DNA of 64,000 bases. Source: an uncultured Desulfobacter sp. (GTDB taxonomy: Bacteria; Desulfobacterota; Desulfobacteria; Desulfobacterales; Desulfobacteraceae). Where the stretch lies: positions 2,816,001 through 2,880,000 of the forward strand of contig OY762069.1 in NCBI GenBank assembly GCA_963665095.1, written 5' to 3'. The position numbers were made by a program, and so were the translations under genes. This document shows, piece by piece, positions 1 to 64,000 of this stretch; the stretch's first letter is position 1, and each line of letters begins with the position of its first letter. The notes beneath the pieces were generated by a model. It searched no databases, was not told the DNA's origin, and saw only the letters and a list, made by a program, of their open reading frames with translations.

Positions 1-910
1 TGTCGATGGCCTTGCCCATGGCAATGACATTGCCGCCTGAAACCGTGGAGATACCGATCCCCACCGCCTCTTTGCCGTTATAGCGCATGAGTTCGTCTGC
101 CGGTGTGATGGTGTCATGGCGGATTCTTGCCACCTCTTTTAACCGGATCATGCGCCCTTCGGAGCTGCTGATCAGCTGGTTGCCGATATCTTCAATGGCG
201 TTATAATCTCCTGTGATGCGTAAAGAGATGTATTCTCCGCCCACTGGCACGGCCCCGGCCGGTGTGACCCGGTTCTGGGAAGCAATGATGCTGAAAATGG
301 TGTCCGGACGCACCCCAAGCTGTGACAACTTTGCCCGGTCAATTTCAATAAACACCGCCTCCCGGGGAAAACCCCAGAAATCAATCCGGCCGACATCAGT
401 GCAGGTGAGCAGTTCCCGGCGCAGGTCCTTTGCATACTCCTTGAGCTGCATTTTATCGTACCCGTCGCCGGTGACGGCAAACAGCACCCCGTAGACATCC
501 CCGAAGTCATCATTGACCAAAGGCTGCCCGCAGCCAGGGGGCAGCTGCCCGTTAACGCTTCCCACCTTGCGCCGAAGCTCGTCCCACACCTGGGGCAGAT
601 TATGTTTATCGTAGATCTCCAGGGTCTCCGCAAAAATAATAGAGACCCCGGCCCGGGATATGGAGCGGACCTCCTTGAGCTGCTTGAGCTGCTGGATGGC
701 TGTTTCTATGGGCTCGGTCACCTCCAGCTCCACCTGCCGGGCAGAGGCGCCCGGATACTGCGTATAAATCACGGCTTCCTTAATAGTGAATTCCGGGTCC
801 TCCAGCCGGCCGATATGCAGAAAGCTGAACATGCCGCCAAGCACAATCAAAAGGCTGAAAACCAGGGTGACAACTTTATAACGAACCGCATATAATCCCA
901 GATTGTTCAT
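1..910 (-). CDS. RND efflux transporter permease subunit (AcrB/AcrD/AcrF family), 5' part; runs off window start
   Basis: Not in the ORF track. Read by hand from the ATG at 910: MNNLGLYAVRYKVVTLVFSLLIVLGG...LEDPEFTIKEAVIYTQYPGASARQVELEVTEPIETAIQQ, a typical AcrB N-terminus. ATGA overlap with the upstream adaptor's stop. Confidence 0.93.
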   Translation of the reverse strand, partial: MNNLGLYAVRYKVVTLVFSLLIVLGGMFSFLHIGRLEDPEFTIKEAVIYTQYPGASARQVELEVTEPIETAIQQLKQLKEVRSISRAGVSIIFAETLEIYDKHNLPQVWDELRRKVGSVNGQLPPGCGQPLVNDDFGDVYGVLFAVTGDGYDKMQLKEYAKDLRRELLTCTDVGRIDFWGFPREAVFIEIDRAKLSQLGVRPDTIFSIIASQNRVTPAGAVPVGGEYISLRITGDYNAIEDIGNQLISSSEGRMIRLKEVARIRHDTITPADELMRYNGKEAVGIGISTVSGGNVIAMGKAID

Positions 911-2028
911 CCTTCCAATCCTTCCTTGCCTTTTTTCATGGGGCGGACCCGCTTGGTTTCATCAAGGGTGTAAAGCCCGGCTGTAGCCACCAGATCGTTT
1001 GCATGAAGACCACTGGTTACCTCAATACGGTTGTCATGCATGGGACCGATCAGCACCTGCTGTTTTCTTGCCTTTTGCGCCCGGGGATCCACAATCCAGA
1101 CATAGGGCTTGCCGCCGGGATCAAAGGCCACGGCCTCAACCGGTACCAGCACGGTCGAAGGACCGGGAACCGGTTTCTCAGGCTGTTTCACAATGGTTGA
1201 CACTGTTGCTGTCATGCCAGGCAGGATGCGCATATCCGCAGGTGACGGCAGCCGGATGACCAGGGCGTATGTGCGGGTATCCCGACTGGATTCCATTCGC
1301 AACTCCAAGGCTGTGGCCGGGAATAAAATTTGGGGGTCTGCATCAAAACGAACGTTGATCAGATCCAGAATATCGACACCGCCCCGGGCAACAAGCTGTT
1401 CGGGCAGCTGCACTTCAACTTCAATGCCGGCCACATCCTGAAGCAGCAGGACCGGCTCTCCATTGTTCACATGCTCTTTTTTCTCCACAAAGCGTTTGGC
1501 AACCAGGCCGTCAAAGGGGGCGGTCAGACGGGTATCGGCCAGGGCCTTTTCCTTGATATCAAGTTCTGCCCTGGCCACATCATGGGCGGATTTGGCCGTG
1601 TCAAACTGGGCTTTGCTCAGCACCTTTTCCTTATAAAGCTGCGATGCACGGTGAAAATCATTTTCCGACGCCTGAAACCTTGCCCGGGCCGCTTTGACCG
1701 CATACAGATGGTTCCTGCTGTCAAGAGATGCCAGAAGATCTCCCTTTTTTACCTTCTGCCCCTCCAGGATATTTAACTGCTCGATCTGGCCGGGAATCTG
1801 GAAAGAGAGCTCCGCCCTTTTGGCCGCTTTGACCTTGCCCGGAAATCTCAACGATTGTTCTGACTCACAGATAATGGCCGCAGCCGTTGGAATGGGCCGG
1901 ACCACCTCTTTTGCAGTTGCGTCCCTGGCTGAAACCCGGGTGGAAAAAAACCGGTTTCCGGTTTCCGTAAAAATGAGAACCAGGAAAAGCAGGGCCAGGA
2001 CGGCCAGGCTTGAGATGACTTTTTTCAT
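907..2028 (-). CDS. RND efflux periplasmic adaptor (membrane fusion protein)
   Basis: N-terminal hydrophobic anchor, lipoyl half-motifs (EGQKVKKGDLLASLD, LTAPFDGLV) and LPGMTATV. Start taken at MKKVIS. Confidence 0.93.
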   Translation of the reverse strand: MKKVISSLAVLALLFLVLIFTETGNRFFSTRVSARDATAKEVVRPIPTAAAIICESEQSLRFPGKVKAAKRAELSFQIPGQIEQLNILEGQKVKKGDLLASLDSRNHLYAVKAARARFQASENDFHRASQLYKEKVLSKAQFDTAKSAHDVARAELDIKEKALADTRLTAPFDGLVAKRFVEKKEHVNNGEPVLLLQDVAGIEVEVQLPEQLVARGGVDILDLINVRFDADPQILFPATALELRMESSRDTRTYALVIRLPSPADMRILPGMTATVSTIVKQPEKPVPGPSTVLVPVEAVAFDPGGKPYVWIVDPRAQKARKQQVLIGPMHDNRIEVTSGLHANDLVATAGLYTLDETKRVRPMKKGKEGLEG

Positions 2029-2047
2029 AATATGTTCCTTCTGTAAT

Positions 2048-3502
2048 TTAATGATGTGTGTTAACTGTTTCGACCTTTTTTTTATGGGTGCCTTCCGATA
2101 CAGACGGTTCAAAAGGGATTTCCCACTCTTTCATATATTTCCAGACCGTGGTCCGGCTGATCTGAAGCTTTCTTGCCGTTTGTGCCTTATTCCACTGGCA
2201 GGTGTGTAAAGCGTCCATCAGACGATTTCGTGTCAGGGTCTGTTGCCCGTTCACCTTGTCCCTATCGTCAGGGCCAGACAACATCTCCTGGGTACCGGGG
2301 GCATACTGCCGGATTTCCAGGGGGAGGTCTGGCGAGTGAATTGCGTTTGAATCACACAGGACAAAGGCGTGTTCAATGGCGTGCCCAAGCTCCCGGACAT
2401 TGCCGGGCCAGGGGTAATTCATCAGGCGTTTCATGGCCCCGGGCGTGATTTTCTGCACCATCTTTGCGGTCTTTTTATTCTGCCGGTCCATGAAAAAGTT
2501 GATCAACAGCGGAATGTCAGACATCCTCTCCCGCAGGGCCGGCACCTGCACGGTGAAAACCTTGAGACGGTAATATAAATCCTCCCGGAACCGGCCCTTT
2601 TGGACAAGCCTGGGAAGATTTCTGTGGGTGGCGGTAATAATCCGGATATCCAGTTTTCTTTTCCGGGACTCTCCGATCCGCTCGATCTCTTTTTCCTGGA
2701 TAACCCGAAGCAGTTTGGTCTGGACCAAAGGGGTAAGCTCACCGATCTCATCTAAAAAAATCGTGCCGGTATGTGCCTCTTCAAGCCGGCCTTTACGGCT
2801 TGCCACAGCACCTGTAAACGCCCCCTTGGCATGGCCGAACAACTCACTTTCCAGGAGGGACTCGGCAAGGGCTGCGCAGTTCACGATCACAAAGGGTTTG
2901 TTTGCCCGGCTGCCGTTATAGTGAACAGCGCCGGCCACAAGCTCCTTGCCCGTGCCGCTCTCCCCCTGGATCAGGACTGTGGCCTCGCTTTCTGAAACAG
3001 CGGTTATGGCGGCAAACAAGGACTGCATCACAGGGCTTTTGCCGATGATTTTGTCCAGGCCGTGCATCTCACCTAACCGGCGGCTGGCATCCCTGAACTT
3101 ACTCCTGGCTTTTTCAAGCTCAGTGATGTCGGTAATGGCCTCAATGATCCCTAAAAGCCGACCCTGATCGTCCTTGACAGCTGTGGCGTTTTTAATGACA
3201 GGAATATCGAATCCGGACCGGTGCCGAAGATAGCACTCCACGGCACCGGTCACCTCCCCTTGAAGCAAGGCGCAATGCTTTGAATCTTTTGGACTTGCAA
3301 TTCCGATGCAGTTGGAAAAATTGAGCAGCCGGCACGGCTGCCCTAACGCCTGTTTGGCGGTAAAACCGGAAATGGTTTCCATGGCCCGGCTCCATGAGAT
3401 GATCCTGCCGTGGGCATCCAGAATAAACACACCATCCGCCATGGTGTCCAGGATCTGGCGCATCAGATAGTTATTTTCAAGGGCAGATAACAGCGATGTC
3501 AT
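2048..3502 (-). CDS. Sigma54-dependent enhancer-binding protein with PAS domain
   Basis: Cys-rich PAS N-terminus, GESGTGKE, GAFTGA, FLDEIGE, WPGNVREL and a C-terminal Fis-type HTH. Confidence 0.95.
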   Translation of the reverse strand: MTSLLSALENNYLMRQILDTMADGVFILDAHGRIISWSRAMETISGFTAKQALGQPCRLLNFSNCIGIASPKDSKHCALLQGEVTGAVECYLRHRSGFDIPVIKNATAVKDDQGRLLGIIEAITDITELEKARSKFRDASRRLGEMHGLDKIIGKSPVMQSLFAAITAVSESEATVLIQGESGTGKELVAGAVHYNGSRANKPFVIVNCAALAESLLESELFGHAKGAFTGAVASRKGRLEEAHTGTIFLDEIGELTPLVQTKLLRVIQEKEIERIGESRKRKLDIRIITATHRNLPRLVQKGRFREDLYYRLKVFTVQVPALRERMSDIPLLINFFMDRQNKKTAKMVQKITPGAMKRLMNYPWPGNVRELGHAIEHAFVLCDSNAIHSPDLPLEIRQYAPGTQEMLSGPDDRDKVNGQQTLTRNRLMDALHTCQWNKAQTARKLQISRTTVWKYMKEWEIPFEPSVSEGTHKKKVETVNTHH

Positions 3503-3914
3503 ATTTTTCCTCAAGCTTTTGTTTACCGGTGTGGACAGGTGCCTGGCCAGTGAGTTCAGCCAAACAAACTCTATTCATATTTGTCGTCAATTGCAATGCG
3601 GCCCTCTTTCTCTCAAAAGACTGTTCCATGCCCCTTTGGCCTTGAAATCAGGGCCTGTATTTTCAGTGATGCATGAATTTTAGCAATTATTTTCAATATT
3701 TTATAATATATCTAATGCCAAAGTCCCCTGGCCGCCACCCGCCATGAAAGGTCTTAAGGTCATTCCCCAGGGGTAATAATAGATGGGGAGCGGGTATAAA
3801 TTTATGGCTGAGATGCATGTTGGTTTTTTAGAACAAATTTCAGAGGCCGGACCTGTCCAGGGGTAACTGGACCAAGGTGCGGCCTCCTTTGTCATTGACG
3901 GCATTCAAGTAAAT

Positions 3915-4301
3915 TTACCGTTTATTCATGGCTTTCATTTCCGCTACCTGATCCCAGGAACAGAAGAAATCACCGTGTGTTAATACCTCTAATTTTTCAA
4001 CCACAATGGCTTTGCCCTTCAGGGTTCCTTTAATCCGAACCTGCTTTTTATAAGCCAGCTCTTTGTAAATCCGCCGCAGGTTGGGCATGAAAAAATATTT
4101 ACCATCCCCGGTCACCAGGACAAAGTCTCTTTCCATTGCAAGGTGGGGATCGTTGATATCCTTTGCGCAGTTCAGTTGATTGATTACACAATCCGCGCCC
4201 TCTATGGTGCCGTTGAACAGATCTGAGCCAAATGCCGCAGACCCGGCTGCAAATACCGACAGGATCAAAACAAGTGCCGGAAGGGTTAATTTAAGCTTCA
4301 T
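3915..4301 (-). CDS. Exported hypothetical protein with signal peptide and Cys pair (CVINQLNC)
   Basis: RBS (GGAG) before MKLKLTLPALVLIL, signal-peptide-like N-terminus, upstream sigma54-type promoter. Confidence 0.75.
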   Translation of the reverse strand: MKLKLTLPALVLILSVFAAGSAAFGSDLFNGTIEGADCVINQLNCAKDINDPHLAMERDFVLVTGDGKYFFMPNLRRIYKELAYKKQVRIKGTLKGKAIVVEKLEVLTHGDFFCSWDQVAEMKAMNKR

Positions 4302-4371
4302 GGGGGTCTCTCCTTTTATTAAAAGTAAAAAAAGTTTGAACAATAAAACTCAACTGTTCGAAACATAATAA

Positions 4372-4387
4372 TTCAGGAAACGTGCCA
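4372..4387 (-). promoter_or_regulatory. Putative sigma54 (-24/-12) promoter
   Basis: Minus strand TGGCACG-TTTC-CTGAA: perfect -24 box, variant -12 box (GA for GC). Confidence 0.55.
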
Positions 4388-4532
4388 CTTGGCGATGAGC
4401 CTGCGCCAGAATGAGACAAATAGAAAAATAAGAACCAAATCCTGGGCACAGAAAGCTGCCTGGAGAAAAACCTTTCCATATTTCATGGTTGTGACAGCCT
4501 TTTTTTACACCCATCCCGTCACCAAAACAGCA

Positions 4533-4574
4533 TGAACGTTCACCGTGAACGTCCAGGGTGAACGTTCACCCTGG
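4533..4574. promoter_or_regulatory. Clustered TGAACGT(TCA) palindromic sites, probable enhancer for a sigma54 activator
   Basis: TGAACGTTCA (4533-4542), GTGAACGTCC (4545-4554) and perfect 22-bp palindrome CCAGGGTGAACGTTCACCCTGG (4553-4574). Confidence 0.6.
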
Positions 4575-4630
4575 CAGGCAGCAACTAAGACCGGACAGGC
4601 GTCCGGTTTGGGAGCTGTGAAAGGTGCCAA

Positions 4631-4672
4631 AAAACGAAAAGCGCCGGGCCTTTTTTAAAAGCCCGGCGCTTT
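4631..4672 (-). terminator. Rho-independent terminator of the porin gene
   Basis: AAAGCGCCGGGC / GCCCGGCGCTTT 12-bp stem followed by a T-rich tract on the minus strand. Confidence 0.8.
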
Positions 4673-4712
4673 GGGAGGTGAGAAGAACCTTAACGATTCT
4701 TAAAAGGCGGGG

Positions 4713-5759
4713 TTAAAAAGTGATCTGCCATTTGGCACCGAAATAGGTGATTTCGTCCTGGCTGTCCTCCTGGTAGTCAATTACGCCGATTTCGGGAACG
4801 ATCACCACGCCTGAGGCCATGGTGACAGGGGCCTGGAGATAGTAGGCAATCACATCCTCAGAACTTTCATCATCATATTCCGTTTCCACGTAGCCAAAAC
4901 CGGCTTCAATGGTGACAGACTCGTTGACCATGACGGCAGCCACCACCTCACAGCCCAGTGCATCATTATCAATGACCCGGTTGCCGTTAACCTTGGCATA
5001 GCCGTTTCCCAGCTCGTCTCCGGTGGTGTCGGTGGATATGATATTCCCGACATTCCGGCCGGCAAAGCCCTGGACGCCGAAAGAAGCCGGCCCTGTGCGG
5101 AATGCAGCCCTGATAACGCCGACATAGGCGTCGATATCCTGATCATCATTATACTCAAATGTATTGTATCCACCGCCTACTGCCAGGGATAATTTATCCA
5201 TGTCCACCTTGTAGCTGACTTCAATCCTTGGAAAAGCCGTCTGGGTATTGCCACTGCTGATATCGCTGGAATCAACAACTGCATCGCCATTGCTCTTAAA
5301 ATAGGTGTTATCCGGCGAGATTGCGGCAATCTCAAATCCGTCGAATTTCAGCCGGATCATGGTATGGCGCCCGGGTGACGCTTCACCCCATCCGCCAAGG
5401 CCGTTGTCCGTGTTGTAAACCTGGTTGGACAAGGGCAGGTACAAAGGGGTCCAGTCCTGGCCAACCAGAAGAGTTCCGGCGCCGAAATCCCATTCGCCGT
5501 AAAGGATGCGGACATTGGCATCTCCGCCTGATGCGCCGTATTCAAACCGGCCGGTGAGTTCATCACTGGCCCTGACCCTGGCACCGATACGGGAGTTGCT
5601 CTGCAGGGATTCGCTCAGGTTGGTGGTGTCGTTGATATCGCTGTCCGTCCAAAAGGTTTCAACCCTGGCAGACCCGTAAAAATTCCAGTCCGCAGCAAAG
5701 GCGATGCCTCCATAAACCACTGCCAGACAAGCTGTTGCCATCATCAGTTTCACTTTCAT
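4713..5759 (-). CDS. Outer-membrane porin-like beta-barrel protein
   Basis: Signal peptide (AFA-A), ADWNFYGSARV start, amphipathic beta pattern, C-terminal BAM motif (GAKWQITF). Confidence 0.8.
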   Translation of the reverse strand: MKVKLMMATACLAVVYGGIAFAADWNFYGSARVETFWTDSDINDTTNLSESLQSNSRIGARVRASDELTGRFEYGASGGDANVRILYGEWDFGAGTLLVGQDWTPLYLPLSNQVYNTDNGLGGWGEASPGRHTMIRLKFDGFEIAAISPDNTYFKSNGDAVVDSSDISSGNTQTAFPRIEVSYKVDMDKLSLAVGGGYNTFEYNDDQDIDAYVGVIRAAFRTGPASFGVQGFAGRNVGNIISTDTTGDELGNGYAKVNGNRVIDNDALGCEVVAAVMVNESVTIEAGFGYVETEYDDESSEDVIAYYLQAPVTMASGVVIVPEIGVIDYQEDSQDEITYFGAKWQITF

Positions 5760-5844
5760 GCTTTTTCCTTCCTTGAAAAGATTTTATTAACAATGCTGTT
5801 TCCCAGGGTTTTCGCTGGAATCCAGCGCAACAGCCATCTTTAAG

Positions 5845-5860
5845 AGCAAAGAGCATACCA
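5845..5860 (-). promoter_or_regulatory. Sigma54 promoter of the porin gene
   Basis: Minus strand TGGTATG-CTCT-TTGCT, about 85 nt upstream of the start. Confidence 0.7.
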
Positions 5861-6141
5861 GGAATATAACCAATTGAAATAACGGAATTTACTCGCACAC
5901 AACAAACTATAGAAACGATAGGAAGAAACTTTGGGAAAGGATTTTGGGTGGCCATGACCCTATTCCATGCCCGAACCCAATCAATTCTTCTTTGTCTTTT
6001 CTTTTCCATGCCCAGATAACCAAGGCTCAGCGAAAGGAACCGGATTTAATTCATATGGAATGCTTTCCAATTTTGGGGGTTTTTATGAGAATGCATGCCT
6101 GGACGAAAAAAAATAGACATATCTGCTTTGTCTGGGAATTT

Positions 6142-6735
6142 TTATTTGATTGTTACCAGAGCGGCCACCCAGGTCATTGACCCGTCCTGTTCACCGTCGT
6201 TTTTCACAAAAGTTGAACTCCATCCTGCGGACTTCATCAGCTTCCCCACATCAACCCCGAAGCCGGACATGGAGGGACGGGCACTGTCTGGATGGCGACA
6301 TTCACCGCTTCCGTGTAGCACCTGGCAATATTCATATTTTTTACAAAAGCTGATCTTGCATGATCCTGCCGCAAATCCTTCGGAACCGGTAAAGCCCAAG
6401 GATTTTGCCTTTTGTTCGGTGACTGCCGCAAGGGCCTGCAATATCCGGAAGATCTCATGGCGACCCGTGCCCATTAATGACGCTTTATCCACTTCCAGTC
6501 GGATAACGACAGCATATTGACTTGCTTCAAGTTTTTTTCTGAATCCTTCCGGGCCTGAAACATTTGGTGGGCAACTCATGGATTTCCCATAGGCGGGGCA
6601 CCCGGGTTCCCGGCAAAAATCAGCAAAATGATTTTTAACCGATATCTCACCAGGCGAAATCACGGCGACACGGGTGGCACCATTTTCCAGAGCGCAATCC
6701 ATTATCTGCCGTATCTTCTCTTTTACACTGACCAT
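6142..6735 (-). CDS. DUF2284-family Cys-rich metal-binding protein
   Basis: CREPGCPAYGKSMSCPP ... GSCKISFC ... CRHPDSARPSMSGFGVDV pattern. Confidence 0.8.
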   Translation of the reverse strand: MVSVKEKIRQIMDCALENGATRVAVISPGEISVKNHFADFCREPGCPAYGKSMSCPPNVSGPEGFRKKLEASQYAVVIRLEVDKASLMGTGRHEIFRILQALAAVTEQKAKSLGFTGSEGFAAGSCKISFCKKYEYCQVLHGSGECRHPDSARPSMSGFGVDVGKLMKSAGWSSTFVKNDGEQDGSMTWVAALVTIK

Positions 6736-6966
6736 TGATCATCTCCATAACAGTAATGCTAGAGATCAAATCCTCTGACACAAAAACCTGAGAAACATGA
6801 TCCTCACTCAAAAAGTCCAACGTCCCAATTGAGAATTCATATGGCTTATTGTCTTTGATTTACCATTACATGGGGCGAATTGAAACTTAACTGCCTGGAG
6901 AGTATCCCGCACCATATCGGGATTGCAAGAAAAAAGTCGGCACCCAATTGATTATGCTGGATAACT

Positions 6967-7127
6967 TAGGCATTGCACAGAAATAAATTATGCAGATTGC
7001 GCCGAATTTTTATTCGTATTTAAGGCGGGGCAATGCGCGCATAACGAGCTATGTAAGTGTTGCCCCAACGAAAAATACGGATAAAAAGGCAAGCAAGATG
7101 TGTGATTTATTTTTTTGTAGTGCCTTA
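6967..7127. repeat. MITE-like nested palindromic element (~160 bp)
   Basis: Imperfect terminal IR AGGCATTGCACAGAAATAAAT / ATTTATTTTTTTGTAGTGCCT. Inner IRs TTTTTATTCGTATTT/AAATACGGATAAAAA and GGGGCAA/TTGCCCC. TA at both ends. Confidence 0.65.
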
Positions 7128-7326
7128 AATATTTTATTGCGGGTTTATATTCAGGAAAACGCCTTCCTGTAACCGGGGGCGATAAAACTAAGGGACCTGT
7201 ATTTTAGGTGGTACCGACCTGTCCCTGCTTAAATCATTGCAGGGGCTCCTTAAATATATACTTTTTGCTTCTTTTTTGTCATATTCTCTGCCATTAGTCC
7301 TTTTATAAGTCAGGGATTTTAGGAGA

Positions 7327-8880
7327 ATGATGAGTTTCACTTTTATTTTTAAAATTGCTAATCTTGCAGTTTCTTTTATATCGCTTGCCCTCACAGTCAA
7401 TGCAGTTAATAAAAGATCTATATCCCGTCCGCTTCAATATTACGCCGGCGTCATGGTCTCATGTACAATATATACTGTCAGTTACCTTCTCGAAATCCAT
7501 ATGCCGACCCTTGAATGGGCAATAATATGCCTGAACATTGAATACCTTGGTTTAACCTTTATACCGGTCTTCTGGATTCTTATGGCCTGGTCCTTCAATC
7601 CCAACGATCTTGACAAAGACAGCCGTACCCGAGACTATCTCCAGTATTTAATGATTATCCCGATTATTTTTACTATATGCATGTGGACCAATCCAATTCA
7701 CCATTTCGTTTACAAAAGCTTCCATCTGGTGGATGTCCCAACCCCAATCACTGTTATTGGTTATGACAGAAATATTGGTTTCTGGATCATAAATATTGTT
7801 CTGGTTGGTTTGTATGTTATCGGTGCATTCAGATTCATTTACAATGTCATCTACACAAAAGAGATAATAAGACGGCATCTGATATTACTCCTGGTTGCGG
7901 CGGTGTTACCCATCGTCGCCCATATCCTCCTTTTGGGAAAGGTCATCCCCCTCGGGCTTGACATAGTGCCCATCACCTTCGCTCTTTCAGGGCTTCTTCT
8001 ATTCTGGGGCATGTTCAGGATTCAGCTCTTTGATTTTATTCCCATCGCAAAGAATATGGTTCTGGACGCAATGAAGGAGGCGGCCTTTGTTATAGATACA
8101 AAATTCAGAATTGTAGAATGCAATCAGGCCGCAAAGGAAACTTTCTTGAAAGATGATACCGCTGTTCTGGGGAAGAGGCTTGATGTATTAGCCCCCAAGC
8201 TTTGGGAAAGACTTAAGGATATAGAAAGCACCTTGGAAATAGAATTTAAAATTGACGGAGAAAAACGCAATTTCAATGTATCGGTATCTGAAATCACCCA
8301 TAATTCCCACGGATACCTCGGAAACATCTATATCCTGCACGATATTACCGAAGTGAAATACTATATAAAAAAGCTTGAAACGTTAGCCTCCTTTGACAGC
8401 CTGACCGGATTGTTTAACCGGAGACACTTTTTTAAACTTGCGTCAATGGAAGTGGCAAGGATTGAAAGAGCCGGGGGGTATTTTTCAATAATCATATTTG
8501 ATCTGGATAACTTTAAATTAATAAATGACAGCTATGGTCATCTTGCAGGAGACGCAGTCCTTCAAACAGTCGGGCAGATTATCAAGGCCAATATGCGATC
8601 CGGCGATCTTGCCGGGCGCTGCGGAGGAGAAGAATTCGGACTGCTCTATCATAATGCCGGGCCAAAAGGCGCTGAAGGATCGGTGGAGCGCCTGCGCAGG
8701 CGGATAGAAGAAACTCCCGTCCATTTCGGCAAAGATTTGATTAATGTTACGGCCAGTTTCGGCATCAGCTTTTATGAAGCCAATACAAACATGACCCTTG
8801 AAAAATGCTTTCAACATGCTGACGAGGCCATGTATAAGGCAAAAAAATCCGGCAGAAACCGAATATGCCATTATTCCTGA
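7327..8880 (+). CDS. Diguanylate cyclase (HisKA_7TM-like membrane sensor, PAS, GGDEF)
   Basis: Seven hydrophobic segments with WTNPIHHF, then PAS, DSLTGLFNRR, RxxD I-site (RSGD), GGEEF A-site and ADEAMYKAKKSGRN. Confidence 0.93.
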   Translation: MMSFTFIFKIANLAVSFISLALTVNAVNKRSISRPLQYYAGVMVSCTIYTVSYLLEIHMPTLEWAIICLNIEYLGLTFIPVFWILMAWSFNPNDLDKDSRTRDYLQYLMIIPIIFTICMWTNPIHHFVYKSFHLVDVPTPITVIGYDRNIGFWIINIVLVGLYVIGAFRFIYNVIYTKEIIRRHLILLLVAAVLPIVAHILLLGKVIPLGLDIVPITFALSGLLLFWGMFRIQLFDFIPIAKNMVLDAMKEAAFVIDTKFRIVECNQAAKETFLKDDTAVLGKRLDVLAPKLWERLKDIESTLEIEFKIDGEKRNFNVSVSEITHNSHGYLGNIYILHDITEVKYYIKKLETLASFDSLTGLFNRRHFFKLASMEVARIERAGGYFSIIIFDLDNFKLINDSYGHLAGDAVLQTVGQIIKANMRSGDLAGRCGGEEFGLLYHNAGPKGAEGSVERLRRRIEETPVHFGKDLINVTASFGISFYEANTNMTLEKCFQHADEAMYKAKKSGRNRICHYS

Positions 8881-8893
8881 AAAAGAAAAATGG

Positions 8894-10255
8894 TCAGCCT
8901 ACCACGGTATCATAGGGGTAAAATCCTTTGGGGATACCGTTTAGCAAGGCTTTCTGGGGATTGTGAAACTCTCCGCTGTTAAAGATATGGGCCAGCAGGG
9001 CATCCCGGTCTTTGGGAGCTGCCAGGTGGGCAATGGCCACGGCATGTTCGGTCAGGCTTAGGCTTCTTGGATCAAATATGCCGTTTTCCGTGACGATCAT
9101 CACAGGGTCTGCGGCAATGGCTGTGGTGGTAATGCCTTCGGGGCACTTATCCACTATTTTGGTCATCCCTTTGGCGGTTTCAGCTTTCATGGCAATGATG
9201 GGAACGCCGCCCGGCGACAGATAGGCCCCGCGCAGAAAGTCGGCCTGGCCCCCTACCCCGGAATAAATTTTTCTAGCCATAAGAGAATCTGCCCAGATAT
9301 TGCCGTGCAGGTCCACGCCAATGGCAGAGTTGATGGCCACCATTTTCGGGTACCGGGCCAGACTTATCACAGAGTTGGTTTTGTCCGAGGGACGCCCCTG
9401 GACGCTGGAGTTGACGTCAAGCCAATTATACCCCTCCCGGGTGCCGGATAAAAAAAGCGTGGAGGTGGAAAAAGGGGAGTTCAAATACCGGTTGGTCACA
9501 ATACCTTTCTGGACCAACACCCGCATGGCATCGGTGAACAGCTCGGTTCGGATGCCAAGATCTTTCACCCCTTTTTCAATGATGGCCTGGGTCACGGCCT
9601 TGGGCACCTCACCTATGCCGTACTGAAGTGTGGACCCGTCATGGATGAAGCGGACAGCAATCATTCTGGCAATGCGCATGGCAATGTCATCCGGCTCTTT
9701 TACCGGGCTGACCGGCAGGTCATAATCCACGTCCAGCAGAAAATCGATCTCTTCCTCCGGGATGGTGGTCCCGAGAATAAACGGGGTTTTCTTGTTGCGC
9801 TCGGCAATGACGATACCGCCGTTTTCCTTTGCACAGCGTACAGCCTGGGCCACGCCTTCCACAGCCGTACCAAGACTGTAGTTGCCGCCGTTGTCAGGCC
9901 CGGCCACGGAGATCATGGCCACATTGGGCCTGATACAGGTTTTAAGTTGTCTCGGGACATCGGATAAATGCATCAGCTGGTATTTTGCATGCCCTTCATT
10001 GACGGCCCTGCGGGAATGGGGACCGTTGAAAATGATACGGTGGGTAATCCGTGAACAGGCCTCATCACTGAAAACATCGGCCACATTTCCCAAAACCAGG
10101 ATGCTGAGCATCTCCACATCACGAATACTTTTATCACAGGCCATATGGCGTAAAAACACCTGGGGTGTGGATGCATTGCCCGAACAATAAATCAGACTGT
10201 CCGGTTTAAGGATCAAAGGATTAATAACATCTTCAACACACTGGACAACTTTCAT
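8894..10255 (-). CDS. Acetyl-CoA hydrolase/transferase family (4-hydroxybutyrate CoA-transferase-like)
   Basis: LQYGIG, RTELFTD (catalytic Glu position), INSAIGVDLHG, SGVGGQADF. Confidence 0.9.
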   Translation of the reverse strand: MKVVQCVEDVINPLILKPDSLIYCSGNASTPQVFLRHMACDKSIRDVEMLSILVLGNVADVFSDEACSRITHRIIFNGPHSRRAVNEGHAKYQLMHLSDVPRQLKTCIRPNVAMISVAGPDNGGNYSLGTAVEGVAQAVRCAKENGGIVIAERNKKTPFILGTTIPEEEIDFLLDVDYDLPVSPVKEPDDIAMRIARMIAVRFIHDGSTLQYGIGEVPKAVTQAIIEKGVKDLGIRTELFTDAMRVLVQKGIVTNRYLNSPFSTSTLFLSGTREGYNWLDVNSSVQGRPSDKTNSVISLARYPKMVAINSAIGVDLHGNIWADSLMARKIYSGVGGQADFLRGAYLSPGGVPIIAMKAETAKGMTKIVDKCPEGITTTAIAADPVMIVTENGIFDPRSLSLTEHAVAIAHLAAPKDRDALLAHIFNSGEFHNPQKALLNGIPKGFYPYDTVVG

Positions 10256-10579
10256 AGACACCCCCCCAAACAAAAAAACCGCGACGTTCCTAAAAAACGC
10301 TCTATTTTTATACCACAGACCTGCAAGCAGGTATCATTTTTTTACGGTTTTGCAGGAAGTCCTTTTGTCTTCAATCAAATACTTCATCTGAAAAATTAAA
10401 TCCGTCTTTCGCAGAAGTTAAGATATTTCTTTTTAAAAATAAAAAAAATATCGTTGGAAGGTGCCCAGTGTTTGGACGTAAAATGTAAGGTCGGGAATCT
10501 GGTGCCCCCGCTCTTCTCTGATGGCGAGGGCACCTGCTGGGAAACGAAGTTTCCGGGGTAAAAGAAAGGTTAAAGAGAG

Positions 10580-10759
10580 TTAGAGCCCCGGGTAGTTCTC
10601 GGGGGCACATTCATCTCCGGCACGAAGCTGCATACCCAAATCTGCGTTGTAATCTGCATCAGCACGTGCATCGTATCTGTTGTCAAACCCACAGACCGGG
10701 CAAAGGCTTGTGTCGGGGGACAACATCATGCCGCAATCTTTGCATAAATCTCCAGGCAT
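10580..10759 (-). CDS. Small zinc-ribbon protein (59 aa), below ORF-track cutoff
   Basis: AGGAGG RBS then MPGDLCKDCGMMLSPDTSLCPVCGFDNRYDARADADYNADLGMQLRAGDECAPENYPGL*, with two CxxC motifs. Confidence 0.8.
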   Translation of the reverse strand: MPGDLCKDCGMMLSPDTSLCPVCGFDNRYDARADADYNADLGMQLRAGDECAPENYPGL

Positions 10760-10895
10760 AGTTTCCTCCTTTTAAATAAATTACAGAATAACTTTTAAGA
10801 CAACCATTCACTTTGAATAGAAGCAAAACCTTTTCTTAAGGCAGGATCAAATAATATTAACCACTAATTTAATATTGTCAAGGGCAGTTGCACAT

Positions 10896-11480
10896 TTATT
10901 GGAACTGCTCCATGGTTCTTCCTTTTTCAATAACCACCTTAAGTTCCTCAATATTTCTGTCATACTGGGTAAAAACAGCTTCAAGTTTTTGGACCGTGTC
11001 ATCATCCCCGCCGACCAAATACCGTGCCTTGTCCAGTAAGCGTTTCTGGACCTGTCTGAAATTTTCCATCTCTTTTAATAATATTTTTCGGTTTTCATGT
11101 TTTTCTTTTTCTCGGGCAATCACCGGGTCAAGCTGCCGGATGGATAATTCAACCAGAACATCCCGGGGCAGTTTGTATTCCCTTGCAAAGGTATCCAGGG
11201 TACTTAAGCAGTTCTTGCTCAAGACAAACGTTTTCTGGCGGCGATGATCCTTTTCAGGTTGATATGCCTGTGCCTCATCGGCAATCCGGTTAAATATATT
11301 TTCATTTTCAACCAGATGGTCAAATATGGATTTCTGTTTCACGCCGAGCTGACTTGCCACAGTGGTGATTACATTTATAGTGTTTTTTGGCAATGTGAAC
11401 GTGGCCCGGACCGACTGCATCCCTTTGAGTGCATCCAAAGAAAAATCATTGGGCTCTTCTTTTATTTTTGAATTATTCAT
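10896..11480 (-). CDS. Hypothetical protein with tandem ribbon-helix-helix-like repeats and a coiled coil; candidate regulator
   Basis: Strong RBS. Two similar segments, VRATFTLPKNTINVITTVASQLGV and RQKTFVLSKNCLSTLDTFAREYKL. Divergent from the Hsp20 genes. Confidence 0.65.
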   Translation of the reverse strand: MNNSKIKEEPNDFSLDALKGMQSVRATFTLPKNTINVITTVASQLGVKQKSIFDHLVENENIFNRIADEAQAYQPEKDHRRQKTFVLSKNCLSTLDTFAREYKLPRDVLVELSIRQLDPVIAREKEKHENRKILLKEMENFRQVQKRLLDKARYLVGGDDDTVQKLEAVFTQYDRNIEELKVVIEKGRTMEQFQ

Positions 11481-11505
11481 GGCGCGTTCCTCCTTATTTA
11501 ATAAG

Positions 11506-11591
11506 AAACTAATTGATGCATATTACTTTGTCAATTAAAATTGAAAAAATAATGAAAACTATATTGACAGAAAATCTTTTATGCCTATTTT
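11506..11591. promoter_or_regulatory. Back-to-back sigma70-type promoters
   Basis: Minus strand TTGACA (11534-11529) + 17 nt + TAGTTT. Plus strand TTGACA (11564-11569) + 16 nt + TATTTT. Confidence 0.55.
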
Positions 11592-11666
11592 ACTTTCAAA
11601 CAACGGAAGGCAGGTCAACACCGCCTGACGAGAAACTTAAAACCACAATTAAAAGGAGTCGGAACT

Positions 11667-12113
11667 ATGTTTGCAAGAATGAATGACATCGACAGAATGT
11701 TTGGAGCCATGGATCTGCTCCGTGGCAGAATGGACAGACTTTTCAACGAATTTGACAAGGCATACCTGCACGGACCGTCCTTCACCCTGGGCACCAGCTC
11801 CCCGAGGACCAACCTTCTGGAAAAAGGCGACCGCTTTGAAGTACAGGCAGAAATTCCAGGGCTTGCCAAAGAGGACCTGACAATCAAAATCCAGGGCAAT
11901 TACCTTGAGATCAGCGGAAAACGTGCCGTAGTCGCACCGGAAGGCTACAAAGCCCACAGGAATGAAAGAGCAGAAACTTCCTTCTCCCGCAGTTTCACCC
12001 TCCCCGATGAGGTGGATGCGGAAAAAGTTGAGGCAACGCTCAAGGACGGGATCCTTCATCTGTCACTGCCAAAGTCAGAAACGGCCAAACCCAGACAGAT
12101 CACCATCAATTAA
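11667..12113 (+). CDS. Hsp20/alpha-crystallin small heat-shock protein
   Basis: AEIPGLAKEDL, FSRSFTLP, ATLKDGILHLSLPK. Confidence 0.96.
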   Translation: MFARMNDIDRMFGAMDLLRGRMDRLFNEFDKAYLHGPSFTLGTSSPRTNLLEKGDRFEVQAEIPGLAKEDLTIKIQGNYLEISGKRAVVAPEGYKAHRNERAETSFSRSFTLPDEVDAEKVEATLKDGILHLSLPKSETAKPRQITIN

Positions 12114-12141
12114 TATATATGATTAAAGCCAGGAGGTTATC

Positions 12142-12528
12142 ATGAGTGACAGAAAAGATATCGCAAAAAAAGAGAACAATGCCATTGAAAAAACCCGTGC
12201 ATTAAGATCCGTTACCCCGTCAGTTGACATCTATGAAAACGATCAGGAAATTCTTTTGATCGCAGACATGCCGGGGGTCCACAAAGACAATGTCACGGTG
12301 AATATTGACAACGGCACCCTTTCCATCTCCGGTGTCCGACGGATGGACAACCAGGGCGCCACCACCTGGGAAGAGTTTACGGATGTGGAATATGCCAGGA
12401 ATTTCTCCATCCCCCAGACCATTGATGTGGAAAAGGTAAAAGCAGAGCTTAAAGACGGCGTTCTCACGCTTCATCTGCCGAAATCAGAAGCAGCAAAACC
12501 CAGACTGATCGAAATCAAAGCAGCATAA
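12142..12528 (+). CDS. Hsp20/alpha-crystallin small heat-shock protein
   Basis: PSVDIYE, ADMPGV, AELKDGVLTLHLPK. Confidence 0.96.
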   Translation: MSDRKDIAKKENNAIEKTRALRSVTPSVDIYENDQEILLIADMPGVHKDNVTVNIDNGTLSISGVRRMDNQGATTWEEFTDVEYARNFSIPQTIDVEKVKAELKDGVLTLHLPKSEAAKPRLIEIKAA

Positions 12529-12552
12529 GCCCCATGCCATCTTCTTTCTGCC

Positions 12553-12589
12553 GGGCGGGTGCGCCCCTAAAACAGGGTCGCGCCCGCCC
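12553..12589. other. GC-rich intercistronic hairpin
   Basis: GGGCGGGTGCG...CGCGCCCGCCC between hsp20 genes 2 and 3, with no U-tract on the plus strand. Confidence 0.5.
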
Positions 12590-12627
12590 AAAACACTGAA
12601 CCCTTTAAGCAAAAAAGGAGATGAAAA

Positions 12628-13200
12628 ATGAACGTAAAAAAATTAGCACCATGGAACTGGTTTAAAAAAGAGGAAAACCTTAGCGGGCATGACGTGCCTG
12701 TCAAACAGCCTGAAGGGAAACAGAATCTTGATGAATTTTCTCCGGACCTGTGGAATGGATTCAATGATGATTTTAACCGGCTGATCAATCACTTTTTCAA
12801 CGGATTTGAAGTATCGGCTTTCAGGCCCTGGTCAGGCAGGGGTGAACAGATCGCCTCCAATGTTTTAAAACCCAGCCTGGACTTGAGTGCCACCGGCAAG
12901 TCGTACATCATTGCCATGGAAATTCCGGGTGTAAGCAGTGAAGATATTAATATTGAACTGGATCGGAACACCCTTATCATCCGCGGCGAAAAAAGGCAGA
13001 ACAATGAGGAAAAGAACAAAAACTATTACAGGATGGAAAGAAGTTACGGTGCATTTCAGCGTACCCTGTCCCTGCCCCGGGATGCAGATCAGTCAAAGGT
13101 GAATGCCCGGTTTAAGAAAGGTGTGTTGACAATTACTCTGCCCCGGGTCAAAACAGATAATAAAAAGACAAGGCAGATTGACATAAAATATGCTGCCTGA
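12628..13200 (+). CDS. Hsp20/alpha-crystallin small heat-shock protein
   Basis: KLAPWNWFKKE N-terminus, ERSYGAFQRTLSLP, FKKGVLTITLP. Confidence 0.96.
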   Translation: MNVKKLAPWNWFKKEENLSGHDVPVKQPEGKQNLDEFSPDLWNGFNDDFNRLINHFFNGFEVSAFRPWSGRGEQIASNVLKPSLDLSATGKSYIIAMEIPGVSSEDINIELDRNTLIIRGEKRQNNEEKNKNYYRMERSYGAFQRTLSLPRDADQSKVNARFKKGVLTITLPRVKTDNKKTRQIDIKYAA

Positions 13201-13256
13201 CGCCGGCAGGCAATCCTGCCGGAATCATTTCAATACAACCATTACGGAGGCATCAT

Positions 13257-13853
13257 ATGCCGGACTCAAAAACGGCCGGGGGGCAAAAGGCCCCGAAGGG
13301 CGCAGGCAAAAGCAGTTTTGAACTGATTAACACGGACACTTTTCAAAGTATGCTGCCCATACAAGAAGGGGCAACAGTGCTGGATTTAGCCTGCGGCAAA
13401 GGACTTTACTCACTATTTCTTGCCCCCCTTGCCGGAGAAAAAGGGCGCATTTATGCCGCAGATCTGTGGGAACAAGGCCTTGAAATGCTTGAACAGGAGG
13501 CCAAAGAAAAGGATATCACCACCATCCGTACCATGAAAACAGACGCCACCGAAAAAGTGGACATAGACCCGCATAGTATTGACCTGTGCCTGATGGCGAC
13601 CGTGCTGCATGATTTTAAGGAGATGAATGCGGCAGAAAAAGTCTTAGATCAGGTGAAAAATCTGCTTAAACCAGGGGGCTGTCTTGCGGTGGTTGAATTC
13701 AAAAAAATAGACGGACCTCCCGGTCCGCCTGTTCACATCCGTCTGACCCCGGATGAAACCAAGAGGCTTGCCACCGATTCCGGATACACAGCAATCGAGT
13801 CAGCTGATCTTGGTGAATATAATTACCTGATGACCTTTAAGGCCCCTGAATAG
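13257..13853 (+). CDS. Class I SAM-dependent methyltransferase
   Basis: VLDLACGKG motif I, LKPGG, GPPGPP. Confidence 0.9.
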   Translation: MPDSKTAGGQKAPKGAGKSSFELINTDTFQSMLPIQEGATVLDLACGKGLYSLFLAPLAGEKGRIYAADLWEQGLEMLEQEAKEKDITTIRTMKTDATEKVDIDPHSIDLCLMATVLHDFKEMNAAEKVLDQVKNLLKPGGCLAVVEFKKIDGPPGPPVHIRLTPDETKRLATDSGYTAIESADLGEYNYLMTFKAPE

Positions 13854-14685
13854 AAACGACTACCTCGTGAAGGATTTCAAAAAACTGCTGGGGCTCCATG
13901 CCATTATCTTCAGCTATTTGTCGGATTGTATTTTCCGGGTTTGCTTTTATGTTTTTATCAGCAAGCCCGGATATGATTTTCCCGCTGTCCAAACCGTGCT
14001 TTTCACATAACTCTTTTAAAATAGTTTTTCCAATTCCTGGAAAGGGCACATCCGGGAACGGCGGGATATTGCCATCCGAAGGTTTGACGTCCGGCGGCTG
14101 CATGGCCGCATAGACATCCCGGGGGGTGCAGTTATTTGCCTTGGCAATTTCAAGCAGGGTCTGTCTGTCACTTTGAAAAACCATATTAGACGTTTCAAGT
14201 GCGGCCTTTATGGTTTCAAGGTCCAGGCCGGTGCGTTTGGCAAACATTTTTAATGAAGAAAGTTCTGCATGACCGTAAGGCGGCTCACCGTACTTCCGCG
14301 CCCCGGCATCTTTAAATGAGGCACTGAAGTCAAGGATCGTACTCATGGGTGGAATATGCAAAAGGGTGCCCGCGGTAAATATTACTGTGATAATCAGGGC
14401 GACATTGAAATCCGGGGTGAAGACCTTGATCTGCTTTGCTTTATTTTTCATATAGGCAAGTATGGGGTTCCAGTTGTAGTACAGGTGTAAAAAGCCTGCC
14501 AGAAGAAACAACACGCCAAGATTAATGTGAACGTCTCCCCACTGGCTTTTGCTCAACCCCATAAATTGCCAGTCCGACCAGTACGCCACCCGTCCCTCCG
14601 GAACGACATATAGAACTATGCTGGTTACAATCAGCAGAATAAAAGATAAAAGCATGGTCAATGAGGTTATTTTTCTAAGTTTCAT
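13837..14685 (-). CDS. DUF4405-domain membrane protein (cytochrome b-like His pair)
   Basis: TSIVLYVVPEGRVAYW...WGDVHINLG...HLYYNW pattern. RBS GGAGG before MKLRK. Confidence 0.8.
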   Translation of the reverse strand: MKLRKITSLTMLLSFILLIVTSIVLYVVPEGRVAYWSDWQFMGLSKSQWGDVHINLGVLFLLAGFLHLYYNWNPILAYMKNKAKQIKVFTPDFNVALIITVIFTAGTLLHIPPMSTILDFSASFKDAGARKYGEPPYGHAELSSLKMFAKRTGLDLETIKAALETSNMVFQSDRQTLLEIAKANNCTPRDVYAAMQPPDVKPSDGNIPPFPDVPFPGIGKTILKELCEKHGLDSGKIISGLADKNIKANPENTIRQIAEDNGMEPQQFFEILHEVVVSIQGP

Positions 14686-14754
14686 TGCAACTCCCTCCTG
14701 TAAATTTTCATCAATCCGAGCAGACACCCGGACCGGTTCAGTCAAACTCAAAAA

Positions 14755-15567
14755 CTATGTTTCATTAGAGGATGGTTCATAGGGGTTCAGGCTAAGCACC
14801 TGAATATCGTTTCCCCGGGCCAGCCATTTAAGATCAAAGTCAAAGAGCCGGATGCCGTAAACCCGACCCTGTTCCGGGCCGTTCACCTTTGTAATATCCT
14901 GGGCACTCCCGCTGTTATCCCCCAAACGGTGACTGCCGCAATAGGCAGGCCGGGGGTCATTTTCCAGCACCTGGGTAATGATGGTGGTAAGATCAGAAAT
15001 TTTTTTTTCCTTCTCCCGTATCTGGGCTAAGGCCTGGTCTGAAAAACTAACCCGGCATTTTTCCGTATCAGGAGCCGGGGCAAATCCGTCTTCGGCCTCG
15101 GCCAGACAGTCTGAATAGGGCAGGTAGGGTTTGATATCCAGAATAGGGGTGCCGTCCAGGATATCCACACCAGTCAGATGAAGTACCGGCCCTTTGGCTG
15201 TATATTCCACCTGTTCAAGTTTTACACATGACATGCCAATGGGATTGGGTCTGAATGGCGACCGGGAGGCAAAGACCCCGACCTTTTTATTTCCCCCGAG
15301 CCGTGGAGGACGCACCATGGGGGACCACTGGCGGTTCTTTTTTGCCTTATGAAATAAAAAAATCAGCCAGATGTGGGAAAATTGTTCAAGGCCCCTGACA
15401 GCCTCGGGCCTTGCATATTCAGATGAAAACACCAGCACCCCCGGTGCCCGGTCTGCAAGATTGGGCTGACGGGGGATACCGAATTTTTCTTTAAAACAGG
15501 TGTGTACCGTGCCGATGGGTGTCAGACCAACAGGATCCAACCCAATGCCATCTAAATAGACGGCCAC
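14755..15567 (-). CDS. tsaA: tRNA (N6-threonylcarbamoyladenosine(37)-N6)-methyltransferase TrmO, full length
   Basis: KEKFGIPRQP, VRPPRLGGNKKVGVFASRSPFRPNPIG, DGTPILDIKPYLP, DPRPAY. Confidence 0.93.
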   Translation of the reverse strand: MAVYLDGIGLDPVGLTPIGTVHTCFKEKFGIPRQPNLADRAPGVLVFSSEYARPEAVRGLEQFSHIWLIFLFHKAKKNRQWSPMVRPPRLGGNKKVGVFASRSPFRPNPIGMSCVKLEQVEYTAKGPVLHLTGVDILDGTPILDIKPYLPYSDCLAEAEDGFAPAPDTEKCRVSFSDQALAQIREKEKKISDLTTIITQVLENDPRPAYCGSHRLGDNSGSAQDITKVNGPEQGRVYGIRLFDFDLKWLARGNDIQVLSLNPYEPSSNET

Positions 15568-17363
15568 AATGTTTCCAGTTCTTTAAGCCGGGATTCAAAG
15601 TGCAGCACCGTGGCCTCTATGGGCTCGGTGGCGGACATATCCACGCCTGCAATTTTCAGTTCATCAATGGGGAACATGGAGCCGCCAAGTCCCAGGAAAG
15701 AGTGGTAGGCATCCACTGCAGGCCGGCCTTTTTCTTTAATCTGAGCGGCAATACCTAATGCGGCAGCAAGGCCTGTGGCATATTTGTACACGTAAAAGGA
15801 CGAATAAAAGTGAGGAATTCTCATGCATTCCAGGGATAACGCCTCATCAATGACCATTTTGTCCCCGAAATAGATATCCAGCAGGTCTTTGTATACGGTG
15901 GTGAAGGTGTCAACGGTCAACGCCCTGTTTTCCCCGGCCAGACCATGGACAATATGCTCAAACTCAGCAAACATGGTCTGCCTGTAAAACGTGGCCCGGA
16001 TATTGTCGATTTCCCGATTCAGGATATAGGCCTTCATTTTCGGGTCATCTGTGTATTTTTTCAAAAGATATTGGGACAGCAGGGTTTCATTCAGGGTGGA
16101 GGCCACCTCAGCTACAAAAATCGTATACCCGTGGGTGGGATAGGGCTGGGTCTTGTTTGAAAACCAGGTGTGCATGGAGTGGCCGGCCTCATGGATCAGG
16201 GTAAAAAGACTGTTGATTGAATCCGGATCATAATTGAGAAGGATGTAGGGGTTGGAATCGTAACATCCGGATGAATAGGCCCCGTTTCGCTTTCCTTTAT
16301 TTTCATACCGGTCCACCCAGCCCTGAAGCAGTCCTTGTTCAAGGGTGGTGCAATAGTCGTCTCCCAAAGGGCCTAAGGCTTCAAGGCAGGTTTCCACGGC
16401 CTGTTCATAATCCATGTGAAAGGGGATGTCCTGCACCATCTGAACATAGGTGTCGTACATGTGCAGTTCATCCAGATGCAAGGCGTTTTTCCTGAAATCA
16501 AGATACCGGTAAAGCGGTGACAGCCCCATTTTTACGCTGGCGATAAGATTGTCATACACGGTTTCAGGCACATTGTCTGCAAACAGGGCTGCTTTGCGGG
16601 CGGAATCAAAACGGCGGGCCCGGGCCCAGAAAAGATCTTTTTTAACCGCAGAGGCTAAAGTAGCAGCAATGGCATGCCGGTGGCTGTTGTAAACCTCATA
16701 ATACTGGTCAAACACGGTTTTGCGAAGGCTGCGGTCCCCCTGTCCCAGAAAGGTAATAAAATTTCCGTGGGTCAAAGGTGAAGGCTTTCCGTTTGGATCG
16801 GTGATTGTACCGAAATCAAGGTCTGCATTATCAAGCTGGGAGAAAATTCTTTGGGGGGCACCAAGGCTTTCGGCAGCCATGGCTAAAAGCTGTTCCGTAT
16901 CAGCATCTCTTGTGTGGGGAATATTTCTGATAATCTGTTCCAGGTAAAACCGGTATTGGGAAAATGTCTCCATTTCCAGAATCCGGGTCAGCTGTTCAGA
17001 GGGAATGGTCTGGATTTCAGGCGGAATAAAACTGGACGCTTCACCAATACGGGAATAAAGGTTGACGGCCCGCTGGAACATTCCTTCATTATCCGAATTG
17101 GTTTTATCCTCATCGTTTTTTAAATGGGCATAGGTATAGAGCCGCTCGATATCCCGGCCCACTTCATGGTCGAATTCAATGCAGGCCAGAAGCGATTCAG
17201 GGCTTTGTGCAAGGGTCCCTTTGAACTTCTCATATTCGGGCAGCTTTTGTTCAAGAGATTGAAATAACGTATCCCACGCATCTGTATTGTCAAACATGGG
17301 GGACAGATCCCAGCAGTAATCCTTTGAAACATCTTTTCTTGGGGCGTCCGGCGAATGAACCAT
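15552..17363 (-). CDS. pepF: Oligoendopeptidase F
   Basis: WDLSPMF, GKRNGAYS, HEAGHSMH, FVAEVAS, IPHFYSSFYVYKYATG. Confidence 0.96.
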   Translation of the reverse strand: MVHSPDAPRKDVSKDYCWDLSPMFDNTDAWDTLFQSLEQKLPEYEKFKGTLAQSPESLLACIEFDHEVGRDIERLYTYAHLKNDEDKTNSDNEGMFQRAVNLYSRIGEASSFIPPEIQTIPSEQLTRILEMETFSQYRFYLEQIIRNIPHTRDADTEQLLAMAAESLGAPQRIFSQLDNADLDFGTITDPNGKPSPLTHGNFITFLGQGDRSLRKTVFDQYYEVYNSHRHAIAATLASAVKKDLFWARARRFDSARKAALFADNVPETVYDNLIASVKMGLSPLYRYLDFRKNALHLDELHMYDTYVQMVQDIPFHMDYEQAVETCLEALGPLGDDYCTTLEQGLLQGWVDRYENKGKRNGAYSSGCYDSNPYILLNYDPDSINSLFTLIHEAGHSMHTWFSNKTQPYPTHGYTIFVAEVASTLNETLLSQYLLKKYTDDPKMKAYILNREIDNIRATFYRQTMFAEFEHIVHGLAGENRALTVDTFTTVYKDLLDIYFGDKMVIDEALSLECMRIPHFYSSFYVYKYATGLAAALGIAAQIKEKGRPAVDAYHSFLGLGGSMFPIDELKIAGVDMSATEPIEATVLHFESRLKELETLWPSI

Positions 17364-17554
17364 AATAATCTCCTTTGGCTGATGAATGAACCGTTTGCTG
17401 GTATCTGGTTAGGTTATTAAGCCCGGCTTGTCAAGGAAGAACGTTTTCCCATACACCCGAAAAAAATTCGCTGGATCAAACAAAAACGCATGGGCAATGG
17501 TTTTAACTTTTTTGTCGCGGTGTCTTAAACTGTGGTGGGGATTTTCCAAAGAAA

Positions 17555-17677
17555 AAGGGGGCTGTTTATCGGGTTTTGCGGGGGAGGGAGTGGGATGGGC
17601 ATTTATTGGTGGTATGCTTTAAGTTATCTTTATTTTTGGTGCCAATCCAAAAAAGGATTTTGATAAACAGCCCCCTT
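17555..17677. repeat. 123-bp segment bounded by perfect 16-bp inverted repeats (MITE-like)
   Basis: AAGGGGGCTGTTTATC (17555-17570) / GATAAACAGCCCCCTT (17662-17677). Confidence 0.55.
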
Positions 17678-17754
17678 CTTTATGGTAGAAAGGATAGGTT
17701 ATTTATGTTAGTTAGTAAAATTAAAACCTTTAAATCTTAGATTAATATTTTCTA

Positions 17755-18717
17755 ATGATACCAGACTTAAATCGGCTCAAGGTATTTTATTACGTATTCA
17801 CCCATCTCAGTGTGGCACTTGCCGCCAAAGAACTAAATATCAGTTCGTCAGCCGTCAGCCAGTCCCTGGCCAAACTGGAAGGTGAACTAAAAACAGCGCT
17901 ATTCACCCGGCTGCACAGAAAGCTGGTTCCCACAATCGCCGGAGAGCAGCTGTTCAAGATAACCGCACCCTTTGTCCGGGACCTCCAGACGGGCGTTGCC
18001 AACATTCTCAAAGCGAAAAAGGCACCCTCGGGACTGATCCGCATCGGTGCGCCCATTGAATTCGGCAAACACTATTTTCCAAGTGTGTTTGCCGCCTTCA
18101 GGTATGAATATCCGGATGTTACTTTTTCCTTGAAACTGGGAAATTCCGATACGATTCTTTCCATGCTGCGCTCGGGGGATATCGATTTCGGCCTGGTGGA
18201 TATTTTATTTACCGGAGATTCAAACAGTCCGGACTTTGACATTTTCGCCATAGAGCCATTGATTGACGAGCAGTTAAGCCTTACCTGCTCAAAGGCTTTT
18301 TATGACGAATTCATCCAAAAAGATCACTCCTATCAAAACCTGGTTATAAGAAATTTCATCTCCTACCAGGACAGCTCCCTGCCCCTGCGGCAGTGGTTCA
18401 GGCATCATTTTAACCGGTACTCCCCCAAGCTGAACCGGGTTGTGACCGTTGACAGCCATCAGGCAGTCATTAACTGTATCATGCTGGATATGGGGTTAGG
18501 GGTACTGTCCAGACACATTGTGGCCCAGGAAATAAAAAGAAAGCAAATCGTTCCCATTACCACCGGAAAAACAGACATCATTAATAAAATTTCCCTGGCT
18601 CAACTCCAAAGCAAAGTCCCAAGCCTCACCGAAAAAACCTTTATCCGGTTTCTGACCAGGGATATTCGCGAGTCAGGCATGGCCGCTGAGTTTGGTCCGC
18701 CCTCAAAGGAGGGATAA
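17755..18717 (+). CDS. LysR-family transcriptional regulator
   Basis: N-terminal HTH (AAKELNISSSAVSQSLAKLE...LFTR) and LysR substrate-binding domain. Confidence 0.95.
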   Translation: MIPDLNRLKVFYYVFTHLSVALAAKELNISSSAVSQSLAKLEGELKTALFTRLHRKLVPTIAGEQLFKITAPFVRDLQTGVANILKAKKAPSGLIRIGAPIEFGKHYFPSVFAAFRYEYPDVTFSLKLGNSDTILSMLRSGDIDFGLVDILFTGDSNSPDFDIFAIEPLIDEQLSLTCSKAFYDEFIQKDHSYQNLVIRNFISYQDSSLPLRQWFRHHFNRYSPKLNRVVTVDSHQAVINCIMLDMGLGVLSRHIVAQEIKRKQIVPITTGKTDIINKISLAQLQSKVPSLTEKTFIRFLTRDIRESGMAAEFGPPSKEG

Positions 18718-19974
18718 TCAACTCCTGATCTGGCCATCCCCCCATGCCACAAACTTTGTGGTGGTCAGCTCTTTAATCCCCATGGGACCGTAGGCATGCA
18801 GCTTTGAGGTAGAAATGCCGATTTCAGCACCTAAGCCCAGTTCACCGCCGTCATTAAAACGGGTGGAAGCATTAACGATTACAAGGGAGGCATCCACTTC
18901 CCGGATAAAACGCCGGGACCGGTTCAGGTCTTTGGTAATAATGGCTTCGGTGTGATTGGATCCGTATGCGGCAATGTGTGCCATGGCATCATCCATGTCT
19001 TTGACCACTTTCACGGCCAGAATCAAATCCAGGTATTCCATGGGCCAGTCCTCTTCTGTGGCAGGCTGGGCATCCGGCAGAATTGTACAGGTTTTTGGAC
19101 ATCCCTTCAGGGTCACACCGGCATCAGACAAGGCCTTGTTCGCCATGGGCAGAAACCTTTCAGCCAGTCCTTCATGCACAAGCAAGGTCTCCAGGGCATT
19201 ACATACTCCCGGGCGCTGGGCCTTGGCATTGACCACAATATTTACAGCCATGTCCAGATCTGCCAAATCATCCACATAGGCATGGCACACCCCTTTGTAA
19301 TGTTTGAGAACCGGAATACTGGAAGCAGCCACAACGTGCCGGATCAAACCTTCTCCACCCCGGGGAATAATCAAATCAATGTACGCTTCCTGTTTGAGCA
19401 TGATATCCACCGCTGCCCGGTCTGCCGTGGGAATAACCTGGACAGCTCCTGCCGGCAGGCCTTCCGAAGAGATCCCTTTTTCAATCACCCGGGCCAGGGC
19501 CTGGTTCGAATGGATGGCTTCCGAGCCCCCACGCAGGATCACGGCATTTCCGGCTTTCAGGCAGAGTCCTGCAGCATCCACGGTAACATTGGGCCGTGAT
19601 TCGTAAATAATACCGATGACACCCAAAGGAATACGCATACGTGCCATTTCGAGCCCATTGGGCCGAATGGACGAATCCGACAAGGTCCCCACAGGGTCCT
19701 GGAGCCCTGCCACATATTCCAACCCCTCCACCATGCTGTTGAGCACCTTATCCGTAATGGTCAGCCGGTCAATCATGGCATTGGACAATCCGTTAACCCG
19801 GGCCTTTTCCACATCTTTGGCATTTTCCGCATGGATAACCTCTTTATCGGCCTTCAGCTGCCGGGCAATGGCAAAAAGTGCATTATTTTTCTGTGCTGCA
19901 GACAGTGTCGCCATAATCCGGGCCGCGGCCCGTGCCTGTTTTGCAATATCAATAATCTGCGTTTCCAATGACAT
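18718..19974 (-). CDS. proA: Gamma-glutamyl phosphate reductase
   Basis: PLGVIGIIYESRPNVT, IPRGGEGLI, VCNALET, GAEIGISTSKLHAYGPMG. Confidence 0.98.
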   Translation of the reverse strand: MSLETQIIDIAKQARAAARIMATLSAAQKNNALFAIARQLKADKEVIHAENAKDVEKARVNGLSNAMIDRLTITDKVLNSMVEGLEYVAGLQDPVGTLSDSSIRPNGLEMARMRIPLGVIGIIYESRPNVTVDAAGLCLKAGNAVILRGGSEAIHSNQALARVIEKGISSEGLPAGAVQVIPTADRAAVDIMLKQEAYIDLIIPRGGEGLIRHVVAASSIPVLKHYKGVCHAYVDDLADLDMAVNIVVNAKAQRPGVCNALETLLVHEGLAERFLPMANKALSDAGVTLKGCPKTCTILPDAQPATEEDWPMEYLDLILAVKVVKDMDDAMAHIAAYGSNHTEAIITKDLNRSRRFIREVDASLVIVNASTRFNDGGELGLGAEIGISTSKLHAYGPMGIKELTTTKFVAWGDGQIRS

Positions 19975-19992
19975 ATTACCATTCTCCTTTTA

Positions 19993-21153
19993 TTAACTTG
20001 ATTGACGGGCTGCTTCCGGATAGGCCGTTATCATTAAATTGTCCCTGTGAATGACCTCATCGTAGGACCTGAACCCCAGCCGTTCCTTGATCTGACTAGT
20101 CCTGCATCCCATAATCTTTAAAATATCCGACGCATTATAATTTACCAGGCCCATGCCTAAAACCATCTTCTCCTCTGTGACGAACTCCACAGGATCGCCC
20201 ACCTCAAAATAGTCTTCCACCCGGGTGATCCCGGAAGGCAAAAGGCTTTTTCCCTTTTCCACCACGGCTTTCTGGGCCCCTTTGTCAATGGTGATCCGGC
20301 CCTTGGCCTGGAGTGTCAGCCCGATCCAGTTTTTCCTGGATGTGGCTTTGTGGTCCTTGGGCACGAAAAAGGTGCCGGTGTAATCATTGTCTGCAATTTT
20401 CACCAGGATATCAGGCTCCAGACCACAGGCAATAATCATGGGGATGCCTGCCGAGGTTAATTTTTTAGCAGCACTGATTTTTGTTCCCATGCCGCCGGTG
20501 CCCAAGGGGCCTGCAATTTCTCCGGCCATGGCTTCGATGTCACTGCCCATGGCAGTCACCTCCCTCAAAAGCTGCGCATCATCATGAAGCCTTGGGTCTT
20601 TATTGTACAGTCCACCAATGTCTGTCAGGTTAATCATGAGATCCGCCCCGAGCAGCATGGTGATCATGGCACCTAGATTATCGTTGTCTCCAAACTGAAG
20701 GGACTTGACAGCCACGGTGTCGTTTTCGTTGACAATGGGCAGCACCTTCCATTCCAGAAGTGTATTCAGGGTATTTCTGGCATTGAGGTACCTGACACGG
20801 TCACACAGATCCCCCCGGGTTAAAAGGATCTGGGCCACCTTGCGTCCGCAGTGTTCCATGGCCTTTTCCCATTCACGGATCAGATCTGCCTGGCCAATGG
20901 CGGAAACCGCCTGGCGTTTGGGGGTTTCCGACGGCCGGCTTTTAAACCCCATTTTCTTAACGCCGGCAGCCATGGCCCCGGAGGAGACAAGGATGACCTC
21001 AAGGCCACGGTCATGAAGCACACTGATCTGCCGTGCAACACTGTTAATAATATCGATGTTCAGGCTGTTTTTCCGGGTCAGCACCCCTGAGCCCACCTTC
21101 ACCACAATGCGCCGGCATTGGGACAGGGCTGAAACTTGCTGGTTGGTGTTCAT
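19993..21153 (-). CDS. proB: Glutamate 5-kinase with PUA domain
   Basis: VVKVGS, VNENDTV, FGDNDNL, GTGGMGTK, SLLPSG, EVIHRDN. Confidence 0.98.
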   Translation of the reverse strand: MNTNQQVSALSQCRRIVVKVGSGVLTRKNSLNIDIINSVARQISVLHDRGLEVILVSSGAMAAGVKKMGFKSRPSETPKRQAVSAIGQADLIREWEKAMEHCGRKVAQILLTRGDLCDRVRYLNARNTLNTLLEWKVLPIVNENDTVAVKSLQFGDNDNLGAMITMLLGADLMINLTDIGGLYNKDPRLHDDAQLLREVTAMGSDIEAMAGEIAGPLGTGGMGTKISAAKKLTSAGIPMIIACGLEPDILVKIADNDYTGTFFVPKDHKATSRKNWIGLTLQAKGRITIDKGAQKAVVEKGKSLLPSGITRVEDYFEVGDPVEFVTEEKMVLGMGLVNYNASDILKIMGCRTSQIKERLGFRSYDEVIHRDNLMITAYPEAARQSS

Positions 21154-21382
21154 TGTATGTTCCAAGGTTAAAAAAACGGCAAGCCGCTCAATCACTAAAT
21201 GCAAAAATAACTAAACCATACCACTGATGATTGCAAGGCATGATTTTCCAAAACCACCTACTTTCCCGAGCTTTTTTAACATTGGTCAGTAAAAGGTTTG
21301 CCATGGTCACTAAGTTTTATTATTTTGCAGGCCGATGGCGATGTAATTTAAATACGGCAGGAAAGGGGCATAAAGGTGATTC

Positions 21383-22000
21383 ATGGGTGAGTACCTGTTC
21401 ATGGGAATGGTTTTAGGGTTATCTGCCGGGCTGTCTCCAGGCCCTTTACTGGCACTGGTTATCAGCGAAACCGTCAGCAGGGGGTTGGGCGCAGGCATCC
21501 GGATCGCACTTGCACCTTTGGTAACGGATCTACCTGTTGTGGCCATCTCCTTTCTTCTGGTATCGGGTCTTTCAGGATTTGACCCGGTGCTGGGAGCCGT
21601 CTCACTTGTCGGTGCGGCTGTAATCCTGAAAATGGGCATATCCTGCATTCGGACAGCCAAAGAACTGCCGGCATCCACAGGCTCTATGTCCGGCTCCCTT
21701 GTAAAAGGCGTGGTGGTCAATCTTTTAAGCCCGCATCCTTATCTTTTCTGGATCACCATTGGCGCACCATCCGCCTCAAAAGCCTGGCAGATTCATCCAG
21801 GAGCGGCCGCAGGCTTTGTGACCTGTTTTTATCTCTTACTGGTGGGCTCCAAGCTGACACTGGCTCTGGTGGTGGCAAAAACCCGATCGTTTCTGGCCGG
21901 ACCGGTCTACATCTGGATTATGAGAATCCTGGGCCTGATTCTTTGCTTCTTTTCCTGGGGGCTTGCCAGTGAAGGGTTTAAACTGCTGGGCCGGCTCTGA
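21383..22000 (+). CDS. LysE/RhtB-family translocator
   Basis: SPGPLLALVI, NLLSPHPYLFW, hydrophobic profile. Confidence 0.9.
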   Translation: MGEYLFMGMVLGLSAGLSPGPLLALVISETVSRGLGAGIRIALAPLVTDLPVVAISFLLVSGLSGFDPVLGAVSLVGAAVILKMGISCIRTAKELPASTGSMSGSLVKGVVVNLLSPHPYLFWITIGAPSASKAWQIHPGAAAGFVTCFYLLLVGSKLTLALVVAKTRSFLAGPVYIWIMRILGLILCFFSWGLASEGFKLLGRL

Positions 22001-22136
22001 ATTACCGTTATCCTGTTGACATAACCGGATTAAAGAACATATCATCTGGCCCATCACAATCAGTTTTGCGTTCATCCAAATGTTGAAACAGACCCAACGG
22101 GCTACAAACCAATTAGTGGCTACACCCTATTCCCTT

Positions 22137-22262
22137 ATTTGGATGAAAAGTTGCCCAGATGCAAGGCGCAAACAAATCTGGAACCGCAAGCGTACTTTAA
22201 ATACGTATGGATTCCATATTTGTGAAGCAACGCCGCAGGTGGGTGGCCTTTCGTTCAAACAC
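22137..22262. repeat. Palindromic MITE family copy A
   Basis: TTTGGATGAAAAGTTGCCCAGATGCAAGGCGC ... GCAACGCCGCAGGTGGGTGGCCTTTCGTTCAAACAC, an inverted homolog of the copy at 57.1 kb. Confidence 0.85.
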
Positions 22263-22278
22263 CCTTTAAGGAGGAACC

Positions 22279-24681
22279 ATGAAGTGGATACGCACCATCC
22301 TGATCATCATCATTCTTACCACCTGCTGCGCAGTGATTCTTTTTATCAACCTGCCGCGGTTCAATGACTTTGAGACAGAGGGGCAACTCACCCTGGAAGG
22401 ATTGCAGCAACCCGTCACTGTGACCCGGGATGATTCCGGCATGGCCTATATCCATGCCCAAAATGTTGAAGACCTGCTCTTTGCCCAGGGGTTTGTCACA
22501 GCCCAGGACCGGTTGTTTCAAATGCAGATGACCCGGCTCTATTTTCAGGGAAGGCTTAGCGAATTAGCAGGTGCCAAGGCCAGGGATGTGGATATCCGCA
22601 TGCGCACCATCGGCATTGACCGGATGGCCGAAAAACAGGCAGGCATACTGAACTCGGAGTCCCGCAGGCTGTTTCAGCGCTATGTAGAAGGGATCAACGC
22701 ATTTATCGACACCACCCCTTCGGACCTGCCCCTGGAGTTTCGCCTGGCCGGCATAAGCCCTGAGCCATGGGAGGTGAAAGATGCGTTAGGAGTTCTGCTA
22801 TACATGGGCTATTCCACCGCAGCCAACCTGGGAACCGAGATCATCTCCCAGATGCTGCTGGACACGCTGGGGTACGAAAAAACTGCTCTTTTGCTGCCGC
22901 GCAACATCAATATAGATGACCCCGGGGACAAAGGAGAGGCTGCCATGCCGCCCAGGGATCTGCTTTCCCTGTCGCTTCCCCCGGATCCCGTGCTTCTGGC
23001 CTATGCAAAAGACCGCAAGCTGCGGGCCGGGAGCAACAACTGGGCCCTGGCCCCTGAAAAATCAGCCACAGGAAAAGCGGTTCTGGCAGGCGATCCCCAT
23101 CTGGATCCAAGGACGCTTCCCGGGGTCTGGTATCCTTTAGGGCTGATCTGCCCGGGCATCCGGGCGGTGGGCGTTCAGATTCCGGGGATTCCCGGCATGA
23201 GTGTGGGCCGCACCGAGCACATTGCCCTGTCTGCCACCAATAACTATGGGGATATGGTGGATCTTTACATTGAAACCATTGACCCGGGAAATCCCGACCA
23301 CTATCTGGAAGGGGATAAATCCATTGCCTTTGGCCATATCCGGCAGGCCCTTAAAATAAAAGACAAAGATGCGCCAAAGGGGTTTAAAACCGAAGAGATC
23401 GATATCCGGACCACCCGACGCGGGCCTGTGGTCTCATCCGTAATCAAGGGGCTGGATGCCGACAGGCTGTATACGCTCAGGTTTGCCCCAATAGAATCCA
23501 TGACCTCTGAAATCGGGCTTCTGGAAGTGCTGACCGCCAAAGACGGCAAAGCCCTTTCCCTTGCCCTTCAACGACTTCCGGTGGCCTGCTTTAACTGGGT
23601 GTTTGCCGACAGCAGCGGCCATATCGGCCACCAGGCATCGGGAAGGATTCCCATTCGCAAAACCGGGGACGGGACCTTCCCCCAGGTGGTGAAAGACAGC
23701 CAGGACAACTGGCAGGGCTGGATTGCACCGGATCAGATGCCGGGGGCCCTTGATCCGGATAAACACTGGATCGGCACTTGCAACAATAAAACCGTGGACT
23801 CCGCCTTCCCGTATTATTATTCATCCTTTTTTGCCCCCTCCTTCCGTTACGGCCGCCTTAAGGAGCTGATGAACGAAAAAAAGACCCAGACCTTGCAAGA
23901 CATGTGGGCATATCAAAGGGATACCGGAAATCTGATGGCACGAAAAATTGCCCCGGTGATGGCCAAGGTGCTGCAGGCCCATGAAGGGACCAAAGCGTTG
24001 GGAGACATTATTGCAGGCTGGGACTGCAAAGATGACCCTGACAAGGCCGCCCCTTTAATTTTTCAAACCATATACCGTCATTTTGCCATGGCTGTGTTTG
24101 AAGATGACTTAGGCCATGACAAAGCGCTTGTCTTATTGGATTCCTGGTACTATTGGCAGGAAAGGCTTTTGCAGTTTGTCCTTGAAGGGCGGTCACCGTT
24201 CTTTGATGACACCCGGACGCCTGAAAAAACAGAAACCATGGCAGACCTGTTTATCCGGGCGGCTGAGGCAGCCCAAAAAGAGCTGTCCCAGCGGTTGAAT
24301 AAAGGCCCGGACCAATGGCGCTGGGGCGATCTCCATACCCTGGAGCTTGTGAATCCACTGCTCCGAAAAGGAAAAGCAAAAGCAATCTTAGGCACCGGCC
24401 CCATGCCCATGGGCGGTTCCGGGGAGACCCTTTACAGGGGATGGTATGATTTTGACGCGCCCTATGCCGTCACCCATTGCGCCTCCCTGCGCATGGTGGC
24501 AGATATGGGGGATGATGAAAAAGTGATGGCCGTGATACCCGGCGGGGTGACGGGCCGCACCTTCCATCCCCACCAGAAGGACCAAGTGGAAGATTTCATG
24601 GATGGAACGATCCGGTACTGGTGGTTTTCAGATGCTGCCATCAAAGCCCATGGCAAGACGGTTCTGACTCTGAAACCCTGA
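22279..24681 (+). CDS. Penicillin acylase family Ntn-hydrolase (possible AHL acylase)
   Basis: AQGFVTAQDRLFQM, GSNNW nucleophile, GDPHL, N-terminal membrane anchor. Confidence 0.94.
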   Translation: MKWIRTILIIIILTTCCAVILFINLPRFNDFETEGQLTLEGLQQPVTVTRDDSGMAYIHAQNVEDLLFAQGFVTAQDRLFQMQMTRLYFQGRLSELAGAKARDVDIRMRTIGIDRMAEKQAGILNSESRRLFQRYVEGINAFIDTTPSDLPLEFRLAGISPEPWEVKDALGVLLYMGYSTAANLGTEIISQMLLDTLGYEKTALLLPRNINIDDPGDKGEAAMPPRDLLSLSLPPDPVLLAYAKDRKLRAGSNNWALAPEKSATGKAVLAGDPHLDPRTLPGVWYPLGLICPGIRAVGVQIPGIPGMSVGRTEHIALSATNNYGDMVDLYIETIDPGNPDHYLEGDKSIAFGHIRQALKIKDKDAPKGFKTEEIDIRTTRRGPVVSSVIKGLDADRLYTLRFAPIESMTSEIGLLEVLTAKDGKALSLALQRLPVACFNWVFADSSGHIGHQASGRIPIRKTGDGTFPQVVKDSQDNWQGWIAPDQMPGALDPDKHWIGTCNNKTVDSAFPYYYSSFFAPSFRYGRLKELMNEKKTQTLQDMWAYQRDTGNLMARKIAPVMAKVLQAHEGTKALGDIIAGWDCKDDPDKAAPLIFQTIYRHFAMAVFEDDLGHDKALVLLDSWYYWQERLLQFVLEGRSPFFDDTRTPEKTETMADLFIRAAEAAQKELSQRLNKGPDQWRWGDLHTLELVNPLLRKGKAKAILGTGPMPMGGSGETLYRGWYDFDAPYAVTHCASLRMVADMGDDEKVMAVIPGGVTGRTFHPHQKDQVEDFMDGTIRYWWFSDAAIKAHGKTVLTLKP

Positions 24682-24701
24682 AGCCGGGCACATCTGAGGA
24701 C

Positions 24702-24740
24702 AAAAAAAACGCCTGCCCGTTGCCGGGCAGGCGAAAAAAA
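24702..24740 (-). terminator. Rho-independent terminator (psp operon side)
   Basis: CGCCTGCCCG-TTGC-CGGGCAGGCG stem. The A8 run at 24702-24709 gives the U-tract on the minus strand. Confidence 0.8.
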
Positions 24741-24794
24741 AGGAAAAGAACAATGCTTATTTATTGTTCTAACCGGAAATTAACACAACACTTA

Positions 24795-25232
24795 TCAAAA
24801 ATCAAATTCTTTTGAGGTGACGGTGTGTTCCATGCGCTGGATTCTTCGCTCAATATCCTCGTATTTTTTTTTAATCCGCTGGATGGCCGACGAGCGTGAC
24901 CGGGTATAAGACTGGTAAAATTCCTCATCGTCTTCGTTTTCAAGCGGAATCACCGGCTCGGGTTTAAGCAGGAGTCCTGCAACAATGTAAAGAACACCCA
25001 CCGGCCAGAATCCAGTGAACAAAAACCCTATTAACACAATAACACGCACCCAGAAAACAGAAATATCAAAGTGTTCGGCCAGTCCCCGGCAGACGCCAAG
25101 GATCATGCCGCGCCTGGAGCGGTAAACCCCCTGAGAGGCCGTGATCCGGCCCAGACGCTGACCCAATCCGGAAGCACTCCTACGGCCCATGCCGCCTCCC
25201 ATATGGTGATATCGTCTTTTATGGTATCTCAT
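24795..25232 (-). CDS. pspC: Phage shock protein C
   Basis: YRSRRGMILGVCRGLAEHFD and IERRIQRMEHTVTS motifs, psp context. Confidence 0.92.
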   Translation of the reverse strand: MRYHKRRYHHMGGGMGRRSASGLGQRLGRITASQGVYRSRRGMILGVCRGLAEHFDISVFWVRVIVLIGFLFTGFWPVGVLYIVAGLLLKPEPVIPLENEDDEEFYQSYTRSRSSAIQRIKKKYEDIERRIQRMEHTVTSKEFDF

Positions 25233-25258
25233 ATTTCATTGTCCTTTCTAAACAGCTA

Positions 25259-25504
25259 TTAACGGTCCCGGTGCCCGCGTTCAATGAGAATGGTCTCCAG
25301 GGCGTCAATCCGTTCCTCCATTTTTGACAAACTATTAAAAATGTCCTGGATCATTTTAGTCTCGTCAGTATGGGCGGCCTGCTCCTTTTTTGAAATGCCG
25401 CCGGCCTTTGCCGCCCGGATAATACCGATGATAACCCCGCCCAGGGTAACCAGGACCAGAATAGCCCCGCCGATGCAGACTGCTGCTAAAAATACACTGC
25501 TCAT
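25259..25504 (-). CDS. pspB: PspB-like small membrane protein
   Basis: One TM segment plus MEERIDALETIL, between pspA and pspC. Confidence 0.75.
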   Translation of the reverse strand: MSSVFLAAVCIGGAILVLVTLGGVIIGIIRAAKAGGISKKEQAAHTDETKMIQDIFNSLSKMEERIDALETILIERGHRDR

Positions 25505-25581
25505 ATCTTTCCTTTTGGAATGGCTTGAGTCCGTGGCGGAAAATCAATGTCAAAAAACCGCTTTCCTCCACGGACACTGGT

Positions 25582-26277
25582 TTAAGAGTTCAGGCTTTCG
25601 GGTTTTGTATCATTATTTGTATTGGATTGGGAGGATTTCAACGCATCGAGTTCTTTTTCTATCTCCTCATCTGCGGCCAGGTCATCAAAAGCGGTTTCCA
25701 GGCTGGATCTGCGGCCGTAATCCACCAGGTCCGCTTCTGCCTCCATACGTTCGATATTATTTTCCATCTCCTCAAACTTCTGGACCACCCCTGTGGAATC
25801 CATACGGCGGATCTCCTGGCGGGCCTTTTTTTTGTGCCGGGCCCGGATGTGGCGCTGAACCAGCATACGCTGTTTTTCCCGGGCGGATTTCAATTTATTT
25901 TCAAGCTCCACTATGTCTTCCCTGTACTGATCCACAATGGCAGACAGATCAGACAGTTCTTCTTCCAGCACCTCCAGCCGCTGGCTGAAGCGCCGTTTTT
26001 CCATCAGTGCCTGGCGGGCCAGGTCATCCCGCCCCCGGGTAACAGCAAGCTCAGCCTTGTCACTCCAGAAGGCTTCCTTATCCCGGGTCTCTTCGCTTAA
26101 ACGTGCCACTTTTTTATGGTTGGCAATGGTGCTGGCACAGGATGATTTGAGTTCAATCAGGGTGTCTTCCATTTCCCGGATCATCAGCTTGATCATTTTT
26201 TCAGGATCTTCGGCCTTGTCGAGCATGGCGTTGATGTTTGAAGATACAATGTCTCTGAATCGTGTAAAAATACCCAT
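25582..26277 (-). CDS. pspA: Phage shock protein A
   Basis: MGIFTRFRDIVSSNINAMLDKAEDPEKMIKLMIREMEDTL. Confidence 0.97.
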   Translation of the reverse strand: MGIFTRFRDIVSSNINAMLDKAEDPEKMIKLMIREMEDTLIELKSSCASTIANHKKVARLSEETRDKEAFWSDKAELAVTRGRDDLARQALMEKRRFSQRLEVLEEELSDLSAIVDQYREDIVELENKLKSAREKQRMLVQRHIRARHKKKARQEIRRMDSTGVVQKFEEMENNIERMEAEADLVDYGRRSSLETAFDDLAADEEIEKELDALKSSQSNTNNDTKPESLNS

Positions 26278-26342
26278 TATTATTCTCCTTTGTTCAATGT
26301 CCGAATTGTTTTCGAGCTTACAGTCTTTTACAGATCAGGTAG

Positions 26343-26358
26343 AGCAGAAAGTATGCCA
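26343..26358 (-). promoter_or_regulatory. Sigma54 promoter of pspABC
   Basis: Minus strand TGGCATA-CTTT-CTGCT, divergent from pspF as in the canonical psp locus. Confidence 0.8.
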
Positions 26359-26492
26359 AAGGGAGAAAATCTACAAATAGTGCTTTAAATACAACATATT
26401 AATAATATTTTTTAAAATTTTAATATAGGTGAAGTTAATCATAAATTGATGTATTATACCAATTTATGGCTTAATATACCAAAGGAGGTGTA

Positions 26493-27587
26493 ATGGTCTA
26501 TTCCGATGCAATGGATGACACGCTTCGGCCTGTGAACATGTCCGAGGCATTAGGACAGTCTGAAGCTTTCTTAAATTTTCAGGAGCAGATCTCACAAGCG
26601 GCCCCTGTCGACCGGCCTGTGCTGATTTTAGGAGAGCGCGGCACAGGCAAGGAACTTGCCGCCGCCCGCCTGCATTTTTTATCCCGGCGCTGGCAGAAAC
26701 CCTTTGTAACCCTGAACTGCGCAGCCCTGACCCCCACCCTGATCGAATCTGAGCTTTTCGGATATGAAAAAGGGGCCTTTACCGGGGCCGGAACCCGGCG
26801 GATCGGACGTTTTGAACAGGCATCCGACGGTACCCTGTTCCTGGATGAAATCGGCAATATTCCCATGGTGGTCCAGGAAAAAATTCTGCGGGTGGTGGAG
26901 TACGGCCAGTTTGAGCGGGTGGGTGCAGTCAGTCCGGTCCACACCGATGTCCGCATTGTGGGTGCTGCCAATGTGGACCTGGCACAGATGGCAAAACGGG
27001 GGGATTTTAAACAGGATCTTTTAGACCGCCTCTCATTTGAAGTAATTTATGTCCCCCCATTGCGGGTGCGCAGGGAGGATGTCATGCTGCTGGCCGACCA
27101 TTTTGCAGGCCGTATGGCATTTGAACTTGGGTTCAACCATGTGCCGGAATTTTCAAAAAAAGCGTCTGATGCCCTGCTCAACCACAACTGGCCCGGCAAT
27201 GTCCGGGAACTGAAAAATGTGGTGGAACGTGCGGTGTACAAAACCTGCGGCCAGCCCATTACCCATATTGATTTTACCCCTTTTTCCTCCCCGTTCGGTC
27301 CCCTGCCCGACCCCGGGGCCGCCATAAAATCGGAAAAAATCCCAGGACAGCCCCCTGAAACAGATGTCCAGGCCGACGAACCAATCTTTTCCGAATCCGG
27401 TTCGGCAACAGATTTACCAATGAACGATCTGATCCGCCTGCCGCTGAAACAAGCGGTCTTAACCCTGGAGCGTTATCGTCTGACCAGGGCACTGGCCTCG
27501 GCAAAGTTTAACCAGAAGCAGGCAGCAGCAAACTTAGGACTTTCCTATGATCAGTTTCGCGGACTAAAAAAAAGACATAAAATTTAA
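26493..27587 (+). CDS. pspF: Phage shock operon sigma54 activator
   Basis: EBP lacking a regulatory N-domain: GERGTGKELAAARLHFLSRRW, GAFTGA, DLLDRLSF, LGLSYDQFRG. Confidence 0.96.
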   Translation: MVYSDAMDDTLRPVNMSEALGQSEAFLNFQEQISQAAPVDRPVLILGERGTGKELAAARLHFLSRRWQKPFVTLNCAALTPTLIESELFGYEKGAFTGAGTRRIGRFEQASDGTLFLDEIGNIPMVVQEKILRVVEYGQFERVGAVSPVHTDVRIVGAANVDLAQMAKRGDFKQDLLDRLSFEVIYVPPLRVRREDVMLLADHFAGRMAFELGFNHVPEFSKKASDALLNHNWPGNVRELKNVVERAVYKTCGQPITHIDFTPFSSPFGPLPDPGAAIKSEKIPGQPPETDVQADEPIFSESGSATDLPMNDLIRLPLKQAVLTLERYRLTRALASAKFNQKQAAANLGLSYDQFRGLKKRHKI

Positions 27588-27766
27588 AGCCTGTTAACGG
27601 GTATGTTAGCCAGCTGTTCCTCCCAGTAATCATCAATAAGATCCTTGTACTTTTCCCTGGGATAGCTTTTATTACAGGCATTGCAGCAGATAATGACATG
27701 GGGGCAGGCACGCCTTACAACAAGCTCACCCCCGCATGACGGGCAGCGTTCAATCTTGCGTCTCAT
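27584..27766 (-). CDS. Dual CXXC-motif small protein (Cys form of a deltaproteobacterial small selenoprotein family)
   Basis: MRRKIERCPSCGGELVVRRACPHVIICCNACNKSYP...DDYWEEQLANIPVNRL. Confidence 0.75.
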   Translation of the reverse strand: MRRKIERCPSCGGELVVRRACPHVIICCNACNKSYPREKYKDLIDDYWEEQLANIPVNRL

Positions 27767-27889
27767 ACATTCCTCTATATTAGTTTTAAACAGATCCCTT
27801 TCCTTTTTTCCCCGGATAACATAAAACCAGGCTGAGTTAAAACTTTTTTTGGACAAATATTATTAAAAAGAAAGAAGGAGGTGCGTTTC

Positions 27890-28372
27890 ATGACAGATGA
27901 AAAGGACCGTTATAAACGCAGTTATCCCATCTCCTGGGAACAGCTCCACAGAGACGCCAAAGCTCTGTCCTGGCGCCTGCATGACCTGAACCGCAAATGG
28001 CTGGGGATTGTGGCGGTTACCCGGGGAGGGCTTGTACCGGCGGCCATCATTGCCCGGGAACTGGATATTCATCTTATCGACACCATCTGCATCACCAGCT
28101 ATGACTGGCAGAGTCAGGGGGAATCCACCATTTTGAAATCCATTGAAGGCGATGGCACAGATTTTTTAATTATTGACGATCTTGTGGACACAGGCTCCAC
28201 GGCCAAAATTGTCCGCCAGATGCTGCCCAGGGCCTATTTTGCAACCGTGTATGCCAAACCGGCGGGTAAACCCCTGGTGGACGCCCATATCACAGAAGTC
28301 AGCCAGGACACCTGGATTTTGTTCCCCTGGGATTCTGAATCCCGATTTGTTGCACCCATTGCAGGAAGATAA
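27890..28372 (+). CDS. gpt: Xanthine phosphoribosyltransferase
   Basis: SWEQLHRDAKAL, TRGGLVP, IIDDLVDTG, SQDTWILFPWD. Confidence 0.95.
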   Translation: MTDEKDRYKRSYPISWEQLHRDAKALSWRLHDLNRKWLGIVAVTRGGLVPAAIIARELDIHLIDTICITSYDWQSQGESTILKSIEGDGTDFLIIDDLVDTGSTAKIVRQMLPRAYFATVYAKPAGKPLVDAHITEVSQDTWILFPWDSESRFVAPIAGR

Positions 28373-28377
28373 GTTGT

Positions 28378-29745
28378 ATGAAAGATTCAAGCTCAAACCG
28401 GCTGGACAGCGATAATATCGGCAGACTGCTGTTCCAGCTTGCCCTGCCCTCCTTTATCGGACTTTTTGTTATGACCCTGTACAACGTGGTGGATGCTATT
28501 TTCATCGGCCACTGGGTGGGCCCCTTGGGAATTGCCGCCCTGGCCATTGTCTTTCCGGTACAAATGCTGGCCATGGGCATCGGACAAATGACCGGCATGG
28601 GCGGCGCATCCCTGCTGTCACGGCAGATGGGGGCAAAGGATATTGACAATGCCCAAAAAACCCTTGGCAATGCCATTGCCCTGACCGTAATACTTTCCGG
28701 ACTTATGATGGTAGCAGGCCTTGTCTGGCTTGATCCCTGCCTGACCCAGCTGGGGACATCCGAGACCATTTTGCCCTATGCCAGGGATTACATGCAGATT
28801 ATTTTAATCGGTCTTTTTTTCCAGACCTTTGCCATGCTTTTATCCAATTTGATCCGGGCCGAGGGAAACGCCCGGGTACCCATGGTGGGAATGATTATCG
28901 GGGCATGTCTGAATACGGGCCTGGATGCCATGTTTGTCATCGGCTTTGGAATGGGCGTCAAAGGCGCCGCCCTTGCCACGGTCATTGGAGAATCTTTTTC
29001 CACCTTGTTTTTTGCCTCCTACTATTTTTCAGGCAAAAGCTGTATCAGCATGAAATGGACATCTCTGCTGTTAAATAAAAAAATTGTGTCAGGCATTTTG
29101 TCCATCGGTATCTCCGCCTTTGCCATGTCTGTGGCCACCAGCATTTCCGCCATTTTCATCAACCGGCTGTGCCTGACCTATGGCGGCGATCTGGCCGTAT
29201 CGGTATTCGGCATCATCAACCGGATTATCATGTTTGTCCTGATGCCGGGCATTGTGATCGGCATGGGACTCCAGCCCATTGTGGGATACAACTACGGGGC
29301 CCGCCGCTATGACCGCGTGATCCGGGCCATCAAGCTCGCCATGGTCTGGGCCACCTTTTTTTCAGTCCTTGCCTTTATCGTCATGATTGCATGGCCGGAA
29401 ACGCTGATCGCCATCTTCACCAACGACAGGGAATTGATTGAATTTGCCGGCCATGCCGCAAAAAAACTGTTTGGCGCCATCTTTTTTGTGGGATTTATCA
29501 TTGTGGGCTCAACGGTTTTCCAGGCCTTAGGGCTTGCCGGCAGATCCTTTGTCATGTCCATGGGACGCCCGGTTCTTTTCCTGATTCCTTTAGTGGTGAT
29601 CCTTCCGCGGTTCATTCAGCTGGAAGGCATCTGGCTGGCTTTTCCCCTGGCAGATGTGCTAACCTTTCTGCTGTCAGTATTCCTGTTAGCACCGCAGATA
29701 CGCGGCCTTATGGCACAACACCAACAAAAGGCGCAGTCCGTTTAA
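28378..29745 (+). CDS. MATE family efflux transporter (MepA-like)
   Basis: LYNVVDAIFIG, RAEGNARVPM, QPIVGYNYGA, about 12 TM segments. Confidence 0.93.
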   Translation: MKDSSSNRLDSDNIGRLLFQLALPSFIGLFVMTLYNVVDAIFIGHWVGPLGIAALAIVFPVQMLAMGIGQMTGMGGASLLSRQMGAKDIDNAQKTLGNAIALTVILSGLMMVAGLVWLDPCLTQLGTSETILPYARDYMQIILIGLFFQTFAMLLSNLIRAEGNARVPMVGMIIGACLNTGLDAMFVIGFGMGVKGAALATVIGESFSTLFFASYYFSGKSCISMKWTSLLLNKKIVSGILSIGISAFAMSVATSISAIFINRLCLTYGGDLAVSVFGIINRIIMFVLMPGIVIGMGLQPIVGYNYGARRYDRVIRAIKLAMVWATFFSVLAFIVMIAWPETLIAIFTNDRELIEFAGHAAKKLFGAIFFVGFIIVGSTVFQALGLAGRSFVMSMGRPVLFLIPLVVILPRFIQLEGIWLAFPLADVLTFLLSVFLLAPQIRGLMAQHQQKAQSV

Positions 29746-29810
29746 ACCCGAATCTGCAGGGTCCTGTACTATGGCGGGGCCATCAGCAACAATATTAAGA
29801 GGACTCAACT

Positions 29811-30665
29811 TTGAAATATATCGGCGCCCACGTCAGTGCGGCAGGCGGAGTTGAAAATGCACCGGTCAATGCAGAAAAGATCGGTGCCGACTGTTTTGCC
29901 CTTTTTACCAAAAACCAGCGGCAGTGGCAGGCAGCCCCGTTATCTGAAAAAAACATCACCGCCTTTAAGGCCAACTGTGAGACCTTCGGGTTCGGCCCAG
30001 GCCAGATCCTGGCCCATGACTCCTACCTGATCAACCTCGGCCACCCGGAAGAGACCGCCCTTAAAAAATCGAGGACCGCTTTTTTCGATGAGATGGAGCG
30101 GTGCCGGCTTTTAGGCATTGCCATGCTTAATTTTCATCCCGGCTCCACCTTGAAAAAAGTCAGCATGGCAACGTGTTTAAACACCATTGCAGACTCCATT
30201 AACCTTGCCCATAAGAAAGTGCCAGAGGTGATTGCCGTGATAGAGAACACCGCCGGCCAGGGAAGCAATGCCGGTTTTACGTTTGAACAGATAAGCGCCA
30301 TCATTGACCAGGTGGATGACCAGTCCCGGGTTGGTGTCTGTATTGATACCTGCCACGCCTTTGCGGCAGGCTATGATTTCATTTCAGAACAGGGGTATCA
30401 ACAGACCTGGGATCAGTTTGATGCCATTATTGGGTTCTCTTTTCTCAAGGGCATGCACCTCAATGACGCCAAAAAACCCCTGGGTTCCCGGGTGGACCGC
30501 CATGAAAGCATTGGCAAAGGAGAACTGGGGCGCAAGGCGTTTGAACGTATCATGAAAGACAGACGTCTGGACAAAATCCCCATGATTCTTGAAACGCCTG
30601 ACAATGAAATCTGGGATAAGGAGATTCAATACTTAAGACAGCTATCACATAAAAACAGTAACTGA
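29811..30665 (+). CDS. nfo: Endonuclease IV
   Basis: [48 protein letters not shown] start with RBS. Confidence 0.97.
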
Positions 30666-30682
30666 CAAAAAGGAGTTTTTTC

Positions 30683-31405
30683 ATGACAGCCATTTGTATC
30701 GTACTGGGCCTGGCCTGCCTGCTGATTTTTCTTTCATTAAGAGATAAAGACGGCAGTTCCGGGGCGGCCATGGTAAAAAGCTTTGCCAGCCTGTTTTTCA
30801 TTGCAACCGCCCTGGCTGCCATTGCCGAAAACCAGGGAGGGTTCCGCCCCGACCACCTTGAACCGGTGCTCCTGATAATAATGGGACTTACACTGGGTCT
30901 GGTGGGTGACATCATGCTTGATTTCAAAATTGTGTATCAAACAAATATTAAGGACAGCGACACATACACCTGGGCCGGCATGGCTGTCTTCGGAATCGGA
31001 CACATCTTATTCATTGCTGCGGTGGCCATGCTTTATGGGTTCAGTGCCCCGGCACTGCTGGCCGGCATGCTCCTTAATGGCGTTATATTCGGCATCTCCA
31101 GATGGGCCATGAAAATGGATTTCGGAAAATGGTATACCCCAAGCCTTTTGTACGGCTTTCTGCTTTCCATATTCATGTGCCAGGTGATTGCCGCATGCAT
31201 CCGGATCCGGCCCCTGGGAGCCGGCCTTATGTTTCTTCTGGCCGGTTCCGTCCTTTTTCTCCTGTCCGATCTTGTCCTGTCCATGACATACTTCCAGGCA
31301 AAGGACAGCAAGGCCATGATCGTTGTCAATCATCTGCTTTACTATTTTGCCCAGTTTGCCATTGCCGTATCTTTGAAATACACGCCGGTGTTTTTAGCAT
31401 CCTAA
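30683..31405 (+). CDS. YhhN/lysoplasmalogenase-family membrane protein
   Basis: GLVGDIML, FGIGHILF, LFLLSDLVL, LYYFAQFAIA motifs. Confidence 0.8.
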   Translation: MTAICIVLGLACLLIFLSLRDKDGSSGAAMVKSFASLFFIATALAAIAENQGGFRPDHLEPVLLIIMGLTLGLVGDIMLDFKIVYQTNIKDSDTYTWAGMAVFGIGHILFIAAVAMLYGFSAPALLAGMLLNGVIFGISRWAMKMDFGKWYTPSLLYGFLLSIFMCQVIAACIRIRPLGAGLMFLLAGSVLFLLSDLVLSMTYFQAKDSKAMIVVNHLLYYFAQFAIAVSLKYTPVFLAS

Positions 31406-31604
31406 ACATCAACCGGATTTCTGTGAGCTCAAAAGCTTTTTCACCCACATTGACGTGTGTTCCCGCCATTCAGGTTCATATTCGATATGTCACGCTTCCG
31501 GAGTATTCCCTTACTGACGGGCAACAAGTAATGAAAATAAATCTTACGGCCCGCTCCATAGGTGCCGCCGGCACCAGGAGCAGGACCATAAATTGGAACT
31601 TTTC

Positions 31605-33212
31605 TTACCAGCAGTCAACAAATGGAAGATATTGATCTTTGTTTGTTTTTACCGGAACTGAGGCCAGCCCCCGAAGGATCCATGCCCGGGTGTCGGCCGG
31701 GTCAATAACGGCATCTAATTCCATGTGGGAGGCGACATTAATGGCTTTCCCCCGCTCATACATGGAATCGACCAGTTGTGTATACCGGGCCTCCCGGGCC
31801 TTTTCATCCTCAATGGCTTCCAGCTCTTTCCTAAAACCGCTCTTGACCGCCCCCTCAATCCCCATGGCGCCAAACTCCCCGGACGGCCAGGCGATTGTGA
31901 AAAAAGATTCGTGAAATCCGCCCCGGGCCATGGCCATGGCGCCAAGGCCGTATCCCCTGCGCAGCACCACACTGAAATAGGGTACTGTTAAATGCGATCC
32001 CACAACAAACATCCGGCAGACATGACGCACCTGAGCCCGCTGTTCCATGTTCGGGCCCACCATGAACCCCGGGGTATCAATTAAAGAGAGAATCGGAAGG
32101 CCATGGGCATTGCAAAGCTGCATCAGACGGGCGGCTTTATCGGCAGATTCCGCTTCAATAGCACCGGCCATGCGCATGCAGTTATTGGCAATCAGGCCAA
32201 AGGCCTTCCCTTTGATGCGCACCAGTCCGGTAATGATACCCTTTCCGAAGTCCGGCCTCAGCTCAAGAAATGATCCTGTGTCCGCCATGGTATTAATGAT
32301 CTTTCTAACGTCATAGGTTCGCCGCCGGTTGGCCGGAATCAAATCCCGCAGCAGGGATTGGTCATCTGCCTCCCACTCAGCAACGTCTCCCTGGAAATAG
32401 GACAGGTATTGCTTGGCCGTTGCCACGGCCTGGGCTTCATCCGCCACCGTGATGTCAACCACACCATTTTTAGACTGCACATCAATGGGTCCGATCTCCT
32501 CCGGCCGGAAACGCCCAAGCCCCCCGCCTTCGACCATGACAGGCCCGCCCATGCCGATATTGGCGTTTCTGGTGGCGATGATGACATCGCAGCAGCCTAG
32601 CAGGGCAGCATTGCCGGCAAAGCAGTACCCCGAAACAATCCCGACCATCGGCACCTTCCCGCTCAAACCGCCGAATCTGCCAAAGGTGGATAAATCCAGA
32701 CCGGTAATCATGACGCCGGCCGCATCAACATCCCCGGGCCTGCCGCCACCCCCTTCGGCAAAATAGACCAGGGGCAGGCGTTGCTCATGGGTCAGCTCCA
32801 GCATCCGGTCTATTTTTTTGTGATTGAAAAAGCCCTGGGTCCCGGCCAGCACCGTATAATCATATGCCAACACCATACAGCGGGCACTTTCTTCATCAAA
32901 CAAAGCGGCATTGACCGTTCCAATGCCAGTTATCAGGCCGTCAGCCGGCGTGTTTTCCACAAGATCCTCAAGCGACCGCCGCTGTCGCTGTGCGGCAATA
33001 TTGAGTGCACCATATTCAATAAAACTGCCTGCATCACAAAGATCCAGCACATTCCGGCGCGCCGTCCGCTGCTGCTTTTGTGTCCTTTTTTCCACTGCCC
33101 TGGGCCTGTTTTCATCCAAACCAAAGGAGAGCCGCTGGGTCAGTTCCGACAGGATGGGGTGAACGGGTGAGTCTTCAGTATCTGTATTCTGATTGTCTTT
33201 TGCGTTTTCCAT
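31605..33212 (-). CDS. Acyl-CoA carboxyltransferase-domain protein
   Basis: YDYTVLAGTQG, EGGGGRPGD, CFAGNAAL, DTPGFMVGP, VIDPADTR. Confidence 0.9.
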   Translation of the reverse strand: MENAKDNQNTDTEDSPVHPILSELTQRLSFGLDENRPRAVEKRTQKQQRTARRNVLDLCDAGSFIEYGALNIAAQRQRRSLEDLVENTPADGLITGIGTVNAALFDEESARCMVLAYDYTVLAGTQGFFNHKKIDRMLELTHEQRLPLVYFAEGGGGRPGDVDAAGVMITGLDLSTFGRFGGLSGKVPMVGIVSGYCFAGNAALLGCCDVIIATRNANIGMGGPVMVEGGGLGRFRPEEIGPIDVQSKNGVVDITVADEAQAVATAKQYLSYFQGDVAEWEADDQSLLRDLIPANRRRTYDVRKIINTMADTGSFLELRPDFGKGIITGLVRIKGKAFGLIANNCMRMAGAIEAESADKAARLMQLCNAHGLPILSLIDTPGFMVGPNMEQRAQVRHVCRMFVVGSHLTVPYFSVVLRRGYGLGAMAMARGGFHESFFTIAWPSGEFGAMGIEGAVKSGFRKELEAIEDEKAREARYTQLVDSMYERGKAINVASHMELDAVIDPADTRAWILRGLASVPVKTNKDQYLPFVDCW

Positions 33213-33252
33213 TTGGGTGTTTCCTTTGATTATAAATGATTATAAAAACCGG

Positions 33253-34923
33253 TTATTTTTTTTCAGCTTCCTCATCCCTGAGTATTCTGCGCAACAATTT
33301 TACCCCCTGTTTGGGGAGCTCTTTTCTGAATTCAATGTATACCGGAACCTTGTGGGATGACATGCTTTTTTTCGACCAGGCGATTATTTCCTCAGGTGTG
33401 ATCTTCTCTTCAAATTCCGGTTTAAGAATAATAAAGGACTTGATGACTTCACCTTTTTTGGGGTCGTGGACCGGGATGACCGCGTTTTCCAGTACGGCCG
33501 GGTGCTGATTGATTAAGGCCTCAACCTCCTCGGGAAAGACCGAAAAGCCGGACACCTTGATCATCTCCTTGTATCTTCCAAGCCAGTACAGATATCCGTC
33601 TTCATCAAACTTGCCGACATCTCCGGTATAGACCCATCCGTCGATCAGGGTTGTGGCAGTCTGTTCCGGATTATTCCAATAGCCCTTCATGCAACCTGGA
33701 TTACGAACCACAATTTCCCCTTGTGAGCCAATGGGCAGCTCCTTGCTCTTGTCATCGAAATCCACAATTTTGAACTCTTCCTCAAAACTGGGGATGCCCA
33801 TGGTGCCATATTTAATTTTCTGGCGGGGACAAAACGTATCCAGGGTATGTGTTTCACTCAGACCGTATGCGCCTTCTAAAAGCAGGCAGCCCTTGGTAAA
33901 GGTTTCCCAGTTTTTTGAAATTTTCTCATCCAGGGAGACGACAAAAGAGGTGCACATGTTCAGTTTCAAGCTGCTCAAATCAAAGGCAGATGCCTTTGGA
34001 TGTCCCATAACCGCAAGATTCATGGGAACCGCGCTGTACCACTCTGTTGCTTTGTAGGTATCAATGGCCTGGAGTACGGATAAGGGATCAAACTGGGTTA
34101 AAAGAATATTGGTGGCGCCCTTCAGTACCGGTCCTACCAGGAACAGCATCCCGGCAATATTAAAAAAGGGCATGGTTGTAAGTACACGGCTGTCACCGGT
34201 GATGTTCATAATGGTGTTTGCGGCACAGGGTTTATACAGGTGTGCAAAATGACTTAACATCGCGCCTTTGGGAAGACCGGAGGTGCCGCCGGTGTATTCA
34301 AACAAGGCAATGTCATTGTCCATGTCAATCGCCACCTCAGGCAGAAAGGCGCCATGGAACTCTGACAATGCCTCAACAAAATCTTTGGTTCCCGGGATTT
34401 CCTGTTTTGGAATTTTCATGTAATCCATGACTTTCAGGGCCGGCTCTTCGGGCAGGTAGTCATTGAAATTGGTTGTCACCACGGAGAGAAGGGTGGGCAT
34501 CTCTTTCAAGACCGCACCGACGATGGGCATGAAAATATCCAGGGTAAGCAGGCATTTCATTCCCGCATCATTGACTTCATAGGAGAGTTCCCGCTCCTTA
34601 AACAGAGGAGAACAGGGACATACGATCCCGCCCATCTTCTGGATGCCGAAATGCGCAATAATATATTGCGGACAGTTGCCCATGAACAGGCCAACCCGGT
34701 CTCCTTTCCTGAGACCTGTCTCCATGAGGTAACCGGCAAAGCTGTCCGAGGCCTCATCCAGCTCCTTATAGGTAATTTCCCGGCCATAGTTTATAATAGC
34801 TGCCTTATCCGGAGTGCGGGCTGCATGAATTCTAAGGTACTCAAAAATTGGGATCCTGCCCTCTGGGAAGTCTACGGTGCGGGGCATGTTTTCGGGCCAG
34901 TGTTTCATCCAGATTTTTTCCAT
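33253..34923 (-). CDS. Long-chain acyl-CoA synthetase (AMP-binding)
   Basis: YTGGTSGLPKG, YGLSET, TGDVGKFDEDGY, GRYKEMIKVSG. Confidence 0.93.
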   Translation of the reverse strand: MEKIWMKHWPENMPRTVDFPEGRIPIFEYLRIHAARTPDKAAIINYGREITYKELDEASDSFAGYLMETGLRKGDRVGLFMGNCPQYIIAHFGIQKMGGIVCPCSPLFKERELSYEVNDAGMKCLLTLDIFMPIVGAVLKEMPTLLSVVTTNFNDYLPEEPALKVMDYMKIPKQEIPGTKDFVEALSEFHGAFLPEVAIDMDNDIALFEYTGGTSGLPKGAMLSHFAHLYKPCAANTIMNITGDSRVLTTMPFFNIAGMLFLVGPVLKGATNILLTQFDPLSVLQAIDTYKATEWYSAVPMNLAVMGHPKASAFDLSSLKLNMCTSFVVSLDEKISKNWETFTKGCLLLEGAYGLSETHTLDTFCPRQKIKYGTMGIPSFEEEFKIVDFDDKSKELPIGSQGEIVVRNPGCMKGYWNNPEQTATTLIDGWVYTGDVGKFDEDGYLYWLGRYKEMIKVSGFSVFPEEVEALINQHPAVLENAVIPVHDPKKGEVIKSFIILKPEFEEKITPEEIIAWSKKSMSSHKVPVYIEFRKELPKQGVKLLRRILRDEEAEKK

Positions 34924-35035
34924 AATTTTTCTCCTCGTTTTAAGAAATCATTCCAGATACAAAATAACAGCCGTGCCTGGGCAACGCCTTTGATAAAAAT
35001 ATAAAGGCATCAGCCAGGAATTCCCTGCCTGTTTG

Positions 35036-35051
35036 AGCAAAAAATATGCCA
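35036..35051 (-). promoter_or_regulatory. Sigma54 promoter of the acyl-CoA ligase operon
   Basis: Minus strand TGGCATA-TTTT-TTGCT, with a divergent EBP gene adjacent. Confidence 0.8.
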
Positions 35052-35227
35052 TCTGTTAACACCTTGCTGGCCATCCACGGCGGCTGGATGGCTGGGGAAA
35101 AACCCAACAGGCGTTGTATAGGCGATATCCCGCAGAAAAAAGCGACATAAACCAATATCGCAGAAGGTATGATGATGGTGGATATAGACTTGCCTTCACC
35201 TCCAAGGATTGGTAAACATCACAGGAA

Positions 35228-36853
35228 TTGCCCGACATGACACCAAACCTGATAATATTGCTGAGTGATAACAAACCCATGAAAGAAGATATGGACAGAC
35301 AGGTTGAATTCGAACGGCTGCTGTTTGAGATTTCATCCAAATTTGTGAACCTGCCCGGGGCTGAAGTGGACAGGGAGATAAATGATGCACTCAAAGCTGT
35401 AGTCGAGTTTCTTGATGTTGACCAAAGCGTTTTTGGCGAATTCAAGGGAGATGGCGGGACCTTGAAAATAATTCGCGGATATACCTCGACCAGGTGGCAG
35501 GAGAGCAGAGGACTGATGCTCAATGACATTGCACCCAATTTTACCCGGGATCTGCAGGTCCATGAGGTAGTCAACCTGTCCCGGCTGCCGGATCACCTGC
35601 CCGGGGCGTGGAACCAAGAAAGAGAATACGTCAAACGGGTGGGACTGAAATCCTGTGTCGGCATAGGCCTTAAGGCGGGCGGATCGTTATTGGGTGTGAT
35701 TATTTTTGAATCCTATGAAACCTATCAGCATTGGACAGACCGGGTTATTCAGCAGATAAGGCTGCTTGCACAGGTTTTCGCCAATGCCATGGAACGCAGG
35801 GTGGCAGACATGAAACTGCGGCAGGCGTTCAGTAAAATCAAGGACCTTTCAGAACGGTTAAAGGCGGAAAACAGGTATTTATGGGAAACCATCAGCGCTA
35901 CTGGCCGCTATAAGGACATTGTCGGTCGCAGCAGAGGGATTCAGCATGTGCTGGGAAAAATAGAGCAGGTCTCCCGCACCGAATCCACCGTGCTTTTTCT
36001 TGGGGAGACCGGCACCGGCAAGACCCTTCTTTCGCGACTGGTACATCAGCTGAGCCCCAGGAAAAACAAGACCATGCTGACGGTAAATTGTGCAACCCTG
36101 CCGGCGAATCTTCTGGAAAGCGAATTATTCGGCCATGAAAAAGGGGCTTTTACCGGTGCGATATCCAGAAAAATCGGCCGGTTTGAAATCGCAGACGGAT
36201 CCACCCTGTTTCTGGATGAAATTGGAGAGCTGCCCCTTGATCAGCAGGCAAAATTATTAAAAGTCCTTGATGACGGCGAATTTGAACGGCTGGGAAACGC
36301 AACGCCCATCAAGGTGGATGTCCGCATTGTTGCGGCCTCCAACCGGGACCTTGCCAAAATGGTAAAAGAGGGAAAATTCAGACAGGACCTGTACTATCGC
36401 CTGAATGTATACCCCATTCAGGTGCCTCCGCTCAGAGAACGCAGGGAAGATATCCCAGATCTGGTATGGGTATTTGTCAGGGAATTCTGCAAAACCATGG
36501 GAAAAAACATCAGCATCATCCCCCAAAAAGACCTGGACGTCATTGTCCGTCACCCATGGCCCGGCAATATCCGGGAGTTAAGAAACGTAGTGGAAAACGC
36601 CATGATATCCAACAGTCAGGACACATTGCACCTTTCTGTGCCAAAGCCTGTGATGCCCGGTAACACGGACAGCCTGACCTTTGCCGAGATGCAGCGCCGC
36701 CATATTACAAAAATATTAAAAACAACACGGGGACGGATTAAAGGACCGGGAGGCGCTGCGGACCTCCTTTACCTCAAACCATCCACCCTGTATTCCAAAA
36801 TGAAGCGGTTAGGCATTCCTTTTCCCGGAAAAAACCAGGGGAATTTTTCCTGA
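35228..36853 (+). CDS. GAF-domain sigma54 activator (FhlA-like); true start may be ATG at 35279
   Basis: GAF domain, [49 protein letters not shown]. Confidence 0.94.
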
Positions 36854-37273
36854 CGCAACCCATATCTTAAAAGATAATCCGCGCAAAAGGACGTTATTTC
36901 GCCCCCAATTTTTAAAACCCTTTCCCGGTCTCCCTGCTCAAAAGCCTTCTGGATTCTGCGGCGTCAAGGATACCGGGCTATTTGATCTCCAATATACATT
37001 TCAGGCCGGCCGGTTGTTTCTTCCGCCCATACCAATGGATTTCACATTGGGACGATATTTCAACCCGGGTTCTTAATTTCGTCCTGCCGATTGCACGCCG
37101 GGTCAAAGATTATTGTTGTTGCCACATCAACAATCTGCGTTGCATCAATATCAAGCAAAATACTGAAAACCGATATCATTTTGTATTTGCCGGATCTCCT
37201 CAAGGCTGCGGCCACCGCCATGGCGCATGAACACAAGTGATTCGATAAACTTGCAAAATGAGGAAGGGTGAGG

Positions 37274-38455
37274 CTATCCGGATAATGAAGACAAAAAGGC
37301 TTTCAAACCGATTTTCCCGTTCAGAATGCCAACTTTTTTTCGGATCTGGGCCCTGTGGGTATTCACTGTACTTAGGGCAATCCCCATGATATCGGCAATC
37401 TCTTTTGTTGTTTTTCCGGACCTGATGTGATTGGCGACCTGTATCTGTGTGCCGGTAAGCTGCAGGTGTTTTAAATTCTTTGAGAAGGATGAACAGACAT
37501 TGGCCATTGCAGTTTTTACTTCATCAATAAGGACCTTTCCGGTATCAGATGCGTCTATGGACAGTTCATCAAGAAGGGGAAACACAAGGGCATGCAGATT
37601 GTCTATCACCTTACCTTCAAGATTGATTTTATCTGTCTCCCTTTTTTTAAGCAGAACTTTAAGGGCGGTATTGGTATCTGAGATCTCAGCCTTCTGGGTT
37701 GATAAGGCCAGTTCCGCCTTTTTGAATCTGGAAATATCCTGGGTGATTCCCATTATTCCTAAAACTTTTCCATCAATGGTGATGGGTGAAATCGTGCTTT
37801 CAAAATACTGTTTTTCACTGCTTTCCCCGGCGGTGTAAATACTGCGGACAACCTGGCCGTTTAAACTTTTGACAGCCTGTTCCTTCCATACGGATTGAAG
37901 TGTCTGACAAATTTTAAGATCCTCAATCCGCTTCCCTATCACGTTTCCCCATTTGTCCCGGCTGTGCCTGTTTTGAAATACATACCGAAGGCATTCATCC
38001 ATGGCCCAGAAGTCAAAGGCAAAATTATTGATCAGGTTGGATACCGAAATATTCATCCCCTCATTTTCTTTGATTCTGAAGAAAAGCCCTGTTGAAGCAA
38101 AGGCCTGCATGATCATAATCTGCTGATGAAGCAGGGCTTTTGAAAACGGTCTTTGCACAAAACCTATGCTCCCCGGGACAAGCAAACTCTCAAACCGGGG
38201 AAGCCTTGAAATTTTTCCGCAAAAAATGATTTGAGGAAACGATGCTTTTTGTAATTGGCTGCAGAGATCGGCTATGGATTCCGCCCCGGTCAGCGCCACG
38301 GCATCAACATCCACTATGGCCAGTTGGGAATGACTATCACCAACGGTTATTTCCAGTGGAAAATTCAAAGGTTTAACTTTAAACCCAACAGGTATTGTAT
38401 TTTCAATTTCACTGTGAAAAATATTTGAACTGCTGATGGAAGAAATCGTTTTCAT
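37274..38455 (-). CDS. LuxR-family regulator with degenerate receiver-like and PAS domains
   Basis: PAS/PAC (GITQDIS) and C-terminal GKTTKEIADIMGIALSTVNTHRAQIRKK. Confidence 0.88.
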   Translation of the reverse strand: MKTISSISSSNIFHSEIENTIPVGFKVKPLNFPLEITVGDSHSQLAIVDVDAVALTGAESIADLCSQLQKASFPQIIFCGKISRLPRFESLLVPGSIGFVQRPFSKALLHQQIMIMQAFASTGLFFRIKENEGMNISVSNLINNFAFDFWAMDECLRYVFQNRHSRDKWGNVIGKRIEDLKICQTLQSVWKEQAVKSLNGQVVRSIYTAGESSEKQYFESTISPITIDGKVLGIMGITQDISRFKKAELALSTQKAEISDTNTALKVLLKKRETDKINLEGKVIDNLHALVFPLLDELSIDASDTGKVLIDEVKTAMANVCSSFSKNLKHLQLTGTQIQVANHIRSGKTTKEIADIMGIALSTVNTHRAQIRKKVGILNGKIGLKAFLSSLSG

Positions 38456-38936
38456 GGGGTAAGGCTCCTGTTCGGTAGTAGCAAACTGTTACTCAGATCA
38501 AATCCGCGTGACAAAATCCCATCATTAAACACGTTGCTGCAAAAAACGAATTTTTTAACTCCATGCACAATAACAAATGCGGTAGAGCCCTAATCATACA
38601 CCAATAAAAATCTCACATGATTAGTTCAACTCTCTTACCTCTAAGAATATTGGAAAGTCAACGAATTCAGGAAAAAATCACCAACATTAAAGGCCCGAAG
38701 GACACCCCATCCCCAGGTAAGGCCCAGGTATTCAGAGTGCAGGAGTCGGTTTAAATCTATCTTTGTCTCCTTTATCCTGATCACCTTTTGCCATCTCTCT
38801 GCGTAAACAATAATGATTTTTCCTCCTTATTTTATCAGCACTCTTTCAATATTTCCGTAACTGCAAAATTGTGTTTAGATTCTTTTTTGGCAAATGCAGA
38901 AATTCAAAAAAACTCTAACTCAACAGGAAGGCTTTA

Positions 38937-39524
38937 ATGAAAAACTTGTCAAAAAAGAATCTAGTATTAGTTGTCTGTGCCGCGGCGTTAATTCTTTTAT
39001 CCGGCTGTGTCAGCGGACAAATGATGAAACCAGCAGAAATGATATCCTTGGCCCGGACAGATGACGTTCTGGTAACCGTGGTACGCCCGCAGACCTTTGT
39101 CGGTGCGGCCATCAGCAGCTCCATCTGGGATTCCGACAAACTGGTCGGCGCCATCAGTGGCGGTCAGTACGTACAATACCAGACTGCACCGGGCAAACAC
39201 GTGTTTCTGTCCCGGGCGGAAAACTGGTCCTATCTAAGCGCTGAATTTTTACCAGGCAAACACTATGTTATCCGGGCTGACGTCTTCCCCGGGGTCTGGA
39301 AAGCCAGAATTGCCCTCAATACAATTGATAAATCCGATCCAGACTACAAGAAAACTGTGGATAGCTGGCTTAAAAAATTAAAACCAATGCAGCTGGATAC
39401 CGAAAAATCAGATGAATACGCGGCAAAGCGATTGAATGAAGTGAAGCAGGCCATTCAGGATTTTGAAGACGGGAAAGTAAAATTTAGTTCTCTTCTACCG
39501 GAAGATTTCGTAGCAATTCAATAA
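38937..39524 (+). CDS. Hypothetical lipoprotein
   Basis: Lipobox LSGC after a positively charged and hydrophobic signal. Confidence 0.8.
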   Translation: MKNLSKKNLVLVVCAAALILLSGCVSGQMMKPAEMISLARTDDVLVTVVRPQTFVGAAISSSIWDSDKLVGAISGGQYVQYQTAPGKHVFLSRAENWSYLSAEFLPGKHYVIRADVFPGVWKARIALNTIDKSDPDYKKTVDSWLKKLKPMQLDTEKSDEYAAKRLNEVKQAIQDFEDGKVKFSSLLPEDFVAIQ

Positions 39525-39596
39525 CGAATGCGAATGCCCGCACAGCCGGCATCCGGCAGGGCAAAGCGCAGGCCGTCCCACCACGGCATGAAGATT

Positions 39597-39642
39597 CCAT
39601 CCCCCCTGGATAATCAGACTCCTGATGATCCAGGGGGGATGG
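39597..39642. terminator. Strong hairpin / possible terminator downstream of the lipoprotein gene
   Basis: Perfect 15-bp IR CCATCCCCCCTGGAT / ATCCAGGGGGGATGG with an inner ATCAG/CTGAT stem. Confidence 0.55.
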
Positions 39643-39829
39643 TCGTTTTATCAAACGCGATGGAAAATTCGCATAAACAGTAGCCTCGAACCTTTGAACC
39701 TGTGACCCTCCTGTTGACCTGAGAACAGCATTGTAAAAAACGCTGTCTAAGCAAGAAGCCATGGTTGCTTTTCCCTTAATTTTATATAAAATACCCGACC
39801 AGTGCACAGTTTTTGAAAGGTTTATATTG

Positions 39830-40042
39830 ATGATCATTGACGCTCACACGCATATCTACCCTGATGATGTGGCATACAAAGCACTCAATACGGTAATGGA
39901 AAATGGCAACGGACTTGTGAATATCCATACTGACGGGACACACAGCGGCCTTCCTGTATCGATGAACAGGGCAGGTATTGACTACTCAATTGTACTTCCT
40001 GTGGCCACCGGTAGTTATCTGAAAAATAGAGTCACAACTTAA
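39830..40042 (+). pseudogene. Truncated amidohydrolase-family gene (N-terminal ~60 aa only)
   Basis: MIIDAHTHIYP...GT..GL..SMNRAGIDYSIVLPVAT, then a stop at 70 aa. The family is normally about 250-300 aa. Confidence 0.8.
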
Positions 40043-40051
40043 AACGGAGAC

Positions 40052-41494
40052 TTGTATTTGGTAAAGCAGACATTTATTCGCAGGTGTATAACGGAAACCA
40101 TAGAAGGGTTAAGAGACGGTCTGACTCATTTTTCCGGGCCGAGCCGGGCAGCAGTAATCTACGCCATTACCCCTGACGACCCCATCCATATCTTTGATCC
40201 CCAGAATCTTCTATGCGGCCACGAACCGAAATTCAAAGAGTTGTATCTTGATTCGGATGACTGGCGAAAAAAGGACACCGTTAAATATGACAAAAAGAAA
40301 TTCAGCGAACTGATTCCTGAAAAGAACCTCGGGCTTGCCGGATTAATATCCTATGGCGGGCGATCAAGCTCAGTTCTTTACCAGATGTGGTTTACCGACC
40401 ACCAGCCGGACATATGTTCCATCGGCCCAACTGAATGCTGGCTGGAACATGCTGTGTACCGATTCTCCCATGACATCGCCAATGAAGAAGAGTTGTACAC
40501 CGGCATTTCCGGCGGCTTTTTAAAAGAGTATGCCACCCATGCGGTCAGGGACTATATTGTGGATGAAATGAATGTCCTGATTGGTTGGGATACCAGAATC
40601 CGGGTTTACCCGATTTTAGAGACAGTGCTTAAAATATCAAGGACGCCTGAAGAGGGAGAATGGCCCAAGGGCAAGCTGATTTTTGTGGAAAAAGGATCCA
40701 TTTCCAAAATAAATTTCATTTTAGAACTTCCTGAGGCAGAACGCCCTGACCTGGACAATGTCAAGCATATCAGAAAGCTGCTTCAGTCAGTTGAAAATTC
40801 AGATTTAAAATTGGTTGCCGCTGAAAATACAATCATTGGCATCACTAAGGAAGATCCTCCAAATTTTTTTATCTCAGTCGACTTTAAAGGCCGGTACGGT
40901 TTTCTGGCACTCAACAACAAGCAGGTGTGCTCTTTTTCCGATGGCAGTTTTAAATCCACCACCCATAAAGCAAAGCTGGTGCAGGTGGAAGAGACATTAA
41001 TGGACTTTGATCTGGATGCTGAAAATGTAACGGATCTATTCAAAATCATAACCGGGATCGTTCACAGTGCCGCAAGCCTTCGGCATGGCTGCAGCATTGT
41101 AATTGACATGAACGAGACACCGGTTTTTATCATGGGCCATTCACTCCTGCACCCGCTGGATCTGAAGGATGAGGAAAACTATAATCTGGCCAAATCCCTT
41201 TCAAAGGTGGATGGAGCCCTGCATATCGGGGCTGATTTAAAACTGCACGGATTTGCCTGCCTCCTGGAAGGCAGTTATGTAACCGGTGAAAACCGGGCAC
41301 GGGGTGCCCGGTTTAATTCAGCGCTGCGGTTCACAGCGGAACACGAAAATATTCTTGTGATCGTGGTTTCCTCTGACACCCCGGTCTCGGTCATGATGGG
41401 CGGTGTAGTGCTTGAAACCAAATGGAAACGGGAGACATCTCTGATCTGCAACATCCCCGTCCCTCTGCAGGAATGGGTGGCTAAAACCAAATAA
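40052..41494 (+). CDS. DisA_N/diadenylate-cyclase-domain protein with long N-terminal sensor region
   Basis: C-terminal HGCSIVID, SKVDGALH (DGA motif), RGARFNSALRF (RHR position), IVVSSD. Start codon uncertain. Confidence 0.82.
   Translation: MYLVKQTFIRRCITETIEGLRDGLTHFSGPSRAAVIYAITPDDPIHIFDPQNLLCGHEPKFKELYLDSDDWRKKDTVKYDKKKFSELIPEKNLGLAGLISYGGRSSSVLYQMWFTDHQPDICSIGPTECWLEHAVYRFSHDIANEEELYTGISGGFLKEYATHAVRDYIVDEMNVLIGWDTRIRVYPILETVLKISRTPEEGEWPKGKLIFVEKGSISKINFILELPEAERPDLDNVKHIRKLLQSVENSDLKLVAAENTIIGITKEDPPNFFISVDFKGRYGFLALNNKQVCSFSDGSFKSTTHKAKLVQVEETLMDFDLDAENVTDLFKIITGIVHSAASLRHGCSIVIDMNETPVFIMGHSLLHPLDLKDEENYNLAKSLSKVDGALHIGADLKLHGFACLLEGSYVTGENRARGARFNSALRFTAEHENILVIVVSSDTPVSVMMGGVVLETKWKRETSLICNIPVPLQEWVAKTK
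41121..41494 (+). repeat. 374-bp direct repeat, copy 1 (3' end of the DAC-domain gene)
   Basis: Begins CGGTTTTTATCATGGGCC and ends GCTAAAACCAAATAA. Near-identical to 48103-48476. Confidence 0.95.
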
Positions 41495-41539
41495 GAATGT
41501 TGCCCGTTATTCTCCGTGATAGCCGGCATGCCCTGGGGG

Positions 41540-41840
41540 GTGTATTTTCCATGCCCACCACCAGCATCTGGTACAGCCCGCTTTCCACCTTGCCCTTAAG
41601 TTTTGTTTGGGGCGGGATGCGGTTAATACAGATGCTGTAATCCACTGCCAGCACCTTTTTTGAAAAATAGACCGGCACTGGGTCAAACACTTCTGCCATC
41701 TGGATTGCATTCATTTCACAGGCCAGGCCGGCCGGATATGTCTCTTCAGTAATCCCCAATTTTCAAGGGTCTTTCTCTGGCCGTCCAGGATGGCACTGCC
41801 GTGGCTTCCCATGGTGGTTATAGGTGTAGGAATAAACGGT
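41540..41840 (-). pseudogene. Frameshifted remnant of a LarA-like (lactate racemase N-terminal domain) gene
   Basis: Frame 1 PFI...MGSHGSAILDGQRKTLE joins frame 2 GITEET...PVYFSK...INRIPPQT...ESGLYQMLVVGM, matching the family pattern MGSHGG..EGQ..GITE..NRIKPHT..ESGL.KM..IG. Confidence 0.7.
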
Positions 41841-42127
41841 CGTGGTTCCGCAAAGAATTTTTGTTTTCCCGATGATCCTGCCGCCCGTATCCCGCTCAAA
41901 AAACGAAAAAAATATCGAAGTCCCGCCCACTACAGCATTGCTTACGAATGTTTTTTGTTCATGATAATTGCCTTTTGGGAAGGGGTTGTGTAATGTAAAG
42001 CCTGTCCAGGCGGTTATTTGACTTAATTTGTGACTTTATGGGTATTGCCCTTTTACGGTGGTGAGGCCGGACCTGGCATGCCGAGTAATTCTAATATCTA
42101 TCACCAGGCTCCAATTGGGAGGTCTTA

Positions 42128-45100
42128 TTGATACCACATCATTTCTCAAAAAACCGCAATTCCGTTATACTTTTGATATGCTTTATCCTGAGCTTGCTTT
42201 TCTCCACACAAGTGTATTCCAAATCCGATTTGAAAAAACCCTTGACTATAGCAGTCTGCAGTAGTTTTTCTCCCTTTACCCTTGTTACACCGGCTGGTGA
42301 GCCTGCGGGCCTTTTCGTGGAAATGTGGCAGCTGTGGAGTAAACAAACCGGTATACCTGTTGATTTTATTATCGAAGATTTGGCCGGATCCATTGAAGCT
42401 CTTCGCGAAAACAGGGCTGACATTCACTCAGGCCTTGTCGTAAATGAGCACCATGCAAAATGGATGGCTTTTTCCCAACCCATCCATGAGATACAAACTT
42501 CGATGTTTTTCAGGACGGACCAGCCGACCACTCTAACAATTCAGGAGATGAGCGGTAAAAAAATCGGTGCGTTGAATGACAGTGAGCAGCTCCAGTTTCT
42601 GCTTGACTCTCATAAGGGCGTTCAGGCTGTCGGTTATCCGGACAGCTCCTCACTGATCCTTGCAATATTGCAGGGCCGGCTGGATGCTGTTCTTCATGAG
42701 AATGTCCGGATAGAATCAGTGCTTGCCTCCTGGGGAGGGTGCGGGATGCTCCGGCGAAGTGGGGAACCGGTTTTTTCCAATCAGATTGTTGCTGCAGTGC
42801 GAAAAGACAGGCCAGATTTGCTCGAGATCATTAATAAAGGGTTTCAGCTGCTGCCAGTAGAAGTGGTGGCCAGAATGGAAAAACGCTGGGTTGCTGAGCC
42901 AGGTGATCGCCATTATGAAAGGCTGCTGACTGCCGGCAAGCTGACTTTTGAAGAACAAAACTGGATAAAGCAGAGGAAAAAACCGGTCATGGTAGGGGTT
43001 GAGATGGACTGGCCTCCTTTTGATTTCGTGAAAAACGCAAATCCAACAGGATATTCAAACGAACTGCTTCAGCTGGCAGCACAGAAAATTAAATTGCCGA
43101 TGGCGTTCGTGTCCGACTTGACCTGGGCCCAATTGATAGACCAGTTTAAAAAGGGTGCCATCGATGTTCTGCCGGCAGTTTACAAAACCCGGGAAAGAGA
43201 AAAAGAGATGGCTTTTACCCGGTTTTATGCCACGAATCCGGCAGTGCTGGTGGGCCACAAGGATCATCCTGAAATTCGTTCTTTAAAGGACCTTGCCGGC
43301 AAAAGACTCGCTGTGGTCGAAGGATTTTCCATCAATAACATGATCAAGGATGACTATCCCGAAATCCAACAGATTCAATATCAAAACGTGGCAGCAGCTT
43401 TGAAAGCTGTCGCTTTAAAAAAGTCAGACGCCTTTGTCGGAAGTCTTGGGGTCATTTCATATATTTTAAAAGAAAATATGATACCTGCAGTCCGTATTAT
43501 AGACGAAGTATCCATTGAGAATCCTCAGGCCACCTTTCTTCATGTGGCTGTCTTAAAAGAGCAGACCCTCTTGAGGGATATCATACAAAAGGGGTTGGAC
43601 TTACTGACTGACGAGGAGATAAAAAATTTAAAGAATAAATACTTTTTTGCCAAAGTCCCAAAAAGTCTGGTTTTAAACAAAGAGGAAAAAGAATGGCTTG
43701 CCGCACATAAATACATTCGACTGGGGGTAGACCCTTCATGGCTGCCCTTTGAGGGGATTGGAAACGATGGAAGATATATGGGTATTGTTTCAGAATATGT
43801 GGACTGGCTGAACAAAATACTGAACCTGACCATGACGCCGGTAAAGGGGTTAAGCTGGCAGGACGTTGTTAGAAAAGCCAAGGCAGGTGAGATTGACGCC
43901 CTTCCCGGGGTAGGTGTCACCCCATCGCGGAAAGAATATTTACATTTCACTGAACCTTACCTGAGTATTCCCATTGTGCTGGTTATCCGGGAGGACCTGC
44001 CCTTTGCGTCCGGGCTGAAAGACTTGGCCGGAAAGAGGTTGGCGGTGATTATGAACTCTCCGATAGGGGAGAAAGTCAAATCTGAACACCCTGAATTAAA
44101 ATACATTGAGACAAAGAATCTTATTTTGGCCCTGCAGGCTGTTGCACAGGGAAAAGCTGACGCCACTTTGGGAAACAATGCCTCTGTGACTTACTATGTC
44201 CGAAGGGATAACATCAAGGGGTTAAAAGTCGTTGCAACCCTGCCGCAGACCCTTGATTTGTCAATAGGAGTACGAAAGGACTGGCTGCCGCTGGTTTCCA
44301 TACTGGATAAAGCCCTGGCCGTGATTCCGGAAGCTGAACACAGAAGTTTTCATGACCGGTGGGTGAATATTCAGGTGGAATCCCGTGTAGACTGGAAACC
44401 GCTGCTGGGAATAAGCCTGGGTATACTGCTGGTTGCAGGAATCATTTTTGCTGTTATTTTATTTTCCAACCGCAGGCTTACCAGGGAGGTCCATGAGCGG
44501 ACTCTGGCTGAAAATAGAATGCGTAAGATGAGCGAGGATATCCATATAATCAGCACTGAACTGGAGCAGATTTTTAAGAATACACAAGTGGGCATTGTCT
44601 TTTTGAAAAACAGACAAAAATTTTATCGGTGCAATGACCGGGCTGCCGAAATACTGGGGTATGACTCGTCTGATGAAATGGCGGGTATGAACATTGCCGA
44701 TGTCCACATGAGCCAGGAGAGGTTTAAGCGGTTTGGCGGGGAGTATTATCCTGAACTGATCCGTGGAGAACATATCCTGGGGGAATATAAATTTAAGCGC
44801 AGAGACGGTACGGGTGTCTGGTGCTCCATCTCAGGCAAAGCAGTGGATGTTAAGACCCCGCCAGACTTGAATAAAGGGGTTATATGGGTAATTGATGACA
44901 TTACTGAAAAGCGCCAGGCCAGAAAGGCATTAAAGGAAAGTGAAGAACGGGTGAAAACCATTTTGAATTCCATTAATACCGGTATCATTATTATTGATCC
45001 TACGAATCGGGAAATCATGGATATCAATTCTGTGGCGGCCAGGATGATCGGCCTTAACGAGAAGGAAATTGTCGGCCGTTCCTGCCATAAGTTTATCTGC

Positions 45101-46441
45101 CCCAGTGCAAAGAGGGACTGTCCCATCATTGATCATCACAAGACGGTTGACAATGCAGAATGTGTTCTGATTACGGGGGATAATAAAGAAATTCCAATAC
45201 TGAAAACCGTTGTACCTGTTCACTTAAGTGGAAAGAGACAGCTGTTGGAAAGCTTTGTCGATCTGACCAAACGAAAAAAAGACGAAGAACAGATTCAAAA
45301 ACTGTCAAACGCAGTCGAACAAAGTCCTGTCTGGGTTATTATAACTGATCCTGACGGTACAATCGAATATGTTAACCCCAAATTTACAAAAATTACGGGA
45401 TACCATGCCCGGGAAGTGCTGGGAAAAAATCCAAGGATTCTTAGTTCCGGTCAGACAACTTGCGACTTTTATGAAAAAATGTGGGGTCAAATTGTAAAGG
45501 GTAAGTCCTGGAGTGGCGATATTTTGAACCGCAGAAAAAATCAGGAATTGTTCTGGGCACACCTCTATATTTCATCGGTTCGGGGACAAAACGGCAATAT
45601 CTCCCATTTCATTGGATTAGGTGAAGATATCACAGAACAAAAAGCATTGCAGGAGGAGCGTGATGATGCCTACGCAGTCATTTCAAGCAGTATCAATTAC
45701 GCATCCAATATCCAGCAATCCATACTCCCTGGCAAAGAAGCGCTTGATAAACTTTTTCCCCACTATTTTACCTTGTGGGAACCTCGTGATCGTGTCGGGG
45801 GAGACATCTATTTTTCAAAATCCTGGGGTTTGGGAAAAATCTTTGCCCTGGGCGATTGTACGGGCCACGGGGTCCCAGGAGCATTTATGAGCATGATAGC
45901 CAATGGAGCGCTTGAAATGGCAACACTGGAGACACCTCCCGGAGACAGTGCTGTGTTGTTACAAAGGACACATCAACTGATCCAGCAGGCTCTGGGGCAG
46001 CAGAAAGAGGATAGTAAATCCGATGATGGAATAGATATCGGGCTGTGTTATATCGCGCCCCGGAACAGGAAGATCGTTTTTTCAGGTGCACGATTCTCCT
46101 TGTTTGTGGTTGAAAATGCTATGGTAACTGAAATCAAGGGTAACAAAAAATTCGGTCTTGGTTATTGTGCCACTCCCCATAATGTTCAATTTGCCAATAA
46201 TGATGTAAGGATCAATCCGGAACGGTCATATTACATGACATCAGATGGACTCGTTGATCAGATTGGAGGGCCTAAACGTCGCAGTTTCGGCAAGAAACGG
46301 TTTAAAAAGCTGCTGGTTGAAATGGAATCTGTGCCCTGGGTCCGCAAAAGTCAATTCCTGCTGAATGAACTAAACGAATACCAGGGCAATGAGCGTCGGC
46401 GTGATGATGTCTCGGTCATCGGCTTTTCTTTTTCAGCTTAA
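42128..46441 (+). CDS. Membrane PP2C/SpoIIE phosphatase (SiaA-like) with three periplasmic SBP family-3 domains and three PAS domains
   Basis: Three SBP repeats (FSPF, DWPPFDF, SWLPFE), a TM segment, three PAS domains, then WEPRDRVGGDIY, GDCTGHGVPGAFM, SDGLVDQIGG, RRDDVSVIGF. Confidence 0.9.
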   Translation: MIPHHFSKNRNSVILLICFILSLLFSTQVYSKSDLKKPLTIAVCSSFSPFTLVTPAGEPAGLFVEMWQLWSKQTGIPVDFIIEDLAGSIEALRENRADIHSGLVVNEHHAKWMAFSQPIHEIQTSMFFRTDQPTTLTIQEMSGKKIGALNDSEQLQFLLDSHKGVQAVGYPDSSSLILAILQGRLDAVLHENVRIESVLASWGGCGMLRRSGEPVFSNQIVAAVRKDRPDLLEIINKGFQLLPVEVVARMEKRWVAEPGDRHYERLLTAGKLTFEEQNWIKQRKKPVMVGVEMDWPPFDFVKNANPTGYSNELLQLAAQKIKLPMAFVSDLTWAQLIDQFKKGAIDVLPAVYKTREREKEMAFTRFYATNPAVLVGHKDHPEIRSLKDLAGKRLAVVEGFSINNMIKDDYPEIQQIQYQNVAAALKAVALKKSDAFVGSLGVISYILKENMIPAVRIIDEVSIENPQATFLHVAVLKEQTLLRDIIQKGLDLLTDEEIKNLKNKYFFAKVPKSLVLNKEEKEWLAAHKYIRLGVDPSWLPFEGIGNDGRYMGIVSEYVDWLNKILNLTMTPVKGLSWQDVVRKAKAGEIDALPGVGVTPSRKEYLHFTEPYLSIPIVLVIREDLPFASGLKDLAGKRLAVIMNSPIGEKVKSEHPELKYIETKNLILALQAVAQGKADATLGNNASVTYYVRRDNIKGLKVVATLPQTLDLSIGVRKDWLPLVSILDKALAVIPEAEHRSFHDRWVNIQVESRVDWKPLLGISLGILLVAGIIFAVILFSNRRLTREVHERTLAENRMRKMSEDIHIISTELEQIFKNTQVGIVFLKNRQKFYRCNDRAAEILGYDSSDEMAGMNIADVHMSQERFKRFGGEYYPELIRGEHILGEYKFKRRDGTGVWCSISGKAVDVKTPPDLNKGVIWVIDDITEKRQARKALKESEERVKTILNSINTGIIIIDPTNREIMDINSVAARMIGLNEKEIVGRSCHKFICPSAKRDCPIIDHHKTVDNAECVLITGDNKEIPILKTVVPVHLSGKRQLLESFVDLTKRKKDEEQIQKLSNAVEQSPVWVIITDPDGTIEYVNPKFTKITGYHAREVLGKNPRILSSGQTTCDFYEKMWGQIVKGKSWSGDILNRRKNQELFWAHLYISSVRGQNGNISHFIGLGEDITEQKALQEERDDAYAVISSSINYASNIQQSILPGKEALDKLFPHYFTLWEPRDRVGGDIYFSKSWGLGKIFALGDCTGHGVPGAFMSMIANGALEMATLETPPGDSAVLLQRTHQLIQQALGQQKEDSKSDDGIDIGLCYIAPRNRKIVFSGARFSLFVVENAMVTEIKGNKKFGLGYCATPHNVQFANNDVRINPERSYYMTSDGLVDQIGGPKRRSFGKKRFKKLLVEMESVPWVRKSQFLLNELNEYQGNERRRDDVSVIGFSFSA

Positions 46442-46837
46442 GGTTTTGGCAAGGAATACTCCCATTTCTCTATCCGTACCGTTGATATGATTTACCAGCC
46501 AGTCTTTGAGAAACGGCATCAGTTTGTCAGGGATTTCATTGTCTCCATCCAGGAATGCTTCATAAAGCTCCGTGGCCTGCCCAACCAGATTCTCATGTTC
46601 GGTTTTGTGATCGAACAAACCTTCATAAGCTGACTCCTGCATAAGCCGTTCTTCATGTCTGAAATGCCAGCTGGTATAGCTGATAAGTTCTTCGAGCAGG
46701 TCTGCCAAAGCGTCCTTATCCGCGCCTTCAGCCAGTTCATCATGGATTCTGTTTACCATGCCGACAAGTTTCTTATGGTCATCGTCTACCTCTTCAATAT
46801 TTACACTTAGTTTGTCGCTCCAATCGATGAACGCCAT
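46433..46837 (-). CDS. Bacteriohemerythrin
   Basis: WSDKLSV..VDDDHKKL, HFRHEERLM, HKTEH, WLVNHINGTD di-iron motifs. Confidence 0.95.
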   Translation of the reverse strand: MAFIDWSDKLSVNIEEVDDDHKKLVGMVNRIHDELAEGADKDALADLLEELISYTSWHFRHEERLMQESAYEGLFDHKTEHENLVGQATELYEAFLDGDNEIPDKLMPFLKDWLVNHINGTDREMGVFLAKTLS

Positions 46838-47009
46838 CTTCTTATGCCTTTTTTGAATATGATTGTTGTAAGTTTTAACAGAAAGATTTAAATTTCATAT
46901 AGAAATACGGTAATTTAGTAAAGAAAAAAATATAATTCTATGACCGTTTACGTTTTTCAAAACGATATGTTGTTGACGATACATTCAAATTTTTGATGAT
47001 TGAGGGAAA

Positions 47010-47948
47010 ATGGAATTTGATGCTTTCAAGAATGAACTTGATGTAATTATACAGGGTGAAAAATGTCTGGATTCGTGCAAATCCCAGGTTTCAGCGGAGC
47101 AATACAAAGCGCTGTTAAACGATTATAAAAAATTATTTAAAACCACAAAACGCTTGGTGAGTATCAGTGACCGGAGCGAGGAGCGGCTTAAAGAAGCCAA
47201 CACCAAAATCATACACCAGCAAAAAGAGTTGCAGTATCAGAATGAAATTCTCAAGGAGAACATGAAACTGCGTGAGGATGTGGAGCGTATTACCCGCCAT
47301 GATTTAAAAACCCCGCTGAATGCAATCATTAATTTTCCTAAGTTGATTGACAAGTCAAACCTTACAGAAAAGCAGATGGGGCAGCTGGACAAGATAAGTA
47401 CCTCAGGATATAAGCTGCTGAACATGATCAATCTTTCTTTGGATCTTTTTAAAATGGAACAGGGCACTTACCAGCTTTCGCCGGTTCCGGTGGACATCAG
47501 CAGAGTACTCCAAGATATCTTTCAGGAAAACCGCTTATATATCAAATCAAGACGTATCGTCCTTGATATCAGGTTAAACGGAGCTATCGTGGATGAAACT
47601 TCGGTATTCAATGTTCCAGGCGAGGAGCTGCTGCTTTACTCCATGCTGGCCAACCTGATCAAGAACGCGTTGGAGGCATCTGCGAGAAAAGAGACTATTT
47701 TGATAAAAATGGAAGATGCTCCGGTACCGTCTATTACCATAAATAATAAAGGGATTGTGCCGGAGGACATGCGTAACAGATTTTTTGAAAAATATACTAC
47801 GTCGGGCAAGAAAACAGGTACCGGATTAGGTACGTATTCGGCAAAGCTTATTATGGATACACATGGCGGGACAATATCCATGGACTCCTCTGAAGAAAAG
47901 GGTACAACCCTGCGGGTTACATTCCCGGATAATGGTTCTAAATCATAG
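47010..47948 (+). CDS. Soluble histidine kinase with SiaD-like N-terminal coiled coil
   Basis: RHDLKTPL H-box, NLIKNALEAS, KKTGTGLG. No TM or PAS domain. Confidence 0.9.
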   Translation: MEFDAFKNELDVIIQGEKCLDSCKSQVSAEQYKALLNDYKKLFKTTKRLVSISDRSEERLKEANTKIIHQQKELQYQNEILKENMKLREDVERITRHDLKTPLNAIINFPKLIDKSNLTEKQMGQLDKISTSGYKLLNMINLSLDLFKMEQGTYQLSPVPVDISRVLQDIFQENRLYIKSRRIVLDIRLNGAIVDETSVFNVPGEELLLYSMLANLIKNALEASARKETILIKMEDAPVPSITINNKGIVPEDMRNRFFEKYTTSGKKTGTGLGTYSAKLIMDTHGGTISMDSSEEKGTTLRVTFPDNGSKS

Positions 47949-48102
47949 GAATTGTCTTTTCTCAATTCTTATCCCAAAAGCCTAATACAGTTCGTAACCA
48001 AAGGATAGGAAATTTTTTTGACAAAAAATCGTCTTGACACAAGTGCCCAATTTTATGTTCATGACCGGTACATTAAAGACGGAACCCCTTAAATTGAAAG
48101 CT

Positions 48103-48476
48103 CGGTTTTTATCATGGGCCATTCACTTCTGTACCCGCTGGACCTTAAGGATGAGGAAAACTATAATCTAGCCAAATCCCTGTCAAAGGTGGATGGGGCC
48201 CTGCATATCGGGGCTGATTTAAAACTGCACGGATTTGCCTGCCTTCTGGAAGGCAGTTATGTAACCGGAGAGAACCGGGCACGGGTTGCCCGGTTTAATT
48301 CACCGTTGCGGTTCACAGCAGAACACGAAAATATTATCGTGATCGTGGTTTCCTCTGACACCCCGGTTTCGGTCATGATGGGCGGTGTGGTGCTTGAAAC
48401 CAAATGGAAACGGGAGACCGCTCTCATCTGCAACATCCCTGTCCCCCTGCAGGAATGGGTGGCTAAAACCAAATAA
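48103..48476 (+). pseudogene. 374-bp direct repeat, copy 2: displaced 3' fragment of the DAC-domain gene
   Basis: Same length as copy 1, with substitutions at conserved sites (RGAR to RVAR, NSAL to NSPL). No 5' part of the gene. Confidence 0.9.
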
Positions 48477-48545
48477 AGAATTTTGTTCGATATTGTCCGT
48501 GGCAGCCGGCATACCATGAAGGAGTGTTGCCCAATTTTAATCTGA

Positions 48546-49115
48546 TCATCGCGACTGCCTGTTTGCCATCCATTCCGGAACCCTGGGCGCATCAATTCTG
48601 TAATAGCCCGGATTATACGGTTTGATATCCAGCACCGGACTGCCGTCCACCGCCTCGAACCCCTTTACTTTCAGGATATGGCCGGATCGTTCCAGAAGGC
48701 TTACGGCCGTCACCAGAATGGGATTGGGCCGGGCCGGGCTGCAGGTAGCATAGATGCCCTGTTTCGGGATATCCGGCCGGCCCATGGGATGCACCTTTCT
48801 CAGACTGCGGCGCTCCTGGGGGACCAGGTGGGGCCAGTACAGCACCAGGATATGGGAAAACCCTTCGATCCCGTCCAGGATCCCGTCAAGTTCCGGATTA
48901 ATGTGGATCTCGCTGATATTGTCTCTGACTCCGGGACGCCTGTCACAGGCATTTTCACTGTTTTTATCCCGGGAAAGGCCATCTTTTTCCACCTTCAGTC
49001 CAGGGGTTTTGATATCACTGCAGACAACGCCTACCGGGGTGAGCATGATCCCATCTTTGTAAACATCCAGCTTTTCAGCGACCAATGATGGAGCGTTTCC
49101 AGTTTGCAGACTCAT
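48546..49115 (-). CDS. TsaA/TrmO-family protein, short form (N-terminal SAM-binding barrel only)
   Basis: GFSHILVLYWPH, GIYATCSPARPNPI, DGSPVLDIKPY. Lacks the C-terminal domain. Confidence 0.88.
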   Translation of the reverse strand: MSLQTGNAPSLVAEKLDVYKDGIMLTPVGVVCSDIKTPGLKVEKDGLSRDKNSENACDRRPGVRDNISEIHINPELDGILDGIEGFSHILVLYWPHLVPQERRSLRKVHPMGRPDIPKQGIYATCSPARPNPILVTAVSLLERSGHILKVKGFEAVDGSPVLDIKPYNPGYYRIDAPRVPEWMANRQSR

Positions 49116-49143
49116 TTACAATCTGTCCTTTATATGTGGGCGT

Positions 49144-49716
49144 TTATGATGGTTTGTTTATAATACCGGGCATGAATTCGGCCAGTTCTTCTCTTCCTGC
49201 AAATTTTCCCCCCAGGGTCCTGAAATTGGGGGCAAGCATCACAAGGGGATCTTCCAGAAGTTTTTCACCATCCCAGTAAAGATCGTTCACCTCTGCATGC
49301 TTAACCCGCCCGATGGTCAGGACATAATCCTCTCCTGTAACCTCCTGCTCCAAAACCGCCTCAATCCACCCCAGGGCGTTTTTCATCCTTAAGGGGGCCA
49401 CAGTTTTAGCCGGGGTTGTCTCCATTTCAGCCATCTCCATTTCATTGACATCCGCAGGAAAACTTCTTGCGCAGGACATGGCCTTTCGAAAATCGGGCGA
49501 ACCTAGGACATTCACGACAAACTCCTTTGTTTCCCGGATATTTTTCAGGGTATCCCTGGGCAGCGCCGATGCAATGGCAATAAGGTTTAAAGGCCTTAAT
49601 ATCGGCATGACGCAACCATAAGGGGCGCCGTTATGAACCCCTGCCGCATCCACGGTGGTGATCAGGGTCACAGGCAGTGGAAGAAACAATTTAAATTTAT
49701 CAGGTGCAAGCTCCAT
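49144..49716 (-). CDS. Flavin reductase-like (DIM6/NTAB) protein
   Basis: PLPVTLITTVD, NGAPY, RDTLKNIRETKEFVVN. RBS GGAG before MELAP. Confidence 0.88.
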   Translation of the reverse strand: MELAPDKFKLFLPLPVTLITTVDAAGVHNGAPYGCVMPILRPLNLIAIASALPRDTLKNIRETKEFVVNVLGSPDFRKAMSCARSFPADVNEMEMAEMETTPAKTVAPLRMKNALGWIEAVLEQEVTGEDYVLTIGRVKHAEVNDLYWDGEKLLEDPLVMLAPNFRTLGGKFAGREELAEFMPGIINKPS

Positions 49717-50252
49717 TTTAATCTCCTTTTTCTGGTGGCTCTTTGCCGGGGTGGGCAGCCATAGGCTGATCCCTATGTCACGTCCCAGCTGCAAACCGCC
49801 CAAAAACTCTTTATCTGTAAAAATAAAAAAGCCAGGCAGGCAATATACCGGGATGCTTTCCGGCAACTGACCTTCCTGGCCTGGTATTTTAATCGTCGAA
49901 CAGAGTATATTTTTTATTAATCTGTGCCTTCCTGACACAATTATCATTTATTTCTGACAAGTGTCCTACAGTCGTATTTTCAAGAAGTCAAGAGGAACCC
50001 AGCAGGAAAAAGGAATATATATAATCGACCCTCGACAGAATAGAGAGGGGGGGGCACAATACTTTGTGTCTATTTATGATCCCATTGTGTGAATTTTAGC
50101 AGCAGAACATTGAGCCTCATACAGTCCGTTTGAAACTGTATTCTTTTATTATTCGTATTCCCCATTCGACAATTGCCATCAAGCTGATAGTAATTAATTG
50201 GTGATTGCCTTGTGAAAATAAAATTGCACTTGACCGCGTCCTGACATTATTT

Positions 50253-50287
50253 TATGTAAGCTTCTTAAAAGTTAAGAAACTTATATA
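50253..50287. promoter_or_regulatory. Probable MarR operator
   Basis: TATGTAAGCTTCTTAA-AAG-TTAAGAAACTTATATA (14/16 inverted repeat) just upstream of marR. Confidence 0.7.
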
Positions 50288-50298
50288 TTGGACACCAA

Positions 50299-50769
50299 AT
50301 GGTATATTCAAATAACCAGGACAGGCTGCAGCAGCAGGCCATCAGCAGCTTCTGGGAAAATGTGCCCCAATTATGGCACCGCATCCGCGCCAATGTACGA
50401 AACATTGCTGTAAAGGAGTTTGGCATCACAGTGGAGCAGTTCCACCTGCTGCGCCATATCCGCAAGGGCATGGGCTCGATGAGTGAGCTTGCCAATGCCC
50501 GGGGCGTCAGCCGACCGGCCGTGTCCCAGGCAGTGGAAACCCTTGTGAATAAAGGTCTGATCCTTAGGGGAGAAAAAACCGGGGACCGGCGCTTTGTCCA
50601 TCTTGAACTGACCCTGGCCGGCGATTCCCTGCTGTCCGCCATTTTCCAGAAAAACCGGGCATGGATGGAAACCCAGTTTTCCACCCTCTCCCCGGATGAA
50701 CTTACCATGGTGATTGAGGCCTTTGGACTCATCGGCTCTTTGTTTAAAAACAGCCCGGAGGGGCCATGA
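50299..50769 (+). CDS. MarR-family regulator
   Basis: SELANARGVSRPAVSQAVETLVNKGLI..GDRR..LTLAG. Confidence 0.93.
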   Translation: MVYSNNQDRLQQQAISSFWENVPQLWHRIRANVRNIAVKEFGITVEQFHLLRHIRKGMGSMSELANARGVSRPAVSQAVETLVNKGLILRGEKTGDRRFVHLELTLAGDSLLSAIFQKNRAWMETQFSTLSPDELTMVIEAFGLIGSLFKNSPEGP

Positions 50770-52529
50770 GCCCGTTGCGGCAGATCCTGGTCTTTGTCCG
50801 GCCCTATGGACGCCTGGCTGTTCTGAGTCTTGTCCTGCTCGTCGGCACCATTGCCATTGATCTGTCCATTCCCCGCCTGATCCAGCGGATAATTGACAGG
50901 GGTATCTCCATGCATGACGGGTCACTGGTCCTGCATACCGCGATTTTGATGATAGGATTATCCGTGCTTGGTGCCATTCTGGCCATTGGCAACAACTATT
51001 TCTCCGTCCGGGTGGGTGAAGGGGTGGCCGCAGACCTGCGGGACGCCCTTTTCACGAAGATTCAAAGTTTTTCCCACGCCAACCTGGACCGTTTCCCCAC
51101 AGGAGACCTCCTGGTCCGTCTCTCCTCGGACACCAACGCGGCCCAGCGCTGGGCCATGGTTACCTTGAGAATCGGCACCCGGGCACCGCTGCTTATGACC
51201 GGAAGTTTAATCCTGATGTTCAGGACCAATGCAGAACTGGCCGTCAAGGTCCTGCCCCTTCTGGCCGCCACCCTGGCCGTTACCTTCTGGTTCGGCCTGC
51301 GCATGGAGCCCTTTTTCGGCCGGGTTCAGAAACAGCTGGCCCGCCTCAACCAGGTGCTGCAGGAAAACATTGCCGGTGTCCGCCTGGTCAAGGCCTTTGC
51401 CCGGTCCGCCCACGAGGCCGGCAGGTTTGCCGCAGCCAACAACGCCCTGGCCCGCCTGACCGTCAAAGTAATGCGGTACATGGAGAGCATGGCCCCCACC
51501 CTGGGATTTATCATCGGCACCGGGGTGGTCCTGGTAATCTGGGCCGGGGGCTGCCAGGTGATCCGCAACGACCTGACCCTGGGGCAGATCGTGGCCTTCA
51601 GTAACTACATGCTGACCACTGTGACGCCCTTGATCATGATGGCCCGGCTCTCCAATGTCTGGGCCAGCGGCATGGCCTCCATGCGGCGCATCAACAAGGT
51701 GTTGGACGAAGTCCCTGACATTCAGGATATTGAAGCGGCCCAATCCCTTTCCTCTGATTCCAGGGGTGCCATCCGGTTTGAAAAGGTTGTCTTCACCTAC
51801 GGCAATGCAGCTGCACCCGTACTCAGGGGGATAGATCTTGACATTGAACCCGGCCGGATCACCGCCATTTTAGGGGCCACAGGCTCCGGCAAGTCCACCC
51901 TGGTCAACCTGATCCCCAGATTTTATGATCCATCCCAGGGCCGCATCCTCATGGACGGAACAGACCTGCGGCACCTCAACCGGAAGACCCTGCTTGGCCG
52001 GATCGGCGTGGTACCCCAGGAGACCATCCTTTTCTCCGGCTCCATTCTGGATAATCTGCGGCTGGGATGCGAAGACGCTTCAAAGGAAGACCTCATGGCC
52101 GCCGCCCGCATGGCCCAGGCCGAGGATTTTATCCTCCGCCTGCCCCAGGGGGCTGACAGCCGGGTGGAAGAACGGGGCGTCAACCTTTCCGGCGGCCAGA
52201 AACAGCGGCTGGCCATTGCCCGGGCCCTGGTCTCCCGGCCGGATATCCTGATCCTGGACGACAGCACCAGTGCCGTGGACATTGAAACCGAAGCCCGGAT
52301 CCATGCCGCCATTCAGGCGGGTCTGCCCCATACCACCCTTGTGATCGTGGCCCAGCGGATTACCACCGTTCTTAGGGCAGACCAGATCATTGTTCTGGAC
52401 CAGGGCCGGATCCAGGCCAGGGGAAAACATGCCCGGCTTCTGGCCCACAGCCCGGTCTATCGCGAAATATTTGAATCCCAGCTGGGACCGCTTTCCGGGG
52501 ACACCCCTGTTATGGGAGGCCTGTCATGA
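50766..52529 (+). CDS. Heterodimeric ABC exporter subunit 1 (TMD + degenerate NBD)
   Basis: GATGSGKS, LSGGQKQR, ILDDSTSAVD and AQR (non-canonical Walker B and switch). Confidence 0.94.
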   Translation: MSPLRQILVFVRPYGRLAVLSLVLLVGTIAIDLSIPRLIQRIIDRGISMHDGSLVLHTAILMIGLSVLGAILAIGNNYFSVRVGEGVAADLRDALFTKIQSFSHANLDRFPTGDLLVRLSSDTNAAQRWAMVTLRIGTRAPLLMTGSLILMFRTNAELAVKVLPLLAATLAVTFWFGLRMEPFFGRVQKQLARLNQVLQENIAGVRLVKAFARSAHEAGRFAAANNALARLTVKVMRYMESMAPTLGFIIGTGVVLVIWAGGCQVIRNDLTLGQIVAFSNYMLTTVTPLIMMARLSNVWASGMASMRRINKVLDEVPDIQDIEAAQSLSSDSRGAIRFEKVVFTYGNAAAPVLRGIDLDIEPGRITAILGATGSGKSTLVNLIPRFYDPSQGRILMDGTDLRHLNRKTLLGRIGVVPQETILFSGSILDNLRLGCEDASKEDLMAAARMAQAEDFILRLPQGADSRVEERGVNLSGGQKQRLAIARALVSRPDILILDDSTSAVDIETEARIHAAIQAGLPHTTLVIVAQRITTVLRADQIIVLDQGRIQARGKHARLLAHSPVYREIFESQLGPLSGDTPVMGGLS

Positions 52530-54361
52530 ATGTTCCCGGCATCCCAGGCGGCAAGCGGCTTGGCAGCGGCCCCGGTCACCAGCGGGTGGGCATGAAGGTT
52601 CCCATAGACGCGGCCCAAAACTCACGCCGGGCCATCCTGCGCCTGACAGGATATCTGCGCCCATTTGGCAAGCGGTTAAGCCTGACCATGGTGCTGGTGG
52701 TTCTCTACACGGGCTTAGGCCTTCTGGATCCCTACCTTATGGGGGTTGCCATTGACAGGTTTATTGTAAACGGGGATATCCCGGGCCTGACCCGGATTGC
52801 CCTTTTAATGCTGGCTGTTATCCTGGCCCACCATCTTTTCCAGGCAGCTGCCGGATGGATGATGGCCAAAATCTCCCAGGATGCACTTAAGACCCTGCGC
52901 CAGGATCTGTTCACCCATCTTTCATCCCTGCCCCTCTCCTTTTTTGACCGGCATCCGGCAGGGGAATTGATGAGCCGGCTGACCAACGATATCGACGCCA
53001 TCAACCAGGCGGTCTCCCAGAATGTGATTGCGCTGATGGCAAGCCTTTTGTCCCTGGCCGGCATTATTATTGCCATGTTTGTGCTCAACCCCTGGCTGGC
53101 GCTGTCCACCCTGCTGGTGGTCCCGGTTCTGCTGGGTACCACCCGGCTCATTGCCAAGTATACAAGGCAGCGGTTTCGAAACCTGCAAAAAAATCTGGGG
53201 CACCTCACCGGGGTGATGGAGGAGGCGGTGAGCGGACAGCGGGTGATGACGGCTTTCCAGGGCAGCGACAAAATAACGGACGCATTCCGGCAAAACAACC
53301 AGGCCGTGCGCAAAGCCGGAATCGCGGCCAACACCTATGCCCTGCTGCTCATGCCCCTGACATCAGTGCTGGGCAACTTCTTTGTCATTGTCCTGGCCGG
53401 GTTCGGGGGATGGCTGGCCCTGCGGAACCTTGCCACGGTGGGCACCATTGCCACCTTCATCAGCTATGGCCGCAACTTTGTCAATCCCCTGCGGCAGCTG
53501 ACCCATATCTACAACGGAATCCAGGCGGCCCTGGCTGGAGCCGAACGGGTCTTTGAAATCATCGACACCCCGCCCGAAACCAGAGACACCCCGGCCGCGC
53601 CTCCCCTGCCCCGACCTAAAGGAGAGGTCTTTTTTGACAAGGTCGGCTTCGGCTACATTGACAACAGCCCGGTGATCCGGGAAATGACCCTGCATGCCGC
53701 AGCCGGACAGACCATCGCCCTGGTGGGCCCCACCGGGGCAGGCAAGACCACAATGATCAACCTGCTGTCCCGGTTTTATGAAATCGACACCGGCACCATC
53801 TTCATTGACGGCACAGACATCCGGGACATCCCCAAACCAGACCTGCGCCGGCAGCTGGGCACCGTTCTCCAGGACAATTTTCTTTTTTCCGGCACCATCA
53901 TGGACAATATCCGGTACGGCCGCTTGAACGCGTCGGACCGGGAGTGCATGGCCGCGGCCCGGGCTGCCGGGGCAGACGCATTCATTGCAGGGCTTGCCCA
54001 AGGGTATGACACCCGGCTCCTTGAACGGGCCGCCAACCTCTCCCAGGGACAGCGGCAGATGCTGGCCATTGCCCGGGCCATTCTGGCAGACCCGGCCATT
54101 TTGATCCTGGACGAGGCCACAAGCTGTGTAGACACCCGCACGGAAATCCATATCCAGCGATCCCTGCGCCGCCTCACCGCCGGCCGGACCTGTTTCATCA
54201 TCGCCCACCGGCTCAGCACCGTGCGTGATGCAGATCTGGTCGCGTTCATCCAGGACGGCAGGATTGCCGAACAGGGCACCCACGACGAACTGCTCCGCCG
54301 CAAAGGGCTTTACCACCATCTATACCAGCATCAATACCAGGGGATTCCGGAAGGAATTTGA
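52526..54361 (+). CDS. Heterodimeric ABC exporter subunit 2 (TMD + NBD)
   Basis: GPTGAGKT, LSQGQRQ, ILDEATS, IAHRLST. Confidence 0.94.
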   Translation: MNVPGIPGGKRLGSGPGHQRVGMKVPIDAAQNSRRAILRLTGYLRPFGKRLSLTMVLVVLYTGLGLLDPYLMGVAIDRFIVNGDIPGLTRIALLMLAVILAHHLFQAAAGWMMAKISQDALKTLRQDLFTHLSSLPLSFFDRHPAGELMSRLTNDIDAINQAVSQNVIALMASLLSLAGIIIAMFVLNPWLALSTLLVVPVLLGTTRLIAKYTRQRFRNLQKNLGHLTGVMEEAVSGQRVMTAFQGSDKITDAFRQNNQAVRKAGIAANTYALLLMPLTSVLGNFFVIVLAGFGGWLALRNLATVGTIATFISYGRNFVNPLRQLTHIYNGIQAALAGAERVFEIIDTPPETRDTPAAPPLPRPKGEVFFDKVGFGYIDNSPVIREMTLHAAAGQTIALVGPTGAGKTTMINLLSRFYEIDTGTIFIDGTDIRDIPKPDLRRQLGTVLQDNFLFSGTIMDNIRYGRLNASDRECMAAARAAGADAFIAGLAQGYDTRLLERAANLSQGQRQMLAIARAILADPAILILDEATSCVDTRTEIHIQRSLRRLTAGRTCFIIAHRLSTVRDADLVAFIQDGRIAEQGTHDELLRRKGLYHHLYQHQYQGIPEGI

Positions 54362-54493
54362 CCGGCACCCCCTACCTCCCCTATTCCCCCAATTCTTGGG
54401 CGAACAATATCAACAATCAGCGTTTTAGAAACTTATCTTTTAATTTCAATATGATATAGAAAAATAATAATTTTTTACAAAATCTTCTTGACC

Positions 54494-54544
54494 CTAATAC
54501 ATACTTTTAATATATACCTTTTATATATTAAAAGTATGTATTAG
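54494..54544. promoter_or_regulatory. Perfect 23-bp inverted repeat over the padR promoter (probable operator)
   Basis: CTAATACATACTTTTAATATATA-CCTTT-TATATATTAAAAGTATGTATTAG, immediately after TTGACC (54488-54493). Confidence 0.8.
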
Positions 54545-54582
54545 CACGGGAGAAAATTCCCGTCACTTTCAGGAGTTCAACC

Positions 54583-55107
54583 ATGTCATTGAAATACGCG
54601 ATTCTGGGGCTGCTGCACTATGAAGAGATGCACGGGTACCGGATCAAGGAACATATTGAAAAAAATTTCGGCCATATGTGGTCCATCAACTTCGGACAGA
54701 TCTATCCCAATTTAAAAAAACTGGAGCAGGAGGGCCTGGTCTCCATGGGGAAATCGGTTCAGAACGGCCAGAAAGGACCGCCAAAAAAATTATACTCCCT
54801 TACGGACAAGGGCCGTGAGGCATTCACCGACTGGCTGTCGGAGTCGCCGGAAAAAAGTATGCTGCTTCGCGATCCTTTTTTAATGCGGTTTGTGTTTTTC
54901 GGATTCGGGGATAAAGAGCGGGCCCTTGAGCTGCTGGACGACCAGATCCGGTCCTGGGAGACCCAGCTCACCGTCCGATTGAAGAACCAGGGAAAATGGC
55001 ACGCCAAAGATATCTTTGTCACCCAGGTGGCGGATTTGGGCGTCCAGATGAACGAAATGTTTCTTAATTGGCTGAAAGCAACAAAGGAGAAGCTCGAAAA
55101 CTCCTGA
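54583..55107 (+). CDS. PadR-family regulator (AphA/PadR type with C-terminal domain)
   Basis: MSLKYAILGLL..MHGY.IK..W....GQIYPNL..KKLYSLTDKGREAF..WL. Confidence 0.95.
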   Translation: MSLKYAILGLLHYEEMHGYRIKEHIEKNFGHMWSINFGQIYPNLKKLEQEGLVSMGKSVQNGQKGPPKKLYSLTDKGREAFTDWLSESPEKSMLLRDPFLMRFVFFGFGDKERALELLDDQIRSWETQLTVRLKNQGKWHAKDIFVTQVADLGVQMNEMFLNWLKATKEKLENS

Positions 55108-55127
55108 ACAGAACATTATTGAAATTC

Positions 55128-55243
55128 GTGTTTGAGTGGAAACCTGGCCCGGATGCAAGGCGCGGGAAATCTGCAACCGCATGGTTGTGAGGACCGCAAA
55201 TTTTTCTGCAACGAGGCAGGCGGGTAAGTTGCCGCGCAAACAC
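55128..55243. repeat. Palindromic MITE family copy B (diverged)
   Basis: GTGTTTGAGTGG...CCCGGATGCAAGGCGC...GCAACGAGGCAGGCGGGT...GCAAACAC. Confidence 0.75.
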
Positions 55244-55255
55244 CAGGGAGGGGGC

Positions 55256-56254
55256 ATGGCATACACAGGTATCTCGCTGGTAACCGGCGCTGCAGGTTTC
55301 ATGGGCAGCCATGTGGTGGAACTTCTGGCCCGTAAGGGTGTCCGGGTGCGGGCTACGGCCCGGCCGGGAAAAGACCTCTCCTTTTTTAATTCGTTAGGGG
55401 TTGAGTTTGTGGGCGCAGACCTTAAAGACCCGTCAAGCCTGAAGCCCCTGTTTGACGGCGATGTGGACCGGGTGTTTCATCTCGGGGCCGTCTGCAACTT
55501 CTCCACCCCTTACAAGGAGCTCTATCCTGTCAATGTCAAGGGTGTGGATGCCATCACCGCCCTGGCCCTGGAAAAGGGGGTGAAAAAATTCATCCATGTC
55601 ACCTCCACCAGCGTGTACGGCTATTACAACGGCACCCCCTACCGCGAAGACGATGAGCGCCACCCGGAAAACGACTACGGACGATCCAAGCGGGACGGGG
55701 AGGATATCGTGTTCGGCCGTATGAAAGAGGGGCTTCCCGCCGTCATTGTCCGGCCATGCACGGTATACGGCCCAAGGTGCACGGACGGGGCCGGCAAAGC
55801 CTTTTCCAGGCCTACTGCCATCTCTGCCATCCCCGGTTCCGGACGCCAGCGCCTCTCCAATATCCGGGCCGAGGACGTGGCCCGGGCCCTTTATTATCTG
55901 TCGGAAAAAGAGGAATGCACCGGCCAGGTCTTCAATATTGCAGAAGAGACCAATCCCACCCTGGCTGAAGCCCTCACCCTGGCCGCCCGGATCTACGGGA
56001 CAACCCCGCCAAAACTTCATCTGCCTTTATTTCTGGTCAAGTTCATTGCCAGGCTATCCGGAATGGCCGCAGGCAACCGCATTCCGGATCTCGAGTACGA
56101 GGCCGTCAGATATCTTTACTACGACTATATCGTGGACAATACCCGGCTTGCGCAGACTGGTTTTAAACTCAAATACCCGGAGTTTGAAGCTTCCATGCAG
56201 CAGCTGGCAGAAACCTATAATCAGGCGGAACAGCTTTTATCCACTAAAAAATAA
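55256..56254 (+). CDS. Extended SDR / NAD-dependent epimerase-dehydratase (3beta-HSD-like fold)
   Basis: VTGAAGFMG, HLGA, STSVYG, YGRSK, RPCTVYGP. Start at ATG 55256 after a GGAGG RBS. Confidence 0.9.
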   Translation: MAYTGISLVTGAAGFMGSHVVELLARKGVRVRATARPGKDLSFFNSLGVEFVGADLKDPSSLKPLFDGDVDRVFHLGAVCNFSTPYKELYPVNVKGVDAITALALEKGVKKFIHVTSTSVYGYYNGTPYREDDERHPENDYGRSKRDGEDIVFGRMKEGLPAVIVRPCTVYGPRCTDGAGKAFSRPTAISAIPGSGRQRLSNIRAEDVARALYYLSEKEECTGQVFNIAEETNPTLAEALTLAARIYGTTPPKLHLPLFLVKFIARLSGMAAGNRIPDLEYEAVRYLYYDYIVDNTRLAQTGFKLKYPEFEASMQQLAETYNQAEQLLSTKK

Positions 56255-56266
56255 AGGAGGCCGATC

Positions 56267-57094
56267 ATGAATCAGGTGGTTGTCATCACGGGCCTGGCCC
56301 AGGGAATGGGCCGGCATGTGGCCAAAATGCTGGCCAGGTCCGGAGACAGTATTGCAGGATTTGACATGAGCAAGGAGGATCTGGACACCTTGGGCCAGGA
56401 ACTGACTGCGCTTGGGGCCAAGCACTATCTCACGCCTTTGAATATCCTGGATCGTGAGGGGGTCAAAAAATTCGGAGACGAGGTCATGGCGCGGTTCGGC
56501 CGGGTGGATACGGTTCTCTCCAACATCGGTATCGGTTTTTTCGGCCCCTTTGAGGAGGTGGACCTGGACAAGGCTGCCCGGTGCATCGAGATCAATGTCA
56601 TGGGCACGGCTGCCGTATTCCAGTATTTCATCCCTGTTATGCGCAAACAGCGCAAAGGTAAAATTATTGCCATGTCCTCCCTGGTGGGCCAGGTGCCTTT
56701 CCCCTTTGAGTCCATCTACACGGCCACCAAATTCGCCATTGAAGGCCTGGTCCAGGCCATCCGCCTGGAAGTAAAACCCTTTGGCATTGAAGTGGCGCTC
56801 ATTGAACCGGCCCAGGTCTCCACCACCTTTGCCGCCAAAATTCATACGCTGCCGCCCGAAGGCTCAGTCTACCGGGACCGGGCCGCCCGCTTCATTGAGC
56901 GGGACAACGAACTGATCAAAACCGCCACCACGCCCGAGGCGGCAGCCAGACGGATTTACAAGGTGCTTAAAACCGGAAAACCCAAGGTGCATAACCAGGT
57001 GGATTTCATGAGTACCTTTTTTCTGTTTCTCAACAGGTACCTGCCCGGTGCCGTGCGGGACAAGATCCTGCTCAACCATATGAACATAAAATAG
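56267..57094 (+). CDS. Classical SDR oxidoreductase
   Basis: ITGLAQGMG, MSS, YTATK, LEVKPFGIEVALIEP. Confidence 0.93.
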   Translation: MNQVVVITGLAQGMGRHVAKMLARSGDSIAGFDMSKEDLDTLGQELTALGAKHYLTPLNILDREGVKKFGDEVMARFGRVDTVLSNIGIGFFGPFEEVDLDKAARCIEINVMGTAAVFQYFIPVMRKQRKGKIIAMSSLVGQVPFPFESIYTATKFAIEGLVQAIRLEVKPFGIEVALIEPAQVSTTFAAKIHTLPPEGSVYRDRAARFIERDNELIKTATTPEAAARRIYKVLKTGKPKVHNQVDFMSTFFLFLNRYLPGAVRDKILLNHMNIK

Positions 57095-57274
57095 TGTTTG
57101 AACGCAAAGTCACCCACCTGCGGCGTTGCTGTACAAATCTGCCAAATCATATAATCGGGCCTCACGTACTGAAGTACGCTTAAGGTTTTAGCTTTGCTTG
57201 CGCCTTGCATCTGGGCAACTTTGCGTCCAAACACCTTGGCATAGTCCAAATATGAGGTTTTTGTTCAGACACTA
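57092..57274. repeat. Palindromic MITE family copy C (most complete), TA-flanked
   Basis: Outer IR TAGTGTTTGAAC / GTTCAGACACTA. Inner 28-bp IR (23/28) spanning 57094-57234. Central CGTACT-GA-AGTACG. Confidence 0.88.
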
Positions 57275-57374
57275 AAATAGGTCAAAGGCAATGGCCCGGA
57301 TATTTCAGGGGCCGTGTCTTTTCCCAAGAGGACCATCCGGGGCAGCTTTCTGCCCATAACCAAAGGAGGTTTCC

Positions 57375-59741
57375 ATGACGGTGTTACCTGTTCCCACCCC
57401 CAGGGTGGCCCGCCTGCGGGAGCGCATCATCAATGCCCCCCAGGAGGTCTGCGTTGAGCGGGCCTGCCAAATCACCCGGTCCATGAAGAAAAACTGGGAT
57501 GCCCATCCCCTGATGCGCATGGCCCAGGCCCTTTTTGACATTCTTACAAACATCTCGGTGATCATCCGGGAAGATGAAGTGATCGTGGGGTGCCGGACGT
57601 CCAAGCTCAAAGGCGCGCCGCTGTTTCCGGAGAACAAGAACCGCTGGATTGAAGGGGATGTGGATAATTTTGACCGCCGCCTGGTCCAGCGCGCCCTGAT
57701 CACGGCAGAAGAAAAGGCCCGGATCAAGGAGGAAGTACTGCCCTTCTGGCAGGGCAAATCTGTGGAGGACCTGTTTGAGGCCCGCCTGGACGAGAGCGTG
57801 GCCCAGGACATGGACAAGTATATTTTCACCTTTATGCTTGAGATCACCTACGGCATCGGGCACTTTACCATGGACCATTCCCAGGTGCTGAAACTGGGGC
57901 TTTCCGGCCTGATCGGCATGGCCCGGGAAAAATACGCAGCACTTTCCGAAGAAGAGCAGGCAGGCGAAAAAGGCATCTTTTATAATGCAGTGATTCTCTC
58001 TCTCCAGGGGGCCATCGCCTTTGCCCGGCGGTATGCGGTCAAGGCTGAAGAACTTGCGGAACAGGAGACAGACCCCGCACGAAAACAGGAGCTGCTGGAG
58101 ATGGCCCAGGTCTGCGCAAGGGTCCCGGAACACCCGGCCACAACCTTTCACGAGGCGGTCCAGTGCGTCTACTTCATCCATCTGGTGACCCAGATCGAAA
58201 CCGGGGGAAATTCTGTTTCTTTAGGCCGTATAGACCAGATCCTGGCCCCTTATTACGAGGCAGACCTCAAGGCCTCACGCACCAGCCCGGCCAAGGCCAG
58301 GGAACTTTGCGCCCTGCTTTTCCTGAAGATGAACGAGATCTGGAACGTACTGGAGGAGGCTTATATCCCGGGCGGTGAAGGCACGGAAGGCAAGACCACC
58401 CAGAATATTACCGTGGGCGGCTTCACCCGGGACGGCAAAGACGGCACCTGTGACCTGAGCCACATCATCCTGGACGCCTATGCCGGCATTCGCACGGTTC
58501 AGCCCAACTTCGGGGTGCGCCTTTACCCGGACGGTCCCCATGATCTGTTTCAAAAGGCGGCCCAGTACTGCAAAGACGGGGTGGTCCTGCACTTTTTCAA
58601 TGATCCCGCAATCGTCAACACCCTTGTCAATGCCGGCCACACCCTGGAAGATGCCCGGGATTACGGGGTGGTGGGGTGCCTGGAACCCAATGCCCAGGGC
58701 AAGAGTTTCGGCTCCACCTTTGCCGTGCAGTTCAACCTGCTCAAATGCCTGGAGTTTGCCCTGAGCAACGGGGTGGACAATATTTTCGGGTATGTCTCCG
58801 GCCTTGAGACCGGGGACCCGGCTGATTTCACGGACATGGACCAGGTGTTTGACGCCTACCACACCCAGGTCTCCCACTACATCGGTCAGATGGTCAAAGG
58901 CATCACCTGCCTGGATGAGACCATTGCGGAAATGCTGCCCTCACCCTTTGCCTCGGCCATGATCCAGGGCCCCATGGACAAGGGGATGGACCTGACCCGG
59001 GGAGGGGCTGTGTACAACTCCACAGGGGTTCAGTTCATGGGCTTTTCCAATGTGGCGGACAGTCTTTATGCCATCCAGGAGACCGTGTTCAACAAGGACA
59101 AATTCACCCTGGAAGAGATCTCAGAATGGCTGGCCGACGACTGGATGGATGCCGAAAACAAGCAGGCCTGGCTGCTGTCGTCGGTTCCAAAATACGGCAA
59201 CGACCATGACGACGCCGATGCCATGGCAGCCCGGGTGGTCAATCATTTGTGCGATGTGCTGGCTCCCCACCAAAACTATAGAAAAGGAGCGTTCTGGCCG
59301 GGCATTTTTTCCGTGGGATTCCACATCACCATGGGCGCCTTCACCGGTGCCTCCCCGGACGGCCGCTGGGCAGGCGACATCCTTGGCAACGGCATTACGC
59401 CCTCCAACGGCGTCACCTTTGAAGGTCCTACGGCCGTAATGAACTCCGTGACCAAGATGCCTCTGGAGCGGATCTTCAACGGGGCCAATCTCAACATGCG
59501 GTTCCAGGGCAAGACCGTGGCCACGGATTTGTTTGCAGCCCTCATTCAGGCCTATTTCCAAAAGGGCGGGGCCCAGGTCCAGTTCAACATGGTGGACAAA
59601 GAGACCCTGCTCGATGCCCAGGCGCATCCTGAAAAATACGCGGACCTTGTGGTGCGTATCTCCGGGTATTCGGCCCTTTTCACCAAGCTAAGTGACATAG
59701 CACAAGATGAAATCATCAACCGTACGGAATTCGGATTGTAA
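57375..59741 (+). CDS. Glycyl radical enzyme of unassigned class (eliminase/PFL2-like)
   Basis: 788 aa, SLGRIDQ, Cys loop VVGCLEP, QVQFN, glycyl loop LVVRISGYSALF. Confidence 0.95.
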   Translation: MTVLPVPTPRVARLRERIINAPQEVCVERACQITRSMKKNWDAHPLMRMAQALFDILTNISVIIREDEVIVGCRTSKLKGAPLFPENKNRWIEGDVDNFDRRLVQRALITAEEKARIKEEVLPFWQGKSVEDLFEARLDESVAQDMDKYIFTFMLEITYGIGHFTMDHSQVLKLGLSGLIGMAREKYAALSEEEQAGEKGIFYNAVILSLQGAIAFARRYAVKAEELAEQETDPARKQELLEMAQVCARVPEHPATTFHEAVQCVYFIHLVTQIETGGNSVSLGRIDQILAPYYEADLKASRTSPAKARELCALLFLKMNEIWNVLEEAYIPGGEGTEGKTTQNITVGGFTRDGKDGTCDLSHIILDAYAGIRTVQPNFGVRLYPDGPHDLFQKAAQYCKDGVVLHFFNDPAIVNTLVNAGHTLEDARDYGVVGCLEPNAQGKSFGSTFAVQFNLLKCLEFALSNGVDNIFGYVSGLETGDPADFTDMDQVFDAYHTQVSHYIGQMVKGITCLDETIAEMLPSPFASAMIQGPMDKGMDLTRGGAVYNSTGVQFMGFSNVADSLYAIQETVFNKDKFTLEEISEWLADDWMDAENKQAWLLSSVPKYGNDHDDADAMAARVVNHLCDVLAPHQNYRKGAFWPGIFSVGFHITMGAFTGASPDGRWAGDILGNGITPSNGVTFEGPTAVMNSVTKMPLERIFNGANLNMRFQGKTVATDLFAALIQAYFQKGGAQVQFNMVDKETLLDAQAHPEKYADLVVRISGYSALFTKLSDIAQDEIINRTEFGL

Positions 59742-59764
59742 TTTTATATAGACGAGGAAAAAAC

Positions 59765-60700
59765 ATGAACAAAGTTGTTACTATGAAAGAAGCTGTGGCA
59801 TCCCACATCAAGGATGGGGATCTGCTGTTCATTGGCGGGTATGTCTGCAGGACTCCCTTTTCCGCAGTCCACGAGATCATCCGCCAGAAACGCCGTGATC
59901 TGACCCTTGTCCGCAGTAATGCGGCGGATGATTTTGACATGCTCATCGGAGCGGGCTGCGTCTCCCGGTTTATCTCCACCTTCCTCTCCCTTGGAATCTA
60001 CGGCCTTGGGCGCTGCTACCGCCGCTCCCTGGAAAAGGGGATCCCCCATAAAATAGAGATCGAGGAGTACACCAACCTGTCGCTGCCCATGATGCTCATG
60101 GCAGGGGCCATGGGCCTGCCCTTTGTGCCGGTGCGGGACATGGCAGGCTCCGACCTGCTCAATTTCTCCTCCTTTATGGGTGAAAACAAGTACAAGCTCA
60201 TGAACAACCCTTTTGACGGCAGCCCCACCGTGGTGGTGCCGGCCCTGAACCCGGATGTGGCCGTAATCCATGTCCAGCAGGCGGACGAATCCGGCAACGC
60301 CCAGATGTGGGGCATTGGCGGGGACTGCATGTACGGGGCCAATGCCGCCAAAAAGGTGATCGTCTCCTGCGAACGCCTTGTCTCCCGGGAGACCATCGGC
60401 AAAGATCCGTCCCGCACCATCATAGCCGGCTCCCGGGTGGCGGCCGTGGTGGAGGAGCCCTTTGGTGCCCATCCCGGATACACCCCGGGATTCTATGACA
60501 CGGATTTCTCTTTTGGCTATGTCTACCAGCAGGCGTCGGGCTCCGAGGAGACCTTCCAGGCCTTTCTGGACGAGTGGATATTCGGTCTTGAGGACCGGAA
60601 AGCCTATACCCAGCACTATATCAAAAAATTCGGGTATGAGGCGTTCCACAAGCTGGGTGCAGGATTCGATTACAGCTTTCCTGTGAGCTATGCCTACTGA
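59765..60700 (+). CDS. CoA-transferase alpha subunit (glutaconate CoA-transferase GctA-like)
   Basis: IGG..RTPFSAVHEIIRQ, DMLIGAG, AGAMGLPF, PALNPDVAVIHVQQADESGN, PFGAHP. Confidence 0.92.
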   Translation: MNKVVTMKEAVASHIKDGDLLFIGGYVCRTPFSAVHEIIRQKRRDLTLVRSNAADDFDMLIGAGCVSRFISTFLSLGIYGLGRCYRRSLEKGIPHKIEIEEYTNLSLPMMLMAGAMGLPFVPVRDMAGSDLLNFSSFMGENKYKLMNNPFDGSPTVVVPALNPDVAVIHVQQADESGNAQMWGIGGDCMYGANAAKKVIVSCERLVSRETIGKDPSRTIIAGSRVAAVVEEPFGAHPGYTPGFYDTDFSFGYVYQQASGSEETFQAFLDEWIFGLEDRKAYTQHYIKKFGYEAFHKLGAGFDYSFPVSYAY

Positions 60701-60724
60701 TTCTTACCCCATAAGGAGGGAAAT

Positions 60725-61519
60725 ATGACTGACAAACCTTATATCAAACCGGAGCTGATGGCCTGCTGCGGGGCCAGGGAGATATCCGACCACGACATGG
60801 TCATTGTGGGCACGGGCTTTCCTGCCATGTCCGCCAATATTGCCAAACACCTGCACGCCCCCAATGCCATGATGATGCAGGAGTCCGGGGTTATTGACGC
60901 CAAACCGGCACGACCTGCCCTTTCCGTGGGAGATCCCTGCCTGAATCCCGGGGCTGCCATGATCGGCGGCTTAGTGGATATCATGGGCATGTTTCTCCAG
61001 GCCGGCAGAGTGGATGTGGGCTTTTTATCCGGCAGCCAGGTGGACCGTTTCGGCAACATCAACACCACGGTGATCGGGGATTACAACGCCCCCAAAACCC
61101 GGCTGCCCGGATCCGGCGGGGCCAATCCCATCGGGTCCCTGGCGAAAAAGACTTTGATTATCGCCCTGCACGACAAACGGCGGCTGGCTGCCAAGGTGGA
61201 TTTCATCACCACGCCCGGTTACATCGACGGACCCGGTGCCCGGGAGAAATGGGGCATGCCGGCCAACACCGGCCCCCATGCCCTGATCACCAACAAAGGG
61301 GTGCTTAAATTCGATCCCGACACCCGGGAGGCGTATCTGTTCTCCTTTCATCCCGGCGCCACCATCGAAGAGATCCGGGAGAACACCCCCTGGGATCTCA
61401 AGATCGCCGACGATGTCCATGAGACCGCTCCGCCCACACCGGAGGAGTTGAATGTAATCCGCAAAATCCTCGACCCCTTTGGCATGATCTCAATTTATGA
61501 AAAAAAAGGTTACGTCTAA
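60725..61519 (+). CDS. CoA-transferase beta subunit (GctB-like)
   Basis: VGTGFP, QESG (catalytic Glu position), QVDRFGNIN, RLPGSGGAN, VDFITTPG. Confidence 0.92.
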   Translation: MTDKPYIKPELMACCGAREISDHDMVIVGTGFPAMSANIAKHLHAPNAMMMQESGVIDAKPARPALSVGDPCLNPGAAMIGGLVDIMGMFLQAGRVDVGFLSGSQVDRFGNINTTVIGDYNAPKTRLPGSGGANPIGSLAKKTLIIALHDKRRLAAKVDFITTPGYIDGPGAREKWGMPANTGPHALITNKGVLKFDPDTREAYLFSFHPGATIEEIRENTPWDLKIADDVHETAPPTPEELNVIRKILDPFGMISIYEKKGYV

Positions 61520-61590
61520 TGTTTGAACCCATAATCACCCACCTGCCGCGTAGCAGAAAAATTTTCATCCGGACGACTATGCGTCCAAAC
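61520..61590. repeat. Palindromic MITE family copy D (internally deleted)
   Basis: TGTTTGAACCCATAATCACCCACCTGC ... GACTATGCGTCCAAAC: both ends of copy C with the middle missing. Confidence 0.75.
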
Positions 61591-61625
61591 GAAAGTCTCT
61601 CATAGAAATTATTTAAGGAGGCGTT

Positions 61626-63026
61626 ATGAGTACTGAAACACCCAAAGCAAATGACATTCCGGCAGGTACACTGGAACTGGCAAAGTTTTGCGCCGGAATC
61701 CGGTATGATGCCCTGCCCGAATCTGTGATTGAGAAAACCCGGCTGTGTATTCTGGACTATGTGGCCAATATCTATGGTTCACTGCAGCTTGATGCGGTGC
61801 AGAAAACCGCGGACTACATCAAAAGTCTGGGTGCCGGCGGCCCTGCCACAGCCCTGGGATTGGGATTTAAAACCGACATCCACCATGCCGCCCTGGTCAA
61901 CGGCACCCTGGCTGAGGCCATTGAGGCCCAGGACGGGGTACGGTTTGGCGGCAACCACCCGGGCGTGGCTGTGATTCCGGCGGCCCTGGCCCTGGCAGAG
62001 GTCAGGGGGCTTTCAGGACACAAGATCATTGAAGCGGTGGTGGCCGGCTATGAAGCCGCCAACCGCATCTCTGCTGCCATGCACCCCTGGCACACCCTGG
62101 GGGGATTTCTGCCCACCGGCACCTGCGGGGCCTTTGGCGCGGCTGTGGCCGCCGGGCACCTCATGGGTTTTTCTGCTGAACAGATGGCAGCCGCCCTTGG
62201 CAATGCCGGGTATGTGCTGCCCGTGTCCACGGCCGAGACACTCATGGGCGGATACCCCATCAAGATTATCCAGGGCGGCCAGGGAGCCTCCTGCGGGCTT
62301 ATGGCAGCGGGCCTGGCAGAAATTGGGGTGGGCGGAGCCCCCTATATCATCGAAGGGTCCGGGCTCAACGGCGGATTTGCCAAAATCACCACCTGTGCCG
62401 ATCCAGACCTGACCCGGCTGATCCCCATTCCGGGCGACACCCTCTCCATGGAAGATGTCTATTTCAAACCCTACACGGCCTGCCGCCACACCCACGGCGC
62501 AGCCCAGGCCACGCTGGCTTTGCGAACAACCCACGACCTGGCCCTGGACCAAATCGACTCCGTGGCTGTGTTCACCTACGGCATTGCCCAGCTGGCCGTG
62601 GGAAAACCCCTGGAGGAGACCCCCACCTTTGTGTCGGCCCAGTTCTCCATTCCCTGGGTGGTGGCCGCCTGCCTGGCCGACGGCATGCTGGGACCTGCCC
62701 AGCTCACGGAAAAACGCCTGGAGGACAAAGATCTTGTGGCCTTTTCCCGGAAGATCAAAGTTGCCACCGATGAAACGCTCAATGCGGCCTATCCGGGCAA
62801 GACCTCGTCCCAGGTGGAGATCCGCCTTAAGGACGGCACCAATCTGGTCTACCAGGTGGATATCCCCAAGGGCGATCCCAGAGACCCCATGACCCAGGAA
62901 GATATCATCAATAAAATAAAGGCATTTTCTTCTGACAACCAACACCGCGATATTGACAACATTGCCGAACAGATCCTGGGCCTGGAGCAGATCACAGATA
63001 TCCGTCCCTTATTGTCGGCCATTTAA
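61626..63026 (+). CDS. MmgE/PrpD family protein
   Basis: AALVNGTLA, HPGVAVIPAALA, VVAGYE, FKPYTACRHTH, AQFSIPW, PKGDP..PMT. Confidence 0.94.
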   Translation: MSTETPKANDIPAGTLELAKFCAGIRYDALPESVIEKTRLCILDYVANIYGSLQLDAVQKTADYIKSLGAGGPATALGLGFKTDIHHAALVNGTLAEAIEAQDGVRFGGNHPGVAVIPAALALAEVRGLSGHKIIEAVVAGYEAANRISAAMHPWHTLGGFLPTGTCGAFGAAVAAGHLMGFSAEQMAAALGNAGYVLPVSTAETLMGGYPIKIIQGGQGASCGLMAAGLAEIGVGGAPYIIEGSGLNGGFAKITTCADPDLTRLIPIPGDTLSMEDVYFKPYTACRHTHGAAQATLALRTTHDLALDQIDSVAVFTYGIAQLAVGKPLEETPTFVSAQFSIPWVVAACLADGMLGPAQLTEKRLEDKDLVAFSRKIKVATDETLNAAYPGKTSSQVEIRLKDGTNLVYQVDIPKGDPRDPMTQEDIINKIKAFSSDNQHRDIDNIAEQILGLEQITDIRPLLSAI

Positions 63027-63039
63027 AAAAGGAAGTTTT

Positions 63040-64000
63040 ATGGATTTTACATTAACCAAAGAACAGACCATGCTGCTGGACAGCTTGCGGGACATGGCCC
63101 GCCGGGAAAATTTCAGGGAACTGGCCGATGAGATCGATAAAACAGGCGAATTTCCCCATGATCTGATGAAAAAATACGCAAAGATGGACCTTTTAGGCAT
63201 GACCCTTTCGGCGGATCACGGAGGCCAGGATATGGATGCCTTGACAGCAATCCTGGCCATAGAGGAGCTGGCAAAAATCAGCCCCATGATCGCAGCCCCG
63301 GTGTTTGAATCCAACGTGGGCCCGGCCCGGGTGGTCAGCCTTTTCGGTACGGAAGAACAGAAGAAAAAGATCATTCCAGGGGTATGCCGGGGGGATTTAA
63401 GCGTTTCCGTTTGCATGACCGAACCCGAGGTGGGCTCGGACCTGACGCGGCTTTCCACCCAGGCCATTGAAAAGGAGGACCACTTTCTGCTCAACGGCAC
63501 CAAGATCTTTATCACCGGCGGTGAAGTGGCCAGCCACTACCTGGTCTACACCCGGTTCAATGAGATCAAAGGCGCCAAGGGCATAGGAGGCCTGTTGGTG
63601 GAAAAGGGAACGCACGGGTTTACCTTCGGACCCCAGGAGGTGTTTTTAGGGCTGCGGGGCATGCCCTCATGTGCCCTTTACTTTGACAATGTAAAGGTCC
63701 CCAAAGAGAACCTGGTGGTCCCGGCCGGCGAATTCGGCCGGCTCATGCTGGCATTTGACATGGAGCGGTGCGGCAATGCCGCCATGTGCTTAGGCATTGC
63801 CGGCGGCGCCTTTGAGGAGGCCCGGCAGTATGCCCTGAAGAGAAAGGCCTTTGACCGGCCCATCTGCGAATTCCAGAACACCCAGTTTGCCGTTGCCGAC
63901 ATGGCCATGAAACTGGATGCGGCACGGCTTCTGGTCTACCGGGCTGCCACAGGCGCGGGCCAGGGGCTTCCCTCCATTTACGAGGCCTCGCTGGGCAAAT
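63040..64000 (+). CDS. Acyl-CoA dehydrogenase, runs off window end
   Basis: Not in the ORF track. Read by hand: MDFTLTKEQ...EIDKTGEFP...FGTEEQKKK...CMTEPEVGSDL...LNGTKIFIT...R.AFDRPICEFQ. Confidence 0.94.
   Translation, partial: MDFTLTKEQTMLLDSLRDMARRENFRELADEIDKTGEFPHDLMKKYAKMDLLGMTLSADHGGQDMDALTAILAIEELAKISPMIAAPVFESNVGPARVVSLFGTEEQKKKIIPGVCRGDLSVSVCMTEPEVGSDLTRLSTQAIEKEDHFLLNGTKIFITGGEVASHYLVYTRFNEIKGAKGIGGLLVEKGTHGFTFGPQEVFLGLRGMPSCALYFDNVKVPKENLVVPAGEFGRLMLAFDMERCGNAAMCLGIAGGAFEEARQYALKRKAFDRPICEFQNTQFAVADMAMKLDAARLLVYRAATGAGQGLPSIYEASLGK

Follow-up and report, generated by a model that had tools for sequence, protein, structure and literature searches.

An SCP2-associated glycyl radical enzyme operon in an uncultured Desulfobacter, with a glycerol-type lipid as tentative substrate

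The window (the whole stretch of 64,000 nucleotides analysed here) ends inside a conserved catabolic operon that codes for an uncharacterised, eliminase-type glycyl radical enzyme (GRE), an assignment supported by sequence. This enzyme quite probably acts on a hydrophobic substrate by radical C-O elimination. We tentatively propose that the operon degrades a lipid with a glycerol-type head (a 3-substituted propane-1,2-diol, such as an alkylglycerol ether), and its activating enzyme (activase) is probably AE-B, an activase clade that partners a second unstudied GRE (GRE-B). It is doubtful that the substrate is a glycerol-ether lipid specifically; if it were, the operon would explain oxygen-free turnover of such lipids. 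Of 400 genomes sampled from the window's phylum (Desulfobacterota), 21 contain the GRE clade, which is also represented in Spirochaetota-titled records, suggesting a fairly common anaerobic catabolic route. The available text of a June 2026 GRE review (PMC13450708) describes neither this operon, in line with the initial annotation, to which the gene combination was unfamiliar, nor a GRE eliminase/isomerase with a lipid substrate or an SCP2 partner, and it names activation as the bottleneck of GRE study. Here, with candidates for the activase and for a small subunit, and with a predicted operator for ligand screening, the substrate becomes directly testable.

Operon layout and regulation

The operon is composed, in this order, of padR, an extended SDR, a classical SDR, the GRE, CoA-transferase subunits A and B, an MmgE/PrpD protein, an acyl-CoA dehydrogenase (ACAD), an aldehyde dehydrogenase (ALDH), an SCP2-fold protein and a symporter. 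The eight genes in the window are all on the + strand, from 54583 to past 64000, with intergenic gaps of 12-148 bp, except for 280 bp upstream of the GRE. The initial annotation had reported them as co-oriented, closely spaced and continuing past the window, and all eight were recovered with the same positions, strand and families. The downstream sequence, read from locus L001 (G000:C1:2870000-2889999), contains the end of the ACAD gene, the ALDH, the SCP2-fold protein and a GltS-like symporter, after which the strand switches. The neighbourhood is conserved: the same order is found again in loci with GREs of 59-100% identity, which argues against a chance arrangement.

PadR (174 aa; 54583..55107, + strand), a PadR-family repressor with a C-terminal Vir_act_alpha_C domain, is encoded in 26/33 well-flanked loci. 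Its predicted operator is a perfect 23-bp inverted repeat on the + strand (arms 54494-54516 and 54522-54544, core TATATA-N5-TATATA), directly preceded by a -35 promoter element (TTGAC, 54488-54492, + strand). Of 36 distinct regions upstream of padR, 27 contain this core (at least 11/12 bases), compared with 6 of 1800 shuffles, and the predicted operator is absent 5' of the AE-B gene in the window's genome. The spacing, the ribosome-binding sites and the single upstream promoter/operator suggest that the operon genes are co-transcribed, and PadR would leave the palindrome in response to the substrate or a product.

The glycyl radical enzyme and its conserved partners

The GRE (788 aa; 57375..59741, + strand) forms a clade of its own. 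It contains a PFL-like barrel (PF02901, 628 bits) and a glycine radical domain (PF01228, 97 bits), and Gly764, Cys435, Glu437 and His163, together with Arg761 and Tyr765 of the R-x-x-G-Y radical loop, are present in 120/120 homologues. Its C435-L-E437 is the Cys-X-Glu motif that, in the available text of PMC13450708 (section 5.6), defines GRE 1,2-eliminases/isomerases; the same text names a His/Glu pair (His164/Glu435) for glycerol dehydratase and has glycerol, propanediol and sulfopropanediol dehydratases converting 3-X-propane-1,2-diols into 3-X-propanals. The closest structures are those of glycerol (1r8w) and propanediol (5i2g, 9rco-r) dehydratases, which share with it, as does the sulfopropanediol dehydratase HpfG, the fold (TM 0.94, also for the structural model against 1r8w), the Cys-X-Glu motif, the leaving-group His, the Ser after the His281 position (Ser280 here) and an aldehyde as predicted product. 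However, identity to these diol dehydratases is 35-36%, and no characterised GRE exceeds 36%, so that the uncharacterised status given to this enzyme in the initial annotation holds. It is also below every NCBIfam cut-off: HpfG, the best equivalog profile (545/1000 bits), HpsG (447/1000), HypD (516/1100), CutC (469/1050), IAD (363/1100), HPAD (275/1150) and PFL (148/994). The X-succinate synthases (BSS, MASS) are the lowest-ranked among the structures listed (25-26% identity).

Besides His164, we take the glycerol dehydratase pocket to include His281, Ser282, Asp447, Tyr339 and Tyr640. His281, Asp447, Tyr339 and Tyr640 are replaced by Asn (Asn279), Phe (Phe449), Thr and Phe (Phe645), making the pocket more hydrophobic, and only 2/6 pocket residues (His163 and Ser280) are kept, against assignment as a glycerol/propanediol dehydratase. 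The operon GRE is further set apart from the diol dehydratases by having no activase gene next to it and by its partners, namely SCP2, two SDRs and the acyl-CoA module. Asp447 presumably serves the loss of water in glycerol dehydratase; its replacement fits an ether leaving group and speaks against a plain loss of water of that kind. The ether-cleaving YbiW also lacks this Asp. YbiW and PflD (8id7, 8id0), C-O ring-opening isomerases, share the His and the Cys-X-Glu motif with the operon GRE, but they are only 31-32% identical to it, an Arg two residues before the 447 position is a Ser here, and no sugar-phosphate pathway genes accompany this GRE.

The aromatic residues of the pocket (Phe449, Phe645, Phe649) would also suit an aryl-glycerol or a lignin beta-aryl ether, whose C-alpha the SDRs would oxidise before elimination of the aryloxy group by the GRE. 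PadR-type regulators sense phenolic acids, and in aerobic beta-ether cleavage SDRs set the stereochemistry. Such a substrate is nevertheless very improbable, as the loci show no recurrent genes for aromatic degradation and an SCP2 carrier would not be expected.

Both SDRs, the GRE and the SCP2-fold protein are the invariant set of the 33/33 well-flanked loci. The latter (149 aa; L001:11761-12210, beyond the window) is hardly recognised by the Pfam SCP2 profile (E 0.089 at best, in 2/42 of these proteins), but its fold was identified by structure comparison (Foldseek E 9e-7; VIA Z 12.2, rmsd 2.1, 109 aligned; ESM atlas 0.94). Complex prediction with the GRE gave a score of 0.50 (best control, 0.00), with runs agreeing in at least 81% of contacts and a partner pLDDT of at least 83. 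The mark for this score is reached by 116/157 solved and 2/215 mismatched pairs, although scores up to 0.60 comprise just 18/157 solved pairs but both mismatched ones. These models hint weakly that the two proteins form a complex, with SCP2 as a possible GRE subunit. The multi-subunit GREs BSS, MASS and HPAD carry small accessory subunits too, which in the available text of PMC13450708 are Fe-S or rubredoxin proteins rather than SCP2; no Fe-S small-subunit genes recur in the GRE loci among ORFs of at least 80 aa.

An SCP2-fold carrier in 33/33 loci suggests a hydrophobic substrate instead of the small organic acid of the initial annotation. SCP2 binds many lipids, so ethers are not singled out, and the same radical logic could serve a different lipid with a long chain. 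A 1,2-diol of this kind, a sphingoid base (losing ammonia) or a cutin-derived fatty acid with vicinal hydroxyls would then yield a fatty aldehyde or ketone for ordinary fatty-acid oxidation. Besides the carrier, this agrees with further ALDH genes in some loci, accessory penicillin-acylase-like and arylesterase-like hydrolases, an acyl-CoA ligase that replaces CoA-transferase and PrpD in four loci (one above the long-chain ligase cut-off), and 150 bits for the SDR against the profile of 3-ketodihydrosphingosine reductase, whose cut-off is 400. It has a rather limited chance, because the short 3-substituted-type ACAD, the GctAB transferase and PrpD would be superfluous for a plain fatty aldehyde, and the leaving-group His is that of C-O cleaving GREs, a position at which choline lyase differs in the alignment.

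The extended SDR (332 aa; 55256..56254, + strand) is epimerase/3-beta-HSD-like with an intact YxxxK motif, and is missing from one further locus (L119). The classical SDR (275 aa; 56267..57094, + strand) retains Ser-Tyr-Lys and is 5' of the GRE in 72/73 loci. Its best solved relative is 17-beta-HSD1 (E 1e-29), and the profiles of the extended SDR (HpnA nearest, SdmB third) recall a steroid, bile acid or hopanoid side chain, whose hydroxyls would be epimerised by the SDR pair before radical dehydration. SCP2, the acylase-like gene, an MFS transporter nearest to the conjugated bile salt transporter profile and one ligase near CasG would fit as well. This alternative is quite improbable: the SDR, MFS and ligase scores are all far below the cut-offs, genes for steroid ring degradation do not recur in the 89 loci, and CoA-transferase subunit B resembles GctB (E 9e-59) far more than it does the 6co6/6con chains (E 4e-13), which we take to be IpdB.

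Acyl-CoA genes and proposed pathway

The CoA-transferase is of family I and GctAB type, with two subunits (A, 59765..60700; B, 60725..61519; both + strand). The Glu aligned with that of GctB, the nearest solved relative, lies in a QESG motif kept in 45/45 and is presumably catalytic. The divergent MmgE/PrpD protein (61626..63026, + strand) was compared with the catalytic His/Tyr pair and His85, Asp88, His150, Lys198 and Lys266 (IDS numbering) of its family. It keeps His111, Glu100, Lys213 and Lys281, but in 43/43 homologues the isomerase Tyr is replaced (Thr157), as are two carboxylate-binding His (Glu97 and Leu162), against assignment as a methylsuccinate isomerase or IDS epimerase. The PrpD-type isomerisation of the earlier scheme is therefore unlikely. 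CoA-transferase B and PrpD form a separable module (both in 40, neither in 9 and a single one in 0 of the 49 loci keeping the GRE); the genes proposed for CoA activation and the PrpD step do exist, but a module found in only 28/33 well-flanked loci cannot be the core chemistry.

In that initial reading, the substrate would be a hydroxylated (di)carboxylic acid of small or medium size, which would undergo oxidation or epimerisation, dehydration by the GRE, activation with CoA, isomerisation by PrpD and finally dehydrogenation. Such a route would resemble the methylsuccinate module in the itaconate cluster of Pseudomonas/Cupriavidus (PMC12290011), where CoA-transferase, MmgE/PrpD and ACAD are likewise adjacent; here the module is optional and tied to a GRE. 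The reading also finds support in the GctB relationship, GltS-like and monocarboxylate-type transporters, the invariant Lys340 of the GRE pocket loop and invariant Arg residues of the PrpD protein. It is improbable given the replaced Tyr and His residues, the absence of the module from 9/49 loci and the invariant SCP2. Its beta-oxidation-like end needs correcting too: thiolase genes are absent from the GRE loci and crotonase genes nearly so, and the loci thus do not code for ordinary beta-oxidation.

The ACAD (386 aa; from 63040 on the + strand to 200 bp past the window, L001:10201) occurs in 31/33 loci and keeps a Glu (E242), at what we take to be the position of the base in isovaleryl-type dehydrogenases, in 43/44. 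Its top profiles, 3-sulfinopropanoyl-CoA desulfinase (343/600 bits) and acryloyl-CoA reductase (331/640; the next reaches 242), describe enzymes on 3-substituted propionyl/acryloyl-CoA, although both scores are far below the NCBIfam cut-offs. The ALDH (L001:10292-11731) is beyond the window, as is the GltS-like symporter (L001:12207-13583; a symporter in 4/33 loci). An ALDH or AOR is present in 23/33 well-flanked loci, an aldehyde-oxidising step that the initial scheme did not have, and neither in 10/33 within the range read.

For the glycerol-type lipid, SCP2 would deliver the substrate to the GRE and the two SDRs would invert or set a stereocentre via a ketone. Cys435 would abstract a hydrogen from the terminal CH2OH, Glu437 would deprotonate and His163 would protonate the oxygen departing from C2 (as water, or as an alcohol if C2 is etherified). 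The resulting 3-alkoxypropanal could be oxidised by ALDH or AOR, the acid activated by the CoA-transferase (or ligase) and the thioester converted by the ACAD into 3-alkoxyacryloyl-CoA. The transferase would recycle CoA, and the free enoate, hydrated by the PrpD-like protein, would break down to malonate semialdehyde and a fatty alcohol. The DmdB-DmdC-DmdD branch of DMSP demethylation also activates a 3-heteroatom-substituted propionate, dehydrogenates it and hydrates the enoate, releasing the substituent, but the operon has no crotonase, another ACAD subfamily and an anaerobic radical entry. The conserved GRE residues, the diol dehydratase structures, SCP2, ALDH/AOR and the ACAD profiles favour the glycerol-type lipid. 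Against it, the GctAB-like transferase, the GltS-like symporter and Lys340 could indicate a carboxylic acid, the characterised MmgE/PrpD enzymes all use 1,4-dicarboxylates (PMC12290011), and there are the loci lacking ALDH/AOR and the low ACAD scores.

The activating enzyme

No activase gene is present in the window's operon, and 1/89 loci contains one; this gap and the lipid-carrier gene beyond the window were both overlooked initially. The window's genome codes for 7 GREs and 6 activases, and every activase adjoins another GRE. Among them AE-B (C1:342133-343101) would probably install the glycyl radical in trans, a proposal based on genome content: its type is found in 19/21 carrier genomes and 25/379 non-carriers (two carriers counted as lacking AE-B have a frameshifted copy). 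It is also common in non-carriers from the carriers' families, so the association partly reflects kinship or a shared niche.

A possible alternative, given less credence, is that AE-B just marks the same lipid-eating lineages, the GRE accepting whatever activase is available (AE-A in G009, and in L025 and G011 activases acquired locally) or becoming active by a non-canonical route. Indeed, AE-B was not found in G009 (intact operon; 96% complete, 13% contamination), and two unrelated activases lie within the operon or next to it in loci L025 and L112. The Gly loop of the operon GRE (RISGYSA) differs from that of GRE-B (RVTGYNA/RITGYNA) at 2-3/7 positions and is closer to that of GRE-A (RISGYNA), which within the window's genus occurs in 4/4 carriers and 1/21 others. 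In the available text of PMC13450708, activases are specific to each GRE and sharing in trans, as of PFL-AE with TdcE, is known only among near-identical enzymes with near-identical Gly loops, whereas the operon GRE and GRE-B are only 33% identical. As a whole, a first oxygen-independent ether-lipid route, with SCP2 as the lipid-delivery subunit of the GRE, the glycerol head of alkylglycerol ethers cleaved or dehydrated, and a hub activase serving several unstudied lipid GREs (~33% identical) in trans, is unlikely.

Against activation by any activase at hand, GRE-A is present in just 7/21 carriers (two candidates scored per genome), and G286 retains a stand-alone AE-B, GRE-B not being found there. 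AE-B is moreover the sole activase found in two carriers, G334 and G349, the former a 100% complete genome with two GREs.

Gene order, conservation and regulation of the operon

The operon is real and uncharacterised. The window (positions 2816001-2880000 of C1, a contig of G000, the window's genome) carries from position 54583 the gene set claimed in the initial annotation, namely co-oriented genes for PadR, an extended SDR, an SDR, the glycyl radical enzyme (GRE, 788 aa, window 57375..59741, + strand), CoA-transferase A and B, an MmgE/PrpD protein and an acyl-CoA dehydrogenase (ACAD). The ACAD gene ends beyond the window and is followed by genes for an aldehyde dehydrogenase (ALDH), a 149-aa protein and a GltS-like symporter, after which the strand changes. 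Intergenic gaps range from -4 to 148 bp, with the sole exception of the 280 bp between the SDR and GRE genes (window 57095-57374), the longest of the operon; a search there for inverted repeats whose arms lie within 60 bp found none. No description of this gene cluster was found in the literature covered, most subscription journals lying outside that coverage.

The neighbourhood, proposed as a catabolic unit, is conserved. The comparison included 89 loci (the operon itself, eight from genomes and 80 of 213 from metagenomes; 62 clusters at 90%), of which 33 (27 clusters) have at least 3 kb upstream and at least 6.5 kb downstream. Among these well-flanked loci, both SDRs and the 149-aa protein (an SCP2 protein, see below) are present in 33/33, the ACAD in 31, transferase B and the PrpD protein in 28, PadR in 26 and an ALDH or AOR in 23. 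Of 49 loci, 40 have both transferase B and PrpD and nine have neither, the two never occurring singly; four loci that lack them (L017, L018, L041 and L070) contain an acyl-CoA ligase, which in L070 scores above the long-chain ligase cut-off. MFS transporters, arylesterase-like and penicillin-acylase-like hydrolases and Fe-alcohol dehydrogenases appear sporadically, and the extended SDR is missing from one further locus, L119. One thiolase query found no thiolase in the operon loci, and one crotonase query returned two distant crotonases. The GRE is carried by 21 of the 400 genomes sampled from the phylum. Homologues with a named source belong to Desulfobacter, Desulfobacterales, Syntrophales and Spirochaetota records, whose titles are mostly those of metagenome bins. 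The GRE gene of genome G019 (L015) and several G208 and G238 genes (L113-L115, L135) are interrupted by stops or frameshifts, which reflect either assembly errors or decay.

A perfect 23-bp inverted repeat (54494-54516 / 54522-54544) lies downstream of a TTGAC at 54488, and is most likely a PadR operator placed over the promoter. Its core, TATATA-N5-TATATA (at least 11/12), is found upstream of padR in 27/36 distinct upstream regions vs 6/1800 shuffles, and exact cores number three in the window's genome. A generic promoter and terminator scan gave chance-level results. In a single case, a strong match to the core (L135:7841) is located right behind the AE-B activase gene of G238.

Immediately upstream of the operon, on the same strand, window 50299-54361 contains genes which, from their sequence motifs, appear to encode a MarR-like protein and two halves of an ABC exporter; these do not recur in other loci. 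Farther upstream (window 42128-48476) are presumably a 1437-aa periplasmic-sensor/PAS/phosphatase-like protein, a histidine kinase, a convergent hemerythrin-like gene and a fragment of 120 aa similar to a diadenylate-cyclase domain. On the other side, three lipoprotein-like genes of 487, 392 and 197 aa (- strand, 13655-17024 of L001, the stretch G000:C1:2870000-2889999) converge on the operon's end, the 197-aa one presumably LpoB-like.

Fold and active site of the glycyl radical enzyme

The GRE belongs to none of the characterised GRE families, and its pathway would work like a diol dehydratase pathway. The enzyme is not close to any characterised one (35-36% identity at best) and falls below all NCBIfam cut-offs: 668 vs 678 bits for the general PFL2/3 profile, 545/1000 for HpfG, 516/1100 for HypD and 469/1050 for CutC. 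The best structural matches of its model (pLDDT 82.7) are propanediol and glycerol dehydratases (TM 0.94, 35-36% identity), followed by HypD, CutC and YbiW/PflD (30-32%) and then by succinate synthases (25-26%). Among 1.84 billion 50%-representatives the family forms one cluster (1484 bits), the next one scoring 951 bits at 42% identity. Gly764, Cys435, Glu437, His163, Asn279, Ser280, Lys340, Thr342, Phe449, Phe645 and Phe649 are invariant in the best 120 homologues (65-100% identity), and the pocket signature His-Asn-Ser-Glu-Phe-Phe is found in 2/148 aligned rows, namely those of the query and of the sequence representing it (matches under 700 aa dropped).

Four residues of glycerol dehydratase that we take to line its pocket, His281, Asp447, Tyr339 and Tyr640, are replaced by Asn, Phe, Thr and Phe. 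The GRE nevertheless keeps the catalytic His/Glu pair of that enzyme, described in PMC13450708 (section 5.6). YbiW, which breaks an ether bond according to section 5.7 of the same paper, has Thr at the Asp447 position. The GRE would thus be an intact eliminase-type enzyme of its own clade (as grouped by representative clusters), with a roomier and greasier pocket; the passages covered of PMC7077986 and PMC8264950 contain nothing on this clade. The Cys-X-Glu motif, the structural rank and the invariant catalytic residues led to the rejection of fumarate addition, decarboxylation and a dead enzyme as readings.

The 149-aa protein, modelled at pLDDT 92.6, adopts the fold of SCP2 lipid carriers (Foldseek E 9e-7; VIA structural match with Z 12.2 and rmsd 2.1 over 109 residues). 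Modelling weakly suggests that it may form a complex with the GRE (score 0.50 vs 0.00 for the best control, with 81% or more of contacts agreeing and a partner pLDDT of 83 or higher). The mark used is reached by 116/157 solved pairs and 2/215 mismatched pairs, and scores of 0.60 or less, as here, comprise just 18 of the 157 solved pairs and both mismatches. Small subunits of GREs described in PMC13450708 (section 4.2) are Fe-S or rubredoxin proteins.

Proposed pathway and substrate

Transferase B resembles GctB (E 9e-59, the next match being at 4e-13) and has the catalytic Glu in 45/45 sequences. The PrpD protein still has the catalytic His, together with one acid and both Lys, but 43/43 homologues carry other residues in place of the isomerase Tyr and of two His that bind carboxylate (residue roles from the discussion of PMC12290011). 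These replacements favour a one-base hydratase or lyase over an isomerase, so that the PrpD-type isomerisation initially proposed loses ground, and its substrate is possibly a monocarboxylate; a hydroxylated dicarboxylate is a rival substrate for the pathway. In the ACAD, Ala-Gly-Gly takes the place of the usual C-terminal Glu and a Glu is retained in an earlier helix, both in 43/44 sequences. Its top profiles, all under cut-off, are the 3-sulfinopropanoyl-CoA enzyme (343 bits) and the acryloyl-CoA enzyme (331), the next reaching 242.

The nearest enzymes to the GRE convert 3-X-propane-1,2-diols to 3-X-propanals, and the SCP2 partner and the GRE pocket suggest that X is greasy. Together with the aldehyde oxidiser, the CoA activation and the ACAD type, this points to a scheme for which alkylglycerol ethers would be the simplest natural compounds. 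The SDR pair would adjust the stereochemistry of the substrate and the GRE, with its radical supplied by AE-B (the activase of another GRE family), would remove the C2 oxygen to yield a 3-alkoxypropanal. This aldehyde would be oxidised, activated with CoA and dehydrogenated by the ACAD (3-substituted-propionyl type); CoA would then be recycled and the free enoate hydrated by the PrpD protein, giving a fatty alcohol and malonate semialdehyde. Gene content, folds, catalytic residues, modularity, the palindrome, the missing activase and co-occurrence are observed, and from them the general frame, with its chemistry deduced throughout, appears fairly probable. Ether lipids as substrate are a tentative and rather doubtful assignment, with other long-chain diols or sphingoid bases, steroids or hopanoids, and lignin ethers as competitors. 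Nothing on anaerobic alkylglycerol ether cleavage was found in the literature covered (most subscription journals outside it), nor anything on enzymes among the papers listed on monoalkyl glycerol ether degradation.

Activation of the enzyme and related families

The window's genome encodes seven GREs and six activases, each activase adjoining one of the other six GREs. An activase lies within the operon locus in 1/89 loci (L025), and a short one upstream of padR in 1/7 further loci (L112). These two were rejected as a cognate family, since they are 37% identical, are not orthologues and fall outside the AE-A and AE-B clades. Two short activases of 257-261 aa that lack the ferredoxin insert are encoded at L112:15973-16758 and G000:C1:3010277-3011050; one of them lies 128 bp upstream of the operon's padR in genome G011.

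AE-A and AE-B are the activase clades of GRE-A (about 1000 aa) and GRE-B (about 830 aa), two unstudied families found alongside the operon GRE, each usually with its own activase. With moderate confidence, the radical of the operon GRE is installed in trans by AE-B (C1:342133-343101 in the window's genome; clade support 100/99). AE-B is present in 19/21 carriers vs 25/379 other genomes, the two remaining carriers having a frameshifted copy directly behind GRE-B. The Fisher value of 2e-18 overstates this association, because the data were already known when query and threshold were chosen, the 21 carriers span eight families and AE-B is often present in non-carriers from those families. Of all 32 carriers searched, 29 score 270 bits or higher, with the next tier not above 224; frameshifted copies account for two more, and in one, G009, no AE-B was found. 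AE-B is the only activase found in G334 (100% complete, 140 contigs; two GREs) and G349 (three GREs), and G286 retains it with no adjacent GRE.

The carrier without AE-B speaks against this assignment, promiscuous activation of the GRE being the rival. So does the glycine loop, RISGYSA in the GRE vs RV/ITGYNA in GRE-B and RISGYNA in GRE-A, as activase sharing is published between near-identical loops (PMC13450708, section 2.5). In the window's genome, moreover, the operator is not common to the operon and AE-B, being absent upstream of GRE-A, GRE-B and their activases. The GRE-A activase ranks second behind AE-B, with GRE-A in 7/21 carriers vs 21/379 others in the phylum sample and GRE-B in 17/21 vs 26/379 (43/400 overall); since two candidates were scored per genome, these counts may miss copies. 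Within the window's genus, GRE-B occurs in 3/4 carriers and 0/21 others, and GRE-A in 4/4 and 1/21.

GRE-B, which scores under all NCBIfam cut-offs, lies with its activase and a PNPOx-like gene at G000:C1:339628-343983 (L111); further loci are L098, L100, L104, L107, L116 and L117. Stand-alone AE-B-type genes, often near acyl-CoA ligases, occur in L137, L138, L139 and L133, with no GRE in the stretch read. In G042, an AOR of the operon type (median 56% to operon AORs) lies directly ahead of AE-B, on a contig too short to be placed. GRE-A (G000:C1:5861369-5866847, L110; also L097, L099, L101, L103, L105 and L106) lies beside an activase, an aldehyde dehydrogenase or an acyl-CoA ligase, and some copies have no adjacent activase. 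Its 200-aa N-terminal extension is weakly SCP2-like; it resembles the operon SCP2 protein neither in sequence nor by profile, so that an argument from gene fusion is not supported. Open frames of 1120-1176 aa occur at G063:C102:10763-13594, G064:C128:52826-55657 and G231:C12:3969-4517; those of G063 and G064 combine activase and PFL-like matches in one frame, as apparent activase-GRE fusions.
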